64,000 nt of DNA, taken from Aggregatilineales bacterium. Lineage in GTDB: Bacteria > Chloroflexota > Anaerolineae > Aggregatilineales > J027. The notes under the pieces are model-generated. The model ran no database searches, was not told the origin of the DNA, and saw nothing but the letters and a program-made list of their open reading frames with translations. The DNA is taken from contig CBDCER010000003.1 of the NCBI GenBank assembly GCA_965215855.1, positions 3,574,560 to 3,638,559 of the forward strand, written 5' to 3'. Shown here piece by piece: positions 1 through 64,000 of the stretch; position 1 is the first letter of the stretch; each line of letters starts with the position of its first letter. The position numbers were made by a program, and so were the translations under genes.

Positions 1-446
1 CACCGGTGTTTGATCGACGTATTCAGCAGATCGCTCGCCACCAAGATCCAATTCGTGCGGTTGCCGGACCGCATCATCCGTTGGCTGGACACGAGGTGCT
101 TTACATGGATGATTTGTACGACCATACGATTTTTCGGGTATCCATGTTTCCACAGATGACAGCTTTCATTGATGCAGTGGTCGAGCGTGGGCGACAGGGC
201 AGCGGTGGGGCGGTCATTGCAATTCCAATGGTTATGGCACGGCGGTTGGTGAGCATGGGCCAGGGCGTGACTTTCTTGCCGCAAAGCTACGTAAAGCCGT
301 CTGTTGAACTGGGCGAATTGGTCTATCTGGAGGTTCAGGATATGCCGCGTTTGATGAGTCAGCCAGTGTTAATCGCGCATAAGGACCGCGAGCTGGATCA
401 GGTTCATCAGGCGTTTATCGAGATTCTGAGCGGACATTGGCGCTGA
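1..446 (+). CDS. LysR-type regulator, C-terminal effector-binding part (5' end outside window)
   Basis: The ORF is open to the left window edge. The sequence looks like a LysR substrate-binding domain (VTFLPQSYVKP, PVLIAHKDRELD). The HTH is missing because the N-terminus is cut off. Confidence 0.55.
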   Translation, partial: PVFDRRIQQIARHQDPIRAVAGPHHPLAGHEVLYMDDLYDHTIFRVSMFPQMTAFIDAVVERGRQGSGGAVIAIPMVMARRLVSMGQGVTFLPQSYVKPSVELGELVYLEVQDMPRLMSQPVLIAHKDRELDQVHQAFIEILSGHWR

Positions 447-531
447 TAATCGTACTTGTATAGCCCTGGATCGACCCCAGCCTTGACTTTCAGGTTACCT
501 GAAGGTTTACGATGTGGGCAGGAGGAAGCTG

Positions 532-1359
532 ATGTTCAGAATCGGTGAGTTTTCAACCATTGCCAGAGTTTCGGCGGTTTTGTTGCGTCACTATGATGAG
601 ATTGATCTGTTCAAGCCCTGCCACATTGACTCGGAAAACGGCTATCGCTACTACTCCATCGACCAATTGCCACAACTCAACCGCATCCTGGCCCTAAAAG
701 ACCTGGGATTTTCCCTGGCGGAAATCGGACGTCTATTGGCTGACAATGTGTCAGCCGAGGAAATTCAGGGGATGTTGATGCTGCGTCAGTCACAGATTGA
801 ACAGGCGCTTGATGAGGAAACCAAGCGCCTGCGTCGGATCAAAGGACGACTGAAACAGATTCAACAAGCAGGTGTTCTTACTCGTCATGATGTGGTGTTG
901 AAGGACATCCCGGCTCAATATTTTCTTTCTATTCGGGAATGTGCCTATTCGATGACAGTTATGGGCCGACTGTACTATGCCATCCTAGATGCCCTCACCG
1001 CGCATCCAGTGGATGGATTAAGCTATCCCATGGCGATGTTTCACGACCCTGTCTTTACGCACGAAGACATTGATTGGGAGTTAGGTTTCCTGGTACGAAA
1101 CACCAATGTTGGGCCAGTCCCAATGCAGGATGGGCGTCAGATGGTTGTGCGTGGATTAGAGGCAGTGGGCAAGATGGCAACCGCGGTTCATGCTGGCCCC
1201 TGGGCCGAAATGCACCTGGGCTATGCGGCTATTGGCTCATGGATCGAGAGCAATAATTACCGCATTGCAGGCCCATCTCGCGAAGTGTATCTCAATCTTG
1301 TTCCTCCCGATAACGACGACAGCTTCCTCGTCGAAATCCAAATTCCTGTTGAACGATAG
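532..1359 (+). CDS. MerR-family transcriptional regulator with GyrI-like effector-binding C-terminal domain
   Basis: N-terminal MerR HTH (FRIGEFSTIARVSAVLLRHYDEIDLFKP...GYRYYS..QL..L..ILALKDLGFSLAEI), then a coiled coil and a roughly 150-aa GyrI-like domain. GGAGGA lies 5 nt before the ATG at 532; the track start at 514 is an upstream GTG. Confidence 0.8.
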   Translation: MFRIGEFSTIARVSAVLLRHYDEIDLFKPCHIDSENGYRYYSIDQLPQLNRILALKDLGFSLAEIGRLLADNVSAEEIQGMLMLRQSQIEQALDEETKRLRRIKGRLKQIQQAGVLTRHDVVLKDIPAQYFLSIRECAYSMTVMGRLYYAILDALTAHPVDGLSYPMAMFHDPVFTHEDIDWELGFLVRNTNVGPVPMQDGRQMVVRGLEAVGKMATAVHAGPWAEMHLGYAAIGSWIESNNYRIAGPSREVYLNLVPPDNDDSFLVEIQIPVER

Positions 1360-1373
1360 AGGAGGAATATCCA

Positions 1374-2624
1374 ATGTCCAATTTAGTGTTGATTGTGTCC
1401 ATATTGTTGTTGCTGGTGTTGGGAACGCATGTACCAGCCACAGCGGGCCGTGCTGTATTCGTATCTTCTGTGATATTGGCTGATGTTGGCAACGCCAATA
1501 ATGGATCAGATCTGGAGGTAACGTTTGAACCGGGTAACGATACAGCCGCTGTGTATCGCGTGGTAATTGCTAAAGCAGATCAGGTAGTTGATTCTGAAAC
1601 TTTGCACTACACGGAGATTGAAGCCAGTGGCGATGTACATGTGAGTGTGCGGCTAGATGCGGGTGCTACAGATACGGATGGTGATCTGATTGTCGAAGGT
1701 GTGGCCTATGTAGCGATAGTTCTAACACTGAGTGAGGTGGACGTGGTGCAGTCCGAACCATCGCCAATCCTGACACTTGCCAACGAAGCGATTGGGCGAA
1801 CAGTGGTTGAGGAACTTCCAGCAGCAACGGGAGGTGTTGCTGTGGATGAGGAAGGCTATATTTATGTTGCGGATATTGGTGAGGCTCCGGCGCGGCATGG
1901 ATCGACGGTTTATCGTGTGTCGCCAGATGGAGCAAGCGTGGAGATTTTTGCTGAGGGATTTGACGGTGCATCAGGCAATGCGTTTGATTCGCAGGGCAAT
2001 CTGTATCAATCTAATATCTCAAGTCGTAGCATCAGCCGCATTACGCCAGAAGGTGAAGTCTCGATTTTCGTGAATTCGGGCCTTTCTGGACCTGTGGGCA
2101 TCACGATTGATGCTGATGATACGCTCTATGTCGCAAACTGTTTCCTGGGATTTGTTCAGCGTGTGACCATTGATGGTGAATCGACGCGTTTCGCCGAAAG
2201 CCCGCTCTTTAACTGTCCGAATGGCATCGCATTGGATGAAGTGGGTAATTTGTATGTGGCGAATTTCTCTGGTGGACATGTATCAAAGATTACGCCAGAA
2301 GGTGAAGTGAGCGACTTTGCGTCTATACCGGGAGGCAATAATGGGCATATTGTCTATCGTGACGGCGTCTTATATGTGGTGGCGCGTGGTTTCAATCAAG
2401 TTTACAGGTTGAGTCTAGAGGGGGAGTATGAATTGTTGGCCGGATCGCGCGAGCGTGGAAATACCGATGGTCCGGCATTGGAAGCATCGTTTTCCAAGCC
2501 CAATGGTCTTGCTTTTAGCCCGGATGGTACATTGCTCTATATCAACGAAATACATGCTATTGAGGGACGCGGCAACATTCCTAGTCGGCTGCGGGTGATT
2601 GTTCTGGCGCGTGATGAATCTTGA
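1374..2624 (+). CDS. Secreted NHL/SMP-30-like beta-propeller protein
   Basis: N-terminal signal-like hydrophobic segment. Repeated motifs of the type GNLYxxN, DTLYVAN and GNLYVANFSGGHVSKITPEGE are typical of NHL-type six-bladed propellers. Confidence 0.6.
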   Translation: MSNLVLIVSILLLLVLGTHVPATAGRAVFVSSVILADVGNANNGSDLEVTFEPGNDTAAVYRVVIAKADQVVDSETLHYTEIEASGDVHVSVRLDAGATDTDGDLIVEGVAYVAIVLTLSEVDVVQSEPSPILTLANEAIGRTVVEELPAATGGVAVDEEGYIYVADIGEAPARHGSTVYRVSPDGASVEIFAEGFDGASGNAFDSQGNLYQSNISSRSISRITPEGEVSIFVNSGLSGPVGITIDADDTLYVANCFLGFVQRVTIDGESTRFAESPLFNCPNGIALDEVGNLYVANFSGGHVSKITPEGEVSDFASIPGGNNGHIVYRDGVLYVVARGFNQVYRLSLEGEYELLAGSRERGNTDGPALEASFSKPNGLAFSPDGTLLYINEIHAIEGRGNIPSRLRVIVLARDES

Positions 2625-2671
2625 TGGGGTAACTCGTTAGCGATGTGAGTATAGGGAGCGTAGTCACAAAA

Positions 2672-2704
2672 AACGGGCGGTATGCGTTTGGCACATCGCC
2701 CGTT
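2672..2704. terminator. Bidirectional hairpin between convergent genes
   Basis: AACGGGCG (2672-2679) pairs perfectly with CGCCCGTT (2697-2704). The stem is flanked by an A-run upstream and GTGGTTT downstream, and it lies between the stops at 2624 (+) and 2731 (-). Confidence 0.5.
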
Positions 2705-2730
2705 GTGGTTTCACTTGAATCTGTTGTGAT

Positions 2731-5088
2731 CTATTCGGCCTGTTCGACCTCTCCCACTTCTGGGAATTGGTCTAGCAAGCTATTGGATTCTTCACGGGGA
2801 TCGCCTTCGGGGAAGACGTCGGTTGATTCTTCTAGGAATGTCAACTGTTCCGGCTCATTGTATGGGCCAGGGTCACCATCGACTTCGATTGGATCGGGAT
2901 CGACCTCGAAGATTTCAAAGTTCTCGTCTTCAGTGTTATTTGAGTGATAAATCACTGTGCGATCTTCGCAACGGAACGTCGGGGCCAAATCATCATAGTC
3001 AGTATTGTCCGTCAAATTCTTGATGATCTCTGTTTCCAGATCAATCGCGTAGACATCAAAATCGTCACCGATATTGGTGTGATAGGCAATGAATGTGTCA
3101 TCTGGCGAGAACAAATGGCTGCCGATGTCTGTGCCGGTATCAGTCAGTTGCGTCTCTTCATCGGTATCCAAATCCATGATCCACAGATCCAGATTGCCAA
3201 ACTCTGACTCGCGTAGCCAGGCCATAGTCGCGCCGTCGTGGGAGACGATAGGTGCAACATCATCCACGTCGTTGTCTGTTAGTTGGGTAACTGCACCGGT
3301 GTCCGGATTTAACTTATAGATTTCCCAGTCGCCATCGGTATCACCCTGGAAGTAGATCTCGCCGGTTGGTGCCCAGAATGGACGTACCTCGTGACCTGGA
3401 TCGTTGGTAAGACGGCGCGGGATTCCATCATCAGCCAGGTTGACGATATATAGATTCCAATCGGCGTCACGGTTACTCTCAAAGACTAGATAATCTTTCA
3501 TTTCTTCGGGACCCCAGACCGGATTGAGGTCGTTGCTGCTGTTGTAAGTCACTCGCTGGAGATCTGTGCTATCTGTGCGAACGATATAGATTTCATGACC
3601 GCCAGCCAAGTTGCGATCTGAGACAAAGGCAACCCATTCACCATCAATCGACTGAGTGGGTTGAATATCGGTACTCTCGATGCCTCTCGATAAATTGAAG
3701 GCCATATTTGGATCACGAACGACTCCACTGAGACGATATATGTCCCAATCGTTGTCGAGTATGTTGTCTTCGTCCAGATTGCTGTGATAGAGAACCCAGG
3801 TTGGGCAAACTGGGCCATTCACCGAAATTGCGGACCATTCCTCACGTTCCAGCCCAGTCCCAGGATCGCCATAGCTGTAATCTGGGATGGGGAAGGGAGT
3901 TTCGCTGGGATCGGGTTCTTCCACTGGTGGTGGAGCACTACCATCGGGCGGCACAACTTCTGGGTCGGGGGGCACAACGCCGGATGGCTGGAATATAGTA
4001 GGCGGATCGTAACCATCAGGCAAAATGCCGGGAGGCAGATTGCCAATTGGATCAAAACCAGCAAACTCTTCTGGATCGATGCCCCAGTCGGTCCATGTAC
4101 CGGTTGCTTGTCCCTCTTCCACTGGGATTGATACCGAATATCCCATTGGGACTTCGACCTCATTGGGAGTGCCAGGATATACAGTTGCTAGCCCTTCACC
4201 AGTTGTCAGCCGCATCAGCTGTTCACTGCGGGTTTGCAGGAAAATTGAGGACTCAACTCGGATCGGCGCACCATTAACGACGATGTCGACGGGCACGCCA
4301 GTGGGATTTTGGAGAACAATCACCGAAGGCGGTGCTTCGTCGGTGCAGTCGGCAGTTGCAATATCGGTCGCGAAATTGAATTCTTGGAAAGGAACCTGGG
4401 GATCGTAAGTAATCACTGGCAAACTGCTGGTATCGTCGCCTATATCATTGCGGTTGACCCAAACAACGTTGTTTTGATAGTAGACGCGGACCCATTCTTG
4501 GTCGGGCGTTGTGGCATCCGCTGGGAGCGAGGTGTCGACAGGTATATCTGCTGCAACATCGGAATCTGGTCCAGGAGAAAAGGTCGCCTCGGTTTGATTT
4601 TGTGTATTGATGGTAACAAGTTCCTCAACAGGTTCGAAGGCGATTTCGGGGTCAACGCGGTTCTGCATAGTCGCATTGCCCATGATTAATATAGTTACCG
4701 GCTCACCGGTTGTACCATGACTTTCGCCGCCCAGATTCAACAGCACAACACCGTATTCGCGTTCTGCTAAATTCAGTTGAGCTGTTTCAAATTCTTGAAC
4801 ATCTGCCAACGCCACAGTGTCTCCCGGTATTTCGAAGGGAGCTGCTTCGGCACCATCATAATAGGTGACCTGAACTGGTCCTGAGCCAAAGCAAGCACTG
4901 TTGCGACCGAGGTTGTTGCAATTTACCAGGTTTTCATGAACTTGCTGAACGAACTGTACACATGCACTGCTTTGATAGTGGTTATGAGGCGGTGGCAGTG
5001 TCATGTCGTGAGCGTCGGAGCGTTGTGGGGATAAGGCCATCCCCACCATCAGGATTATTACAAATGCGAAAATTGCCCGAAAATACAT
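2731..5088 (-). CDS. Secreted 785-aa protein with C-terminal TolB/PD40-like beta-propeller
   Basis: Signal peptide (MYFRAIFAFVIILMVGMALS). The C-terminal half has repeated PD40-like blades (SPDGxxIAF.S.R.G..dIY..d...g....LT). I do not recognise the N-terminal half. Confidence 0.6.
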   Translation of the reverse strand: MYFRAIFAFVIILMVGMALSPQRSDAHDMTLPPPHNHYQSSACVQFVQQVHENLVNCNNLGRNSACFGSGPVQVTYYDGAEAAPFEIPGDTVALADVQEFETAQLNLAEREYGVVLLNLGGESHGTTGEPVTILIMGNATMQNRVDPEIAFEPVEELVTINTQNQTEATFSPGPDSDVAADIPVDTSLPADATTPDQEWVRVYYQNNVVWVNRNDIGDDTSSLPVITYDPQVPFQEFNFATDIATADCTDEAPPSVIVLQNPTGVPVDIVVNGAPIRVESSIFLQTRSEQLMRLTTGEGLATVYPGTPNEVEVPMGYSVSIPVEEGQATGTWTDWGIDPEEFAGFDPIGNLPPGILPDGYDPPTIFQPSGVVPPDPEVVPPDGSAPPPVEEPDPSETPFPIPDYSYGDPGTGLEREEWSAISVNGPVCPTWVLYHSNLDEDNILDNDWDIYRLSGVVRDPNMAFNLSRGIESTDIQPTQSIDGEWVAFVSDRNLAGGHEIYIVRTDSTDLQRVTYNSSNDLNPVWGPEEMKDYLVFESNRDADWNLYIVNLADDGIPRRLTNDPGHEVRPFWAPTGEIYFQGDTDGDWEIYKLNPDTGAVTQLTDNDVDDVAPIVSHDGATMAWLRESEFGNLDLWIMDLDTDEETQLTDTGTDIGSHLFSPDDTFIAYHTNIGDDFDVYAIDLETEIIKNLTDNTDYDDLAPTFRCEDRTVIYHSNNTEDENFEIFEVDPDPIEVDGDPGPYNEPEQLTFLEESTDVFPEGDPREESNSLLDQFPEVGEVEQAE

Positions 5089-5372
5089 AGAAGGTCCCTC
5101 ATACCTGGAAGCTGATCAGACATCACTGCATAGTTACAAACATTTAGACAGGAACATCTATTATATTACGGAAGAGCCGCTATTTTGGCAATTATTAAGT
5201 TTTGTCAAATATAAAAAATTCGTGAAATTGCGTCTTTGCATGGCGTTATTTTAATAAAAGGATGTTGCTGATACCCAAAATCGTTTATAGTTGTGACGGA
5301 TGTTTGGTCGATTCCATTGCTTGGTTAGTGGGTCGGCACAGTATATTTATGTTTGGGGTGATAGCAGTCAAT

Positions 5373-7073
5373 ATGGAACTGGCGCAATATATCCGGCTAT
5401 TTCGGAAATGGCTTTGGTTGTTGGTGTTGGCAGCATTTCTGGGGAGCAGCATCAGCTTTATTCGCACAAATCGCCAGGATCCAGTTTACCGGGCTGAAGT
5501 GACACTGTTTGTGGGCGGATTTATTTCGGATCCCAATCCCGGGTCGAGTGATATATTTACCGGGAAAGAGCTGGCCCAAACTTATGCTGTTCTGGCAACC
5601 AGTTATGATATTTTGGAGGCGACGGTTAATACCGGCGGATTTCCGACAACGCCCGGCGCGTTACGGGGAGCCGTTACGACCTCCATTATTCCCGAAACCT
5701 CGTTGTTAAAAATAACTGTTACTTATGGCGATCCTGTCCTCGCGGCGGATATTGCGGATCAGCTTGCCGAGCAGCTTATCTTAAATAGCCCTGATAGCTT
5801 GACCCCCGAACAGCTTTATCAGGTTGGGTTGTTGCGAGATCAAATTACTAGTGTTAGCGACCAACTGGCATCGGATCAGGAAGAGATCAACCAGATTGCA
5901 GAGCAGTTGGAGGTGGCGAATGAGGAAGGTGCCGTCCAACTTGGTGAACGGCGGGACATTTTGATCGACCGCATCACAACTTCTTCGACGGCCCTGGCCC
6001 AACTGACCAATACGCTGCAATATCTTCAGCGACAAACTAATCAGCTCGAAGTTTGGGAAAGTGCACGTATCCCAGGCGGACCGGTGGGCGGCGGTACTTT
6101 GCGCTCAACCTTAATCGGTGGCGTGGCAGGGGCGGTGCTGGCACTTGGTGGCGTCTTACTGCTTGAGTACCTCAACGATACTATTCGTACTCCTGAAGAA
6201 GCAACGACTGTGCTGGGACTTCCTATTTTGGGAACAATACTTCGTTTTGGGCGGACCAACGACAGCTATCCTCGACGTCTGATTACACATTTACATCCGT
6301 CTTCACCTATTGCCGAAGGTTATCGGGCTTTACGAACTAATTTATTGTTTTCGTCGAACGGCCAAGAGGGCCAAAAACGTGCTTTTGTGGTAACCAGTCC
6401 TGGCCCTGAAGAAGGCAAGACGGTCACAACGGCTAATTTGGCAGTAGCAATGGCGACCGCAGGGTTGCGGGTGTTGTTGGTGGACGCTGACTTGCGCCGA
6501 CCGAAGGTGCATCATATCTTCGATCTGGATAACGAACTGGGTCTGACGACATTGCTGTTTGCTGATCCGGCACGATCTGATGGCCGCGCAGGTCAAGATA
6601 CCAGCAGCCTACCTGATAAATTGCACCAATGCGTTCAAAATACGGCAATTCCGCGCTTGCGGGTTATCACCAGCGGGTTTTCGCCGTCAAATCCCACTGA
6701 AATATTGGGGTCAGCCTTGATGAAGCGTTGGTTTCAGGAATTTGTCTCCTCCAGTGATATCGATGTTGTGTTATTCGACACGCCGCCTGCTTTGGTGGTG
6801 GCTGATGCCTCTGTGTTGGCTGCGACCATTGAAATGCCAGTGATGATGGTGGTGCGAGCTGGGCGTACCCGGCGTACAGCCGCCGTGCGGGTGAAACATC
6901 AATTGGAGACGTTGGGTGTGGACATGGCAGGAGTAACCTTAAACTCACTCAGTTTGTCTGATCAGGGCTATGGTTATGGGTCGAGCTATTACTATTATTA
7001 CTACTATTCCAACGACAAATCAGCTCGACCAACGGGATGGCGGCGTTTTCTTCCCCGTCGCCGCCAACTATAG
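5373..7073 (+). CDS. Polysaccharide co-polymerase (Wzz-like) fused to BY-type tyrosine autokinase
   Basis: Two TM helices flank a coiled-coil periplasmic part. Walker A is SPGPEEGKT, Walker A' is LLVDADLRRP, Walker B is VLFDTPP. The C-terminal Tyr cluster is YGYGSSYYYYYYYS. The start is moved to the ATG at 5373 (MELAQYIRLFRKW); the 37-codon upstream extension in the track looks non-coding. Confidence 0.8.
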   Translation: MELAQYIRLFRKWLWLLVLAAFLGSSISFIRTNRQDPVYRAEVTLFVGGFISDPNPGSSDIFTGKELAQTYAVLATSYDILEATVNTGGFPTTPGALRGAVTTSIIPETSLLKITVTYGDPVLAADIADQLAEQLILNSPDSLTPEQLYQVGLLRDQITSVSDQLASDQEEINQIAEQLEVANEEGAVQLGERRDILIDRITTSSTALAQLTNTLQYLQRQTNQLEVWESARIPGGPVGGGTLRSTLIGGVAGAVLALGGVLLLEYLNDTIRTPEEATTVLGLPILGTILRFGRTNDSYPRRLITHLHPSSPIAEGYRALRTNLLFSSNGQEGQKRAFVVTSPGPEEGKTVTTANLAVAMATAGLRVLLVDADLRRPKVHHIFDLDNELGLTTLLFADPARSDGRAGQDTSSLPDKLHQCVQNTAIPRLRVITSGFSPSNPTEILGSALMKRWFQEFVSSSDIDVVLFDTPPALVVADASVLAATIEMPVMMVVRAGRTRRTAAVRVKHQLETLGVDMAGVTLNSLSLSDQGYGYGSSYYYYYYYSNDKSARPTGWRRFLPRRRQL

Positions 7074-7118
7074 TGTTGCCTGGAACTGGCGATACTTTGC
7101 TTAGTACAGAAGATCGCT

Positions 7119-7808
7119 ATGACCGATGACCTCACACGTCTGCGAACTGAATATGAACGTCGCAAACATCGACTGGCAGGCAGCAATATTTACTCGTTGC
7201 TGAACCTTTCCCATTTATTCATTATTCAACAGCGACAGCGGGCTTTGCGCGATTTGCTCCGAAAGCATGATATCGACTTTTCGGGCAAACGCTTGTTGGA
7301 AGTGGGATGTGGTGGTGGGGATGTGTTGGCAGAGTATATGGCCTTTGGGTTGGCAGCGGACCAGGTTTGCGCGGCTGATCTCATTGAGGATCGTTTGTTC
7401 GTATCGCACACGCGGTTTCCTGCATTGAATTTGGTCTGTGCAGATGGTCAGGCATTGCCATATCCGGACAATAGTTTCGATTTTGTATTGCAATACACTG
7501 TGTTCTCCTCAATCCTCAGCGATGATGTGAAAGCTAAGATTGCTCGCGAGATGATGCGTGTCACGCGCAAACCGCAAGGCGTGATCATCTGGTATGATTT
7601 CTGGCTAAACCCTAAGAATGCCCAAACGCGCGGCGTGCGCCGAGACGAAATCAGCCATTTGTTTCCCGCTTGCGATATTAGTTTGCGTCGGATTACACTG
7701 GCTCCACCGCTCACCCGCCGTTTGGTCGGTATATCGTGGTTGTTATGTGCCATGCTTGAAAGATTGCGAATACTGAACACACATCATCTGGGGATCATTC
7801 GCCCGTGA
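7119..7808 (+). CDS. Class I SAM-dependent methyltransferase
   Basis: Motif I is LLEVGCGGGDVL, with a downstream acidic post-I motif and FDFVL. The size fits the Methyltransf_11/25 type. Confidence 0.75.
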   Translation: MTDDLTRLRTEYERRKHRLAGSNIYSLLNLSHLFIIQQRQRALRDLLRKHDIDFSGKRLLEVGCGGGDVLAEYMAFGLAADQVCAADLIEDRLFVSHTRFPALNLVCADGQALPYPDNSFDFVLQYTVFSSILSDDVKAKIAREMMRVTRKPQGVIIWYDFWLNPKNAQTRGVRRDEISHLFPACDISLRRITLAPPLTRRLVGISWLLCAMLERLRILNTHHLGIIRP

Positions 7809-7815
7809 TAGTCAG

Positions 7816-8418
7816 TTAGCGGAATAGAGCCGTCAGTGTGCGGAGTATAATTTTCAAATCTTGCCATAATCCTGAATGACGTGCATATGCCAGATCGAGT
7901 TGTAGTTTGGCCGGCATGACCTCAGTAATGTAGATTTGTTCCCAATCTTCGCCAACTAACAGTTGTTCTTCGTGACGATAGGTTACCGATGCAGGGCTGG
8001 TGATGCCAGGCCGCACATTCAATACATGGCGCTGCTCATCAGTATATAGGGCTACATAGCGTGGATCTTCGGGGCGCGGGCCGACAATACTCATATCGCC
8101 TTTTAATACGTTGATCAATTGAGGAAGCTCGTCGATTTTGGCACGGCGGAGTAGCCGCCCAATAGATGTTATGCGCCCATCGCTAGCCCCGGTGATGCCG
8201 GGACCGAGCCTGTCGGCATTGATGACCATTGAGCGGAACTTTATGAGTGTGAACTGTGTGCTATCTTTGCCAACGCGGGTGGCACGATAGAAGATTGGCC
8301 CTGGAGAGGTCAGTTTGATAAGGATCGCGACGATAAACAACAAAGGTGATAGCAAAATTAATGCAGCTGTACTCACTACAATGTCAAATATCCGCTTAGG
8401 CATGACTTTATCGACCAA
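7816..8418 (-). CDS. Undecaprenyl-phosphate sugar phosphotransferase (small PglC/WbaP C-terminal type)
   Basis: KRIFDIVVS...LLSPLLF..AILIKLTSPGPIFY...RVGK....F...KFRSM and DELPQL.NVLKGDMS.VGPRP are the hallmark motifs of the bacterial sugar transferase family. An alternative ATG at 8403 would remove the 11-nt overlap with the upstream gene. Confidence 0.85.
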   Translation of the reverse strand: MVDKVMPKRIFDIVVSTAALILLSPLLFIVAILIKLTSPGPIFYRATRVGKDSTQFTLIKFRSMVINADRLGPGITGASDGRITSIGRLLRRAKIDELPQLINVLKGDMSIVGPRPEDPRYVALYTDEQRHVLNVRPGITSPASVTYRHEEQLLVGEDWEQIYITEVMPAKLQLDLAYARHSGLWQDLKIILRTLTALFR

Positions 8419-9655
8419 ACGTTTCCAATATATCGGTCACGGCCCAGATAACATCATCAACATCAGTGTCACTTAATCCAGGGTGCAATGGTAATGAGAC
8501 AAGCCGCTGGTACTCTCGATAAGCTATCGGGAATGTCTCTGGTTGCCAACCATATTTGTTGGCATAGTAAGGATGCAGATGAATCGGAATGAAGTGGACG
8601 CTTGTCCCAATGTTGCGAGCTTTCATTTCGTTGATAAACTGTGCCCGGTCAATTGTTAGGTGTGAGAGATTGAGCCGCAGCACATATAGATGCCAGGCAT
8701 GTTTCACATTGGTACGCGAGATGGGAGTCTGAAGAGCATCGAATTTAGCGAATGCTGCTTGATATTGTGCAACGATTTCGTGACGGCGCATTTGCATGGC
8801 ATCCAGCCGCCTTAATTGCACGCGCCCCATAGCGGCCTGAATATCGGGCATATTGTACTTGAAACCGGGGCTGACGACTTCGTAGAACCATGACCCTGTT
8901 GCAGTATAGCGGTTCCAGGCATCGCGGCTCATCCCGTGCAAACCCAAGACTCGTGCCCGCGCCAATTGTGTTTCGCTGCCCACTAACATACCACCTTCAC
9001 CGGTTGTCAGGTTTTTGGTGGCATAGAAGCTGAATGCGGTGAAATCACCAATGGAACCAATCATTTGTCCATCATAGGCGGCGGGCAGGGCATGGGCAGC
9101 GTCTTCGATAATGGCTAACCCATGCTGATGAGCCAATTCTAGCAGCGGACCCAATTCGACGGGATGCCCGGCAAAATGTACTGGCATTATCGCTTTGGTT
9201 TGTGAAGTAATGATATTTGCCAGTCTATCGGAATCCAATGTCAAAGTCTCAGGATCAATATCGACCAAAATTGGCCTGGCTCCCACATGCTCAATAACAT
9301 TGACAGAGGAACAGAATGTCAAAGGTGTCGTGATGATTTCGTCACCGGGGCCGATTTCGAGCGTGGCAAGCGCCAGGTGCAATCCTGCTGTACAAGAATT
9401 GAGTGCCAGGGCGCTTTCTGCGCCGACATAACTTGCAAACTCGGCCTCGAATTGTTTGGTTTGGGGACCGGTTGTGATCCATCTGGAGCGCAAGGTATCG
9501 ACAACGGCTTCGATTTCTTCGTCGGTAATGTCAGGTGGAGAGAATGGTAGATATGTTTGACGGTGTACTTTGTTCACCAGAAATTTTCCCGCCTCTAAAT
9601 TCAATAAGCTTTGAGGATCCTGTACGAATTGTACCCATACAGTGCCTGATGGCAA
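8408..9655 (-). CDS. DegT/DnrJ/EryC1/StrS-family PLP-dependent sugar aminotransferase
   Basis: Family-typical N-terminus (LPFSPPDITDEEIEAVVDTLRSRWITTGPQTKQFE.EFA.YVG) and the active-site Lys context FSFYATKNLTTGEGG. A GTG at 9577 preceded by GAGGCGGGA is a plausible true start. Confidence 0.85.
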   Translation of the reverse strand: MPSGTVWVQFVQDPQSLLNLEAGKFLVNKVHRQTYLPFSPPDITDEEIEAVVDTLRSRWITTGPQTKQFEAEFASYVGAESALALNSCTAGLHLALATLEIGPGDEIITTPLTFCSSVNVIEHVGARPILVDIDPETLTLDSDRLANIITSQTKAIMPVHFAGHPVELGPLLELAHQHGLAIIEDAAHALPAAYDGQMIGSIGDFTAFSFYATKNLTTGEGGMLVGSETQLARARVLGLHGMSRDAWNRYTATGSWFYEVVSPGFKYNMPDIQAAMGRVQLRRLDAMQMRRHEIVAQYQAAFAKFDALQTPISRTNVKHAWHLYVLRLNLSHLTIDRAQFINEMKARNIGTSVHFIPIHLHPYYANKYGWQPETFPIAYREYQRLVSLPLHPGLSDTDVDDVIWAVTDILETFGR

Positions 9656-9714
9656 CCAGCAATTATGCTAATCTTTCTTGCAAAATTGCTGTCGTTTTGT
9701 GTGAGGTGGATGTC

Positions 9715-9729
9715 GTATAATGATTATAG
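9715..9729. promoter_or_regulatory. Candidate Fur-family (PerR/Fur-like 7-1-7) operator overlapping a TATAAT -10 element
   Basis: TATAAT-G-ATTATA is a perfect inverted repeat (9716-9728), 65-77 nt upstream of the Fur-family gene. It resembles the Bacillus PerR box TTATAATNATTATAA. Confidence 0.35.
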
Positions 9730-9792
9730 TTTCGCCCGTTTACATCATATTCAGGTGCGGCACGTTTGTTATTTTTAATGTAAGAGTGGGAC

Positions 9793-10224
9793 ATGAAATC
9801 ATCTCAACAAATAGTAGATGTTCTGCGGCAACGCGGTGAACGATTGACTCTTCCGCGTCGCCTGGTGATTGATGTTTTATGTCACAGTTCTGAACATCTG
9901 ACATTGAATGATATTCAGGAACAATTGCAGCACGACGAATACCAACTCAGTGAACCCACCGTATATCGCATTTTACAATGGCTTAAGAATCAGGGTATTG
10001 TTTCCCAAACAGATTTAGGGCATAGCCGTGTTGTCTATCAACTTATTGGTGGGATGCCGCACCATCATTTGGTTTGTCTCCAATGTGGGCGTGTCGTGAC
10101 ACTTGATGATAGTTATCTTGACCCTTTGCGTGACAATATTCGTCAGTATCATGATTTTGAACCGCGTATAGATCATATGGCCGTTTTTGGTCTCTGCGCT
10201 GAGTGTCGCGGTATTTCTTTATAG
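9793..10224 (+). CDS. Fur-family metalloregulator (Fur/Zur/PerR-like)
   Basis: Winged helix (LTLPRRLVIDVL...EHLTLNDI) followed by HHHLVCLQCGRV ... FGLCAECR, the two CxxC structural-Zn pairs typical of the Fur family. Confidence 0.8.
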   Translation: MKSSQQIVDVLRQRGERLTLPRRLVIDVLCHSSEHLTLNDIQEQLQHDEYQLSEPTVYRILQWLKNQGIVSQTDLGHSRVVYQLIGGMPHHHLVCLQCGRVVTLDDSYLDPLRDNIRQYHDFEPRIDHMAVFGLCAECRGISL

Positions 10225-10263
10225 TACCCAAAAGCATTATTCTATGTAGTGTAGAACAAGAGC

Positions 10264-12879
10264 ATGTGCGCCAGTCAGGGAACACCGATGATGAAGAATC
10301 TACCTCATATCCTGTACATTGATGGCGATGGACATAGCCGAGACCGCATAAAACAGGTCTTGGCCGACCAATTTCACGTTACAGCAATAGGGAGTTATGA
10401 AACCTGTCATGAGATACTCCAATCCCAAGAGATCGACCTGATTTTGTCAGAGGCTTTTGTGTTGGGGTTGGATCGCCTGGGGATAATTCAGGTTGTGCGA
10501 GCTTTGAATATTGCCTGTCCAATAGTTATTTTGACCGATCAAGGGACAGAGGAACTGGCGGTTGAAGCATTGAAGCGTGGGGCGAGTGATTATGTAATTA
10601 AGCATGACACGAATATTGAGCAGTTGCCTTCCCGACTTCACCAATCTTTGCAAGTCATTTCTGCAAAAATATCTCACCGCACCCAATCGATTTTGCGTCA
10701 GCAAACCCAACGTCTTCAGATTTTGAATGAGATTAACCAGGCGATGTTAGCAACGCAATCTGTGGAAGCCATTTCCGCAGTGACGCTTGATCAATTGGTG
10801 CGTTTGATACCGGAAGTGCAATTCTGTGTATTCGTGTTGGAGGACGAAGCATCTGAACTGATTGTGGTAAATTGCGAAGGTCCAGATGCTCGTTTGTTTC
10901 GGGCAGGACAACGCCTGCGCCTAAGCGAGCGATGCCTGAATTTGGCGAAGCGAAGAGAAGAAGTACGAATTGTTGCTGACACCGACTGGTTAGATTCAAA
11001 CCTGAAAAAACACCTTTTGGATGCAGAAATACACGCTTATGTTGCGCTCTGGTTGCGTATACAAGATGAACCCATTGGCTTATTGTGTTTAGGCGCTGCC
11101 GACGTTGCGACTCTGACACCGGGGCGTGTCCTGATAGCTCGCGATGTTGCGTTGTCGTTGGCTGTTGCTATCCAGAATACGCTGACTTTGGCAGCAGAAC
11201 GCGAACAGCGGACTTTTGCCGAGGCTTTGCGTGATATTGCTACTGCATTGACCAGTGCCTTGGGACCAGACGAAGTGATGAATTTGATCTTGGAGTATGT
11301 AGGGCGGATTGCACCTCATGATGCGAGTAATATTATGCAAATCAAGGGTGATGTCGCCCATATGACTCATTGGCGCGGCTATCCAGTAGAGTTCACGCTT
11401 CAGCGGCGAGCTTTTGAGTTGAACTCAATCCCAAATCTACGACGGATGGTCGAAACGGGTGAACCATGCCTGGCCTCAGACACGATGAATGACCCGGCCT
11501 GGGTTCGCCATACAGAAACAGGACGACCCAGGCATACGTGGACACGTTCGTATGTTGGTGCGCCTATACAATTACACGGCCAGGTTGTGGGATTCCTAAA
11601 CTTGAACAGTACGATTCCAGGGTTCTTTAAGCGAGTTCATGCTGAACGTTTGCAGGCTTTCGCCAATCAAGTTGCCATCGCCATCGAGAGTGCCACGCTT
11701 TATGAACAAGTACGATTATATACAACTGATTTGGAACAACGGGTGGCACGCCGCACACATGAATTGAATCAGAGCAAGGAACAGACCGAAGCTATCTTAA
11801 ATAGTACCAGTGATGCCATTGCACTCATGTTTATTGACGGTACGCTTCGTCAGGTTAACCCGCGTTTTACTGAAGCATTTTCGTGTGAGAATGGACAATG
11901 TCCCGGACAATCATTGCTGGCATTTATTCACCCGGACAGCCGTTCTGCTGTTGAGGCAGCATTACAGAAGGTGGTGGCTACTAACCGGCCCCAATTGCTC
12001 GAAATTGTAGCTGTAGGACGTCATGATCGATCCTTTGATGCCGAAGTGGAGTTTGCACCAGTGTCGGGAGACATTGCTACCGGCATTGTATGTACGATTC
12101 GCGATATTACCGCTCGGAAGCAAGTGGAGACAGGGTTGCGAATGGCGTTGGAGAAAGAGCGTGAACTGCGTGAGCTGAAATCGCGGTTTATCTCGATGAC
12201 TTCGCACGAATTCCGTAATCCGCTGGCGACAATCCGCATTCAAACGGATATTTTGGACAATTATCATGATCGTTTGACCCATGAAGAGCGACAGGAACGA
12301 TTCGGGAAAATTCGGTTGCTGGTACGACATATGTCGGATCTGTTGGATGGCGTGTTAAATATTGGTCAATTAGAATCGCAAAAGACAGAATTTAACCCAA
12401 CTTTGGTGGACTTGGACCTGTTTTTCTTTGAGATTGTTGAAGAAGTTCGTCAGACGGATGGCATTGAACATGACCTGAACTATAAGTTTATGTGCGATGA
12501 ACCATATGGCGCTGTCGATGAAACTCTGATGCGACAAATTATCACCAACTTGCTCTCGAACGCCATCAAATATTCGCCCACCCACACCCGCGTTCAGCTA
12601 ACGATTGCGTGTGCAGGTGACGAGATTTTGATAGAAGTGCAAGATGAGGGAATTGGTATCCCGCTAGATGATCGCGAGCGACTATTTGAGGCTTTTCATA
12701 GAGCAGGTAATGTAGGACGTGCGCGGGGCACTGGATTGGGATTGGCAATAACCTATCATGCTGTGCAACTCCATGGCGGCTCAATTGATTTTGATAGCGA
12801 GGTTGGCGAAGGCACTACTTTTACTGTCCGGCTGCCTCGTTTCCACAATGAGTTACCAGCAGGAGATAGTCTTGGTTAA
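10264..12879 (+). CDS. Sensor histidine kinase with N-terminal pseudo-receiver, two GAF domains and a PAS domain
   Basis: REC-like fold in which the acceptor position reads LILSE (Ser, codon 10447-10449). GAF-like segments and PAS (EAILNSTSDAIALMF) follow. The H-box is SHEFRNPLATI, and HATPase N/G boxes are LLSNAIKYSP and GTGLGLAI. An alternative ATG is at 10288. Confidence 0.8.
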   Translation: MCASQGTPMMKNLPHILYIDGDGHSRDRIKQVLADQFHVTAIGSYETCHEILQSQEIDLILSEAFVLGLDRLGIIQVVRALNIACPIVILTDQGTEELAVEALKRGASDYVIKHDTNIEQLPSRLHQSLQVISAKISHRTQSILRQQTQRLQILNEINQAMLATQSVEAISAVTLDQLVRLIPEVQFCVFVLEDEASELIVVNCEGPDARLFRAGQRLRLSERCLNLAKRREEVRIVADTDWLDSNLKKHLLDAEIHAYVALWLRIQDEPIGLLCLGAADVATLTPGRVLIARDVALSLAVAIQNTLTLAAEREQRTFAEALRDIATALTSALGPDEVMNLILEYVGRIAPHDASNIMQIKGDVAHMTHWRGYPVEFTLQRRAFELNSIPNLRRMVETGEPCLASDTMNDPAWVRHTETGRPRHTWTRSYVGAPIQLHGQVVGFLNLNSTIPGFFKRVHAERLQAFANQVAIAIESATLYEQVRLYTTDLEQRVARRTHELNQSKEQTEAILNSTSDAIALMFIDGTLRQVNPRFTEAFSCENGQCPGQSLLAFIHPDSRSAVEAALQKVVATNRPQLLEIVAVGRHDRSFDAEVEFAPVSGDIATGIVCTIRDITARKQVETGLRMALEKERELRELKSRFISMTSHEFRNPLATIRIQTDILDNYHDRLTHEERQERFGKIRLLVRHMSDLLDGVLNIGQLESQKTEFNPTLVDLDLFFFEIVEEVRQTDGIEHDLNYKFMCDEPYGAVDETLMRQIITNLLSNAIKYSPTHTRVQLTIACAGDEILIEVQDEGIGIPLDDRERLFEAFHRAGNVGRARGTGLGLAITYHAVQLHGGSIDFDSEVGEGTTFTVRLPRFHNELPAGDSLG

Positions 12880-13489
12880 CAACATTCGCCCGCTTCCCAA
12901 TCGCGCCGTGCTTGGCGGTAAACGTTGATGTTGCGGTGACGGGGAGCTACATAGCACATACGCAATAGTTCAAACATGGCGGGTTCAGTCGCTACCATAA
13001 TGGGAGTTGTTCCCTGATAGACGATGCCCTTTTTAAAGCGCAGATATTTGGGGCACATGCCGCCTTTTGCTAAAGGCGCAATCATTACGCGATTGGCTTC
13101 ACGGGGGCCTGTCCGCAACCACAACGCATAACCCCACCAGTCGATCCGATCTGGCAACATAATCCACAAATCAACCGCGACATCTTTCCAGGAGAGGGCC
13201 ACAAAACGTGATTGTCGGGATGGCTTTAAATAGGCGATGTTGACCCCGCGTTTATCCTTACGAGGACCAATGACGTCTTCGGCGTCCAGTCGTTCCAGGC
13301 GTTCAAACATCGTTGGGCTATTGGCTTTTGGCTGGCAAATAATCTCGATTTCATGCACAACGGTTTTTCGCCGTCGGATGGCTCCGGCGATGACGGCTTT
13401 TTCGCAGTATGGCTCGACATAGCGTTGTTTAAAAACATAGACGCTAGTTGATAGGCTTTCGGCCAGGGTAATTTTTCGCGTGTGGGCAT
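12876..13489 (-). CDS. Pol beta/Pol X-like nucleotidyltransferase, apparent 1-nt frame break near the 5' end
   Basis: GAIRRRKTVVHEIEIICQPK resembles the GS-x-RRGK...D-x-D NTase signature. WGYALWLRTGPREANRVMI resembles the Pol X finger motif GAALLYFTGSxxHN. The best ATG (13489) is in a frame 1 nt off the conserved frame, which stays open up to 13493. The break is at an A5 run (13472-13476). Confidence 0.45.
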
Positions 13490-13575
13490 GGAATCACCAC
13501 CTCTACCTCTGTATATAGTGTACAGCAGATTTGGGTGGTGCAGTGTAGATATTGTATCAGTATATGTGTGAAACT

Positions 13576-14952
13576 CTATGGCGCAGTGCGGAACGTTGTG
13601 CTAACTGTGCCACCTTGTGGCACGTCGCACGCATTGACGATGCCACCATTTATCTCAATTCTGTACTCGGTATCAGGATCAAAATCCGCCTGATTGAGTG
13701 ATACTGTTGCAGTAAATGTGCCGGGATCATAATTTACTGGTGGAATGACCTGGATGTTGCCACCCCCGCTCGTTGCGCGAACTGAATACATTCCTGGTGC
13801 GGTAACATTCTGGAAAAGGCCACCTGCCATTTGTTGGGTAAACACAACGACGATGGTAGATGGTGGGGGAATGATGACACCGGACGGACTGATACCTGCT
13901 ACGTAGCCATCTGGCAATCCACCATCAATGGGCAGTGGTGGTGGGCAACCGCCAACATTGATGGTGACAGTCGCCGGACTAGAACTGTATCCGGCTGTAT
14001 CGAGGACTATGTAGGTAAAGCTGTCGATGCCAGTAAAGCCGGCGTTGGGTTGGTATGTTACTGCTCCGGTTATACCGTCCATGTTAGTGATGACACCATT
14101 GGTCGGCGAAGTCGGGAGTTTCACTGCCGAAGGATCGATGGGGAAACTCCCCGGTATGTCATTCGCCAGGATATTAATGACTACTGGCTGATTTTGTAGT
14201 GTGTTCGCTGTATCATTAATGGCTGTTGGCGGCACAACTGGCGGAATGGTATTGGTCGGCAGCGGGGTATTGGTTGGTGGCGGCGGCGGTGGATTGGTGT
14301 TGGTCGGCAGCGGGGTATTGGTTGGTGGCGGCGGCGGTGGATTGGTGTTGGTCGGCAGCGGGGTTCTGGTTCGTGTTGGGGTAGGTGTCCGGGTCCGAGT
14401 TGGACTGGGTAAATCCGTAATCGTTGGGGTAGATGTGCGTGTTGAGGTTGTAGTTGGCGATGTCGTCACCGTTGTGGTCGCTGTTGTCGTGGTCGTCACT
14501 GTCACCGTTGTTGTGGGTGATGTAGTTACTGTCGCGGTCGGTGTTACGGTTTCTGTCGAGGTTTCCGTGACCGTCACAGTGAGAGTGAGCGATGGAGAAT
14601 CGGTTGGTGAAGCAGTTGATGTGCGGGTAGGCGGTGATGTTGGCGAGAACTCTGGGCTTGGATCTGTTGAGGCGTCAGCTACCTGAGTTGGTTGAGGCGT
14701 AGGGGTAGGGGTTTCAGAAGCTATGTCGCGTGCGGTATCTGTTCCTACACGTACCCAATCAATAGCGGCGAACGTTGCCTGCGGCCAAGCCGCATAGTCC
14801 GCTCGAAGGACAATTTCATCATCAGCTGGCAGTCGGTCTGGCGCCAGGCCAAGCAGCGCGAAACTAACCGTCCCCAGAAAACAGGCAAGGCTAAGGACGA
14901 GGGCGAGTAATATCCCTATTAGTGACCGTCGTCGCTTGCGAATGAAATACAC
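13576..14952 (-). CDS. Membrane-anchored surface protein with long Thr/Pro-rich spacer and cadherin-like Ig domain
   Basis: N-terminal TM anchor, about 180 aa of T/P/S low complexity, then a VCBS/cadherin-like domain (INDTANTLQNQPVVINILANDI ... FTGIDSFTYIVLD). Confidence 0.6.
   Translation of the reverse strand: MYFIRKRRRSLIGILLALVLSLACFLGTVSFALLGLAPDRLPADDEIVLRADYAAWPQATFAAIDWVRVGTDTARDIASETPTPTPQPTQVADASTDPSPEFSPTSPPTRTSTASPTDSPSLTLTVTVTETSTETVTPTATVTTSPTTTVTVTTTTTATTTVTTSPTTTSTRTSTPTITDLPSPTRTRTPTPTRTRTPLPTNTNPPPPPPTNTPLPTNTNPPPPPPTNTPLPTNTIPPVVPPTAINDTANTLQNQPVVINILANDIPGSFPIDPSAVKLPTSPTNGVITNMDGITGAVTYQPNAGFTGIDSFTYIVLDTAGYSSSPATVTINVGGCPPPLPIDGGLPDGYVAGISPSGVIIPPPSTIVVVFTQQMAGGLFQNVTAPGMYSVRATSGGGNIQVIPPVNYDPGTFTATVSLNQADFDPDTEYRIEINGGIVNACDVPQGGTVSTTFRTAP
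14254..14364. repeat. Perfect 48-bp tandem repeat (2.3 copies) inside the Thr/Pro-rich spacer
   Basis: 14254-14301 and 14302-14349 are identical (GGTCGGCAGCGGGGTATTGGTTGGTGGCGGCGGCGGTGGATTGGTGTT). A third partial copy follows. The repeat encodes PLPTNTNPPPPPPTNT on the minus strand. Confidence 0.9.
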
Positions 14953-14967
14953 GAGCTTTTCCTGTAT

Positions 14968-17151
14968 TTATAATACTGGCAATCGGATGACGAAATTACT
15001 ACCTTGCCCAGGTGTGCTGTCAACATGCACCTGGCCGTGATGTGCTTCAACTACGTTCCATACAATATATAACCCCAACCCTAGTCCGCGAGGATCAAGC
15101 ATTTTCCCGTCTGAAGTCTGGGCCTCGCGCCGGTAGTAGGCATCGAAAATGTAGGGTTGGTCGATGGCACGGATGCCGACACCGGTATCATTAACCGACA
15201 ACCATATGGCCTGATCCTGACGGACGGCCAGCTTAATTGTTATTGTACCACCAGGTAGGGTATATTTGATAGCATTATCTAGCAAATGATCAAATGCCCA
15301 TAGAAGGCGCTGCCGGTCTCCTTCCATTGTAAAGTCTTGTTTGCCAATTTGGACATGTGGCGTTAAGTCGTGTTCTTTGAAGTCATCCAGACGCGCTTGT
15401 AGGCCGTCGATGACGACTTCGCGGAAATCAATCTGAGCACCACGAATAGTAAATGTGCCGGCACTCATTTGGGCGATATCCAATAACTGTACAATCATCT
15501 GATCCAAAAGCTCGGTTTGTTCAACAATACGTTGAACATGAATTTCTTTGGGTGGCAAGCCCATCTCGATGGAGGTGTCCACCAGATCAGAGTAACCTTT
15601 GATGACAGTCAAAGGTGTACGAAGCTCATGCGAGACGCGGGCGATAAAACGATCTTTCAAACGTCCAGCCAGCTCTTGCTGCGTGATGTCGTGAAGCGCC
15701 ACCAACGTTCCAACACGGCCACCATCTTCACTTCGTACATCGGCAACTGTTACGGCCAGGATATATTTGTCAACTTCAAGAATATCCAGTGTTTGCACTT
15801 CTTCGTTGAGATATTGTACTAATGCACGCGAATCATGCGTTTGAGGCTGCAAGTATTCCCTGGCTGCCTCATTAATAAAACTGAGATCATGATCAGTGTC
15901 AATCATGACCATGCCAGTTTTTGAGGCCTTGAGAATGCTGTTTAGTCGGGCCGCCTCTGTTTTCAGTGCATCAATGGTAATTTCTAACATCTCGGTGCGG
16001 AGTTCCAGACGTTCGGTCATGATGTCGAATGTGAAGCCCAGGAAGCCGATTTCGTCGTGCGTGCCCAATTGGCTGCGCTGGGTCAGATCACCTTCAGTCA
16101 CGTTTTGGGAAACTTCTACCAATCGACGGATGGGAATCTCAATATTGCGGGCAATAGCGAACCCGATGAGAATAATACTCAATGCTGCCAAACCAAAGAT
16201 TACTGCAAAGATGTTGGCGCTGGTTCCACCTTCAATGATGATGAATTCACTTGGCAAGAAGACGGCCATCAAGCCGACTGTCTCATTACGGACGATCAGC
16301 GGTGCATACAATCCTTGATAGGGGCGGCGAATGTCGACTTCAATAGATGTGGTCTCTTCATTATTTCGTATCAGAGCTAGCTGTTCCTGCACATCGCTGG
16401 TTTCTAGTTGCAGCAGGGCGGTTTCCTCGGGAGAGAGAACAAAAGTTGATGCAGCCAGCTCGCCGTCCAGACTGTAAGCCACAACATCTGACAACGCTTC
16501 CTGTTTGATCTTTTTTAGAAAGTCTGGTAGCGGCGTGGCAACTACGGCAACGCCTATTAATACATCAGGGTCTTCGGCACTGACAATGGGAGCAGCGATC
16601 AGAAACAGTGCTGGATCGGAGGTATAGTTGATCTCGCTGAATTTATCTCCACGATTATCACTGTCTTGATTGATGATCGCCTGAATTGCAGTGGATTGGT
16701 CAAATGGAAATTCATCAGCGATACTGAATGTGCCACGCATAGCCACTGGATTGCCAGTGCTGTCTAATATTGCAACATCTGGGATACCTGCGCTATCCGC
16801 CAGGCTGTTGACAACCAACTCGATAAAGCCTGAATCTTCATCCTGAATTGCCTCCTCCATACCGGTTGTGAAGGCGATGAGTCGTAATGTTTCCAGGTGT
16901 TCATTTTCGCGCCGGATTACACTTTCGGTTGCTACCAGGCTACTTTCGAGGAGTTGGTTAGAAAGTCGCTCTTGAAGAGAACCAGCCACCAATCGTGTGA
17001 CAATATACGTGCCAATGGCCGCCACAAAAATTGTGATGATGAGGTAGGGGACAATGACTTTGTTGCGAATGCGAAACAACCGCTCGCGCCATGTGGAGTG
17101 CCAGGTAGGGGCTTCACTGGATGTCGGACGGGCTATTGCTGTGGACGACAT
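14968..17151 (-). CDS. Sensor histidine kinase (2 TM, extracytoplasmic sensor domain, HAMP, PAS, HisKA, HATPase)
   Basis: HAMP (PIRRLVEVSQNVTEGDLTQRS...DEIGFLGFTFDIM). The H-box is VSHELRTPLTVIKGY. N/G boxes are LDNAIKYTLPGG and GLGLGLYIV. Confidence 0.85.
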   Translation of the reverse strand: MSSTAIARPTSSEAPTWHSTWRERLFRIRNKVIVPYLIITIFVAAIGTYIVTRLVAGSLQERLSNQLLESSLVATESVIRRENEHLETLRLIAFTTGMEEAIQDEDSGFIELVVNSLADSAGIPDVAILDSTGNPVAMRGTFSIADEFPFDQSTAIQAIINQDSDNRGDKFSEINYTSDPALFLIAAPIVSAEDPDVLIGVAVVATPLPDFLKKIKQEALSDVVAYSLDGELAASTFVLSPEETALLQLETSDVQEQLALIRNNEETTSIEVDIRRPYQGLYAPLIVRNETVGLMAVFLPSEFIIIEGGTSANIFAVIFGLAALSIILIGFAIARNIEIPIRRLVEVSQNVTEGDLTQRSQLGTHDEIGFLGFTFDIMTERLELRTEMLEITIDALKTEAARLNSILKASKTGMVMIDTDHDLSFINEAAREYLQPQTHDSRALVQYLNEEVQTLDILEVDKYILAVTVADVRSEDGGRVGTLVALHDITQQELAGRLKDRFIARVSHELRTPLTVIKGYSDLVDTSIEMGLPPKEIHVQRIVEQTELLDQMIVQLLDIAQMSAGTFTIRGAQIDFREVVIDGLQARLDDFKEHDLTPHVQIGKQDFTMEGDRQRLLWAFDHLLDNAIKYTLPGGTITIKLAVRQDQAIWLSVNDTGVGIRAIDQPYIFDAYYRREAQTSDGKMLDPRGLGLGLYIVWNVVEAHHGQVHVDSTPGQGSNFVIRLPVL

Positions 17152-17254
17152 ATTCTCACTTCACCAAATGCTGTTGGGCGTCCTTGTGCATATCTTACCA
17201 TAAGTCATGATATATGGCTTCTCCTCCCCAGAATCCTGCTATTTCTGTGCTGCC

Positions 17255-17671
17255 TCAGTCGATCATTGAATGACGCATTGCCATAATCTCTTTGACCATC
17301 TGGTTCAGACCTTTGACGCCTGGCAATGGTTTGGAGATGTAGCGGTCAGCTTGCGAACGTTGCATCACATCTTGATATTCTTCTGATGAAAGTTCATAGG
17401 CCGTCATTAGAATAATACCAATATTCGATAAAGGTTTGATGCCCCGCATTCGTTCGGCGATTTCATGCCCTTGCGGGCCAGGCATTCTAATATCCACGAA
17501 CGCAATATTGGGAAGGTCTGTCACCGCCTCGCTTTCGACCTGATCTAGCCATTCCCAGGCTTCATTGCCATCGTTCAAGAACGTGAAGACACCGTCTGCC
17601 TCCAGCAGATCAAAGACTTCCTTCAAAATATCACAGATATTCTTGTCGTCTTCGATAATGAGATAGTGCAT
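17255..17671 (-). CDS. Stand-alone CheY-like response regulator
   Basis: IIEDD ... AFVDIRMPG ... ILMTAY ... K are canonical receiver residues. There is no output domain. Confidence 0.85.
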   Translation of the reverse strand: MHYLIIEDDKNICDILKEVFDLLEADGVFTFLNDGNEAWEWLDQVESEAVTDLPNIAFVDIRMPGPQGHEIAERMRGIKPLSNIGIILMTAYELSSEEYQDVMQRSQADRYISKPLPGVKGLNQMVKEIMAMRHSMID

Positions 17672-17702
17672 CTTCTTTCTCGCTTTTCATGGTTTAACGC
17701 GA

Positions 17703-18749
17703 TTAGGGCGCGACGGTTGGTAGAATAATGGGTGTTACGGTTGGTGTCTTTAGCAACTCAATTGAACGTTCTACTTGTGCCGTGGCTGTTGCTGCCCCAC
17801 TTATTGCGCGAAATTGACTTTGGACAACTGCTTGTTGATTCTGTCGGTCTTGTGAATATACAGTATCTAATGACTGATTTTGCTCCAGTGCTGATTGAAG
17901 CGCAACGACATAATCATACTCATAGTTTAACAGGATAATGAATTCATCCAAGAATGCAACCATTTCTGAATCAGTTGTTTCGTCATTATAATTTGAAAGC
18001 TCAATACTGGCAATTAGCGCCTGATACGCCATGCCGATTTGCTCTAATCGAGCGGTGTCTTGGGTTTGTCTGACCTGCACTGTTAGCACATTGTAGTCAT
18101 TGTAAATGCGAGACACGCCAGTTAGGTTTGGTGAAATCGGGTCAGTGGAGATTGGTGTCGGGGTATATGAGGGTATCGGGGTGCGTGTGGAGAGCGGGGT
18201 ACGGGTGGGACGAGGCGTATTGGTTGGGGCAGGCGTGAAAGTCAGGGTTGCTGTAGGCGCAGGTGGCAGGGTCGGGTTTGCTGCACCGCGACGCTCGGTG
18301 GAGGACAATGTATTTGTGGCGACTTCCCCGCTACTAGCCGCAGTTGTGCTATTGTCTTTATCATCGTCAGATGAACGTAATAAGAAGAAAATGCTGGCGA
18401 TAGCTAAAACAGCTACCAGTCCGATAATAGCATATAGCATGAAGTTCAGGTTTGTTTCTTGATCTATTGGTGTATCAGTATCGGTCCGCAGTTGATCAAC
18501 ACTGCGTTGCTGTACCTTGTTCAATGCCGCCCGAGCCTGATAATGGAGTGGATCCAGTTTCAACACTAACTTCAGTGCTTTTTCCATCTCCTGCAAATTA
18601 GCAGCTGCCTGGGCAAATAAATATAGTGCCGTTGTGTTTTCCGAGTCGTTTTTCAGAATATCGGCTAGAACCTGCCGAGCTTCGGCCTTTTTGCCTTGTT
18701 GGATCAGGCGTTGTGCTTGCTCGAGCTGAGGATCATTTGAAGTCGCCAT
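17703..18749 (-). CDS. TPR-TM protein with Pro/Thr-rich extracytoplasmic region
   Basis: N-terminal TPR-like helices (AQRLIQQGKKAEARQVLADILKNDSENTTALYLFAQA), one TM helix (LYAIIGLVAVLAIASIFFLL) and a PT-rich stretch. I do not recognise the C-terminal domain. Confidence 0.55.
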   Translation of the reverse strand: MATSNDPQLEQAQRLIQQGKKAEARQVLADILKNDSENTTALYLFAQAAANLQEMEKALKLVLKLDPLHYQARAALNKVQQRSVDQLRTDTDTPIDQETNLNFMLYAIIGLVAVLAIASIFFLLRSSDDDKDNSTTAASSGEVATNTLSSTERRGAANPTLPPAPTATLTFTPAPTNTPRPTRTPLSTRTPIPSYTPTPISTDPISPNLTGVSRIYNDYNVLTVQVRQTQDTARLEQIGMAYQALIASIELSNYNDETTDSEMVAFLDEFIILLNYEYDYVVALQSALEQNQSLDTVYSQDRQNQQAVVQSQFRAISGAATATAQVERSIELLKTPTVTPIILPTVAP

Positions 18750-18794
18750 ATGCGCTCTTCCTATTCAGATTAGACTTGTTACAGTGGATATTCC

Positions 18795-19172
18795 TCAACG
18801 GATGTTGTGTTCATCCAGAAAATTCTCGAACCAGATCTCAAAAGCATCAACCTGGATGGGTTTCGTTAAATATGCAGCACAACCAACTGCTTTGGCAGTT
18901 TCTTCGGTTGCTACCATAACATGTGCTGTCATGGCGATGATCGGAATATGACGGACATCACTATCTTTTTGAATCTCACTGGCGACATCCCATCCGTGCA
19001 TTTTTGGCAGGGAGAAATCAAGCAGGATGACATCTGGGTAATAGTCGTAGACTGCTTGCAAGCCCTCTTCGCCATCTTCAGCTACAGCTACTTGATGGCC
19101 GTTCAATTCAAGCAAATCGGTCATGGCTTCGCGGGTTAGTGCATCGTCTTCAATCAACAAAACTCTAGCCAT
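18795..19172 (-). CDS. Stand-alone CheY-like response regulator
   Basis: LLIEDD ... VILLDFSLPKMHG ... IIAMTAH ... YLTKP are canonical receiver motifs. Confidence 0.85.
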   Translation of the reverse strand: MARVLLIEDDALTREAMTDLLELNGHQVAVAEDGEEGLQAVYDYYPDVILLDFSLPKMHGWDVASEIQKDSDVRHIPIIAMTAHVMVATEETAKAVGCAAYLTKPIQVDAFEIWFENFLDEHNIR

Positions 19173-19679
19173 TGGGAAAACAACCTTTCATCAGCATCGC
19201 TTGTTAGTATAAATCCATTGTCTGTTATGTAAAAGGAACATGACCGGCCAGATTGTGTTCGTGCATCCGCCTATCTCGAATTTATTTGATTTGCGACGCG
19301 GGCCGGGGTTAACTCCCCTGAAATTTCGATTACCATCGGCAATGTTCATCAATATTGCGTCTCTGTTGCTGAATGAGTAGCATCTTATCTTGCTAGATAT
19401 GGAAGTTTGCGTTTCGCTTCTCATCCAAATATTCTAAATCAATTTATAAATAATGATATGATTGATTGTTATGGTTGTTGATTAACCATTGATCTAGTAC
19501 CTGATTATAGTGTGCCTCAATTGCATTAGCCAGGCCAGATTGCATCTTTGGCTTGGTTCAACTGTGTACAAAATAACTGATGAAGGGTATCATTGTCCAA
19601 CCTCACAGCCAGGATTTGTGGATTCTGATAATATATTTATTACCAGCAGCTTTTTTTGTGGGTACAGGATGAAACATGA

Positions 19680-21593
19680 GTGGGAATGAAACGCTGGCGT
19701 AATCTTTCATGGCAATTTGGCATACTGGTTGCAGGTGTCACGACGCTTTTGCTATTGGTTGGCGGTGGGGTACTCCTGACACTCGATTATCGGAGTGATC
19801 GGGAAGCAGCCATTACTACACAGCATGAAGTCGCTTGCCGAGCCGCAGACCTGGTTGGGCGTTATATCGAAGAGCGCGTCCATGTTTTGAATGTTGTGGC
19901 TGGCAGTTCTGTTGAACTATCAGATGAATTGCCGGTATTGCTTGCCAACATTACACAGAACTATCCAGATTTGATTGAAATGGTGGTGTTGGATGGACAA
20001 GGGCGTGTCGTGGGTCACACTGCAACACAAGATGCCCTTCTTGACGACCCGGCCACTATGAACCGAGCCGATTGGCTAGAAACCTCATTACAAGACAATA
20101 TTTATCTCAGCAAGTTATTCCTATCGGCAGATGCCCCGCCTTATATGATTATGTCTTCACCTATTCAAGATGGGACATTATTGGGAATGACGGCGGCACG
20201 GCTGGATGTGCAGATATTGTGGGATAGGATGGCAACTATTTCCGCTGGTGATACGGGTGTGGCCTATTTTCTGGACGCGAATCGAGTCATCATTGGGCAT
20301 TCTGAATCAGCGGTGGTGTTGGCACAGCAACAGCAGCCATCAGGATTGGTTGAACAGGGTGGCGTTTATCAAAACATTAATGGTCAATCGGTGGTGGGAG
20401 CAAGTTGCGCCATTGCAGGAACCACCTGGACAGCAGTTGCCGAGTTGCCAGTCGATGAAGCCTATATCGACACCAGCGAGTCACAGCGGCGTGTGTGGGG
20501 GCTATATCTGGTGTTGGTGCTTATTCTGACGGCGCTATTGGGTTGGCTATTGGCGCGCCGCGTGTTGTTTCCAATTCGACAATTTGCCACGGGTGTTTAT
20601 CGGATTCGCCAGGGCGACCTGGAGTTTCGTTTGAACAGCACGCGTAAAGATGAAATTGGCGATCTAGCACGGGCGTTTGATGCCATGACGGAACAGTTGC
20701 ATTCAAGAACGCGTGAGGTGATGAACCTTAATCAAAGCCTGGAAGGCCGCGTACAGGAGCGTACCAGGGAGCTGCAAGAAGCGACGATTCGGATGGAAGC
20801 TATTGCTGATGCGCTGTATTATGCCACCGAGCGTGCTAACGCTGCTAATGATGCGAAGAACCAATTCTTGGCGAATATGAGCCATGAATTGCGGACTCCA
20901 CTCAGTTCGTTGATTCTATATCATGACTTGTTGCTGCGGGGTGCATATGGTGAGTTAAATGCACAGCAGCGCGACCGTCTCAACAAATCGCTGCTGAGTG
21001 CTAAACATTTGTTGGAGTTGGTGACAAGTGTTCTCGATCTGACAAAGGTGGAGGCACGCGAGATGCCGGTGAAGAAGGTCGAAACAGACATCCGCCCTGT
21101 TTTGGAATCTAGCAGCGAGATACTCGCTCCTCTCATTCAATCCGATGATGTGCAGTTCTCGATGGATATTATGCCCAACCTTCCGCCAATTTTGGGAGAT
21201 CAGCAACGTGTTCAACAGGTGGTCACACATTTGTTGTCTAATGCTGCCAAGTTTACGGCGTCGGGCGAGATTATCTTGAGTGCCCAGTTGGTTCACCTTG
21301 ATACGCGAGGTTCTCCAATGCCTGGCTTGCCACCAATGCCCAAAGGAGATTGGGTGGTGGTTTCGGTTAAAGATACTGGCATTGGTATTGCCGAAGAACA
21401 CCTTCAGGTTATCTTCGAGCCGTTTCGCCAGGTTGATGAAAGCAACACGCGTGAATATGGCGGGGCGGGATTGGGGCTGGCGCTGTGTCAGCGCATCGTT
21501 GAGGCGCAAAATGGATATATCGGCGTCGAGAGTACGTTGTGGAAGGGCAGCACCTTTTCGTTTGCGCTGCGGGCTATCCTTCGGGGCGGATAA
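19680..21593 (+). CDS. Sensor histidine kinase (Cache-like sensor, HAMP, HisKA, HATPase)
   Basis: Two TM helices flank a roughly 250-aa sensor domain. HAMP (FPIRQFATGVYRIRQGDLEFRL...DEIGDLARAFDAM). The H-box is MSHELRTPLSSL. The G-box is GAGLGLALCQ. GTG at 19680 has AGGA 10 nt upstream; ATG at 19686 is an alternative. Confidence 0.85.
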   Translation: MGMKRWRNLSWQFGILVAGVTTLLLLVGGGVLLTLDYRSDREAAITTQHEVACRAADLVGRYIEERVHVLNVVAGSSVELSDELPVLLANITQNYPDLIEMVVLDGQGRVVGHTATQDALLDDPATMNRADWLETSLQDNIYLSKLFLSADAPPYMIMSSPIQDGTLLGMTAARLDVQILWDRMATISAGDTGVAYFLDANRVIIGHSESAVVLAQQQQPSGLVEQGGVYQNINGQSVVGASCAIAGTTWTAVAELPVDEAYIDTSESQRRVWGLYLVLVLILTALLGWLLARRVLFPIRQFATGVYRIRQGDLEFRLNSTRKDEIGDLARAFDAMTEQLHSRTREVMNLNQSLEGRVQERTRELQEATIRMEAIADALYYATERANAANDAKNQFLANMSHELRTPLSSLILYHDLLLRGAYGELNAQQRDRLNKSLLSAKHLLELVTSVLDLTKVEAREMPVKKVETDIRPVLESSSEILAPLIQSDDVQFSMDIMPNLPPILGDQQRVQQVVTHLLSNAAKFTASGEIILSAQLVHLDTRGSPMPGLPPMPKGDWVVVSVKDTGIGIAEEHLQVIFEPFRQVDESNTREYGGAGLGLALCQRIVEAQNGYIGVESTLWKGSTFSFALRAILRGG

Positions 21594-22230
21594 TTCCCAT
21601 GCGGATAGCGTAACGGGTCACTTCGGCCAGACTATGTAAATCTAATTTTTCCATTAGATTACTGCGATGGGTACGAATAGTGTGTACACTGAGCATCAGA
21701 TGATCGGCGATACCTTGATTGGTCATTCCCTCAGCAATCAGTTGTAAGATTTCTCGTTCGCGGGTGGTCAGTGTCTCGAAGAGCGCATCATCTTCGGATT
21801 TTGCATTGTTTCCCTGTAAGATTTCACGCACGACTAAGTTGGCAACCGGGGGACTCAGGTATGTCTCGTTATTGAGGACGGCTTTGAAGGCCAGCTCAAT
21901 CTCTTCTGTTGCCGATTTCTTCAATAAATAGCCGCTAGCGCCCAGTTGCAGTGCACGTCGAACATATTGCTCGCTGGCGTGCATTGAGAGAATGATAATT
22001 TTCGCTGCCGGGCATTCACGGCGAATTCGGGCGGTAGCTTCCAGGCCATTTAAGCGTGGCATAGCAATATCCATCAAAACAATATCTGGCTGGAGGTCGG
22101 TTGCCATTTCTACTGCCTGCACGCCATCATCGGCTTCGGTCAAGACTTCGTAACCCGGCAGTTGCTCAATAATCAACCGAATGCCGGCACGGATGAGGGT
22201 GTGGTCTTCGGCAATCAGAATTTTGACCAC
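21574..22230 (-). CDS. NarL/FixJ-family response regulator (REC + LuxR HTH)
   Basis: ILIAEDH ... IVLMDIAMPRLNG, plus a LuxR-type HTH (LTTREREILQLIAEGMTNQGIADHLMLSVHTIRTHRSNLMEKL). Its 3' end overlaps the convergent HK gene by 20 nt. Confidence 0.9.
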   Translation of the reverse strand: MVKILIAEDHTLIRAGIRLIIEQLPGYEVLTEADDGVQAVEMATDLQPDIVLMDIAMPRLNGLEATARIRRECPAAKIIILSMHASEQYVRRALQLGASGYLLKKSATEEIELAFKAVLNNETYLSPPVANLVVREILQGNNAKSEDDALFETLTTREREILQLIAEGMTNQGIADHLMLSVHTIRTHRSNLMEKLDLHSLAEVTRYAIRMGIIRPEG

Positions 22231-22263
22231 TAGATTATCTCCTGGTTGGTAACAGTATAGCTG

Positions 22264-23370
22264 TTAATCATGTTTCTTGGGTAGCAAAGCGATGAGGTGG
22301 GTTCCTTCGCCTTTTGCTGTCTGGATCACCAGTTTACCCCCAATCATCGTTAGGCGTTCGCGCAGGCCACTTAGGCCGAGGTGTAGACGTTCAGTTGGCG
22401 TATTGCTGGACCAATAGTCGAATCCACAGCCATCGTCTTTGACGGATAACATCGTATAGTCATTCTGCAAAAGGAGAAAAACCTCAACTCCAGATGCACC
22501 TGAATGCTTATGTACATTCGTCAATGCTTCCTGCACAAAACGATAGGCCGTAATCTCACTTTCTGTACTTAGATTCAACGAAACTTGCGGATCGGACTGA
22601 TAATCCACTGGAATATTAAAGCGCCCCTCAAACTGCCGCACATACCACTCCAGTGCGGCATCCAGCCCCAAATCGTCTAACACTGTTGGGCGCAAGTTTT
22701 GTGAGATAGCATGTGCTTCGTCAATGGCTCGCTCGACAATGTGGGCAGCATCCTTCAGCAATTGTCCCATGCGTTCCAGATTGTCCAGACGCTGTGCTAC
22801 ATCGAGTGTCATTTTCAGTGCCGCCAAAGTCTGCCCAAACTCGTCATGGATTTCTCGTGATATACGCCGTTGCTCTTCTTCCTGCACCGCAATAATTTGC
22901 CGGGACAGCGCCGCCAGTTCTTCACTACGAGCTTCTAATGCAGCGTTGGCCGTCTGTAATTCCAATTCACTTACAGCGATAGTGCGCCCCATATGCCGAA
23001 GGGCTGCAATAATGCGGTTAGCCTCGGCAGGGCCTTCGACAGGTTTGACCTGTGTGTAACGTCCTTTTTCCACTTCTTCGACGATATGGATAAGCGTTTT
23101 CCAGGGACGTGTCAGGCGGAGAGCGATAAGACGTGTGGCGAGCAGAGTAGTGGCTACGGCGAGTAGCCAAGCCAGTCCAATGGCGGCCATAATTCGGCGT
23201 ATATCTGCTGCTGGGATGGAGGTGCTGTTGGATAATACGTCACGGGTTATTAGGAAAACTGTGACACCGACGCTGGTGATGAACAGCAGACTCACACCAC
23301 CCAGCACCAATGTGATCTGCGTAGCGAGGCTGAATCGCATCAGTGAAAGCTGCGGGAAAAGCCGTTTCAT
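22264..23370 (-). CDS. NarX/DesK-type sensor histidine kinase (HAMP, HisKA_3, HATPase)
   Basis: Two TM helices. The HisKA_3 H-box is RRISREIHDEFGQTLAAL. HATPase motifs are EALTNVHKHS and DDGCGF. It lies 33 nt upstream of the NarL-type RR, so the two are the likely cognate pair. Confidence 0.85.
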   Translation of the reverse strand: MKRLFPQLSLMRFSLATQITLVLGGVSLLFITSVGVTVFLITRDVLSNSTSIPAADIRRIMAAIGLAWLLAVATTLLATRLIALRLTRPWKTLIHIVEEVEKGRYTQVKPVEGPAEANRIIAALRHMGRTIAVSELELQTANAALEARSEELAALSRQIIAVQEEEQRRISREIHDEFGQTLAALKMTLDVAQRLDNLERMGQLLKDAAHIVERAIDEAHAISQNLRPTVLDDLGLDAALEWYVRQFEGRFNIPVDYQSDPQVSLNLSTESEITAYRFVQEALTNVHKHSGASGVEVFLLLQNDYTMLSVKDDGCGFDYWSSNTPTERLHLGLSGLRERLTMIGGKLVIQTAKGEGTHLIALLPKKHD

Positions 23371-23383
23371 CGACTGCTGAATA

Positions 23384-24523
23384 TTATGGGGTATTGTCGG
23401 TGATGTCTGGCGTTACAGCGGGCAGCGTAAACCAAAATGTGCTACCCTGACCGGGTTCGCTATCGACGCCCACATGCCCGCTAAGGTTATTGATGATTTG
23501 ATGCACAATCGAGAGGCCCAAACCAAAACTATTGCGTCGTCGTGGGTTCTGAGCAGGTTGGGCTTGGCTGAACATAGCGAACAGGCGCTCCTGATCTTCG
23601 GGCTTGATACCAATGCCGTTATCCTGGACTTCGTAGCGTATCTGTTCGTGGTTATTCAACATGGTTCCGCGTATTTGTATCAGCGGGGTCGTGTTGCCCT
23701 CGCCCATATACTTAATGGCGTTCTCGATCAAATTGGCAAAGATTTCCTCGATCCAGGGAATGTGGCCCATGGCTGGGGGTAAATCTTCGGCAACGTCGAT
23801 TTGGGCTTTATTGGGGGGAAAGCGTACCATAAGGTTTTGCACAACGCTGTACACATCGACAGCCTGCATGGCCTCATCGGAATGCCGCAGACGGGCCATC
23901 CATAATAGGTGGCGGACCATGACAACCATGTGTTCGGTGACCTCGCGGATCCGTCCCACGATATTTTGAGCTTTGGCCGGATCGCGCTCCAAGGTTAGTT
24001 CCAGTACATCCAGATAGCTCTTGATATTGCCTAGTGGTGACTTCAGGTCGTGGGCAATGACATGAGCATAAGCCTCTAGTTCACGATTCGCATCTTCTAA
24101 TTCGGCTGCGTAATGACGCAGGGCGGCTTGTTCCTGGCTCTTACGGATCAGACCGCGGAGATGGGCACGTAACACGCCCATGCGAAAGGGTTTGCCGAGG
24201 TAATCATCACTGCCAGCATCAAAAGCACGCTGGATGCTGATTTCATCGTCGATGGGGATAAATAGAAGAATGGGCACATGCACGCCACCGATTTGGTCAC
24301 GAATAGTTCTGCAAACCTCGTAGCCGTCAATCACTGGCAAATCGGCGTTGATGAGCAGCAGGTCGGGTTGTTGTTGTTCATAAGCGGCCAATGCCTGCTG
24401 ACCATCGCGCACCAGGCGCATGGTATGGCCCTCGGCCCGCAACAGGCGTTGCAGCACTTCGAGGTCAGCATCATGTTGGTCGGCGATTAGCACCAACAGA
24501 GGTGATTCGCCCGGTTTCGTCAT
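23384..24523 (-). CDS. Receiver-histidine kinase fusion with degenerate (Asn) acceptor site
   Basis: REC fold in which PDLLLINADLP places Asn (codon 24349-24347) where the acceptor Asp is expected. The H-box is IAHDLKSPLGNI. N/G boxes are ENAIKYM and GLGLSIV. Confidence 0.8.
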   Translation of the reverse strand: MTKPGESPLLVLIADQHDADLEVLQRLLRAEGHTMRLVRDGQQALAAYEQQQPDLLLINADLPVIDGYEVCRTIRDQIGGVHVPILLFIPIDDEISIQRAFDAGSDDYLGKPFRMGVLRAHLRGLIRKSQEQAALRHYAAELEDANRELEAYAHVIAHDLKSPLGNIKSYLDVLELTLERDPAKAQNIVGRIREVTEHMVVMVRHLLWMARLRHSDEAMQAVDVYSVVQNLMVRFPPNKAQIDVAEDLPPAMGHIPWIEEIFANLIENAIKYMGEGNTTPLIQIRGTMLNNHEQIRYEVQDNGIGIKPEDQERLFAMFSQAQPAQNPRRRNSFGLGLSIVHQIINNLSGHVGVDSEPGQGSTFWFTLPAVTPDITDNTP

Positions 24524-24548
24524 CGGCTTTGCTCCCTAAACAACAATC

Positions 24549-24572
24549 AGGGCGGACATTCTGGCCCGCCCT
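24549..24572 (-). terminator. Candidate terminator hairpin after the tadG-like gene
   Basis: AGGGCGG (24549-24555) pairs with CCGCCCT (24566-24572). On the minus strand the stem is followed by GATTGTTGTTT. A second 8-bp hairpin lies at 24598-24627. Confidence 0.35.
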
Positions 24573-24642
24573 TAGTATAGCGTATTTGTCTGGGGAACAC
24601 ACGGGGGTTTTGTGAAAAGCCCGTGTGCCCGCGTGCTGGTGA

Positions 24643-25911
24643 CTAATCTACCAGGTTGATGTAGGGTGGTGTTGGTGGCAACATATCAGGATCATAGATG
24701 ATGGTGTTGTTGCTACCACTAAAATTAATGGTATAGCCGATCACGGCCCCAATGACCGTGTTATCCGATGCACTCAGCGACACCCGGCCATAGGGTGCGT
24801 AGAGTAGCCCATGAACCGTGTTGTAGTTACCTGACATATCGATGCCATCGCTGGTGTTACAGTCGCCCGGTGCGCCAGCCTCTGAGAAGGCAACGATGTT
24901 ATCAACGTAACCGGTGTAAGCTAGGCCCGTACTACCCATTGTCAGTTTGATGTCGCCGTCAGAGACCACTGTGAGCGCTGCCCCCGGCACAAACCCCTCA
25001 ATCCAGACATCGCTGCCTTCGACCACGATCAGGCCATAAGCTTCGTCAATCCTGATGGTTGATCCGGTAACATGGATATCACCGTTGGAGATATGCTGAC
25101 TAATCCGGTCGGTGCCATTGTCGTAGAAGTATCGCCCATCGATCTGGGCTTCGGTGGCACGCGCAGTGCCCGGCACGTAATCATCAACCTCGAACAGGAT
25201 GGGGGCCGGCAAGGGATCGCTGGGGATCTCGGTGTCCAGCGTACCATCGCCCGGCGTGATTTTGTCGGGATTGACATAACCGCCGTAGCTGGTGGCTTCG
25301 GGATCACCCCAGATCGTCACACTACCCGTTCCACCCAGGATCTGGGTGTTGCCATTGCTGGCGACTCCACCTTCGATGGTGATACCGCTACCCGTCACGT
25401 CAACGCCTTTCGGGGCACACTGACCAGCCGAGAATAGCGCCGTGTTGTAGGCCGAGGCGGCGTCTTCGGGGCTGCACGTTGCCACCGCCCGGCTCTCGAC
25501 ATACAACGGCTCGCTGTAGACGATGCGGATGAAGTAGTTTGGTTTCTCAGCTTTGATGATGATTTCAACGTAGTCCGTCGTCTGAATTGCGACATCGCCT
25601 CTGGTTGGTGGGATATTGACGGATACCCAGTTGGTCGTGCCGTCGTTGTCGAAGCCATTGCGGGCAGCAGCGGCATAGGCCGCTTCCTGGATGGCAGCAG
25701 TATCGTCATTGACACACTTGGCATAAGCCGCGGCCAACACTGCGGCGTCGGCAGCGTTTTGCGTGTCACGATGTAGGAAGTATAGCCCACCGCCATCAAT
25801 CGCCAGACCGGTGATTGCCAACACGCCGACCATCATCAGGGCGATCAGCAGGATGGATTGCCCAGCTTCGGCTGGGGAGCGGCGTGAGATGATTCTCGTT
25901 TTCGTACTCAT
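24643..25911 (-). CDS. TadG-like pilus-associated protein (Tad/pilus-assembly N-terminal domain + beta-helix-like C-terminus)
   Basis: N-terminus GQSILLIALMMVGVLAITGLAIDGGGLYFLHRDTQNAADAAVLAAA matches the TadE/G-like signature. The C-terminus is Gly/Ser/Thr/Val repetitive, as in TadG. Confidence 0.65.
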   Translation of the reverse strand: MSTKTRIISRRSPAEAGQSILLIALMMVGVLAITGLAIDGGGLYFLHRDTQNAADAAVLAAAYAKCVNDDTAAIQEAAYAAAARNGFDNDGTTNWVSVNIPPTRGDVAIQTTDYVEIIIKAEKPNYFIRIVYSEPLYVESRAVATCSPEDAASAYNTALFSAGQCAPKGVDVTGSGITIEGGVASNGNTQILGGTGSVTIWGDPEATSYGGYVNPDKITPGDGTLDTEIPSDPLPAPILFEVDDYVPGTARATEAQIDGRYFYDNGTDRISQHISNGDIHVTGSTIRIDEAYGLIVVEGSDVWIEGFVPGAALTVVSDGDIKLTMGSTGLAYTGYVDNIVAFSEAGAPGDCNTSDGIDMSGNYNTVHGLLYAPYGRVSLSASDNTVIGAVIGYTINFSGSNNTIIYDPDMLPPTPPYINLVD

Positions 25912-25929
25912 GGTAGCTCTCCTTGTGAT

Positions 25930-27594
25930 TTAGTTACATAGCCCGAAGAACTCGGCATTATAGAGATTGTAGGCAGCGGCGAGGGCGACTTGAAGCAGGC
26001 CCGGTGAGCCATAACCACTGACTGCGTTGTAGCCTTCCGATGCATAATTGACTGAAATCCGATAATTGTCCGCGGCCAGCGACGGAAACTGGAAGAAGCC
26101 GCCAGCATTCGTATCTTGAGTCACACTCACGTTGTCACCGTTGGTGGCGAAATTACCATCGTCCCCCGGCCATAAGAGCGTGACCGTGATACCTTGTGCA
26201 TAAGACTCCTGCGTACTGTGCATGGTCCCATCACAGCCACCGCCATGCGTATCCTCCCAGACATTGCCGGAAATTGAACTTGTTCCAGTGGGGATGGTTC
26301 CGCTACCAGCGGCGCTGCAATCCACGGTGGACGTGTTCGATGAAGTGCCTTCGATTTCGCCGGGCGGGATACCATTGATGGTGACCATGTAGAAGGTGAG
26401 TGTTTGGCCTACAAAGATGTTGGCGCAATCCGCACAAGAAGTAGTGGTGGTGTCGGAGACAATTGCCACGACCGAATCGTCGGACGACAGCCGGATTTCG
26501 GCACTGGTCGGGTAGATTCCCAGATCATCCCAGGCAAAACTGACGTTGCCCGTCGCGCAACTGTCCATAGTGGCTGTGAAGTTCATGGGGGTGGGCGGCG
26601 GCGTGCAGAAGGCCGACGAGTCGCGGGAGTACACGCTTTGTACCTCGACCACCACTGAGTCGCTGTTGGTGTAGTTGGTGAAGACCACTGCATAGTAGGT
26701 CCGGTTGCCATTGGTCGCAATAATATCACAATTGTTGCAGGCGGCGGTGCCGGGCGATATGAGCGTGTAGACCACTGCATCAGTGTCCGAATCACGAATT
26801 TGGAGCTTGTCGGGTATTGAAGGGAGGGCGTCCCAACTGAAGGATACCCGCCCGTTTGCACAATTGACGTCTGCCTTGAAATTGTAGGTCGTCTGGGGAG
26901 CCGGAATCCACCCAGGATTCGTATCTTCGGGTGGCACAGCTTTGGTATCATCGATGGTTGGATCGCTGCCGCGCGTCTCTTCACAGCCATTGTTGCAGCC
27001 ATCACCGTCGGGATCCGCCGTCGCCAGTGCCGCATTCGTATCAGCGAAATAACTGCGTTCCCAGCGGTCATCCAACCCGTCCCGGTCATCATCATTGAGG
27101 GTCGATCCAAAGGGAATGGTTGTGATGATAGTACGCTGCCCCGAAAACTGGAAGTCCACGCTGAAATCGATGAAGCCAAGCGTGATGAAATCAATGGTGG
27201 AAATTACCTCGATGTGTAGAATGTCACCGTTTTCAATCTCGCTGGCCGTGACTTCGCCAGTCACGTTGCAATCCTGATCGTCAGCGGGCAAGATGGAGCT
27301 ATCGCTGGCTTTAATGTAGTAGATCTCGGGATCGACCGTCGTAAAGAACAGATCGCCCGCGATGTTGTCCATGCGAGTACAGTCCAGGTAGGGATCAGTA
27401 GTATCAGAACCCAGTACCTCAGCCAGGCGCAAGGCGTCGCGCAATTGGTTGGATGCCTGGGCATAGGTGAACAGCACCCGCCCAAAGTCGATGATGCCCA
27501 ACACCAGCAACAGCAGGATGGGTATCGTCAGAACGAATTCGAGTAAGGCTTGGCCGTCTTCACGTTTTTCAGAGCGTTTGGGTTGTTTTAGCAT
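25930..27594 (-). CDS. TadE-like pseudopilin N-terminus fused to a 500-aa adhesin-like region
   Basis: EDGQALLEFVLTIPILLLLVLGIIDFGRVLF is a TadE motif. D-rich Ca-binding motifs follow (DDDRDGLDDRWE, DPDGDGCNNGCEE). There are two internally duplicated Cys-containing Ig-like modules (VSFSWDALP / VSFAWDDLG) and an SdrD-B/Cna-B-like end (GNVWEDTHGGG...GGFFQFPSLAADNYRISV). Confidence 0.6.
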   Translation of the reverse strand: MLKQPKRSEKREDGQALLEFVLTIPILLLLVLGIIDFGRVLFTYAQASNQLRDALRLAEVLGSDTTDPYLDCTRMDNIAGDLFFTTVDPEIYYIKASDSSILPADDQDCNVTGEVTASEIENGDILHIEVISTIDFITLGFIDFSVDFQFSGQRTIITTIPFGSTLNDDDRDGLDDRWERSYFADTNAALATADPDGDGCNNGCEETRGSDPTIDDTKAVPPEDTNPGWIPAPQTTYNFKADVNCANGRVSFSWDALPSIPDKLQIRDSDTDAVVYTLISPGTAACNNCDIIATNGNRTYYAVVFTNYTNSDSVVVEVQSVYSRDSSAFCTPPPTPMNFTATMDSCATGNVSFAWDDLGIYPTSAEIRLSSDDSVVAIVSDTTTTSCADCANIFVGQTLTFYMVTINGIPPGEIEGTSSNTSTVDCSAAGSGTIPTGTSSISGNVWEDTHGGGCDGTMHSTQESYAQGITVTLLWPGDDGNFATNGDNVSVTQDTNAGGFFQFPSLAADNYRISVNYASEGYNAVSGYGSPGLLQVALAAAYNLYNAEFFGLCN

Positions 27595-27602
27595 GGTTTC
27601 GC

Positions 27603-28070
27603 CTATTCACTCACAATGGTTTGCGTAGCCGTCGCCGAGAGCGTCAGATGATCGGCCCCGGCAATGCTGGGGATAAGCGGTGTGATCAGTTCAAAGGTAT
27701 GTTGGATCGTGACTTCGACGGTACTGCCCGTGCCGTAGGGCGTCGGGCGATCAACTGTGAAGGTTGTGTTGCCATCCGTCCAGTCAAAATAGCCGCTGGC
27801 GGCATTTTGGGCACGATACAAGGCGTTGTTCGGATCTGCACAACCGGTACCATCGGTGCTATCCCGGCAAGCGGGGTACAACGACAAATACACGGCGGCT
27901 TCACCAGCACTGTCCTCCAGGGCGATGTAGATGTAGTAAGCTCGTCCCAGGTCCAGCAGCCCCATCAAGATCATGATGAGGATGACAAAACCAACCGTCA
28001 TCTCGACCAGACTTTGTCCGCGTTCTAGCTTCTTATTTGTTTTTCTCGGATTTATCAAAGATAACGACAT
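27603..28070 (-). CDS. TadE-like pseudopilin
   Basis: ERGQSLVEMTVGFVILIMILMGLLDLGRAYY is the canonical TadE N-terminal motif. GGAGGC lies upstream of the ATG. This is the first gene of a 3-gene string with 8- and 18-nt gaps. Confidence 0.7.
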   Translation of the reverse strand: MSLSLINPRKTNKKLERGQSLVEMTVGFVILIMILMGLLDLGRAYYIYIALEDSAGEAAVYLSLYPACRDSTDGTGCADPNNALYRAQNAASGYFDWTDGNTTFTVDRPTPYGTGSTVEVTIQHTFELITPLIPSIAGADHLTLSATATQTIVSE

Positions 28071-28251
28071 ATAAGCCTCCTAAATTGGATTGGCCTCATT
28101 TATAGCATAGAGGGTATTGGGACAGTCGCCTATACGCTGAATGTACTAGATGATTAGGGAAGATGTAGTATAAGAAGAATTCGCATAGTCATTTACAAAA
28201 ACAAAACACACAACCACTCAACAACCACCAAACAGCAGGGCTTCTCAATTC

Positions 28252-29862
28252 TCAACCACACAAGGGCAACTGAAAGCCAAAGGTACTACCCTGACCAAAT
28301 ACACTCCTAAAGCGCATTTGGCCCTTATGACGCTCAATAATACTCTTCACAAGATGCAAGCCTAAACCAGTCCCCTCAATAGACTCAGTCTCGACTGTTT
28401 TCACACGATAAAAAGGCTGGAACAATTGTTGCTGTTGATCATCTGGAATACCGTAACCCGTATCCTGAACTTCAAACACCGCTTCGCCATTATGCCTATG
28501 CAATCGAACCATAATATCACCGCCCTCTGGCGTATATTTGATAGCATTATTCACCAAGTTTGCCGCAGCCTCATGCAACTCCGTTTCGTCGCCCAAAACC
28601 ACCACCGATGTCTCTGTCATCTCAGGGACAAATCGAATACGTTTCTCCTCTGCCTGCTCACGATACTCATCAAACACGCCGCGCAGCAACTCTACAAGAT
28701 CAATCCGATGCGTAAATTCACGTTTGGCAGCTTCCTCAATGCGTTGCAGCGAGAGAATGTCATTGGTGATACGATGCATACGATTCGCGGCGTTTTGGAT
28801 GCGGACAAGCGACTCGCGTTCTTTCTCAGTGAGGCGATCTGTCAACGACCGCTGCAACAGCATCAGATAACCCTGGACGACTGTAATTGGATTTCGTAAA
28901 TCATGCGCTGCAATGCGGATCATGTCGGTTTTTAGTTGTTCTAGTTGACTGACCTGCTCGAATAATTCTTGCAATTCTTCCAATTGGCGTTGCGACACAT
29001 CATACAAACGAGCATTGTCCAATGCGACGGCGACGCGCCCAGTAATTAGGATTAGGAAATCGAAGATCTCAGAGGTAAAGAGTTGGGGATAGGGTGTTTC
29101 CAGGCAAATTACACCTACCAGTTCTCCCTGGGAAACCAGTGGAAATGCCATTTGCGATTTGGTGTGGGCGATCACCGAGGTATTGTCGTGCGGGGCTTCA
29201 AGTATATCCAGGACGCGTTCGGCTTGATAGTCCTCGATCACACGCCCAACGATGCCTTGCAAATAAGGGAATGGCCCTTCGCTATCGTAGCCACCAATGT
29301 AAAGCGCCAATTTCAAATTGCCAGTGTCTTCCGACAACCCAACAAAACCGGCACTGGCCCCACTGATTCGCAGACATAAATCAAGCGCCATATTTAGAAC
29401 ATGCTGAATATCCAATCGTCGGGTTAACTCGCGATCTACACGGCGCAACATTGCCATGCGTTCTAGGTAATCATTTAACTCGGCTTCAGCTAACCGGCGT
29501 TCGGTAATATCTCGTCCGATTGCCAGATATTCGGCTACCTGATTTCCCTCATTGGGAATGGGTCGCATCGTCCATTGAAACCATCGAACTTCGCCATGAG
29601 CACTGATTGTTTCATACTCCATTGTCAGGCTGGAATCGTAAAGATCAGGACGTCCGGCCAGATATTTATCGACAGCAGCTCGCTCATCCTCATCAATGAT
29701 AAACGAATTACCAATCAATTCTTCTTCAGATTTCCCAAAGAAACGACAATAGGCTCGATTAACATGCGAGAGCATACCCCCCGGTTCATACCGGCAAATG
29801 AGATCGGTCTGGTCCTCTAGGATCCGCAGATAATGTCCTTCAATCATGGAATTCCCGCCCAT
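28252..29862 (-). CDS. Cytoplasmic PAS-GAF histidine kinase
   Basis: PAS (ICRYEPGGMLSHVNRAYCRFFGKSEEELIG), a GAF segment, H-box AAHDLRNPITVVQGY, and N/G boxes VNNAIKYTPEGG and GTGLGLHLV. No TM helix. Confidence 0.85.
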   Translation of the reverse strand: MGGNSMIEGHYLRILEDQTDLICRYEPGGMLSHVNRAYCRFFGKSEEELIGNSFIIDEDERAAVDKYLAGRPDLYDSSLTMEYETISAHGEVRWFQWTMRPIPNEGNQVAEYLAIGRDITERRLAEAELNDYLERMAMLRRVDRELTRRLDIQHVLNMALDLCLRISGASAGFVGLSEDTGNLKLALYIGGYDSEGPFPYLQGIVGRVIEDYQAERVLDILEAPHDNTSVIAHTKSQMAFPLVSQGELVGVICLETPYPQLFTSEIFDFLILITGRVAVALDNARLYDVSQRQLEELQELFEQVSQLEQLKTDMIRIAAHDLRNPITVVQGYLMLLQRSLTDRLTEKERESLVRIQNAANRMHRITNDILSLQRIEEAAKREFTHRIDLVELLRGVFDEYREQAEEKRIRFVPEMTETSVVVLGDETELHEAAANLVNNAIKYTPEGGDIMVRLHRHNGEAVFEVQDTGYGIPDDQQQQLFQPFYRVKTVETESIEGTGLGLHLVKSIIERHKGQMRFRSVFGQGSTFGFQLPLCG

Positions 29863-30006
29863 ACGATTGCTCCGATATAATCAGGATTAGTATCAGTGTT
29901 GATTTTAGCATCAGTTTTGCGGATAAGAAACATGATATGATAATCTTCTTTTGCCAATAATGATATGGCCCAGCATAACGCAATTGAAAATAGAAAGAAG
30001 TGACCA

Positions 30007-30858
30007 ATGAACACCTATGGACGCATCATCGGTGGGTTGGGGTTGTTACTGATCATGATAGGGGTGTTTATGCCCACTACCTGCTTGCAATATCGCGCAT
30101 GTAATCCATTTGACGATGGGCTTTTTGATGCTGCACGGTTCGATAGCCCATCTGGTCTTGGTTTTGCCGAAAATGCGTATGGTATCTTGCTTTTAGCCTA
30201 TCTTATCCCAGCGTTTGTTATGACATTTTATGGCAAACACCATGCTGTCGAAATCAATAGCTTTATCATTAGCCTGACATTGATTAGTCTTTTTACCAGC
30301 ACGGTGATTGCGTTGGATGACATTCCATCTGGACGTTTGTCGGCAGTCTGGTTCCTGTTCTTGCTGGGTATTGTTTTGTTAGCAATCAGTCTCTACTTCA
30401 AAGAAAACCAACCCGAATCCGCATCGGTCATCGCTAATACGCAATGGATACGCGGATTGTTGATTACCAGTCTTATGTTACTTTTGATCGGTATGCTGTT
30501 GCCGCTCATTTGTCAAGAAGATGCGGTGTGTCGCATTGCAAAAGAGGGCGCATTGTTGAAAAGCCATGTGCTTGATGAAGGATTTCGTGGCGCGTTCTCT
30601 GAGAATGAAGGATCCGTTTTTCTCTTAATCGTTGTAGCTGCTGGATTCATCGCCAGCTATCGTTTAGATTCTCCGACGTTGTGGGTTGTAGGTTTGGCAA
30701 CTCTGAGCGTGACTATCACGCTGTTTTTGGGGTTTCGCGATGTTGCAAGACTCAGTGACGATCATCATTTGCAACCAGGATGGATATTATTTAGCGTAGC
30801 TACCGGCTGTGTCTTCGCAGCAGCAGCTCTGCGTTCGCGAACACAATCATCGGATTAG
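30007..30858 (+). CDS. Polytopic membrane protein of unknown function (about 8 TM)
   Basis: Alternating hydrophobic helices throughout, with no motif I recognise. Its stop overlaps the stop of the convergent Doc-2 gene (TTAG, 30855-30858). Confidence 0.5.
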   Translation: MNTYGRIIGGLGLLLIMIGVFMPTTCLQYRACNPFDDGLFDAARFDSPSGLGFAENAYGILLLAYLIPAFVMTFYGKHHAVEINSFIISLTLISLFTSTVIALDDIPSGRLSAVWFLFLLGIVLLAISLYFKENQPESASVIANTQWIRGLLITSLMLLLIGMLLPLICQEDAVCRIAKEGALLKSHVLDEGFRGAFSENEGSVFLLIVVAAGFIASYRLDSPTLWVVGLATLSVTITLFLGFRDVARLSDDHHLQPGWILFSVATGCVFAAAALRSRTQSSD

Positions 30859-31343
30859 CGTTTCGCAAGTTCGTTTAGAAGCCAGTTGTGGGTATTGATA
30901 ATTTGATGAATGAGCTGTGTATCGGCGTTGGCGTCCGGCTCCAACGACGGTCTATCCGGTATAGTGGGCAACCATGCGGCAAAATCTGGTACATTTATCT
31001 GGCCTTGTGCTATTTCCACAATATGCTTTAGAGCTGCGTGGGCATCCCATTGAATCTGAAATCCGTTGACGGCCAACATGAAAATGGCTGCAACTGTTGC
31101 AGTACGTTTATTACCATCCGCAAAAGGGTGATTACGCGCAATTGAATGCAGTAATGCTGTTGCTTTTTCCTGTAGCGAAGGATAAGCGTCCTGACCGAAT
31201 ACTGATTGCATGGGACGTGCCCAAGACATTTCCAACAAGGTCATGTCACGTACTTTGCGTTTACCGTCAACAATGGTATGAATGGACTCGACCAATTGCT
31301 CATTGATATAGATCAGTTCATCGATGGTCAGAAATCGAGTCAT
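30855..31343 (-). CDS. Doc (death-on-curing) Fic-fold kinase, paralog 2, with about 35-aa C-terminal extension
   Basis: Doc-type Fic motif HPFADGNKRTA. The upstream pattern is VRD..LLE.S.ARP....FG.DAYPSL.EKA.ALL. The ATG at 31343 overlaps the Doc-1 stop (ATGA). Confidence 0.8.
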   Translation of the reverse strand: MTRFLTIDELIYINEQLVESIHTIVDGKRKVRDMTLLEMSWARPMQSVFGQDAYPSLQEKATALLHSIARNHPFADGNKRTATVAAIFMLAVNGFQIQWDAHAALKHIVEIAQGQINVPDFAAWLPTIPDRPSLEPDANADTQLIHQIINTHNWLLNELAKR

Positions 31344-31729
31344 TGTGTATTCTCGGTTAACCATGCCGCGATAGCTGGTACATCATAGCGATTCTGGGCG
31401 ATTGCCAATACAAAATCGTAGATTGTTTGGTCATCCCAGGTTGGTTGCAGGTTGTTGGCCTGGAGAAAGCGAACCGTTGCCACAGTGGCCGTGCGCTTGT
31501 TCCCGTCGAAAAAAGGATGATGAGCAGCCAGGGCATGCAACAACGCTGCCGCTTTATCCATCAGGGTAGGGTAAGCTTCCTCGCCGAAAACTGTCAACAT
31601 AGGTCGGGCTGCTGACGAACGCAACACGCGCCGGTCTCGTACATCTGGACGACGGCCTAATATTTCCTCGGCAATGCTATAGATGTCTGCGGGTGTCAGG
31701 TAATTCACTGGATCTTCGGCTGAGGCCAT
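31340..31729 (-). CDS. Doc (death-on-curing) Fic-fold kinase, paralog 1
   Basis: 129 aa. The motif is HHPFFDGNKRTA. The overall pattern (YLT..DI..I.....G....VRD...L.S...RP....FGEEAYPTL.DKAAALLH.L) is canonical Doc. The ATG lies 3 nt after the stop of the upstream 421-aa gene. Confidence 0.85.
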   Translation of the reverse strand: MASAEDPVNYLTPADIYSIAEEILGRRPDVRDRRVLRSSAARPMLTVFGEEAYPTLMDKAAALLHALAAHHPFFDGNKRTATVATVRFLQANNLQPTWDDQTIYDFVLAIAQNRYDVPAIAAWLTENTQ

Positions 31730-31732
31730 TGG

Positions 31733-32998
31733 TTAATTAGTCTCAGCCGGCAATTGCCATTCATACAATGTTTTATCGGAACTGCCGCCTAAGACAAACT
31801 GTCCATCAGAACTAAATGCAGTAGCACGAATACCACGATCCGTTGTCAGCTCATAGATGGCCCGGCTTTCTTCAATATCCCATACCAATATGCCACCGAA
31901 GAAATTACCCAGCGCAATGTACTGCCCATCTGGACTGATAGCAATACTATCCACGGAAAAGGGGCCATCCTGTTCCAAGTTCTGAATTCTCTGATAACTG
32001 AATACATCATTTTCAATGAGGTAGTATTCCAAAGCATCATTGCTAGCCACAATCAGTGTTGAACTATTGGGCTGAAACATCAACTTGTCAGTAAATGCAT
32101 TGATTGTGCCACTAAAAATCTGATCGCCGGTCGTTGCATTCCATACCCATAGTTTTTTCTCCGTACCGCCCGCCACCAGATATTGATTGCCAGGACTGAA
32201 CAAGAATGATCCAAAATAATCATCGCCAATATCAGCAATGGTCAGCGATACCTGTCCGGTTTGTGTAGACATGATCTGGATTTGCTTTTCGTAGGTAACA
32301 CCCGCAACCCATTCTGTATCTGGGCTGAGGGCATAAAACCGATAGCGATCCCCAATCGCGCGTATCAGGTTACCGTCAGTGCTATATACATTGATATAAC
32401 TGCCGTCCCTAGCATAGATTTCGTTACCATCAGAGCTAAATCCTGGGCCATCAACCGAAGAACTAAATTCTACATTAGCCAACACAGCGCCAGATTGTGC
32501 ATCCCACACCATCAATTGGTCAGACCCGCTCGCCAACAATAAACTGTTATCTGGGTTGTAAGCCACAGACTCTAGGACGTGTTCAGGGCCTTCTAGTTGA
32601 CGATGCGGCTCAATGATCTGGAACTGATCATCGTTCTTACCACTCACCGATTCAATGATAGATTCAGCCCCAGATTTGATGCTTTCCGAGGAACTCAATG
32701 CATAGAAAGCGCCTATCCCGCCCACAGCAAGCAGGAAAAGAAGCGCAAACAGACCAACACTTGCAGTGCAACCCTGTGAAGATTGTTGCTGGCCTATTGC
32801 CTGGGGATAGGCAAATTGGATGAACACAGGCTGGCCTTGTTGCTGTCCAATCTGGATGTCGTTGGGAAGATCAACATTGGTATTGCAATAAGGGCAAATA
32901 CCGCGTCGATCCTGGCCGAAGTATTTCACTTCCAGATTGCCGCCACAATTGGGGCACTGAATAACCTTGAGTTGTTGTGAAGGTTGATTAAATTGCAT
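31733..32998 (-). CDS. Zinc-ribbon - TM - WD40-like beta-propeller protein
   Basis: CPNCGG...(17 aa)...CPYC zinc ribbon, a Gln-rich linker, one TM helix (VGLFALLFLLAVGGIGAFYAL), then about 300 aa with WD40-like blades (VAYNPDNSLLLASGSDQLMVWDAQSG ... FSSDGQFVLGGSSDKTLYEWQL). The start is set to ATG 32998 (AAGGTG upstream); the track start at 33016 is TTG. Confidence 0.6.
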   Translation of the reverse strand: MQFNQPSQQLKVIQCPNCGGNLEVKYFGQDRRGICPYCNTNVDLPNDIQIGQQQGQPVFIQFAYPQAIGQQQSSQGCTASVGLFALLFLLAVGGIGAFYALSSSESIKSGAESIIESVSGKNDDQFQIIEPHRQLEGPEHVLESVAYNPDNSLLLASGSDQLMVWDAQSGAVLANVEFSSSVDGPGFSSDGNEIYARDGSYINVYSTDGNLIRAIGDRYRFYALSPDTEWVAGVTYEKQIQIMSTQTGQVSLTIADIGDDYFGSFLFSPGNQYLVAGGTEKKLWVWNATTGDQIFSGTINAFTDKLMFQPNSSTLIVASNDALEYYLIENDVFSYQRIQNLEQDGPFSVDSIAISPDGQYIALGNFFGGILVWDIEESRAIYELTTDRGIRATAFSSDGQFVLGGSSDKTLYEWQLPAETN

Positions 32999-33107
32999 GG
33001 TCACCTTTTGCGGCAAGAATATCTATGTGAAATTGCCGCGCCTCCTTTTAATCCGCAATCTTGTTGTTAGCATAGCACAACCTGGCATCTTGTGAAGTCT
33101 ACCTTCG

Positions 33108-36100
33108 CTATCCAGACGGCACAAAGGCAGCGTCGAAAGCCGGCAGGGTAGGCGTTAACGTTGGTTGCATTGTGGGGGCACTGCCTGGTGTTGGCGTCGT
33201 CTGCGTGAAATCTACAGTTGGTGTGGAGGTTGGTGTGTTTGTGGGCACAGCAGTTGGGTATGGTGTGCGGGTTGGATAGACACCGGCTTCGCTACAGATC
33301 GGTTCCACTCGATACAGCTCGCGTTCGGCACACGTCAAATCTCGCACATAGCGGTTGGCATATGTCCACGCCGTCAGTTCATCAAGATGATGGTCCACTT
33401 GCCATACAATTACAGTACTATCCGCCGAAGCTGATACTACCCGTGATCCATCGGGGCTGAAAATAGCACGATGTACAGCCCCATCATGACCCTCGAACTG
33501 CCAGAGCATCTGTCCGGTCATTATATCCCAGATTATCAGACGTCCATCCTGTGAGGCAGATAGCACTGTTTCTCCATCGGGACTAAATGCAACACTGTAT
33601 ACACGGTCCGAATGCCCATCAAATACCTGCAATAGTTCACCTGTTTCTAAATTCCATAGTCGCAACGTATTGTCGATAGATCCCGATAGCAAATGTGAGC
33701 CATCGGGACTAAACGCCAAAGCCAGCGCCGGTGCGTTGTGACCTTCTAGGCGATGAAGTTGTTCACCTGTTTCCATGTCCCAAACGATAATGAGATTATC
33801 GAAATCTCCACTGGCGGACTGAGACCCATCGGGGCTGATGGCGGAACTGACAACCCAGTTGGCATGACCTTCTAATCGCCGGACTTCGCGCCCCAACAGC
33901 AAATCCCAAACGATAACTTGATTATCGAATCCACCGGAAATCGCTTGTCGGCCATCTGAACTCATCGCAACGGTTTGGACCACATCGTCATGTCCTTCTA
34001 GGTGATGGATGATTTCCCCGCGTTCAATATCCCAAACAATCAATGTGTCATCTTCAGAACTAGAGACTGCTATTTGGCAGCATAGTTGAGTAGCCACATC
34101 GGTTATGGCTCCATTGTGTCCTTCATATATGATTAGTGTAGCACCTGTACCAGTATCCCAAAGCCGCAGTGTGCCATCTAGCGAAGCCGACAGCACGTAT
34201 TGATCATTGTGAGCGAAGGCCACCCCAACAACCACGTCTTCGTGCCCAGACAAGCGTCGCAATATCGCGCCGCTATCCACATCCCACACGCGAATCGACC
34301 CCATAAAATCACCGGAAATTGCCATACGGCCATCGGGGCTGAATGCGACTGTGTCCAGCCGATCCTCGTGACCGCTAAAACGTCGCAATTCAACACCGGT
34401 ACGCACATCCCACAAGCGGAGTGTAGTGTCAAACGATGCGGATAAGATAGTGCGGCCATCGGGACTGAATGCCACGCTATACACAAAATCAGTATGCCCT
34501 ACTAACCGTCCAATTTCGGTCTGAGTCTGAACATCCCACAATCGAACTGTACCGTCAAATGATGCTGAGGCGATCATGGTGTTGTTGGGACTGATGGCTA
34601 TACCCAATACCCAGTTGGTGTGCCCAGAAAATCGGCGTAATTGCTCTGTTGTGTTCAGATCCCACAATCGCACACTTCCATCGGCAGAACCGGTTACCGC
34701 ATATAGCCCATTGTTGCTAAACAACACACTGGAAACAGCATCCTGATGCCCTTCATAACGTCGGAGTTGTGTGCCATCGGCGATTTCCCAAAGACGAGCC
34801 GTGCCGTCGAATGAACCTGATAGTGCATATCGCCCACCAGGGCTGAACGCCACGCTGGTCACATCACCCTGATGCCCCTCAAATTCGCGAATCACATCAC
34901 CGGTTGCTGTTTGCAATAAGCGCAGACTGCCACCAGGAGAACCGACCAACAGTGTTTCTCCGTTTGGGCTAAATTGTACGCTTAAAACACCAGCGGGGTC
35001 CACATTGTATCGGGCTATTTGATTACCTCCAGAAATATTCCAAATAATCACTGTGCCATCCATTGATGCCGACACAGCACGACTGTTATCGGAGCTGAAC
35101 GCGACACTGGTCACCAAATCATCGTGCCCTGGCAATACGAGCCGCGTACCGGGAGATTGAGCAGCAACAGCTAATATTCGTTGCGATTCTGGTGGTGGGT
35201 TGTCCATACTGTTAGCTTCCAACGCCAGAGCAATTGCTAGATCGCGGTCATGATTTTCCAAAGCCAATTGTGCGGAGGCCGCCAGTGCCAGGCTTTGCGC
35301 CTCGGCAGCATTCTGGCGAGCGATGGCCGCTGATGTCGATTCGGCTCGTGCAGCTTCAATCGCCTGGCCTTCGGCCTGCGTTGCGGCAGCAGCTTGGGTT
35401 TGGGCGTTGTACATCTCTTGAGCAGCCTGGCCTTGAGCGACTGTTGCTGTTTTGGCACTGCGATTGGCATCTTGTTGCCCGACCGCAGCCAACACCGCCA
35501 GAATAACAGCCACGACCGCCGCTGTGAAGAACACACCCACCAAACCCTGCAACAAACGACGTGATCGGTGTTCTAGGGCCTGTTCTCGTGCCAATCGTGC
35601 AGCTTCCGCTGCCTGTGCTTGCTTTCGTTTTTGAAGACTAGCCTGCAAATAGTCTGTTTCATTTTCATTCAACGCCAAGTCGGTATGGGCTTGCCAGGTT
35701 TCAAATTGATCCAGCCGTCTTCCACTGGCTAAGAAACTTTGGTCGCGCTCGGCATTAATCCACTCGACAGAGGCGCGAGCAAGTTGGCGTTGTGTCCGCA
35801 AGCCTTCGCGACTAGCATCCAGCCAGTTTCGCAAGCGTGTCCACGAGCGAATGAGGGCTTCGTGAGCGATTTCTACTGTCGGTTGACGAGTCGAGGGATC
35901 GTAGTCGAAGGTTAGTAGCCGATGACGACTGAAATAGTCGATGATATGTTGCATCGTATTTGAGCTACGCGGTAATGTCGCCAACAGTACGCGTCGCCGA
36001 CTATCCTCTGCGCGTTCCCCCAGTGTGATCAGGCGCAAGAAAAGTTGCCGAGCTGTCGTTTGTTTTGCCTCATCAAGTTGGCAATAAGCGTCCTCTGCGC

Positions 36101-37886
36101 GGCGTGCCAATGCTTGTAAAGCCCCGCCCATCTCATGGTAAGCTTGCAACGTCAGCCTCACGCCTTCGCGATACTCAAAAATTTCGGTCAACGCATATTG
36201 CAAAAACGGTAACACACCAGGCTGTTCGTGTAATTCAACAATTAGCTCGCTAACCAACTCAGGCTCAATGTTTAAACCTACTCGTTGGGCTGGGCCAGTA
36301 ATCGCCAGGCGCATTTCTTCATCGTTGAGTGGCAAAACAACTTCTGTAGTGGTTCTGACTAGTTCACCGAATGCTGGGTACAGTAGGGGGCGATCAAAAA
36401 AATCGGCTCGTAGCGTAATTGCGATGAGGACGCGACTATCATCAGCCTCAACTGCCGAAATCAAACTTTGGAGAAAGCTGGTGCGCTCATCTTCATCTTC
36501 AACCAGTGTAAATGTTTCTTCAAATTGGTCGATAAGTAAGAAGAGCTTTGTTTCCTCTGGCAGGAGGATGTTGACAATGCGAAACAACTCCGATGGGTGA
36601 TCGCGTAATTCATCCCAGATGTTTTCGGGTGGCGAAACAGCCACACTCAGTAAAGCTGTCTCCAATTGTTCAAATGGATGATCGCCAGGGGTTGTTTCTA
36701 CATAAAACCACTGATCGGAGTCTTCTACAGCGCCACTTCGCAAGGCTGGTATTAACCCTGCCTTCACCAAACTAGATTTACCGCTGCCACTGGGACCAAT
36801 AATGGATAAGAACCGGGTAGGGGGTTGTTCATCATCCCCACGTAACCGCTCGACGAGTTTCTCAACCAATACTTTGCGCCCAAAAAAGTCAGCGGCATCG
36901 CCTTGTTCAAATGCTCGCAAGCCTTTATAGGGATTCTCAATCGCGAGTCCCGCTTCCACACGAGTCAGGGTATGTTCATCGAAGTCGCCAACCGGCGGTT
37001 GCTGTTGGCCTTGCGCCATCTCGAACAAAGCATCAAGACCTGGCAACGCTTCAGGAGTGAGCGCATTGCGAAAAGCTGTGGCGAAAGCTACCACATTTGA
37101 GAATCGTTCAGCAGGATCTTTTGCGGTTGCTTTCTGGAGTGCGGCATTGACCGTATCGGGTAGGTCAGGCCGTGTGTCATGCAGGTCTGGTATGGCATCT
37201 GTCAGGTGTTTCAACATAATTGTTGTTGATCGCAGATCGTCGATTTCCGTTAACTTGAAGGGATGCTCGGCAGTTAGCAATTCATAGGTGACAATGCCTA
37301 AACTATAGATGTCAGATTGTGGCACGACAGGATCGCCGCGGACTTGCTCGGGTGATAAATAGGCGGGAGACCCTGTTATTTGACCTGCCGCAGTTTCCTC
37401 AACATTTTCCAGCCCTTTGGCAATGCCAAAATCCGTCAGATAGGCATTTTGGTCTTCATCCAGCAGAATATTGCCCGGTTTGATGTCACGGTGAATAACA
37501 TGACTGCGATGCGCCAGAATCAAAGCACTGCTAATTTGTTCCAAAATTGCGGCTACGACTAAAGCGTGCATGGGGCCACTTCGTAACCGGTCTCGCAGAC
37601 TCCCGCCTCGCAGATAGCGCATGACGAGATAGGCTCCATCGGGTTCGCGCCAGTAGTCGAACAGCGGCACGATGTGGGGATGCTCTAACCGAGCAACCAA
37701 TTGAGCCTCAGCCTCAAAACGGCGAATAAAGTTTGCGCCGTTGGCATAACGGGGTAAGATGACCTTGATAGCAACTTCTCGATCAATCACATGTTGGTGC
37801 GCCAAATAGACTTCCCCGAAACCGCCTGCGCCAATTCTTTCTTTTAATTCGTAGTTTTTGATGTGTCTTCCGGTTAGGTTTTCCAT
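33108..37886 (-). CDS. Ser/Thr protein kinase - STAND (nSTAND-like P-loop NTPase) - TM - WD40 repeat protein, 1592 aa
   Basis: Hanks kinase motifs GAGGFGEV, VAIK, HRDIKPGNILL, DFGIAK and SPAYLSPE. NPYKGLRAFEQGDAADFFGR comes next, with Walker A GPSGSGKSS and Walker B LFLLIDQFEE. One hydrophobic helix (about 35478-35552), an Ala/Gln-rich segment, about 14 WD40 repeats and a PT-rich tail complete the protein. Confidence 0.85.
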   Translation of the reverse strand: MENLTGRHIKNYELKERIGAGGFGEVYLAHQHVIDREVAIKVILPRYANGANFIRRFEAEAQLVARLEHPHIVPLFDYWREPDGAYLVMRYLRGGSLRDRLRSGPMHALVVAAILEQISSALILAHRSHVIHRDIKPGNILLDEDQNAYLTDFGIAKGLENVEETAAGQITGSPAYLSPEQVRGDPVVPQSDIYSLGIVTYELLTAEHPFKLTEIDDLRSTTIMLKHLTDAIPDLHDTRPDLPDTVNAALQKATAKDPAERFSNVVAFATAFRNALTPEALPGLDALFEMAQGQQQPPVGDFDEHTLTRVEAGLAIENPYKGLRAFEQGDAADFFGRKVLVEKLVERLRGDDEQPPTRFLSIIGPSGSGKSSLVKAGLIPALRSGAVEDSDQWFYVETTPGDHPFEQLETALLSVAVSPPENIWDELRDHPSELFRIVNILLPEETKLFLLIDQFEETFTLVEDEDERTSFLQSLISAVEADDSRVLIAITLRADFFDRPLLYPAFGELVRTTTEVVLPLNDEEMRLAITGPAQRVGLNIEPELVSELIVELHEQPGVLPFLQYALTEIFEYREGVRLTLQAYHEMGGALQALARRAEDAYCQLDEAKQTTARQLFLRLITLGERAEDSRRRVLLATLPRSSNTMQHIIDYFSRHRLLTFDYDPSTRQPTVEIAHEALIRSWTRLRNWLDASREGLRTQRQLARASVEWINAERDQSFLASGRRLDQFETWQAHTDLALNENETDYLQASLQKRKQAQAAEAARLAREQALEHRSRRLLQGLVGVFFTAAVVAVILAVLAAVGQQDANRSAKTATVAQGQAAQEMYNAQTQAAAATQAEGQAIEAARAESTSAAIARQNAAEAQSLALAASAQLALENHDRDLAIALALEANSMDNPPPESQRILAVAAQSPGTRLVLPGHDDLVTSVAFSSDNSRAVSASMDGTVIIWNISGGNQIARYNVDPAGVLSVQFSPNGETLLVGSPGGSLRLLQTATGDVIREFEGHQGDVTSVAFSPGGRYALSGSFDGTARLWEIADGTQLRRYEGHQDAVSSVLFSNNGLYAVTGSADGSVRLWDLNTTEQLRRFSGHTNWVLGIAISPNNTMIASASFDGTVRLWDVQTQTEIGRLVGHTDFVYSVAFSPDGRTILSASFDTTLRLWDVRTGVELRRFSGHEDRLDTVAFSPDGRMAISGDFMGSIRVWDVDSGAILRRLSGHEDVVVGVAFAHNDQYVLSASLDGTLRLWDTGTGATLIIYEGHNGAITDVATQLCCQIAVSSSEDDTLIVWDIERGEIIHHLEGHDDVVQTVAMSSDGRQAISGGFDNQVIVWDLLLGREVRRLEGHANWVVSSAISPDGSQSASGDFDNLIIVWDMETGEQLHRLEGHNAPALALAFSPDGSHLLSGSIDNTLRLWNLETGELLQVFDGHSDRVYSVAFSPDGETVLSASQDGRLIIWDIMTGQMLWQFEGHDGAVHRAIFSPDGSRVVSASADSTVIVWQVDHHLDELTAWTYANRYVRDLTCAERELYRVEPICSEAGVYPTRTPYPTAVPTNTPTSTPTVDFTQTTPTPGSAPTMQPTLTPTLPAFDAAFVPSG

Positions 37887-38000
37887 GGGTGCGACGCTCG
37901 AGTAGAACCAAGACGGCGTCTCGTCCTCTTTCCAATTAATGCAAGCTTTTGCTCACATTGTAATCAAGGTCGGGTGTGCCGCCAACTGTCGAATGGAATC

Positions 38001-38025
38001 GGGTGCATTCCAGATTGGGGGCAAA
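38001..38025. repeat. IS left terminal inverted repeat
   Basis: 24/25 match to the reverse complement of 39382-39406. Confidence 0.85.
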
Positions 38026-38064
38026 AAGAGTAAACTGGGAGAAAAGCGAGAAGGGTAAACAACA

Positions 38065-39379
38065 ATGAAGTTGAGCGATGAAGAACTGTTGGCAGGACTG
38101 AAGGCCAGGGCAGAAGCAGAGCTGGAACGACTGATAGCAGAGAAAAAGTCAGCTAAGGAAATCAGCTTGGATGAGATTGAGGCCTTGGCGCATCAGGCTG
38201 GAGATGCCATCAAAGCGGAGATAACGGCAGGGTTGGTGGCACAGGCGAGCGAGGAAGCGAAGCCAGAAGGAGGCGTGAAGTGCAAGGGATGTGGGGTCAA
38301 GATGCGTAACAAGGGCAAGAAACCCAAGTATGTCAAGACGACCAGTGGGGATGTGGTCGTGCAGCGCGGTTACTACTATTGTGAGACATGCCGGATCGGC
38401 GTTTTTCCCCCTGGATCAGCAGTGGCGGCTGGGCAAGAGCCAGTATAGTGCGACACTGGCCTGCCAGTTGGTCTGGTTAGGCGGGTTGCTGCCGTATGGA
38501 CAGGTAGTGCAGGTTATGGAGCGGATCGGGCGGCAGACCATTCCGCAGAGCAATCTGTGGCGCGAGGTACAAGTGCAAGGGGAACGGCTACAGGAGGCAG
38601 TTGTGAAGCAACGTACCAGGGTATCGCCCGAACGGATTATCCTGGAGAGTAGCGACCAAGATCACCAAACACCCCAGGGGATAAGTATGGATGGGGGTAT
38701 GGTTAATATCCGCGGAGAAGGCTGGAAGGAAATGAAAGTGGGCACGGTCTACACCATCGGAACGGCTCAACACGAGGCCCCCCTCACGGGCGAAACGGTT
38801 GACTTGCCAGCTGCCGAAACAACTTATTACACGGCGGTGCTGGGCAATGTGGCGCAGTTCAGTACGGCACTCTGGGCGCTGGCGGTTCAACACCGTATTC
38901 CTCAAGCTGCTCGTACCAGTGTGACTGCCGACGGAGCTGAGTGGATCTGGAACCTGGCGAATGATCTTTTTCCCGATAGTACCCAGATTGTGGATTGGTA
39001 TCACGCCATGCAGCACTTGGCGCAAGCCGCCCATGCGCTTTTCCCTGACGATGACGACCATGCTCGCCGCTGGTTTCGGCGTATGAAAACGCCACTCTTT
39101 CGCGGTGAGATCTTCAAAATTACCACGGTTCTTAATGACCACGGTTTATCCGACCATGCCCGTTATTTTGACCGTCATCAACGGCGTATGCACTACCAGC
39201 AATTCCGTGCTGACGATTGCTTAATCGGATCAGGTACCGTCGAAAGCGCCATTAAGCAATTCAAAGTCCGCTTGACTGGCCCTGGTATGCGCTGGGAACG
39301 TGCCAATGCTGATCGCATGTTAGTCATTCGTTCTGCTATCCTGAGCAATGAATTTGATGCGCTATGGGACGCTGCCTGA
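38065..39379 (+). pseudogene. ISKra4-family-like transposase split by a 1-nt frame change in a T5C5 tract
   Basis: ORF A (38065-38448) ends ...YYCETCRIGVFPP. ORF B (frame +1) continues FFPLDQQWRLGKSQYS... through a DDE-like body to 39379. Removing one T from T5 (38402-38406) gives a continuous CRIGVFPLDQQWRLGK reading. Confidence 0.7.
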
Positions 39380-39381
39380 TG

Positions 39382-39406
39382 TTTGCCCCTAATCTGGAAT
39401 GCACCC
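39382..39406. repeat. IS right terminal inverted repeat
   Basis: 24/25 match to the reverse complement of 38001-38025. Confidence 0.85.
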
Positions 39407-39439
39407 ATGGAATCGATTGAGGTTATTTGCAAAGAAGAC

Positions 39440-39462
39440 CCCCTCCTGCACTGCAAGAGGGG
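39440..39462 (-). terminator. Candidate rho-independent terminator of the TSP3/propeller gene
   Basis: CCCCTC (39440-39445) pairs with GAGGGG (39457-39462), with an inner TGC/GCA extension. On the minus strand the stem is followed by GTCTTCTTTGC. It lies 14 nt after the stop and just before the IS insertion point. Confidence 0.45.
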
Positions 39463-39475
39463 AGTTTAAGCTGAT

Positions 39476-41401
39476 TTATTGGGCAATGCCCCAGAACTGC
39501 ACAGTAGGACTGCTGCTGAAAATCAATAGTGTGCCGTCGGGGCTGAAGGTTGCACTGAAGGGTGGACTGGGTAAATTATCGAATGAGGTCAAGGTTACAC
39601 CAGTTGCAGCATCCAATACTGCCACTTGGTTATTAAGGCCTTCGGGAGCAGGGCCGTCTACAAAGGGACCACCACCGGCTGTTAACAATGATCCATCGGG
39701 GCTGAATGCTAATGCCAGCACCGCATCCCAGCGGGTACTTTGAAGTACCAGTGCGTTGTAAATTTCTGCGCCGCTGGCAGCATCGTACATGGTTATCGAG
39801 CCGCTCCAGTCACCAATCGCAAGACGTGATCCATCTGGACTATAAGTCAATGAATTGCCAGCAAACATCGGCGCAACAGGCAACTCAACAGCAGGAGACA
39901 GCGTTGCAACATTCCATATTATAGTCCCGGCATTGGTACCAACTGCCAGAAAAGCGCCGTCGGGGCTGAAGACCATTTGCGTGACGGCTTCAGTCAAGGG
40001 GACGACACCCACTTCCTGACCACTGGTGATATCCCACAGGCGAATACTGTAGGTATCAGCAGGTGGGCCGCCATACAATTCAAAGGCATCGGCTGTGGCA
40101 AACAAGACACCATCCGAGCGGACGGCAGTCAGAATGGTATAAGAATGTTGGGGCGTTTCCAGATATTGCAATGAGTTCTGGCTGGCGACATCCCACACAA
40201 CGACGGCTGAAACATCTGTTTCCCATAAATATTGGGTGTCGAGCAACACTGTTCCGCCGGAACTCAAAGCAATGTTCCCTCCCATAGTCTCTAACCCGCC
40301 AACCGGTGAAAGTGCAGGATTATTGAGATCGTAAATTGCCATGGGGAATGTCCCATAACCTTGAACGACTAGAGTCCCGTCTGTGGCGACAGCCACTTCA
40401 TTTACGTCAGTGACGAGCTGGCCGAATTGTGTGGCATCGACAATATTCGATGTAGAGAGAACAACGCGATTGGCAGGTAAGGTCAGGTCGCTAATTTGCA
40501 TACACCCTCGGAAGGCGGGGTCACCAGCTTGATCTGGACAGGCATCGTCCAAATCAGCAATCGTATCACCATCACTGTCAGGGCAATCACTGTTGGAACC
40601 AGGTTCCGTTGGGCAGCGGTCATATAAATCTATGACACCGTCTTCATCACCATCGGGGGCAGCCGATCCCTCTGGACACCCATTGTTGCGACCATCACCC
40701 GGTTGATCCGGGCAAGCATCGTCCACATCGCGCAGTAAATCGCCATCGGTGTCAATAATGCAGCCATTATTAGCCGGATCGCCAAATTGCAAGGGGCACT
40801 GGTCAACGCCATCTGGCACTGTATCGCTATCCAGGTCAGGTTCTACTCCGGGAGGGCAGCCATTGTTAGCTGGATCACCAGCACGGTCAAAGCAAGAATC
40901 GCGGAAATCGGGCACATTATCGCCGTCATAATCATCTACATAGTCGTCTGGACACCCGAAATTTGCCGGACTTCCCGCTTCATACGCGCAATAATCTTCG
41001 TTATCCAACAATCCATCACGGTCCCAATCGGTTTGTACACCCAGCGGACACCCGCTGTTTTGCGATAATCCGGCTTCGTTGACACACTGATCATAAAAGT
41101 CATCAATGCCATCGCCATCACTATCCGGGCAACCGAGATTGTAGTCGTTACCCACGACATCTGGGCAATTATCACGAACATCGGGCACTGAATCACCGTC
41201 ACTATCCGGTGGCGCTATTCCGTCGGGGCAACCATCATTTTCATACGAGCCAGCTTGTGATGGGCAACCGTCAAATTCATCAGGAATGCCGTCGCTGTCA
41301 GCATCGGGGAAATCGCTGCCACCATCTTGACCGTAAATGACCGTTAATGGCACTAGCAGGGTCACAATCATTAGAAAATAAACTATACGCTTTGGTGTCA
41401 C
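39476..41401 (-). CDS. Secreted protein: about 10 thrombospondin type-3-like Ca-binding repeats + WD40-like beta-propeller
   Basis: Signal peptide. The repeating unit D-x-D-x-D-G-(I/V)-x-D-x-x-D-x-C-P-x-x-x-G-x-x-x-N-x-G-C-P occurs about 10 times. The C-terminal half has FSPDG...-type blades. GTG start has AAGGAG 8 nt upstream. Confidence 0.7.
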   Translation of the reverse strand: MTPKRIVYFLMIVTLLVPLTVIYGQDGGSDFPDADSDGIPDEFDGCPSQAGSYENDGCPDGIAPPDSDGDSVPDVRDNCPDVVGNDYNLGCPDSDGDGIDDFYDQCVNEAGLSQNSGCPLGVQTDWDRDGLLDNEDYCAYEAGSPANFGCPDDYVDDYDGDNVPDFRDSCFDRAGDPANNGCPPGVEPDLDSDTVPDGVDQCPLQFGDPANNGCIIDTDGDLLRDVDDACPDQPGDGRNNGCPEGSAAPDGDEDGVIDLYDRCPTEPGSNSDCPDSDGDTIADLDDACPDQAGDPAFRGCMQISDLTLPANRVVLSTSNIVDATQFGQLVTDVNEVAVATDGTLVVQGYGTFPMAIYDLNNPALSPVGGLETMGGNIALSSGGTVLLDTQYLWETDVSAVVVWDVASQNSLQYLETPQHSYTILTAVRSDGVLFATADAFELYGGPPADTYSIRLWDITSGQEVGVVPLTEAVTQMVFSPDGAFLAVGTNAGTIIWNVATLSPAVELPVAPMFAGNSLTYSPDGSRLAIGDWSGSITMYDAASGAEIYNALVLQSTRWDAVLALAFSPDGSLLTAGGGPFVDGPAPEGLNNQVAVLDAATGVTLTSFDNLPSPPFSATFSPDGTLLIFSSSPTVQFWGIAQ

Positions 41402-41480
41402 ACCATCATCTCCTTAACAAAATAGACGGCACAATGTCCCCCTGACGCAACACTGGCAGGGATAGGCAGCCTATGTTGTT

Positions 41481-42227
41481 CTATTCTTCAACTGCTGCTT
41501 CAACGATTAAAGTATACAACGCCATATCACTGCCAGAATCCGAATAGTTGTAGTAATCTTGCTCTACTGAGAAGATGTAAATGGTATCGGCGTCAAATGC
41601 CATTGTTAGTTGACCGCCCGTCAGTTCTCGACCACTCAGGTTGGCAATTTCTTCTTCATAGCTATATCCCGGTGTAAATGTGGATACCTTCAAGCCAGGA
41701 TAGTAATTGCCGCGAATGTGCCGATAGGTGATGGTGTAGATCCCCGATGTTTCAGGCACGAAGACATGAGCAGCCGGAACCTCATCATAGCGCGTTTGTC
41801 CCTCAACCGTTATACCGGGCATAACTGCTGGCATCTCTTGTAATGTAAGGCTGAACGGGCCACCACCGGAACCTGCACGCCCACTGAGACGCGTTGCTAC
41901 GATTTGATATGTGTCGGTCGCTGGTAAACGAGCGATAATCCGCGAATCCAGCGAATAGTTGTCATCGTTCTGTGCGATAATTTCGTTGTCTAAAGTGGTC
42001 AGATAAAGATAGGGATCGAACAGGGACTGTTCTGAGACCAGATCAATCTGAACAATATCGCCTTCTTCTCCATCAAATGTGTAAAGTTCCTCGAACTGGC
42101 GATTAGAAACCTCACCCATCACGGTGTCGCCATAGCTGATCTTATTCGCATCACCATCCTGGGCTGATGTGATCGCCATTGGCATCATCAACAATAGGCC
42201 AATACACACCAATGCCAAACGTTTCAT
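41481..42227 (-). CDS. Secreted protein with two pre-peptidase C-terminal (PPC)-like domains
   Basis: Signal peptide MKRLALVCIGLLLMMPMAITSAQD. ISYGDTVMGEV....ELYTFDGEEGDIVQIDLVS...DPYLYL........AQNDD is a PPC-type pattern, and a second degenerate copy follows. GAGGAG lies 7 nt before ATG 42227. Confidence 0.55.
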   Translation of the reverse strand: MKRLALVCIGLLLMMPMAITSAQDGDANKISYGDTVMGEVSNRQFEELYTFDGEEGDIVQIDLVSEQSLFDPYLYLTTLDNEIIAQNDDNYSLDSRIIARLPATDTYQIVATRLSGRAGSGGGPFSLTLQEMPAVMPGITVEGQTRYDEVPAAHVFVPETSGIYTITYRHIRGNYYPGLKVSTFTPGYSYEEEIANLSGRELTGGQLTMAFDADTIYIFSVEQDYYNYSDSGSDMALYTLIVEAAVEE

Positions 42228-42350
42228 GTCCAATCTCCTCGCTTTCATTGCCAAGATAACTCAAGCATACATCAAAAGCGAGAAACTGCACGCTGTACGC
42301 CCATTTTTTCTTATGTTATATATTGTTGCAATTGATAACCGAGCATTGAT

Positions 42351-43910
42351 CTAATTTTGCTCAATTGGCTCCAAGTAGTAGAATTGCGCGTCGCCTTCCA
42401 CCGCCCACCCTTCTAAATTGTCCGTTACCCGAACAGCCCACCATAGCAAAGCGTCAGCACATACCGGCCCATCAACAATAGCGACCACAGTGTCCGCTGG
42501 CATATTTGCCACGACCTCACCTGCAAGTCCTGGCGCAGTTCGCAAATTGACCCCAAAAGCACTACTGACGCGTGCTGATTGATTAACGCGCAGGCGAGGC
42601 AGTAATGCGCCAAGGCATTCAACGGATAACGGATCCAGGGTTGGGGTATTGGAGGGTAACGGGGTCAAGGTCGCTGTGGCCGAAGCACTTGGTGTCAGAG
42701 ATGGCGTTGGTGTATTTGAGGGGGATGTTGTTTTAGTAGCGGTGACGGTATATGTTGATGTGGTGGTTGGAGTTGATGAAAACGCTGGTGTTGGTGTATT
42801 AGTAGGGGTAGGCGTATGAGTTGCGCTTGATGTTGGGGTAGGTGTGTCAGATGGCGTTGGAGAAGGTGTGACCGTTGGGGTTGGAATAGGAATGATCGCG
42901 GCGTCGGTTTGGCTATCTTCACCTAAGCTGATCTGAAATCCCTCCTCCAATTCAATTATTTGTCCATTCCACGCTACCATTAACGAGCCGGTAACGGCGC
43001 TGAAGGTGGCTGAATTTTCATCATCAGCGATTTCGACACCATAGACAGCGCCATGCGCTATGCCCTCGCCAAAGCGCGTGCGTACATGATAATAACTCTC
43101 ATCATCCACTTCTCGATTGATATGATTGGTTATCTGTCCACGCTGCAAATAAAGATCTATTTGCATATCGCCGGCTTCTGTTAGTGCCAGGCGATTCAGG
43201 TAGATTTCTGAATCGCCCCCTAGCCGGGCTTGATCTCCACTAAACATTTCTAATTGGGCTTCAGCCTGTGTGCTGGTGCGAATTGAGTATTCCTGGGTGA
43301 CTGTAGTTGGCTCGATCATTACGATCCAAGTTTCGCCCTGAGGCTTATAATCGACACGCGGTGCTATCGCCGAAACTTGTACATTGCCGGGTGTTACGTT
43401 TTCGGCCTCCGAAGTGATATTGTCATCACGCAAATAGTGATTATACGCCCAAAACACACCAATAATTGCAAGCAGAATTATCACCAAGATTTGCAAAGGT
43501 CGTCGCCAGTTTCGGTGTATATCCAATTCAGGAATGGGAAAGAGAATTGAATCTTGGAGTGTATTTAGCCCCGCACGAGTGATACCAGCACTCATGTCGA
43601 TGGGGTTTTGCCGACCAACGACGGGGAAGAGCTTATCTATAGATTTGACAATGACTGCAATCCCACGCTTTTTAAGGCGCATGGCCTCGTCATGTTGTCT
43701 TTGCCACATAGGATCGGTAAGTGCCTGGAGGCTAACCAGATAGACAAATATACTACATTTATCAATAGCTTCAGCGGTTGTCGTCCATTGGGCTTTCGGG
43801 TTGCTGCCTTTCAGTTCGATGTCCTGGATATGGTCTCTCAGATGCGCTGCCAACTTCAAAGCAGCAGCACGATCATCGCTGACAAAACAGAGATAAATGT
43901 GATACATCAA
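42351..43910 (-). CDS. TIR-like domain - TM - FecR-like domain - PT linker - SH3b domain protein, 519 aa
   Basis: N-terminus HIYLCFVSDDRAAALKLAAHL...AEAIDKCSIFVYLVSLQALTDPMWQRQHDEA...GIAVIV follows the TIR pattern (hydrophobic strand-S-x-x-D, ...hhhh-S..s..S.W...E, ...hhPV). The TM helix is LQILVIILLAIIGVFWAY (about 43444-43497). A FecR-like beta region follows (GDSEIYLN...LYLQRGQI...VRTRFGEGIAHGAVYGVEI). The SH3_3-like end is VNLRTAPGLAGEVVANMPADTVVAIVDGP...WWAVRV.DNLEGWAVE. Confidence 0.55.
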   Translation of the reverse strand: MMYHIYLCFVSDDRAAALKLAAHLRDHIQDIELKGSNPKAQWTTTAEAIDKCSIFVYLVSLQALTDPMWQRQHDEAMRLKKRGIAVIVKSIDKLFPVVGRQNPIDMSAGITRAGLNTLQDSILFPIPELDIHRNWRRPLQILVIILLAIIGVFWAYNHYLRDDNITSEAENVTPGNVQVSAIAPRVDYKPQGETWIVMIEPTTVTQEYSIRTSTQAEAQLEMFSGDQARLGGDSEIYLNRLALTEAGDMQIDLYLQRGQITNHINREVDDESYYHVRTRFGEGIAHGAVYGVEIADDENSATFSAVTGSLMVAWNGQIIELEEGFQISLGEDSQTDAAIIPIPTPTVTPSPTPSDTPTPTSSATHTPTPTNTPTPAFSSTPTTTSTYTVTATKTTSPSNTPTPSLTPSASATATLTPLPSNTPTLDPLSVECLGALLPRLRVNQSARVSSAFGVNLRTAPGLAGEVVANMPADTVVAIVDGPVCADALLWWAVRVTDNLEGWAVEGDAQFYYLEPIEQN

Positions 43911-44064
43911 ACACGGGTCCCCGATTGCATATCATTTTAGAAGTTGTCATTGTACCCTACGCTGTTGAGCGGGGCTATGCAGTTGTAGAGTCAGTTCGCT
44001 ATACTACTGGTTACCTGGAATATGAAACAGTTGGTATTGGTCAAGGAAATTGGAGTAGTTGTGG

Positions 44065-45126
44065 ATGTCACGTGAGGAGCTTATTCGCCTGACTGCGCTT
44101 TCCTCATGCGCGGGTTGAGCGTCCAAATTGGCCCCGGCGGCCCTGGCGCAAGTTTTGCGTCCTGTACAAGATTTGTTTGCTGCAGAGGATCACCCTGATC
44201 TTTTGGTGGGGTTGGGTGTGCCGGATGATGCTGCTGTCTATCGCCTGGACAGTGACCGCGCCTTGATCGTTACCACTGATTTTTTTACCCCTATTGTAGA
44301 TGATCCGTATCAGTACGGCGCGATTGCAGCGGCTAATGCTCTCAGTGATGTGTATGCGATGGGTGGACGCCCATTGTTGGCACTCAATATCGCTGCAATT
44401 CCGCCTGAACTGCCAGTGGACATGACAGCGGCCATCATGCGTGGTTTAGCTGAAAAAGTGCGTGAGGCTGGCGCTGTAATCGCAGGAGGGCATACGATTC
44501 AGGATAAGGAACCGAAGGTCGGGTTAGCAGCAGTCGGGATCGCTCATCCGAATAAGCTGATGCTCAAATCAGGTGCGCGTCCAGGCGATATATTGATATT
44601 AAGTAAGCCGTTGGGCACAGGAACTATCGCCACTGCCAATAAAAACGGTAAAGCAAGTGCGGCTCACCTTGCTACCGCTGTTGAGTGGATGATGCGATTG
44701 AACAAGTCGGTTGCTGAAGTCGCGGCAGATGTAGATTGCACAGTGGCAACTGACATCACTGGCTTTGGGCTTTTGGGTCACGCAACTGAAATTGCACAAT
44801 CCAGCAATATCACGCTTGAGATTGATTTTGACCGACTTCCATTTCTAGACGGCGCGATGGATTATGCACGAAACTGGATATTCCCTGGCGGCTCTACGAA
44901 TAACAAGGCGGCTTATGGTGAGAAGGTCGTATTCAGTGAGGACCTTACCGAACACGAACAAATGCTATTGTTTGATGCTCAAACCAGCGGTGGTTTGTTA
45001 ATCGCCATACCAGCCACAAAACTCGGGGACTTTGAAGCACAAATGACCCAACGTAACACTCCTTGGTGGCGAATCGGACAGGTTATTGAGCGACAGCCAT
45101 CGCTGATTCAGGTGCAGAAGAACTGA
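44065..45126 (+). CDS. selD: Selenide, water dikinase (selenophosphate synthetase) with in-frame UGA (selenocysteine) at 44116-44118
   Basis: ATG 44065 (GGAG upstream) reads MSREELIRLTALSSCAG-TGA-ASKLAPAALAQVL in frame with the track ORF 44128-45126. This aligns with E. coli SelD [23 protein letters not shown], putting TGA on catalytic Cys17 and keeping Lys20. The rest is a typical PurM-like SelD body (DDAAVYRLD...TTDFFTPIVDDPY.YG.IAA.NALSD.YAMGG.P). Confidence 0.85.
44119..44175 (+). promoter_or_regulatory. Candidate SECIS region downstream of the selD UGA
   Basis: A GC-rich segment able to form hairpins directly 3' of the UGA. Examples are CCA..GGCC-CCGGC-GGCC..TGG (about 44123-44146) and GGCGCAA-GTT-TTGCGTC (about 44145-44161). 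It was folded by eye only. Confidence 0.3.
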
Positions 45127-45132
45127 GAGGAG

Positions 45133-46280
45133 TTGGTTATGAGTACGCAGCCCTTCATGGCTTTCATCCGCCCCGGCGTCAATGAGCAGGTTATCGAAAT
45201 CAACGTGCGTAATGGCCCAGGTACGAACTATGCCATTGCGTTTCAGGCCACAACCGGACAACAAGATTTGTCAATCCTCAATGTAAGTCCTGATGACGAA
45301 GGCCGCACACAAGGCGGGAAGGTGTATCAATGGTTCCGCTTGAAATTCCCAGATAATCGAATTGGGTGGGTACGCGATGACCTAATTGATATGCGGGGGA
45401 ATGGTACGACATTTGGCTATGGAATCGTGATGGGGCGCACCTTTGCGTTTGAATTGACCCGTGCCGATGCCAATCCCCCCAGCGCCGTAAAACCATATCC
45501 GCAATAATTAATGAAGCGCTGCGACAGCACCGCGACGATACCGAGGAGCCTGATCCACCGAGTGATGAGGATGAAGAGGAACGTATCGTCAAAACTGCTT
45601 TCAACATCACTTCGGCCTTTGAAGGCGGTGGCTATTCAGCATACCAAACTTATGATCAGGGTATCATCAGCTATGGGCGTTTTCAGTTCACACTACAGTC
45701 AGGTAATCTGGCAGCAGTCATCAACCGCTATATCGCTACATCAAACAGCATGACTGCACAGGCGCTCCGCGATGATTACCAGGCACGCCTGAACATGGGT
45801 GATGCGACATTACGTCAAGATGAGCGCCTGCAAACTTTGTTGCAACAAGCTGCCGTCGAAAAGGCGATGCAAGCTGCTCAGGACGGAATTGCCTACGAAC
45901 GGTTCTGGTTGGTGGTCTATAATCTCAGCATTACACCGCGTGGTATCCAAACCCCGCTGGCCCAGGCTATGTTCTTCGATATTGGCATTCAGCATGGCAC
46001 ACAGCACGGGCTTTTTACTCGTGCTGAGAATGAGCTTGGCGTCCCCAATAAATCAAAAGTGGGCAACAATGGTGCATCTGAAACGATGTTTGCTCAACAT
46101 ATCGCTGAGATTCGCCAGGAAATTTTGTATAGGATCGCTGAACGCGACAATGTGCCAGGTGTTAAAAAACGCGCCGATTTCTGGTTGGATATGATTAACA
46201 AGGGCGACTGGAACCTCGCTGGCGACGGCAATGGTGAGTTGCTGGTGTTGGGTAAGCGGGTGCAGGTCAGAAATCCTTAA
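45133..46280 (+). CDS. SH3b-like domain + GH46 (chitosanase)-like/lysozyme-superfamily domain protein, split by an apparent 1-nt frame break
   Basis: 45133-45507 encodes an SH3_3-like domain (INVRNGPGTNYAIAF...GKVYQWFRLKFPDNRIGWVRDDLI). A conserved domain start (RIVKTAFNITSAFEGGGYSAYQTYDQGIISYGRFQFTLQSG) lies in the -1 frame, which is open from 45453. That frame has no ATG/GTG/TTG before 45750. The frames meet at a C6 run (45475-45480). Confidence 0.5.
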
Positions 46281-46311
46281 CTGCTACAGCAGTAGGTATG
46301 ATGGTGAGTAT

Positions 46312-47088
46312 ATGCCACGTATTTTAGTTGTTGATGACGATGATCTATTGCGCCCCACGATTGCTGGGGTGCTGATTGAGGCAGGGTATGATGTGTTAGA
46401 GGCAGCCGACGTGGCCGAAGCCTGGGATATTATTCGGCAGGTAACCGGCTTCGATGTCATACTCAGTGATGTTATCATGCCTAATGTGGACGGATTAACA
46501 TTTTTGAGTGAACTTCGGCAGCAATTCACTGATATTTCGGTGGTGATGCTGACGGGGCACGGCAGTGTTAACGCAGCAGTTCAGGCCATGCGCGATGGGG
46601 CTGTCAACTACTTGCTTAAACCAGCCAGCAAAGAAGCAATTTTGGAGAGTGTTGAGGAGGCTCTCAATATTCGCCGTGAACGTCAGCAGAAACAGGCGTT
46701 GATGGGGGAGGTAATGGAGGGGTTACAAAAACTTGGCCTGGTTGATGATCCGATTGCGTCGGAGGCAGATGCACTTGGGGATTTGACGGTACGCGAACTG
46801 GTAGTTGATCAACAGCGACGGATAGCTGCTTTTCGCAGACATCCGTTGGACTTGACCCCGACGGAATTTGAAATCTTATATGCGTTGATGCAGGCGCGGG
46901 GACAGGTGGTGACCTATGAAGAGATGGTACATCGGATACAGGGAATCTGGCTTGAACGTGATGAGGCCCGCAGTATGATTACTTCCCACATCAGCAACCT
47001 GCGTGCAAAGTTGCGCGAGGCAAATTGCGGCGACTACCTGATTAACAGCCGTGGACGTGGTTATTTTATCGAAATTGACGAGGTATGA
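46312..47088 (+). CDS. OmpR/PhoB-family response regulator (REC + winged-helix)
   Basis: ILVVDDDD ... VILSDVIMPNVDG ... MLTGH ... LLKP, then a Trans_reg_C-like end (LTPTEFEILYALM...G.VV.YEE....I........R.....HISNLRAKL ... GRGY). Confidence 0.85.
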   Translation: MPRILVVDDDDLLRPTIAGVLIEAGYDVLEAADVAEAWDIIRQVTGFDVILSDVIMPNVDGLTFLSELRQQFTDISVVMLTGHGSVNAAVQAMRDGAVNYLLKPASKEAILESVEEALNIRRERQQKQALMGEVMEGLQKLGLVDDPIASEADALGDLTVRELVVDQQRRIAAFRRHPLDLTPTEFEILYALMQARGQVVTYEEMVHRIQGIWLERDEARSMITSHISNLRAKLREANCGDYLINSRGRGYFIEIDEV

Positions 47089-48227
47089 GTACAGATATTC
47101 GCCCCAAAATTTTGATTGTCGATGATGAGCCGCGTAATATACGGTTGTTGAAAGGCATTTTGTATGCGGAACCCTACCATCTCCTGACAGCCACCAGTGG
47201 CCCCGAAGCGCTTCGTATTATACAAGAACATAACCCCGATTTGATCTTGCTTGATATTATGATGCCTGGCATGAGCGGCTATGACGTTTGCCAGCAGGTC
47301 AAGAGTATGCCAGCCTATCGCATGATTCCGGTCGTTATGGTGACAGCTTTGTATGAGGTCAGTGATAGAATACAAGCTATTGAAGCCGGAGCTGATGACT
47401 TTCTCAGTAAACCGGTTGATGCCACAGAGTTGTTGGTGCGCGTGCGCTCGTTGGTGCGCGTGCGGCAATTGTATGTCGAAGTCGAACGCATCACCGCTGA
47501 ACGACTGCGATTTATGGCAGGTGTAGCCCATGATATTCGCTCCCCATTGAACGCGCTGACATTGAATCTGGAAATGATTGCAGGAAACCTACCGGAAAAC
47601 GAGCAAGTCCAGGACATCTGGTCACGAGTCCCACCGTGTATTGATAGAATCCAGATGCTGGCAAGCGATATTATGAACTATTATAAGATTGAAGCTGGTC
47701 AATTTGAATTTGAGATTGGCCTTCATCAGGCACATGACGTTGTGCAGCATGTTCTGGATATTGCACAACCAATCGCTGATGAGAAACATATTGGACTTTT
47801 GGCGGGATCTGTGGATATTGTCACTGCTTATATGGATCACGGTTCTATTGTTCAGGTATTGCTCAACCTCGTGACGAATGCCATCAGCTACACCCCTGCC
47901 GACGGCAGTGTTATATTGAACGTATATGACCTCGCACACGGGCACTATCAATTGCCATTGAACCATTATCCACCAGTGTTGGCATTACCTGTAGAAGGAG
48001 TTGTATTTGAGGTGCAAGATACCGGACAAGGCATTGCCATGCAAGACTTCAACCGCGTATTCAGTGAATTTGATCGTCTGAAAGCTGATCAGGATGGGGT
48101 AGGATTGGGACTACCGGTTTCGCAACGATTAGTGCGTCTGCATGATGGCGATATCTGGTTTGCCAGCATTGTTGGGAAGGGGTCTACCTTCGCATTCTAT
48201 TTGCCAACTCAACATTCTGCAGGATGA
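47085..48227 (+). CDS. Receiver-histidine kinase fusion
   Basis: ILIVDDEPRN ... LILLDIMMPGMSGYDV (canonical Asp). H-box VAHDIRSPLNAL. N/G boxes VTNAISYTP and GVGLGLPV. The ATG overlaps the upstream stop (ATGA at 47085-47088). Confidence 0.85.
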   Translation: MSTDIRPKILIVDDEPRNIRLLKGILYAEPYHLLTATSGPEALRIIQEHNPDLILLDIMMPGMSGYDVCQQVKSMPAYRMIPVVMVTALYEVSDRIQAIEAGADDFLSKPVDATELLVRVRSLVRVRQLYVEVERITAERLRFMAGVAHDIRSPLNALTLNLEMIAGNLPENEQVQDIWSRVPPCIDRIQMLASDIMNYYKIEAGQFEFEIGLHQAHDVVQHVLDIAQPIADEKHIGLLAGSVDIVTAYMDHGSIVQVLLNLVTNAISYTPADGSVILNVYDLAHGHYQLPLNHYPPVLALPVEGVVFEVQDTGQGIAMQDFNRVFSEFDRLKADQDGVGLGLPVSQRLVRLHDGDIWFASIVGKGSTFAFYLPTQHSAG

Positions 48228-48228
48228 T

Positions 48229-50145
48229 ATGATCGAGATTCTATTCATCCTATCGCTAATTGCCGGTTGGGGATTGAGTATTCTCTATTTGCTTCGTCGG
48301 CGACTACCAGCACGGCCAATACCACTCGCAACCGACACTATTGAACATCAGCTAACTCTGGCGTTAAATACACTCTCTGGTTTCGTCCTCGAAGTCAACG
48401 CGGCTGGTGACGTCTTCAGCAGTCGTTCTTCCCGTGGTGAGACCTTTCAAGGCAATATCACCGAAATCTTTCCGCGCCCTCAAGCTCGCGTTCTGATGCG
48501 GGCTATTCAGAAAGCTGCCGAGGCAGGCTATCACGAAGGACCAATCTATACTCAAGGGAAACTTTGGTTCGAGGTCGCCGTGTCTCGATGCGAAATTCCT
48601 GCGGGACACTTTCTGCTATTGGCCCGCGACATTACAACACAGCAGCAAACTGAGCTGGAACTGGCCCGGTTTCGTGCCGTCATGGATCAGGCTGGCGAAG
48701 CTATTTTTATCACAGAGGCAGACGGTGGCTATTTCATTGATGTCAACGAAACGGCCTGTCGGATGTTGGGATATTCGCGCGGGGAACTGCTCACTATGCG
48801 GACACGCGATGTCGAAATTGCCTATCCTATTCAAACTACCGGACAGTGGCACACCCATGTCGCGGAGGTAGCGGAAGCCCAGGAACCAATCCTAACCACC
48901 GAAAATATTCTGCTACGGAAAGACGGCACAACATTTCCCGCCGAAGTGCTGGCAACACTCAAGAGCTTTCAGCACAATAACTATATCCTGACAGTTGTAC
49001 GTGACATCACTGTTCGCAAGAAGACACAAATCGAGCTGGCCCGGTTTCGCGCTGTCATGAATCGTGCTGGCGAAGCTGTTTTGATTATGGATGCCAAAGA
49101 TGGTCGTTTTATTGATATTAACGAAACGGCCTGTCGGATGTTGGGATATTCGCGCCAGGAGTTGCTCACTATGCGGGCACGCGATGTCGAGATTACTTAT
49201 CCGCTCCAGACCACCGGGCAGTGGCGTAGCCATGTGACTGAAGTTGCCCAAATGGGTGAGCCTATACTCATTTCGGAAAGCACCTTGCAACGTAAGGATG
49301 GTGGAACATTCCCAGCTGAAGTGTCGGCAGCACTGGAAACTTTTGAGGGTCAGGAATATATCTTGATGGTTGTGCGTGATATCACGGATCGGAAGCAAGC
49401 CGAACATGAATTATTAGAGGCCAAGGAAGTGGCGGAAGCGGCTAGCCGTGCAAAAAGCGCATTTCTGGCAAACACTAGCCACGAATTGCGAACGCCATTG
49501 AATTCTATCATCGGCATGTCACAGGTTTTGTTGATGCAGGCCATTGGTCCCTTGAATCCACATCAACAAGAAAATGTAGATGATATTCTATATTGTGGGC
49601 GGCATTTGCTGGCAATCATTAATGATATCCTCGACTTGAGCAAGGTTGAAAACAGCCGCCTGGAGTTGGTATTAGAGAATGTAGAGATGGCATCTTTGAT
49701 CCACGATAGCCTTGCATTGGTACATGATAAAGCCGACCAGACCCATATCACTATTCGTACTGATCTGGATGAAGATCTGCCACCATTACGTGTAGACCGT
49801 CGCCGAATTACTCAGGTTCTCTCCAATTTGTTGATAAATGCTATCAAGTTTACGCCGCAAAACGGAGAAATCGGCATTCGGCTTCAACGTGACCAGCAAT
49901 ACATTCGCACCGAGGTCTGGGATACTGGTATTGGTATTTCGCCAGAAAACCTGAAGCGGTTATTCTTACCCTTTGAGCGCCTGGAAGACGCCTTGCCTGC
50001 CCGTCACTATGAAGGTAGTGGGTTGGGTTTGGCGCTGAGTAAGCAGCTTATTGAGTTGCACGATGGTACAATCGGAGCGACCTCTGTGGGTGAAGGCCAG
50101 GGATCAACGTTTTGGTTTACATTACCTATCAGCGATGAGGGATAA
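48229..50145 (+). CDS. Membrane-anchored multi-PAS histidine kinase
   Basis: N-terminal TM (ILFILSLIAGWGLSILYLL), three PAS-like modules (two are a tandem duplicate), H-box TSHELRTPLNSIIG, and N/G boxes LINAIKFTPQNG and GSGLGLALS. The ATG is 1 nt after the upstream stop. Confidence 0.85.
   Translation: MIEILFILSLIAGWGLSILYLLRRRLPARPIPLATDTIEHQLTLALNTLSGFVLEVNAAGDVFSSRSSRGETFQGNITEIFPRPQARVLMRAIQKAAEAGYHEGPIYTQGKLWFEVAVSRCEIPAGHFLLLARDITTQQQTELELARFRAVMDQAGEAIFITEADGGYFIDVNETACRMLGYSRGELLTMRTRDVEIAYPIQTTGQWHTHVAEVAEAQEPILTTENILLRKDGTTFPAEVLATLKSFQHNNYILTVVRDITVRKKTQIELARFRAVMNRAGEAVLIMDAKDGRFIDINETACRMLGYSRQELLTMRARDVEITYPLQTTGQWRSHVTEVAQMGEPILISESTLQRKDGGTFPAEVSAALETFEGQEYILMVVRDITDRKQAEHELLEAKEVAEAASRAKSAFLANTSHELRTPLNSIIGMSQVLLMQAIGPLNPHQQENVDDILYCGRHLLAIINDILDLSKVENSRLELVLENVEMASLIHDSLALVHDKADQTHITIRTDLDEDLPPLRVDRRRITQVLSNLLINAIKFTPQNGEIGIRLQRDQQYIRTEVWDTGIGISPENLKRLFLPFERLEDALPARHYEGSGLGLALSKQLIELHDGTIGATSVGEGQGSTFWFTLPISDEG
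48661..49410 (+). repeat. Intragenic tandem duplication of a 375-bp PAS-encoding unit
   Basis: CTGGCCCGGTTTCG recurs at 48661 and 49036 (period 375 bp = 125 codons). Long identical runs are shared, for example AACGAAACGGCCTGTCGGATGTTGGGATATTCGCGC. The encoded units are roughly two-thirds identical by eye. Confidence 0.8.
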
Positions 50146-53100
50146 TGCAAAAACAGCCACAGGATGATCTTCGAGGGCAGATCGTCAAGAACTACCGGAT
50201 TGATGAATTGATCGGCTCTGGTGGAACCAGTGTGGTTTATCGTGCCTACCAATCCGTCATTGAACGTGAAGTCGCCATTAAAGTCATTTTGCCCGCCTAC
50301 GCCAATCACGTGGAGTTCATCCGGCGCTTTGAACGCGAAGCCAGGATTATTGCCCGGCTCGAACATCCTTATATCGTCCCTCTCTACGACTATTGGCGCG
50401 AACCTGGCGGGGCGTATTTGGTTATGCGTTTGTTGCGAGGCGGGAGTTTGGCAGATCGCATCGTACAGGGACCATTATCACTTGAAACTGTTGCCCAAAT
50501 TCTGGAGCAGGTCGCAGATGCGTTAACAACAGCACACCAAAACAATATCGTTCATCACGATTTGAAGCCCAGCAACCTCTTGATGGACGAACAAGACCAT
50601 GTCTTTCTGGCCGATTTCGGAATCGCCAGAAATGTTCAGCAAGATGACTCTTCTGAGATAGAATTGCTGGGGTCTATCGCTTATCTCTCTCCAGAACAGA
50701 TACACCGCCAACCACCGACCCGGCACAGTGACATATTTAGCCTCGGTCTCATCGTGTATGAAATGCTCACTGGCAAGCATCCATTTCCCGATACTGATCG
50801 CAGTAGCTTGATGCTTCACCTGCTAAAAATCCCGTTGCCTTTGCTGCAAGGCGAGATAGCGCGTCTCAATCCAGTAATACAACAGGCGACTGCTAAGACA
50901 CCCGAAGACCGTTTTGAAAATTCCCAGGCGCTGGCTCATGCCTTTCGTCAGGCACTAGGTGGGGATAGTCATCCAGCCACCATCGACACAGTTTCGACGA
51001 CCGTTATTCGCAATCCCTACAAAGGTTTGCACGCTTTTCAAGAAGCTGATGCTGGTGATTTTTTTGGGCGCGAGCGTTTGGTTGAGCAGTTATTACAACA
51101 CCTCGATACGGATTATGGCCCACAACTTCTGGCAGTAGTTGGTCCCAGCGGCAGCGGTAAATCTAGCGTAGTCAGGGCTGGTTTGATTCCAGCTTTGCGT
51201 GGTGGTGCATTACCTGGAACTGATCGGTGGTTAGTGGCAGAGATGTCGCCAGGCGACAATCCATTTCAAGAACTGGCAGCAGCATTGCTTCATATTGCCG
51301 TCCATCCGGTTGAGAATCTTCTGGAGCAGATACAGAAAGACCCTGCTGGGCTGATGTGCGCTATAGACCATATGTTGCCCGATGATGATACTGAGTTGTT
51401 GCTGTTTATTGACCAGTTCGAAGAGTTATTTACGCTGGCCGAAGACGAGGTAACACGACAGCATTTTTTGAATACCCTTGTCACGACTGTGACGAAACCT
51501 TTCAGCCGGGTTCATGTGGTTCTATGTTTGCGGGCTGATTTCTATGACCTTCCATTGCAATACCCGGAATTCGCCACTGCGATGCGACCACACACCGAAA
51601 TTGTTATCCCTATGACATTAGATGAATTGGAGCAGGCCATCGTTGGCCCCGCTACCCAGCGCGGACTAATATTGGATCTAGGTTTGGTAGCAACTATCAT
51701 CAAGGATGTACGGGAGCAACCCGGCACTTTGCCCTTGCTTCAATATGCACTAACTGAATTGTTTGAACACCGTCGGGGCAACCAACTTACATTGGCATCG
51801 TATCAGAGCATTGCTGGGGTATCGGGGTCATTGGCACGGCGAGCCGAGACAATTTACGCAGTATTGCTTCCCACTGAGCAAGATGCAGCACGTCAGGTAT
51901 TTCTGCGATTAGTCACATTAGGAGAAGGAACCGAAGATACCCGTCGGCGAGTTCAACATTCAGAACTTGCCTCCATCAGCATTGAATCCACCAGCCTGGA
52001 GCGTGTACTGGAACTATTTGGGCGCTATCGCCTATTAACTTTCGATCATGAACCGTCTACGCGTGTGCCCACTGTTGAGATTGCTCACGAGGCGCTGATT
52101 AAAACATGGGGGCGTTTCTGGGGTTGGATTAATGACAGTCGGGACGACTTACGGTTGCATCGGCGACTAGCAGTTGCTACTGGTGAATGGTTGAACGCAG
52201 GCCGCGATACGAGTTTCCTGGCCGCTGGTGTGCGCTTAGAGCAATTTGACCGCTGGGCGTCCGCTACACCGTTGGTTTTGACAGAATATGAGCGTCAATA
52301 TTTGCAGGCCAGCACTGTTGAGGAGACAAAACAACGCACACTGGAAATGGAGCGTAAAGCGCGCGAGGCTGTTTTGGAACGCCGTTCACAATACCGATTG
52401 CGGGCGTTGGTTATGCTGATGGTCGTCGCCGTCGTCATTGCCTTTATATTGATGACCTGGGCACTGAATGAGCGAGCGAGCGCCAAAAGTAATGCTGATA
52501 ATGCAGCAACCGGCGCGGCAATTGCTCGGCGTAGTTCTGAAGAATCGCAAAGTCTGGCGTGGGCAACGTCGGCGCGGCAGTCACTTCGGGACAATAACCC
52601 GGATTTAGCGATTGTCCTGGCTTTGGAGGCTAATCGCATTGACCAACCACCTTTTCAAGCCCAGCAGGCTTTGGCCGAAGCCGTATATTCTGCCGGAACC
52701 GTTCGCCGCTATGTTTTTCCATACTTCCAGATCAATATGACCAGTTTTGCAGTTGGGCCAGATGGTCGGACTTTACTGATCGGGCACAGTGATCGCACTT
52801 TGCGGTTGTGGGACATGGAGACTGGGCAAGAAATCCGAGAGTTTCCGGGGCACGATGCGCTAGTCTATAGCCTGGCATATAGCTCAGGCGGGCGCACGGC
52901 CATCGCAGGAACTGGCAATGGCATATTGATCGTATGGGATGTGGTGACGGGGGCGGAAATTATTCGATTGCTGGGGCATCAAGATCCAATCAGTGCTATT
53001 CGTTATGCTCCATCTGGCCGGCAAGTTGCTTCTGCGTCACGTCGTGGTGAGATTATTCTGTGGAACCTGGACGATGGCGATCAACTGGCGGCTTTCTCCG

Positions 53101-54629
53101 GCCATAGCAGCCGCGTGACCCAGCTGGATTTTAGCCTTGATGGCCGTCTTATTGTCTCTGGGGCACTGGACGGCACAGTACGCGTCTGGGATATTCTGGA
53201 ACAACAAGAAATGTTGCAGTTGGACAGTCATCAGGGTAATGTGACGACGGTGGCGTTTAGTCCTGATAACCGCACCATATTGTCCGGAGGGTCAGACAAT
53301 AGCTTGATCGTGTGGGATGTTGAGACCGGCTTGGAACTACATCGCCTCGAAGGACACACGGGAGTTATCCACGATTCTATCTTCAGCGAAGATGGACGAA
53401 CGGTACTCTCTGGAGCCGAGGATGGAGCGGTGATTGTGTGGGACGTGAATACAGGTGAAGAGATTCGCCGTCTAATTGGACACAATGGCCCGGTATGGTC
53501 CATTTCTCCTGTTGCATCTGGTGATCGTGGAATTGTTTCGTTGTCGGCAGATGGTAGTGTGCGCGTTTGGGATATTGAAAGCGGGGCACAACTCAGACGC
53601 ATGGTGGCCCATGGCTCCGACGTAACTGGCGTCGCTTTTGCACCAAGTGGGCAACGTGCTATCTCGGCATCATTGGATCGGACCCTGATTTTGTGGGATT
53701 TGGAAACAGGAGAATCTCTCCAGCAATTCACAGGGCACACCGATTGGATACTGGCAGTGGCAATCAGCCCAGACAGTACCCAAGCGATATCAGGCTCACT
53801 GGATCGGACCCTGATTTTGTGGGACTTGAAAACCAATACGATGATGCTGCAATTGTTGGGGCATAGTCGCGAGGTGATAGACGTCGCTTTTAGCCCCGAT
53901 GGCAACCAAGTTTTGTCGGGATCTGCTGATCATACAGTGCGGCTGTGGGATACAACCACAGGCGATGAAGTGCTTCGCTTGGTCGGTCACAGCGGTCAGG
54001 TCTGGCATGTGGCGTTTAGCCCGGATGGTTCAATGGTCGCTTCAGCCTCGATAGATGGTTCCGTGCGGTTGTGGGATGCCACAAGCGGTGAATTGCTACA
54101 AATATTGGAAAGCCCAGAAATACAATTGATGAGTATTGCATTTAGTCCTGATGGGCGCTTGATGATGGCTGGCTCGGCAGATGCCCGACTATATTTATGG
54201 AACATCGCATCAGGCCAAGAATTACGCCAGTTCATTGGGCATAATGGGCCGGTCGTTGATGTGGCCTTTAGCCCCAATGGGAAAACTATCTTGTCCGCGT
54301 CAACAGATCGTAGCTTGCGCCTCTGGGATGTTTCAACTGGTGATGAGCTGGCACGTTTTGATGGACACACCGCTGAAGTAACTGGGGTAGCATTTAGCCC
54401 CGATGGACGCAGCGCACTATCCGCCTCACGAGATAGCACATTGCGACTATGGCGTACTTTTCGGTCGCTACAAGAAATGATGGAATGGGCCTATGCCAAC
54501 CGGTATGTGCGCCCATTGAGTTGTGAGGAACGCGAGAAATATTTGGTCACACCATATTGTGGGGGTGACGCCACGCTTTTCGCCGAAACTCCGCTGCCTA
54601 TACCAACGATACTGTCGCTCCCTCAGTGA
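50145..54629 (+). CDS. Ser/Thr protein kinase - STAND (nSTAND-like) NTPase - TM - WD40 repeat protein, 1494 aa (paralog of 33108..37886)
   Basis: Kinase motifs GSGGTSVV, VAIK, VHHDLKPSNLL (non-RD), DFGIAR and SIAYLSPE. NPYKGLHAFQEADAGDFFGR follows, with Walker A GPSGSGKSS and Walker B LLLFIDQFEE. The TM helix is about 52399-52467 (LVMLMVVAVVIAFILMTWAL), followed by about 14 WD40 repeats. The ATG shares its A with the upstream TAA (50143-50147). Confidence 0.85.
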   Translation: MQKQPQDDLRGQIVKNYRIDELIGSGGTSVVYRAYQSVIEREVAIKVILPAYANHVEFIRRFEREARIIARLEHPYIVPLYDYWREPGGAYLVMRLLRGGSLADRIVQGPLSLETVAQILEQVADALTTAHQNNIVHHDLKPSNLLMDEQDHVFLADFGIARNVQQDDSSEIELLGSIAYLSPEQIHRQPPTRHSDIFSLGLIVYEMLTGKHPFPDTDRSSLMLHLLKIPLPLLQGEIARLNPVIQQATAKTPEDRFENSQALAHAFRQALGGDSHPATIDTVSTTVIRNPYKGLHAFQEADAGDFFGRERLVEQLLQHLDTDYGPQLLAVVGPSGSGKSSVVRAGLIPALRGGALPGTDRWLVAEMSPGDNPFQELAAALLHIAVHPVENLLEQIQKDPAGLMCAIDHMLPDDDTELLLFIDQFEELFTLAEDEVTRQHFLNTLVTTVTKPFSRVHVVLCLRADFYDLPLQYPEFATAMRPHTEIVIPMTLDELEQAIVGPATQRGLILDLGLVATIIKDVREQPGTLPLLQYALTELFEHRRGNQLTLASYQSIAGVSGSLARRAETIYAVLLPTEQDAARQVFLRLVTLGEGTEDTRRRVQHSELASISIESTSLERVLELFGRYRLLTFDHEPSTRVPTVEIAHEALIKTWGRFWGWINDSRDDLRLHRRLAVATGEWLNAGRDTSFLAAGVRLEQFDRWASATPLVLTEYERQYLQASTVEETKQRTLEMERKAREAVLERRSQYRLRALVMLMVVAVVIAFILMTWALNERASAKSNADNAATGAAIARRSSEESQSLAWATSARQSLRDNNPDLAIVLALEANRIDQPPFQAQQALAEAVYSAGTVRRYVFPYFQINMTSFAVGPDGRTLLIGHSDRTLRLWDMETGQEIREFPGHDALVYSLAYSSGGRTAIAGTGNGILIVWDVVTGAEIIRLLGHQDPISAIRYAPSGRQVASASRRGEIILWNLDDGDQLAAFSGHSSRVTQLDFSLDGRLIVSGALDGTVRVWDILEQQEMLQLDSHQGNVTTVAFSPDNRTILSGGSDNSLIVWDVETGLELHRLEGHTGVIHDSIFSEDGRTVLSGAEDGAVIVWDVNTGEEIRRLIGHNGPVWSISPVASGDRGIVSLSADGSVRVWDIESGAQLRRMVAHGSDVTGVAFAPSGQRAISASLDRTLILWDLETGESLQQFTGHTDWILAVAISPDSTQAISGSLDRTLILWDLKTNTMMLQLLGHSREVIDVAFSPDGNQVLSGSADHTVRLWDTTTGDEVLRLVGHSGQVWHVAFSPDGSMVASASIDGSVRLWDATSGELLQILESPEIQLMSIAFSPDGRLMMAGSADARLYLWNIASGQELRQFIGHNGPVVDVAFSPNGKTILSASTDRSLRLWDVSTGDELARFDGHTAEVTGVAFSPDGRSALSASRDSTLRLWRTFRSLQEMMEWAYANRYVRPLSCEEREKYLVTPYCGGDATLFAETPLPIPTILSLPQ

Positions 54630-56257
54630 CCGGTAAACATGAACAGCCATGAGCCAACGGTCACAACATCGCCCACGCTCAATTCAAAGGGGTCTTCGAC
54701 TCGCCCACCATTAGCAAAAGTGCCATTGGTGCTTCCCAAGTCTTCCAAAAACAGTTTGCCACTCTTTGCCACAATTTGACAATGATGCTCCGACACGTCT
54801 GGTTCAGGAATGACAATATCGTTATCGTTAGCTCGTCCGATTTGCAAACGTGGCATCGTCAAACCCAACTCCTGGCGTTTCCATTTTATTTTGGTAGGCG
54901 TTGCACCTTTGCGCTCAACCGCACGACGCGACGACTTCAGGCGTGTGTGGATCATGACAGTTTCTTCGCGGCGTATACGTTGGGTGGAGTAGAAAACTTT
55001 AGAGCGACTGGATTTACGTGAATAGGCATCATAGCGTTGCGCCCCAAGTTCCATATCCACGGCTTCTTCACGTAACATATCGTGTTCGGCCTGCAATTCA
55101 TCATCGTCCAGGTTAGCATCTTGGATAGCATTTGCCGCCTCTCCAAGCGCCTCCGCTGCTTGTTGATAGTCACCTTTGTCTGCCTGTTGAATAGCTTCGT
55201 CGCGTGCCCGTGCTGCTTGCAAAAGCAAAGCTGACTTCAAAACTTCTAGGTTCGGCTGCTGTCCCTCATAATCTACTTCAGGAACAATGTTGATCGTAAT
55301 TGGAAATTCGATGACACGATGTTCGGTTTTGTCATCAGTAATCTCATCATATTCAAAACGTAGCTGCGCGATCTCAACTTCACCCAAGTCCTTAAGTGAC
55401 GGAATCGTCAATTCGAACAAGAGCGCTTTCATTTCGTCGTGGTACAAGTCACCCATGCGATAGTGTGTGGCGTCTCCCTGTTTTTCTGTGGGATAGGTAT
55501 TGAGCTGATTAATCGTCTGAATATGGTCGGATGATGTCAAGGTGACGACAAGGTTCTGGCCGACGACTGCCAACAGGTCGCGCAATTCTTCCGCAAATAT
55601 GTGAGGCGCTTGGTCGGGATTGTCGATAAAGTAAAATGCGCCGCCGCCCTCGGCTGCCATCCGAGTCAGTAAATCTTCATTGAAATCCATGCCAACGCCC
55701 ATTGTTGTTGTTGTGACTCCTGTATCACGTTTTTGACGAGCCATGGATGAGAGTTGGCCGGGGTCTTTGACACCCTGGTTGGCAAGGCCGTCCGTCAACA
55801 GAAGTACACGGTCAACTTGTCGCTCTGCCAGATTATCATGCACCAATTGACAACCTTGCAACCATCCCCCACTGAGATTAGTTGTGCCGCCCGCCATCAG
55901 TTTTTGAATGGCGTGACTGATTCGATCTTTGTTACTGACTACGGTTGGCTGTAAATCGACAGTGACATCCTGATTATATGAGACTAGGCTGAAATGATCA
56001 CGTGCGCCCAGATGCCGGATCAAGAACTGTGCGGCCTTTTTGACATAATCGAGTTTGTCACCAGCCATTGAGCCGCTGCGATCTAACACTACGCTGATAT
56101 TCAGCGGTAGCCGTTCGCTGGTGGATGGTTTCGCTTTGATGCGTGCCATCAAATAGACACGGTGTTCACGCTCTACTGATAGCACGTCGTAATCGAGGAC
56201 ATAGTCTGCCTGCATCACATTTTCTCCATTCCGGATGTCGGATGTCAGTGCCGTCAT
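54623..56257 (-). CDS. von Willebrand A (VWA) - linker - FHA domain protein
   Basis: MIDAS motif VVLDRSGSMAGDKL with downstream LLTDGLAN and TTTMGVG. A central helical region follows. The C-terminal FHA is LQIGRANDNDIVIPEPDVSEHHCQIV...LEDLGSTNGTFANG. Its stop overlaps the stop of the convergent kinase gene (TCAGTGA). An alternative ATG is at 56215. Confidence 0.8.
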   Translation of the reverse strand: MTALTSDIRNGENVMQADYVLDYDVLSVEREHRVYLMARIKAKPSTSERLPLNISVVLDRSGSMAGDKLDYVKKAAQFLIRHLGARDHFSLVSYNQDVTVDLQPTVVSNKDRISHAIQKLMAGGTTNLSGGWLQGCQLVHDNLAERQVDRVLLLTDGLANQGVKDPGQLSSMARQKRDTGVTTTTMGVGMDFNEDLLTRMAAEGGGAFYFIDNPDQAPHIFAEELRDLLAVVGQNLVVTLTSSDHIQTINQLNTYPTEKQGDATHYRMGDLYHDEMKALLFELTIPSLKDLGEVEIAQLRFEYDEITDDKTEHRVIEFPITINIVPEVDYEGQQPNLEVLKSALLLQAARARDEAIQQADKGDYQQAAEALGEAANAIQDANLDDDELQAEHDMLREEAVDMELGAQRYDAYSRKSSRSKVFYSTQRIRREETVMIHTRLKSSRRAVERKGATPTKIKWKRQELGLTMPRLQIGRANDNDIVIPEPDVSEHHCQIVAKSGKLFLEDLGSTNGTFANGGRVEDPFELSVGDVVTVGSWLFMFTGH

Positions 56258-56501
56258 TTTATCATCATCTGATTTCGTTCACTATGCCCGCCATCATTTC
56301 ATAAAAAAGTGAGCGCTAAGTCTTGCCAAAGCACAAGCGCGATATTACTTATGAGAATACATCTTCTCAAAAGTAATCAATCTTAAACGACCCATTACGT
56401 CATTTTCATCGCCGCAAGCCGACCAACTAACGCTTTGCAAGAGCAGTTGATTTATGCTACAAATGCGCTTTCCCAACATTCATTGAGGAACCGCTGATCT
56501 C

Positions 56502-57347
56502 ATGCTCAACACCCTCTGGCAAACCGTTATTTTTGGACTGATCGCTTCAGCCTCGTTCGGGGCTGCTGATTTCAGCGGCGGATTCGCCACTAAGCGCACC
56601 AGCGTCTATACCGTCATCATTGTTTCACAAGCAGTTGGCTTTGGCTTGATGTTAATTTTATTGGCATTGTTTTGGGAGGTATTGCCGCCTGTAGATGAAA
56701 TCATATGGGGGTGTTTAGCAGGTATCGCGGGGGTGTCAGCCTTGATGGTATTCTATAAAGGGCTGTCAGTGCGTCCTATGAGTGTGTTTTCCCCAGTGGC
56801 GTCGGTGGTGTCAGTAGCATTTCCAGTTATCGTCAGCGGCATTATCGAAGGTGCGCCTTCTGATTCTCAAAAGGTGGGCATCGCACTTGCTTTTGTTGCT
56901 GTTTGGATAATTTCTCGACCCGACGGCAGTGCCCCGATTCATCTACGTGAGATTAATTGGCCGTTACTGGCTGGATTGCTTATCGGCTGTTTTTTCGTCT
57001 TCCTGGAGCGTGCTAGTCAATCGACCACGATCTGGCCGATGGTTATTGCTCGCATTACATCGTTAACAATGATGACGGCCATCATTCTCGCTATGGGGCG
57101 CAGCTTCCGTCCTCCAAGACCTAGGATTCCAATGATCGCGCTAGCCGGGTTGCTTGATGTTGGCGGCAATGTCTTCTTCATCCTCGCGGCCCAAAAAGGA
57201 CGGCTCGATATTGCAACCGTGCTGGCGTCGTTTGCGCCTGCCACAACGGTAGTGCTGGCGTGGGGTGTGTTGAACGAACGCATAACACGTCGTCAATTAA
57301 TCGGTCTGGGCGCGATTCTGGTGGCTATCACATTGATCGTTGTATGA
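56502..57347 (+). CDS. EamA/DMT-superfamily transporter
   Basis: Ten hydrophobic helices in two similar halves, with size and pattern typical of EamA-domain permeases. Confidence 0.75.
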   Translation: MLNTLWQTVIFGLIASASFGAADFSGGFATKRTSVYTVIIVSQAVGFGLMLILLALFWEVLPPVDEIIWGCLAGIAGVSALMVFYKGLSVRPMSVFSPVASVVSVAFPVIVSGIIEGAPSDSQKVGIALAFVAVWIISRPDGSAPIHLREINWPLLAGLLIGCFFVFLERASQSTTIWPMVIARITSLTMMTAIILAMGRSFRPPRPRIPMIALAGLLDVGGNVFFILAAQKGRLDIATVLASFAPATTVVLAWGVLNERITRRQLIGLGAILVAITLIVV

Positions 57348-57386
57348 TTCTGATTTTCCCCATTACGACGTGCGAGTGTGTTATGT

Positions 57387-57411
57387 AGAACCCGCCGGGA
57401 GGACGGGTTCT
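57387..57411. terminator. Bidirectional terminator hairpin between convergent genes
   Basis: AGAACCCG (57387-57394) pairs perfectly with CGGGTTCT (57404-57411). It lies between the stops at 57347 (+) and 57426 (-). Confidence 0.5.
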
Positions 57412-57425
57412 GTGATAAAGTTCGC

Positions 57426-58523
57426 CTATTTGCGTTCTTTCAACCACTCAGCGATGGTCGGCGGCAGTGATTTCTGAATTCTACCACTAACATACATGCC
57501 AATGTGGCCTGCTGGAAAACCTTTGACGGTGTAGTCCGATGTGCCTACATACTTTTCCAGCGGGGTCGTCGATGATGGTGGCACCAGGTGATCGTTCTCA
57601 GCATAAAGATTCAGGACCGGCATGGTGAGATTGCTCAGATCAACACGTTGACCGTCAAGCTCAACTTCACCTTTAATGAACTTGTTGTCCATGTAGAAGT
57701 CGGTCATAAACTGATGCCAGGCTTCACCGGCCTGATCGGGGCTGTCAAAAATCCATTTTTCCATACGCAAGAAGTTGGCAGCATTACCCGCATTATCCAC
57801 TACATCCAGCAAACTCAAGTATTTCTGTAAGCCCAACTCGAACGGCTTCAGCATGAGAAAACCGAAGTTCATGAAGTCGCCGGAAACATTACCCATCGCC
57901 TCGACCATCAGAGCCGGGTCCATGGTTGGTGTGGATGTACCGCATCCCATCCAGACATTCAGTAAACCATCGGTCACGTGGAAATCTACCGGAGCAACCA
58001 TCACCACCAAATTTTTGATCTTCTCAGGGTGTAGTGCCGAGTAGCACATACTGAAAACGCCGCCCTGACATATACCAAGTAAGTTGATGGCATCCAGACC
58101 ATGCGCTTGGCGGACATAATCCACACAACTGTCGATATAGCCATTGATATAGTCATCCAGGGTCAGCCAGCGATCATTGCGTTTCGGGTAGCCCCAGTCA
58201 ATCAGGTATACATCAATCCCCAAGCTCAATAGATTTCGTACTAGGGATCGGTTTTCCTGTAAATCGACCATATAAGGCCGGTTGACGAGCGCATAGGAAA
58301 TGACCAGAGGAATCGGGAAAATCTCGGACTCATCATCGACTAGTGGCTTGTAACGATATAACACCACATGATCGTCCTGGAAAACGGCTTCTTTCTCAGA
58401 CACGCCATATTGAATGTCTTCAGGATTCAAGCCACTGAGAACTTTCACGCCCTCAACTGCCTTGCGACTCATGTCAACTACTTCCTGAGTCGCCTCTTCA
58501 AGATCAATTGGGAAAGGAAACAT
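57426..58523 (-). CDS. phaC: Class III poly(R)-hydroxyalkanoate synthase, catalytic subunit
   Basis: 365 aa alpha/beta hydrolase with the lipase-box variant GICQGG (Cys nucleophile). Its size and its adjacency to a PhaE-like gene fit a class III synthase. Confidence 0.8.
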   Translation of the reverse strand: MFPFPIDLEEATQEVVDMSRKAVEGVKVLSGLNPEDIQYGVSEKEAVFQDDHVVLYRYKPLVDDESEIFPIPLVISYALVNRPYMVDLQENRSLVRNLLSLGIDVYLIDWGYPKRNDRWLTLDDYINGYIDSCVDYVRQAHGLDAINLLGICQGGVFSMCYSALHPEKIKNLVVMVAPVDFHVTDGLLNVWMGCGTSTPTMDPALMVEAMGNVSGDFMNFGFLMLKPFELGLQKYLSLLDVVDNAGNAANFLRMEKWIFDSPDQAGEAWHQFMTDFYMDNKFIKGEVELDGQRVDLSNLTMPVLNLYAENDHLVPPSSTTPLEKYVGTSDYTVKGFPAGHIGMYVSGRIQKSLPPTIAEWLKERK

Positions 58524-58546
58524 CAGTTCTTCTGCTCCTTCGCACT

Positions 58547-59659
58547 TTACTTAGCGCCGTCGGTGTCGGCTTTAGCCGTCTTTTTCTTTTTGCGCGTTGT
58601 CGTTTTCTTTTTCGTGCCACGAGATGCGGACGGCTTCTTGATAGTGGCAATCTCCTTCTTTAGTGCCTTCACTTCTTTCCGCAATTCGTAGATACGGCGA
58701 TGGGCTTCGTCAATTTCAGAGCGTGTTGGTAAATCGGCCACGTCCAGGAACATCTCGGTAACATCGCGTTGGCGCTTACGATAGGCCATCATGGTATTGA
58801 CCAATTTGCCCTGAACGGTCACATAGAGTTCTGAACTGAACGCATCTTTAAACACGCGATCTGCGGTGTTGCTCCACCGATTTAAAAAATCGCGGAGACC
58901 TTCGACTTTCTCGCCACGTTCGACAGCCGCCAACAATTCTTGCATCAACTGTTCAAAGGCTTCCGACCAAACTTCGGCCAGAATGACTTGATATTCAAGC
59001 GATGCTTGTTGAAAATCTAACCACGCCGCGAACCCACGCCGTAGCTTCTCGTCCATTTCGCGGGTATAGCCCAGGCTCGGTGCTTGCAGCAATTTGCCGA
59101 ATGTGTCCTGGAAAGCATCCCAATACAGATTTGTCATATCGAGTAATGCTGAGTGATCGCCTGCCGTTAAATCACCCATACGATCAAAGCCAGATTGGGC
59201 CACGCCAACCCAGGGGCCAAAGAAGGTCTGCCATTGGTCGAGATAGGTTCGCCAAAGCTGGTTCATATTACGGGTAATGGCTGGGCCTTCAGTCGAGGCT
59301 TGCAATAATTGGTTCCGCACCTGTTCCATCTGTGTGCTAAGTTCTGCTTGCCAATCGCCACCGGATTGCAGCGTTGGCACAACAGATCCCCAGATTTGTG
59401 CCGTCAGCTTCATAAATTGCATCATGGCGTTCTGGCTGGCAAACATCTTCTCAGAAACGTCTTGGATCGTCGGGTCAGCATCGCTAGTCCAGGCACGAAT
59501 ACCTTGCAAGGCCATCTGCTGCCACATATCGCTCATAGCGGTAAAGGCTTCCATGCCAGGCAGTGGGCTTTGTCCCATCGACATCCAGTTATTCATCATC
59601 TGCTGTTGAGCATCGGCCCAGGCATCCATCATTGATTTTGATTGTTCAAACCAGTTCAT
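58547..59659 (-). CDS. phaE: Class III PHA synthase subunit PhaE-like protein
   Basis: 370 aa from ATG 59659 (AGGAGGGG upstream). It is helical and Trp/Gln/Met-rich, with a Lys-rich C-terminal tail. It sits immediately upstream of phaC, the usual phaEC arrangement. The 67-codon track extension looks non-coding. Confidence 0.55.
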   Translation of the reverse strand: MNWFEQSKSMMDAWADAQQQMMNNWMSMGQSPLPGMEAFTAMSDMWQQMALQGIRAWTSDADPTIQDVSEKMFASQNAMMQFMKLTAQIWGSVVPTLQSGGDWQAELSTQMEQVRNQLLQASTEGPAITRNMNQLWRTYLDQWQTFFGPWVGVAQSGFDRMGDLTAGDHSALLDMTNLYWDAFQDTFGKLLQAPSLGYTREMDEKLRRGFAAWLDFQQASLEYQVILAEVWSEAFEQLMQELLAAVERGEKVEGLRDFLNRWSNTADRVFKDAFSSELYVTVQGKLVNTMMAYRKRQRDVTEMFLDVADLPTRSEIDEAHRRIYELRKEVKALKKEIATIKKPSASRGTKKKTTTRKKKKTAKADTDGAK

Positions 59660-59676
59660 CAAGGTATCGTCCCCTC

Positions 59677-60159
59677 CTATGATTTGTCTTTGCCGGGCTG
59701 AACCATTTCCATCCATTGCTTGGCCCAATCGGCCTGGACATCCATGACTTTCTGCATGGTATCCTGCCAGCCATCGCGGGCTTTGGCGACCTGATCCTGC
59801 ATCGACTCGTTCATCTGAGTGGGGTTGAATTCTTTGACCATGTTGAACCAGTTCTGCCACAATTGAAGCTGGGTTTCGACCCAGGTGCGTGTCATGTCTT
59901 CGATTGTCTTGACGAACTCATCGACATTGGGCAAGTCGCTGCCAGCAGAAGCGGCCCGTGCCCACATCCGCGCCCAAAGACCTTGCGTTTCGATCAAATT
60001 CTTGACCGAGCTTTCCCAGGTCTGGACAGTGCGTTGCCAGACATCTAACGACGGCATATCGCCAGCTTTTTTCACGGCGTCAGTCAACGTGCTGACCATC
60101 TTTTGCTGGGCATCAGCCCACATTTTGAACATATCTTGCGATTGTTTTAACCAATCCAT
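59677..60159 (-). CDS. Phasin-like / PhaE-N-terminal-like small helical protein
   Basis: 160 aa from ATG 60159 (GGAGG upstream). Its N-terminus MDWLKQSQDMFKMWADAQQKMV parallels the PhaE N-terminus MNWFEQSKSMMDAWADAQQQMM. Rich in W/Q/M helices. Confidence 0.4.
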   Translation of the reverse strand: MDWLKQSQDMFKMWADAQQKMVSTLTDAVKKAGDMPSLDVWQRTVQTWESSVKNLIETQGLWARMWARAASAGSDLPNVDEFVKTIEDMTRTWVETQLQLWQNWFNMVKEFNPTQMNESMQDQVAKARDGWQDTMQKVMDVQADWAKQWMEMVQPGKDKS

Positions 60160-60214
60160 CAGACATTGCCTCCGGAGAGTTTTATTTTTTAGACAGTGAG
60201 TTGAGTATACCGAA

Positions 60215-61120
60215 TTATCTATCAAAATTGTGTTTGATTATCAGGTCAACATCGTCCTCGGTTTGCGGTAGCGTAACGGGCGGGAAGAGCTGCCAGTGTT
60301 CCGTATGTTCTACAATAGCATCGGGCGCCAGGCTCACTAGCGGCCCTAGCGTTTCGAGTTCGAGCATGGCTGGATTTGTGAATACTTCAACGGATGCGCC
60401 AAAATCGGGATACGTGGCATTGGGATTATGTGGAAACCGTTTCACAAATAGTCCCGCTGGATGGGCATAGGCCAACCAACCACGAGTGACACTGAAGCCG
60501 ATTTTTTGTGGCGTTGTGGCTGCTGGATCCTGGCGCACCAAGACATAGCGTTGTCCCCACGATAGACGGGCGTCTGCCAGATTGCTATATCCCCAAAGTG
60601 TGATGCTCGTAGCGGGAAGCACATCTTCATTGTGTGCAACATTCGGTGGCAGAGGGACGATTGCAACACCACCGGAATCCATGACCGACAGTGCCCAAGG
60701 AGATAGTTCCACTGCCCACAAATTATGATTTCGCAGACGATGGACGACCTCAACCTGTGCATCTGTCTCGCTGATCTTAAGATCAAATTCTTTTTGAATG
60801 CCCGTTGTATCTTCCACTGGCGACACCAGCCGCACGAAACCATCATGTTGCTGCAATGATACGGGGGCGTTATCGGGATAATAGGTTCGACGTGTGACTT
60901 CGGGAGCAAGCCACAATCGATGACCGCCATAGATATTCCAGGTATCGCCCCCTTGCTGACCGAACATTTCCGGATATTCCTTGAAGATATTATCGCCATC
61001 CACAAAGCCAAAACGAATGATGCGTGGGCCGATGTCGGTGGTGACAATTGCCTCGATATTGCCATTGGTCAGTCGGTAACAATTCGGCCAACCGCCATAG
61101 GGTATTTTCTCAATCTGCAT
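60215..61120 (-). CDS. Galactose-mutarotase-like (DUF4380-type) protein
   Basis: Motif GGHRLWLAPE and an all-beta pattern that I remember from DUF4380 / aldose-epimerase-like proteins. This is an assignment from memory only. Confidence 0.35.
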   Translation of the reverse strand: MQIEKIPYGGWPNCYRLTNGNIEAIVTTDIGPRIIRFGFVDGDNIFKEYPEMFGQQGGDTWNIYGGHRLWLAPEVTRRTYYPDNAPVSLQQHDGFVRLVSPVEDTTGIQKEFDLKISETDAQVEVVHRLRNHNLWAVELSPWALSVMDSGGVAIVPLPPNVAHNEDVLPATSITLWGYSNLADARLSWGQRYVLVRQDPAATTPQKIGFSVTRGWLAYAHPAGLFVKRFPHNPNATYPDFGASVEVFTNPAMLELETLGPLVSLAPDAIVEHTEHWQLFPPVTLPQTEDDVDLIIKHNFDR

Positions 61121-62084
61121 AAATTTGCGTTCCTGTTGGTAAGCCAGCCAGCGGGGTAGCCATCAACACTGCCCGCCGAATGGCCGTTGCCACAACTTCC
61201 GCCGCGAAAGCGCCGACGACTGACGCATTAGCATTTTTCGATTGACCGGTTGCGAGTGCAAAGATGGTATCGCCATCGAACATGGTATGAGATGGACGGA
61301 TAGCACGTGCCAAACCATTGTGGGCCATTTGTGCGACTTTGTTGGTTTCTTCTTTGGTCAGTTGAGCGTTGGTTGCCACCACGCCAATGACCGTGTTGCT
61401 GACAATAGGTGGTTGGATGACCATTTGCTTTAACATTGCCATACTATCCATAAATTGATTGCCGTCGGGTGGTTGTCTTGCCCCGGCGATAATCTGCCCA
61501 TTAGCACTGTAGACATCTCCCAGTGCATTGACCACCATCAATGCTGCGACTTTGACGCCACCCACCAATTCAACAGCCGCGCTGCCGATGCCAGATTTAC
61601 AGGCCATTTGAAGACCTGTGAATGTGCCAACTCTAGCTCCGGCTCCTGCGCCAATACACCCCTCCACCACTGTTTCAACTGAGGCATTGCGGCAAGCAGT
61701 ATAGCCCATGTCCGCATTCGGGCGAATATCGGCGTTGCCCAGATCAAGATCGAAGATAACCGCTGCCGGTACAATTGGCACAACACCCACGCCTACTGGC
61801 AACCCTATGCCATGTCCCTCCAAATAGCGCATGACCCCACCCGCCGAATCTAGGCCATAGGCACTACCACCTGACAACATAATGGCATGAACATACTGTA
61901 CCAAATGCACGGGGTGTAACAGATCAGTTTCGCGGGTGCCAGGTGCGCCACCACGTTGATCGACTCCGCCAACCGTATTCGGTGGGCACAAAACCACTGT
62001 GCAGCCCGTCGGTCCATCCATATTTTGCGCGTGCCCAACTCGTATGCCGTCGATAGCAGTCAATGTTTGGTTGTCCATAGGCAT
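61110..62084 (-). CDS. DmpA/BapA-type (peptidase S58, P1 family) aminopeptidase
   Basis: GIRVGHAQ...GPTGCTVVLCP....GGVDQRGGAPGTRETDLL and the self-processing region GSA... are typical of S58. The start is set to ATG 62084, because the track TTG at 62141 would leave only 5 nt to the divergent coaX. Confidence 0.75.
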   Translation of the reverse strand: MPMDNQTLTAIDGIRVGHAQNMDGPTGCTVVLCPPNTVGGVDQRGGAPGTRETDLLHPVHLVQYVHAIMLSGGSAYGLDSAGGVMRYLEGHGIGLPVGVGVVPIVPAAVIFDLDLGNADIRPNADMGYTACRNASVETVVEGCIGAGAGARVGTFTGLQMACKSGIGSAAVELVGGVKVAALMVVNALGDVYSANGQIIAGARQPPDGNQFMDSMAMLKQMVIQPPIVSNTVIGVVATNAQLTKEETNKVAQMAHNGLARAIRPSHTMFDGDTIFALATGQSKNANASVVGAFAAEVVATAIRRAVLMATPLAGLPTGTQIYAD

Positions 62085-62146
62085 TATGTTCCCTATGCTG
62101 ATTTTGGGAATGTTCGTTATATTGTAGCGAAAAAAGGACAAAATTC

Positions 62147-62908
62147 ATGCTATTGGCAATCGACATTGGCAATACCAACATCGTTTTCGGCGTTCATGAT
62201 GGACATAAATGGCTTCATTGCTGGCGTATTCAGACTATCCACGACCGGATGCCGGATGAGTATGCGGTACTGTTCCGCGAGCTTCTGAGTGAAATTGCAC
62301 TCGACTTTACTCATTTTGACCAGGCCATCCTGAGCAGTGTTGTACCGCAATTGACGTCAGGTATTCATGAAATGCTCACTGCTCGTTCGCCAGGAGCACC
62401 GCTGATCTTAAATGTGGGATTAGATACTGGTATTGAAATCCGTACTGACAATCCTGCACGAGTCGGCAGTGACCTAATTGCCGATGCAGCAGCAGCTTAT
62501 GATCGCTTTCAATCAAACTGCATTGTGGTCGATTTTGGTACGGCGACAACTTTTACCGCTATCACTGAACCCGGTGTGATGCTAGGGACGGCTATAGCAG
62601 CTGGGCTGAACGTGACCACTGACGCACTCGTCAAACGCACCGCCCAATTACCGCAAATCGAGTTGGTTCCGCCGCCGTCTATGATTGGAAAGAATACTAT
62701 CCACGCCATGCAAGCGGGGTTGTTGATGGGGTATGTGTGTATGGTGGAAGGGTTAATTGACCGAATTCGTGTTGAACTAGGGACGGCTCAAGTGGTGGCG
62801 ACGGGCGGGCTATCACGGGTTCTTGCACCATTGACCCATCATTTCGATGCGGTTGATCCCTGGCTGACACTGGATGGCTTGCGGCTCATTGCACAACGGA
62901 ACAGTTAG
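62147..62908 (+). CDS. coaX: Type III pantothenate kinase
   Basis: MLLAIDIGNTNIVFGV (ASKHA phosphate-1 motif), VDFGTATTF, and ATGG near the C-terminus. The 253-aa size is typical. Confidence 0.9.
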   Translation: MLLAIDIGNTNIVFGVHDGHKWLHCWRIQTIHDRMPDEYAVLFRELLSEIALDFTHFDQAILSSVVPQLTSGIHEMLTARSPGAPLILNVGLDTGIEIRTDNPARVGSDLIADAAAAYDRFQSNCIVVDFGTATTFTAITEPGVMLGTAIAAGLNVTTDALVKRTAQLPQIELVPPPSMIGKNTIHAMQAGLLMGYVCMVEGLIDRIRVELGTAQVVATGGLSRVLAPLTHHFDAVDPWLTLDGLRLIAQRNS

Positions 62909-64000
62909 GCCAACAGTTCGGCGACACGCTGAATAATAGTTTCGGCCACGCTAGTCTTGCTGGTGAGATCAAGCGAATGGTGATGACCTTGCTTATCAAT
63001 AATGGTCACGCGGTTGGTATCGGCTTGAAATCCGGCGTCTGACGCAGTGATGTCATTGGCAACAATCAGATCCAAGCCCTTGCGTTCCAGTTTAGCTTGC
63101 GCGTTTTTCAGTAAATCCTGACTCTCAGCGGCAAATCCAACGACGGCTCGCGGATAGCCAGTCTGAGCGCGGTATTCCTTGACTGCTAGCAGAATATCCG
63201 GGTTACGAGCCAATGATATTGTCAGTTCCTCATCCAGATCGTGTGACTTTTTAATTTTCTGCTCGGCGATGATAACTGGGCGGAAATCTGCAACGGCGGC
63301 AGCCATGACGAGCGCATCAGCTTTGGGGCTATGTGCCAATACTGCATCCAACATTTCGATGGCACTACTGATCCGAACAATCTGAGATCCAACAGGCGAC
63401 GGTAGGTTGCTGGTTGTGATAAGCGTCACCTCAGCGCCAGCGTCGATACCTGCCTGAGCAATAGCGTGGCCTTGCTTGCCGCTAGAGTGATTGGTGAGAT
63501 AACGTACTGGATCGAGGGCTTCGCGTGTGCCACCTGCTGTTACCACCAAACGTTGTCCTGCCAGCGAGCCTGTGTTGCCCAAAACATGACGAATTGTTCC
63601 TATCAGTGTCGGCGTCTCAGGCAACCGGCCCTTGCCAACCAGTCCCGATGCAAAGCGCCCCTCTTCGGGTTCAATAAGGCTAATCCCGCGTTCAACTAGG
63701 GTGCGGATATTCGCTTGTGTGGCGGGGTGCGAGTACATGTCGCCATCCATTGCAGGGGCAACGATCACCGGACAGCGGACTGCTAATGCTGTCACAGCGA
63801 GTAAATCATCGGCAAGGCCGTGGGCCAGCTTAGCCAATGTATTGGCCGTCGCGGGAGCAATCACCAGTAAATCTGCACCTTCACCCAGACCAACATGGGC
63901 AATGTGTGTTGGAAGGCCATCGCTGGTATCTGATTGCCATAAATCGTGATAAACAGGTCGTCCTGTCACTGACTGAAATGTCAATGAGGCCACGAAACGT
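62905..64000 (-). CDS. coaBC: Bifunctional phosphopantothenoylcysteine decarboxylase / phosphopantothenate-cysteine ligase (5' end outside window)
   Basis: The ORF is open to the right edge. It carries LLVIAPATANTLAKLAHGLADDLL (flavoprotein CoaC part) and TAGGTREALDPVRYLTNHSSGKQG (CoaB part). Confidence 0.9.
   Translation of the reverse strand, partial: RFVASLTFQSVTGRPVYHDLWQSDTSDGLPTHIAHVGLGEGADLLVIAPATANTLAKLAHGLADDLLAVTALAVRCPVIVAPAMDGDMYSHPATQANIRTLVERGISLIEPEEGRFASGLVGKGRLPETPTLIGTIRHVLGNTGSLAGQRLVVTAGGTREALDPVRYLTNHSSGKQGHAIAQAGIDAGAEVTLITTSNLPSPVGSQIVRISSAIEMLDAVLAHSPKADALVMAAAVADFRPVIIAEQKIKKSHDLDEELTISLARNPDILLAVKEYRAQTGYPRAVVGFAAESQDLLKNAQAKLERKGLDLIVANDITASDAGFQADTNRVTIIDKQGHHHSLDLTSKTSVAETIIQRVAELLA

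What the first reader, a model, noticed from the sequence alone, without database searches (positions are those of the whole stretch)
46312..56257. His-Asp phosphorelay genes translationally coupled to a kinase-STAND-WD40 gene, facing a VWA-FHA gene with overlapping stops
Seen: four plus-strand genes are joined by overlapping or abutting stop/start codons.
- The OmpR-type RR stop overlaps the REC-HK start (ATGA at 47085-47088).
- The REC-HK stop is 1 nt before the PAS-HK ATG (48229).
- The PAS-HK TAA shares a base with the kinase-STAND-WD40 ATG (50145).

The convergent gene 54623..56257 encodes VWA (DRSGSMAGD MIDAS) plus FHA, and its stop overlaps the kinase gene stop (TCAGTGA). This kinase has HHD instead of HRD (non-RD type).

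Established: FHA domains bind phosphothreonine and are frequent partners of Hanks kinases. VWA-containing proteins recur next to STAND/ternary conflict systems.

Inference: this is one regulatory unit integrating two-component and Ser/Thr signalling with a STAND switch, with VWA-FHA as the likely substrate or adaptor.
Basis: partly seen in the sequence, partly recalled or inferred. Interest (0 to 1): 0.65.

Follow-up and report, generated by a model that had tools for sequence, protein, structure and literature searches.

The report
Clade-specific two-component plus receptor-kinase operon
Four signalling genes in an Anaerolineae bacterium really are packed into one operon, but only the regulator plus receiver-kinase pair is old, and the neighbouring VWA-FHA gene is a widespread stand-alone gene that sits here in just one narrow clade.

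Summary
The four plus-strand genes are joined at -4, +1 and -1 nt.

The same five-gene arrangement recurs in four relatives' distinct loci, with junctions of -35 to +17 nt and different flanks. A co-transcribed operon is therefore well supported.

The "one unit" reading holds only in part:
- **RR plus REC-HK** is the only widely conserved core. Orthologues at 56-57% identity keep the RR but have no Ser/Thr kinase and no VWA-FHA.
- **The operon kinases** form one monophyletic subgroup, so the link arose once.
- **VWA-FHA** is a broadly conserved Anaerolineae gene. It stands alone in all 11 evaluable loci outside the clade.
- **Convergent stop overlaps** occur in 5 of 9 convergent pairs in this window.
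- **HHD** is unique to this genome. All four orthologues and 85 of 93 homologues have HRD.

Two new points:
- A transmembrane helix separates kinase-nSTAND1 from the WD40 propellers in 90 of 93 homologues. This makes it a receptor-type kinase with a predicted external sensor.
- VWA-FHA has the fold of archaeal ArnB fused to an ArnA-like FHA domain.

Verdict: a real but clade-limited new variant of known signalling parts. Interest is moderate.

The parts
45145..46280 (+). SH3 plus GH46-like (lysozyme/chitosanase-like) gene directly upstream of the RR. It is frameshifted in this window near 45507-45546. It may be the first gene of the transcription unit in some relatives.
   Evidence: tblastn with the intact 358-372 aa proteins of L081, L083, L170 and L171 gives two pieces in different frames. 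In L171 it overlaps the RR start by 4 nt, and in L170 it lies 9 nt away. Pfam: SH3_3 and Glyco_hydro_46.
46312..47088 (+). OmpR-family response regulator (REC, a linker of about 60 aa, winged helix), 258 aa.
   Evidence: Pfam Response_reg 95 bits and Trans_reg_C 59 bits. Start MPRILVVDDDD. Orthologues lie upstream of REC-HK in all 7 loci examined.
47085..48227 (+). Soluble histidine kinase with an N-terminal receiver domain (REC-HisKA-HATPase), 380 aa.
   Evidence: Pfam. Present are DD, LLDIMMPG, the H-box AHDIRSPL, the N-box and the G-boxes. No hydrophobic segment. It forms a discrete orthologue group at 51-69% identity, followed by a sharp drop.
48229..50145 (+). Membrane-anchored PAS-PAS histidine kinase, 638 aa. 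N-terminal TM helix at 48238-48294. The two PAS repeats are 68% identical.
   Evidence: Pfam. TM segment at aa 4-22. Repeat identity. H-box SHELRTPLNS is conserved in 5 genomes, and L081/L083 carry one PAS only.
50145..54629 (+). Receptor-type Ser/Thr kinase, 1494 aa: Pkinase, nSTAND1 NTPase, TM helix, two WD40 propellers.
   Evidence: Pfam Pkinase 177 bits, nSTAND1 405 bits, WD40 in 13 stretches. Motifs found: VAIK43, DFG157, Walker A GPSGSGKS333, Walker B DQFEE423.
50193..50942 (+). Hanks-type kinase domain (aa 17-266).
   Evidence: The alignment shows all catalytic motifs.
50553..50561 (+). Catalytic-loop codons CAT CAC GAT = HHD. This is a lineage-specific R-to-H change.
   Evidence: The four orthologues and both paralogue types have HRD. 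Among 93 full-length homologues the residue is R in 85, Q in 4 and H in 1.
51015..52211 (+). nSTAND1 NTPase module (aa 291-689).
   Evidence: PF20703, positions 1-378 of 379, E = 8.6e-121.
52398..52454 (+). Predicted transmembrane helix (aa 752-770, LRALVMLMVVAVVIAFILM) between the STAND module and the WD40 repeats.
   Evidence: Kyte-Doolittle mean of 2.87 over 19 aa. It is found in all orthologues and paralogues and in 90 of 93 full-length homologues at aa 730-793.
52743..54467 (+). Tandem WD40 beta-propellers (aa ~867-1441), predicted to be extracytoplasmic.
   Evidence: Pfam. The closest solved chains are 2ymu, PkwA 5yzv and Apaf-1. Topology is inferred from the TM helix with Arg/Lys on its N-terminal side.
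54623..56215 (-). VWA-FHA gene, 530 aa from M15 (the ORF extends to 56257). Domains: vWA 55595-56101, beta-sandwich 55283-55567, helical bundle 54932-55249, FHA 54626-54898.
   Evidence: Pfam. AlphaFold model with pLDDT 89.4. Foldseek: 4fx5, ArnB 8s05_A (TM 0.77) and vWA2 5a8j. Invariant residues include the MIDAS set D-x-S-x-S/T/D and the FHA set GR, S-x-x-H, NG.
54623..54629 (.). 7-nt overlap of the two convergent stop codons (TCAGTGA).
   Evidence: In relatives the spacing is -4, -7, 0 and +2 nt. Overlaps of this kind occur in 5 of 9 convergent pairs in the window.

Best explanation
This is a clade-specific signalling operon in an Anaerolineae (Chloroflexota) genome. It was built by adding genes to an older pair.

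**The old core.** It is an OmpR-type response regulator plus a soluble histidine kinase that carries its own N-terminal receiver domain (REC-HK).

**The additions.** In one narrow clade two genes were added downstream and are expressed from the same tightly packed transcript:
- a membrane-anchored PAS histidine kinase;
- a receptor-type Ser/Thr kinase, with kinase and nSTAND1 NTPase in the cytoplasm, one transmembrane helix, and two WD40 propellers outside.

**Likely mechanism (inferred, not shown).**
1. The PAS kinase phosphorylates the receiver domain of REC-HK. This sets REC-HK activity towards the RR, as CheA3 does to CheS3.
2. Ligand binding to the external WD40 domain drives NTP-dependent oligomerisation of the STAND module and trans-activation of the Ser/Thr kinase.
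3. The kinase then adds Ser/Thr phosphorylation onto the His-Asp components or other targets.
4. An internal signal and an external signal thus converge on one transcription factor.

**The VWA-FHA gene.** It is a separate, much more widely conserved transcription unit. It is a single-chain version of the archaeal ArnB (vWA, beta-sandwich, helical bundle) plus ArnA (FHA) phospho-switch. It probably responds to Ser/Thr kinases in general. Its position beside this kinase is best explained as inherited synteny. The zero-length 3'-3' junction leaves no neutral breakpoint, which would help preserve the adjacency.
For: **Shown: the operon is real and conserved**
- Junctions are -4, +1 and -1 nt.
- The same order, with junctions of -35 to +17 nt, occurs in L081, L083, L170 and L171 while both flanks differ.
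- No plus-strand gap larger than 31 nt exists from 44128 to 54629.

**Shown: layered origin**
- REC-HK orthologues at 56-57% identity (L172, L173) keep the RR directly upstream (48% and 41% identity). They lack the kinase and VWA-FHA.
- Operon-linked kinases are monophyletic among 100 homologues.
- The nearest outside kinases (L088, L089) have no two-component genes and no VWA-FHA nearby.

**Shown: the proteins look catalytically competent**
- Motifs are intact in the kinase and NTPase, REC-HK and PAS-HK.

**Shown: membrane topology**
- A TM helix sits between nSTAND1 and WD40 in all orthologues and in 90 of 93 homologues. The PAS-HK has an N-terminal anchor.

**Shown: VWA-FHA is an independent gene**
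- 3108 homologues were found, with the top 120 all at 53-72% identity and about 530 aa.
- It stands alone in L085-L087 and in 8 evaluable loci among L001-L010.
- It has its own upstream region of 244-286 nt.
- Its fold matches ArnB with an added FHA domain.

**Precedents from the literature**
- CheA3 phosphorylates the CheS3 receiver domain.
- Ser/Thr kinases phosphorylate response regulators such as CovR, WalR, VraR and GraR.
- ArnC phosphorylates the ArnB helical bundle, which is then bound by the ArnA FHA domain.
Against: - No transcript data exist. The promoter and terminator scans are uninformative, with counts equal to shuffled sequence.
- Phosphotransfer partners are inferred from gene order only. 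The window holds at least 9 histidine-kinase genes, so a two-component gene next to a kinase is not rare here.
- The clade sample is small: five full loci, plus four more inferred from matching contig lengths.
- The kinase tree is neighbour-joining without bootstrap support.
- The outside location of the WD40 domain rests on hydropathy and the positive-inside rule, not on experiment.
- The VWA-FHA adjacency survived four different flank configurations. In L006 another VWA-FHA orthologue lies within 4 kb of two Ser/Thr kinases. A specific functional link therefore cannot be excluded.
Confidence: 0.6

Rival explanations
1. All five genes form one regulatory unit, and the VWA-FHA protein is the dedicated substrate or adaptor of this STAND kinase. 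The kinase phosphorylates Thr residues in or next to the helical bundle, and the FHA domain docks on them or on the autophosphorylated kinase.
For: - The adjacency is kept in every clade member examined, while the gene on the other side of VWA-FHA differs: EamA, CoA-ligase/acetyltransferase, M17 peptidase or tRNA synthetase.
- ArnB-like fold plus FHA. ArnB is phosphorylated by the Hanks kinase ArnC, which also carries repeat domains.
- A Deinococcus operon combines vWA, STPK, FHA and PP2C.
- A Ser/Thr-rich basic segment (aa ~396-445) precedes the FHA domain and is conserved in the five genomes.
- In L006 a VWA-FHA orthologue sits near two Ser/Thr kinases.
Against: - 11 evaluable VWA-FHA loci outside the clade lack the kinase-STAND gene, and 10 of them have no kinase within reach.
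- VWA-FHA is far more widespread than the kinase subgroup, so most VWA-FHA proteins must work without it.
- The genes are convergent and VWA-FHA has its own upstream region.
- Overlapping convergent stops are common in this genome.
- No PP2C phosphatase was found among the genes scanned in the window.
- The association has a single evolutionary origin.
Confidence: 0.25
2. The kinase-nSTAND1-WD40 protein, perhaps with VWA-FHA, is a conflict or immunity (NLR-like) system of a multicellular filamentous bacterium. The two-component genes would merely regulate it.
For: - nSTAND1 was defined in the context of predicted counter-invader systems, with S/T/Y-kinase and FHA among the N-terminal domains.
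- The family is greatly expanded in Anaerolineae: 7576 hits, with two copies in this window.
- A TIR-domain gene lies 2.4 kb upstream.
- vWA proteins occur in ternary conflict systems.
Against: - No MoxR AAA+ or VMAP gene and no effector-associated domains are present.
- PADLOC matches only the generic kinase domain. There is no hit for VWA-FHA or for the TIR protein.
- The predicted extracytoplasmic sensor is unlike cytosolic antiviral STAND proteins.
- Neighbours are housekeeping genes.
- VWA-FHA is a conserved, slowly evolving gene.
- The WD40 region shows no repeat hypervariability or DGR signature.
Confidence: 0.08
3. The link between the two-component genes and the kinase has no functional meaning. 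A duplicated member of a very large kinase family landed next to one of many two-component operons. Compaction then made the junctions tight.
For: - At least 9 histidine-kinase genes and 2 kinase-STAND genes lie in 64 kb.
- The link has a single origin.
- Tight junctions leave no neutral breakpoints.
- The kinase evolves faster (51-58% identity) than its neighbours.
Against: - Translational-coupling-type junctions between PAS-HK and the kinase persist in five genomes at roughly 50-70% protein identity.
- PAS-HK and the kinase seem to have been gained together.
- Co-transcription imposes co-regulation whatever the origin.
Confidence: 0.12

Closest known systems
ArnA/ArnB phospho-switch with Hanks kinase ArnC (Sulfolobus acidocaldarius)
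   Same: The first ~420 residues of VWA-FHA share the ArnB tripartite fold of vWA, beta-sandwich and helical bundle. Foldseek gives 8s05_A at TM 0.77 and 5a8j at 0.73. An FHA domain with intact pThr-binding residues is present, as in ArnA. In Sulfolobus the kinase phosphorylates the helical bundle and the FHA domain then binds it.
   Different: - Here the two parts are one polypeptide, and the ArnA zinc finger is absent.
- The host is a bacterium and no archaellum is involved.
- No phosphorylation data exist.
- Sequence identity to ArnB is only about 16%.
Deinococcus radiodurans DRA0331-DRA0334 operon (vWA, STPK, FHA, PP2C)
   Same: vWA, FHA and a Ser/Thr kinase are encoded next to each other in a bacterium. 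The FHA protein modulates kinase phosphorylation.
   Different: - There all genes are co-oriented in one operon, with a PP2C phosphatase.
- vWA and FHA are separate proteins.
- There is no STAND module, no WD40 repeat and no two-component gene.
Pkinase-nSTAND1 proteins (Pfam PF20703; clade named by Kaur et al. 2021)
   Same: An N-terminal S/T/Y kinase, the nSTAND1 NTPase and C-terminal repeats in one chain.
   Different: - Those were described as predicted cytosolic conflict systems with effector-associated domains.
- Here a TM helix separates NTPase and sensor, the gene is translationally coupled to a two-component operon, and no conflict-system partners are present.
Receptor Ser/Thr kinases with extracellular beta-propellers (M. 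tuberculosis PknD; PkwA of Thermomonospora curvata)
   Same: A kinase linked to a beta-propeller sensor. The PkwA WD40 domain (5yzv) is among the best sequence matches. The PknD layout of kinase, TM helix and propeller is from my own knowledge.
   Different: A STAND NTPase is inserted between the kinase and the membrane. There are two seven-bladed WD40 propellers instead of one NHL propeller.
CheA3 to CheS3 cascade (Rhodospirillum centenum)
   Same: One histidine kinase phosphorylates the receiver domain of a second REC-containing histidine kinase, and only the second kinase feeds the response regulator. The gene set here (PAS-HK, REC-HK, RR) fits this logic.
   Different: That pathway is chemotaxis-like, with a single-domain CheY output. 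The phosphate flow here is untested.
Ser/Thr kinase cross-talk with two-component or STAND regulators (Stk1-CovR, PknB-WalR, Stk-GraR/VraR; AfsK-AfsR)
   Same: Hanks kinases phosphorylate OmpR-type regulators. AfsK targets AfsR, which carries an NB-ARC STAND module and a DNA-binding domain.
   Different: In those cases the kinase and the two-component system are usually unlinked genes. Here they share an operon, and the STAND module is in the kinase itself.

Membership tests
OmpR-family two-component response regulator | Receiver domain with acidic pocket and phospho-acceptor Asp, plus a C-terminal winged-helix Trans_reg_C domain | tested here: met
   Response_reg 95.2 bits (cut-off 30.2) and Trans_reg_C 58.8 bits (cut-off 26.2). 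DDDD and SDVIMP motifs are present. No NCBIfam equivalog reaches its cut-off.
Histidine kinase (HisKA class), both REC-HK and PAS-HK | H-box histidine in the DHp domain, and N, G1 and G2 boxes in HATPase_c | tested here: met
   Pfam HisKA and HATPase_c score above cut-off in both proteins. H-boxes are AHDIRSPL and SHELRTPL.
Histidine kinase (HisKA class), both REC-HK and PAS-HK | Autophosphorylation and phosphotransfer to the adjacent RR | not testable with these tools
   This needs in vitro phosphotransfer profiling.
Hanks-type Ser/Thr protein kinase | Catalytic Lys (VAIK), catalytic Asp, Asn, DFG and APE/SPE motifs | tested here: met
   Pkinase 176.7 bits. VAIK43, HHD137-139, DFG157 and SPE are present.
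Hanks-type Ser/Thr protein kinase | RD-type catalytic loop (Arg before the catalytic Asp) | tested here: not met
   HHD occurs in this genome only. The four orthologues have HRD, and 85 of 93 homologues have R. The non-RD state belongs to this sequence, not to the family.
STAND NTPase, nSTAND1 clade | nSTAND1 NTPase module with Walker A and Walker B | tested here: met
   PF20703 scores 404.6 bits against a cut-off of 27.1 and covers positions 1-378 of 379. GPSGSGKS333 and DQFEE423 are present.
STAND NTPase, nSTAND1 clade | C-terminal repeat sensor in the same compartment as the NTPase, able to fold back on it (the canonical autoinhibition model) | tested here: not met
   WD40 repeats are present, but a strongly hydrophobic 19-aa segment lies between them and the NTPase in 90 of 93 homologues. 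Topology is predicted only.
vWA-MoxR-VMAP ternary conflict system | Adjacent MoxR AAA+ ATPase and VMAP genes, with the vWA protein carrying an effector or EAD domain | tested here: not met
   Neither is found among the neighbours scanned, nor in relatives' loci.
Known anti-phage defence systems (PADLOC) | Match to a system-specific protein model beyond a shared generic domain | tested here: not met
   Only kinase-domain matches were found (PD-T4-6, mad6, MkoA over aa ~10-280). VWA-FHA and the TIR protein gave none.
ArnB/ArnA-type vWA-FHA phospho-switch | Tripartite fold of vWA, beta-sandwich and regulatory helical bundle | tested here: met
   AlphaFold model with pLDDT 89.4. Foldseek: 8s05_A at E = 7.5e-22 and TM 0.77; 5a8j at TM 0.73.
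ArnB/ArnA-type vWA-FHA phospho-switch | FHA domain with pThr-binding residues | tested here: met
   FHA 76.3 bits. Invariant G460-R461, S475, H478 and N497-G498.
ArnB/ArnA-type vWA-FHA phospho-switch | Zinc-finger domain of ArnA that contacts ArnB | tested here: not met
   No such domain is present. The FHA domain is fused directly after the helical bundle.
ArnB/ArnA-type vWA-FHA phospho-switch | Phosphorylation of the helical bundle by a Hanks kinase, and phospho-dependent FHA binding | not testable with these tools
   This needs kinase assays and pull-downs.
Operon (single transcription unit) | Same strand, short or overlapping junctions, and gene order conserved in relatives | tested here: met
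Operon (single transcription unit) | One mRNA spanning all four genes | not testable with these tools
   The consensus promoter and terminator scans do not differ from shuffles.

The most novel reading that the evidence does not exclude
A bacterial counterpart of the archaeal Arn network, wired to a two-component system. An extracytoplasmic WD40 sensor would activate a membrane-spanning STAND Ser/Thr kinase by NTP-driven oligomerisation. The kinase would then phosphorylate both the co-transcribed His-Asp proteins and the neighbouring single-chain ArnAB-like vWA-FHA switch. This would be a three-layer relay (His-Asp, Ser/Thr and STAND) not described before, and the STAND NTPase would receive its signal across a membrane.
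Probability: 0.12. Interest if true: 0.7.

Novelty: new variant of a known kind. Interest (0 to 1): 0.4.

Why it matters
- **A testable case of pathway integration.** If the operon works as proposed, it shows how a His-Asp pathway and a Ser/Thr receptor kinase are joined in a poorly studied, filamentous phylum. The evolutionary order of assembly is clear: RR plus REC-HK first, then PAS-HK and the kinase.
- **A question about STAND mechanism.** Placing the repeat sensor of a STAND NTPase on the far side of a membrane is a family-wide feature. It asks how STAND activation can work without the sensor folding back on the NTPase.
- **A tractable bacterial ArnAB-like protein.** The FHA-fused ArnB-like protein is common in Anaerolineae. 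It offers a single-chain bacterial model of the archaeal ArnAB switch.
- **Limits.** None of this changes current concepts.

Tried and rejected
- **Genome-collection scan.** I used a VWA-FHA alignment. It returned only relatives at 48% identity or less. These served as outside-clade controls but not for the close clade.
- **Metagenome scan.** I used REC-HK. The generic LDIMMPGM receiver pattern flooded it. The best hit was 36% identical and no orthologue was recovered, so the scan was wasted.
- **Naming the organism.** The window's own VWA-FHA was not on record for exact look-up. The source is known only as an Anaerolineae-like genome with a 3.68-Mb contig.
- **Defence and curated families.** PADLOC and NCBIfam gave only domain-level matches.
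- **RNA and repeats.** Rfam found nothing in 44000-57500. There are no tandem DNA repeats in 46000-56500.
- **Promoters and terminators.** The scans matched the shuffled expectation. Internal promoters can be neither shown nor excluded.
- **Structure library.** The afdb50 fold library was unavailable.
- **Idea considered and rejected.** The operon kinase might be a recent copy of the paralogue at 33108-37886. The two are 51% identical and fall in different tree clades.
- **Idea considered and rejected.** HHD might mark a non-RD kinase family. It is a single-genome change.

Full report
**1. Observation**

- RR 46312-47088 ends in ATGA, shared with REC-HK 47085-48227.
- The REC-HK TGA (48225-48227) is followed by one base and then the PAS-HK ATG at 48229.
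- The PAS-HK TAA shares A50145 with the ATG of the 1494-aa kinase gene (50145-54629).
- The kinase TGA and the minus-strand TGA of 54623-56257 overlap in TCAGTGA.

Pfam confirms every domain named: REC plus Trans_reg_C; REC-HisKA-HATPase; two PAS plus HisKA-HATPase; Pkinase plus nSTAND1 plus 13 WD40 stretches; VWA plus FHA. The MIDAS string DRSGSMAGD and the catalytic loop IVHHDLKPSN are present.

Two small corrections apply. The VWA-FHA protein most likely starts at M15 (56215, 530 aa), as in the deposited protein and all homologues. An upstream in-frame ATG at 48142 is possible for PAS-HK but is disfavoured by relatives.

**2. Is it more than chance?**

Within the window the three operon junctions (-4, +1, -1) are among the five tightest of 24 same-strand junctions. 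By contrast, 5 of 9 convergent gene pairs overlap by 4-20 nt. The same-strand packing is therefore a fair operon signal. The overlapping stops with VWA-FHA are ordinary for this compact genome.

The window is also very rich in two-component genes, with at least nine histidine kinases, and it holds a second kinase-nSTAND1-WD40 paralogue at 33108-37886. Mere adjacency of such genes is thus not rare here.

Promoter-like and terminator-like motifs occur at the frequency of shuffled sequence. No Rfam family is present.

**3. Conservation of the five-gene block**

The VWA-FHA protein has thousands of homologues in Anaerolineae/Chloroflexota. The best 120 are all about 530 aa and 53-72% identical.

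*Inside the clade.* For relatives at 64-68% identity (L081/L082, L083, L170, L171) the whole block is conserved. It runs RR, REC-HK, PAS-HK, Pkinase-nSTAND1-WD40, then a convergent VWA-FHA.
- Same-strand junctions range from -35 to +17 nt.
- 3'-3' distances are -4, -7, 0 and +2 nt.
- The genes on both flanks differ between genomes.
- Matching contig lengths across the three protein searches suggest four more members.

*Outside the clade.* The picture changes.
- VWA-FHA orthologues at 62, 59 and 55% identity (L085-L087), and eight evaluable loci at 45-48% (within L001-L010), stand alone among housekeeping genes.
- The closest kinase homologues outside the clade (L088, L089; 51-52%) have no two-component genes and no VWA-FHA next to them.
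- REC-HK has a sharply bounded orthologue group at 51-69% identity.
- Two members from outside the clade (L172, L173; 57% and 56%) still have the OmpR-type RR directly upstream (48% and 41% identity). They have no Ser/Thr kinase and no VWA-FHA. L172 has no PAS-HK, and L173 has a different one after an extra receiver gene.

*Kinase phylogeny.* In a neighbour-joining tree of 100 kinase-STAND regions, the operon-linked kinases form one clade apart from all others, including the window's own paralogue.

*Conclusion.* The RR plus REC-HK pair is the old core. PAS-HK and the receptor kinase were added once. VWA-FHA became a neighbour once.

**4. What the proteins are**

All catalytic and phospho-acceptor motifs are intact.
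- Kinase: VAIK, H-x-D, DFG, SPE.
- NTPase: Walker A and Walker B.
- REC-HK: DD/D/T/K of the receiver domain.
- Both histidine kinases: H-boxes and the N and G boxes.

HHD is a single CGC-to-CAC-type change. It is found only in this genome. The four orthologues have HRD, and among 93 full-length homologues the residue is R in 85, Q in 4 and H in 1.

Arg-rich sequence lies on its N-terminal side. It is present in all orthologues and paralogues and in 90 of 93 full-length homologues. The kinase and NTPase need cytoplasmic ATP, so the two WD40 propellers are predicted to lie outside the cell. This makes the protein a receptor-type kinase. PAS-HK has an N-terminal membrane anchor. REC-HK, RR and VWA-FHA have no such segment.

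**5. The VWA-FHA protein**

An AlphaFold model built on 21 homologues is confident (pLDDT 89.4). It shows a vWA domain, a beta-sandwich (217-311), a helical bundle (323-428) and an FHA domain (440-530).

Foldseek against the PDB gives as best hits:
- the Catenulispora vWA protein 4fx5;
- Sulfolobus ArnB in the ArnAB complex (8s05_A, TM 0.77 over 423 columns);
- the ArnB paralogue vWA2 (5a8j).

The FHA part matches Rv1747, GarA, EmbR and ArnA by sequence. [quoted passage not shown] The Anaerolineae protein is thus a single-chain ArnB plus ArnA-FHA, without the ArnA zinc finger.

A search of 1.84 billion cluster representatives finds 2146 proteins at E <= 1e-30. Among the 150 best, most are ~410-440-aa ArnB-like cores without FHA. 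Only about ten 50%-identity clusters carry the FHA fusion. The papers read here describe no fused bacterial form. A Deinococcus vWA-STPK-FHA-PP2C operon is a bacterial precedent for the three domains working together.

**6. Most likely mechanism**

*Shown.* One tightly packed, conserved gene string; intact catalytic residues; the predicted topology; and the layered evolutionary origin.

*Inferred.*
- PAS-HK phosphorylates the receiver domain of REC-HK and so tunes phosphate flow to the RR, as in CheA3 to CheS3.
- Ligand binding to the external WD40 domain promotes STAND-driven oligomerisation and kinase trans-activation.
- The kinase modifies the co-expressed two-component proteins, as many Hanks kinases do with OmpR-type regulators, and/or other targets.

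VWA-FHA is probably a general phospho-Thr-responsive switch for Ser/Thr kinases of these organisms. A special tie to this kinase is possible but rests on one evolutionary event. Because the 3' ends abut or overlap, no neutral breakpoint exists between the two genes, so persistent adjacency is weak evidence.

**7. Rivals**

The adjacency survives four flank configurations. In L006 another VWA-FHA orthologue lies within 4 kb of a Pkinase-REC-GerE fusion and a Pkinase-SH3 protein.
- *Conflict-system reading.* It is unlikely. There are no MoxR, VMAP or EAD partners, PADLOC gives only generic kinase matches, the sensor is predicted to be external, and the neighbours are housekeeping genes.
- *Accidental insertion plus compaction.* This cannot be excluded for the kinase. 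It does not alter the fact of co-transcription.

**8. Novelty and verdict**

All parts belong to known kinds. Pkinase-nSTAND1-repeat proteins are catalogued, and receptor kinases with propellers and vWA/FHA phospho-switches are known. Three things are new:
- the clade-specific translational coupling of such a kinase to a two-component operon;
- the family-wide membrane separation of the STAND NTPase from its repeat sensor;
- the fused ArnAB-like architecture.

I rate it a new variant of a known kind, of moderate interest.

Noticed in passing
window 33108-37886 (-): A second Pkinase-nSTAND1-TM-WD40 paralogue (1592 aa, HRD, 51% identical over the kinase-STAND region). It has no two-component genes attached. 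It is flanked by a WD40/TSP3 protein (39476-41401) and another WD40 protein (31733-33016).
   Followed up: partly
window 42351-43910 (-): A 519-aa protein with an N-terminal TIR_2 domain, a FecR-like domain and a C-terminal SH3_3 domain. It is divergent from an AIRS/ThiL-like gene (44128-45126). A similar SH3 protein and AIRS gene pair flanks the kinase in L088 and L089. PADLOC gives no hit.
   Followed up: partly
window 45145-46280 (+): The SH3 plus GH46-like gene just upstream of the RR is split by a frameshift near 45507-45546. It is intact (358-372 aa) in four relatives, and in L171 it overlaps the RR start. This is either a pseudogene or an indel error in a long-read assembly.
   Followed up: yes
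window 48634-49404 (+), inside PAS-HK: Two tandem PAS domains are 68% identical in protein and 73% in DNA. L170 and L171 also have two, while L081 and L083 have one (513 aa). The pattern is consistent with loss by recombination between the repeats.
   Followed up: partly
window 21574-24523 (-): A second set with the same logic: REC-HisKA-HATPase (23384-24523, only 25% identical to the operon REC-HK), a HisKA_3 kinase (22264-23370) and a LuxR-type RR (21574-22230). It lies directly downstream of Tad/TadE pilus-like genes (24643-27594). The window holds at least nine histidine-kinase genes.
   Followed up: partly
window 12876-12879, 21574-21593, 30855-30858, 62905-62908: Four further convergent gene pairs overlap at their 3' ends by 4-20 nt. 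One pair is the housekeeping CoaX/CoaBC genes. Convergent stop overlap is therefore a general trait of this genome.
   Followed up: yes
L006 2264-3865 (-), 8683-10524 (-), 10684-13269 (+): In another Anaerolineae MAG a VWA-FHA orthologue (45% identical) lies within 4 kb of three signalling genes: a Pkinase-REC-GerE fusion (a Ser/Thr kinase fused to a LuxR-type response regulator), a GAF-HisKA_3 kinase and a Pkinase-SH3 protein.
   Followed up: partly
proteins P0152, P0181, P0228, P0196, P0217, P0219, P0232, P0207, P0225: Close kinase-nSTAND1 homologues carry other modules. Some have an FGE-sulfatase (formylglycine-generating enzyme-like) domain instead of WD40. Others have a GerE or HTH_3 DNA-binding domain.
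   Followed up: no
window 57426-59860 (-): Class III polyhydroxyalkanoate synthase genes lie just beyond the EamA transporter gene: PhaE (PHA_synth_III_E, 58547-59860) and an alpha/beta-hydrolase PhaC-like gene (57426-58523).
   Followed up: no
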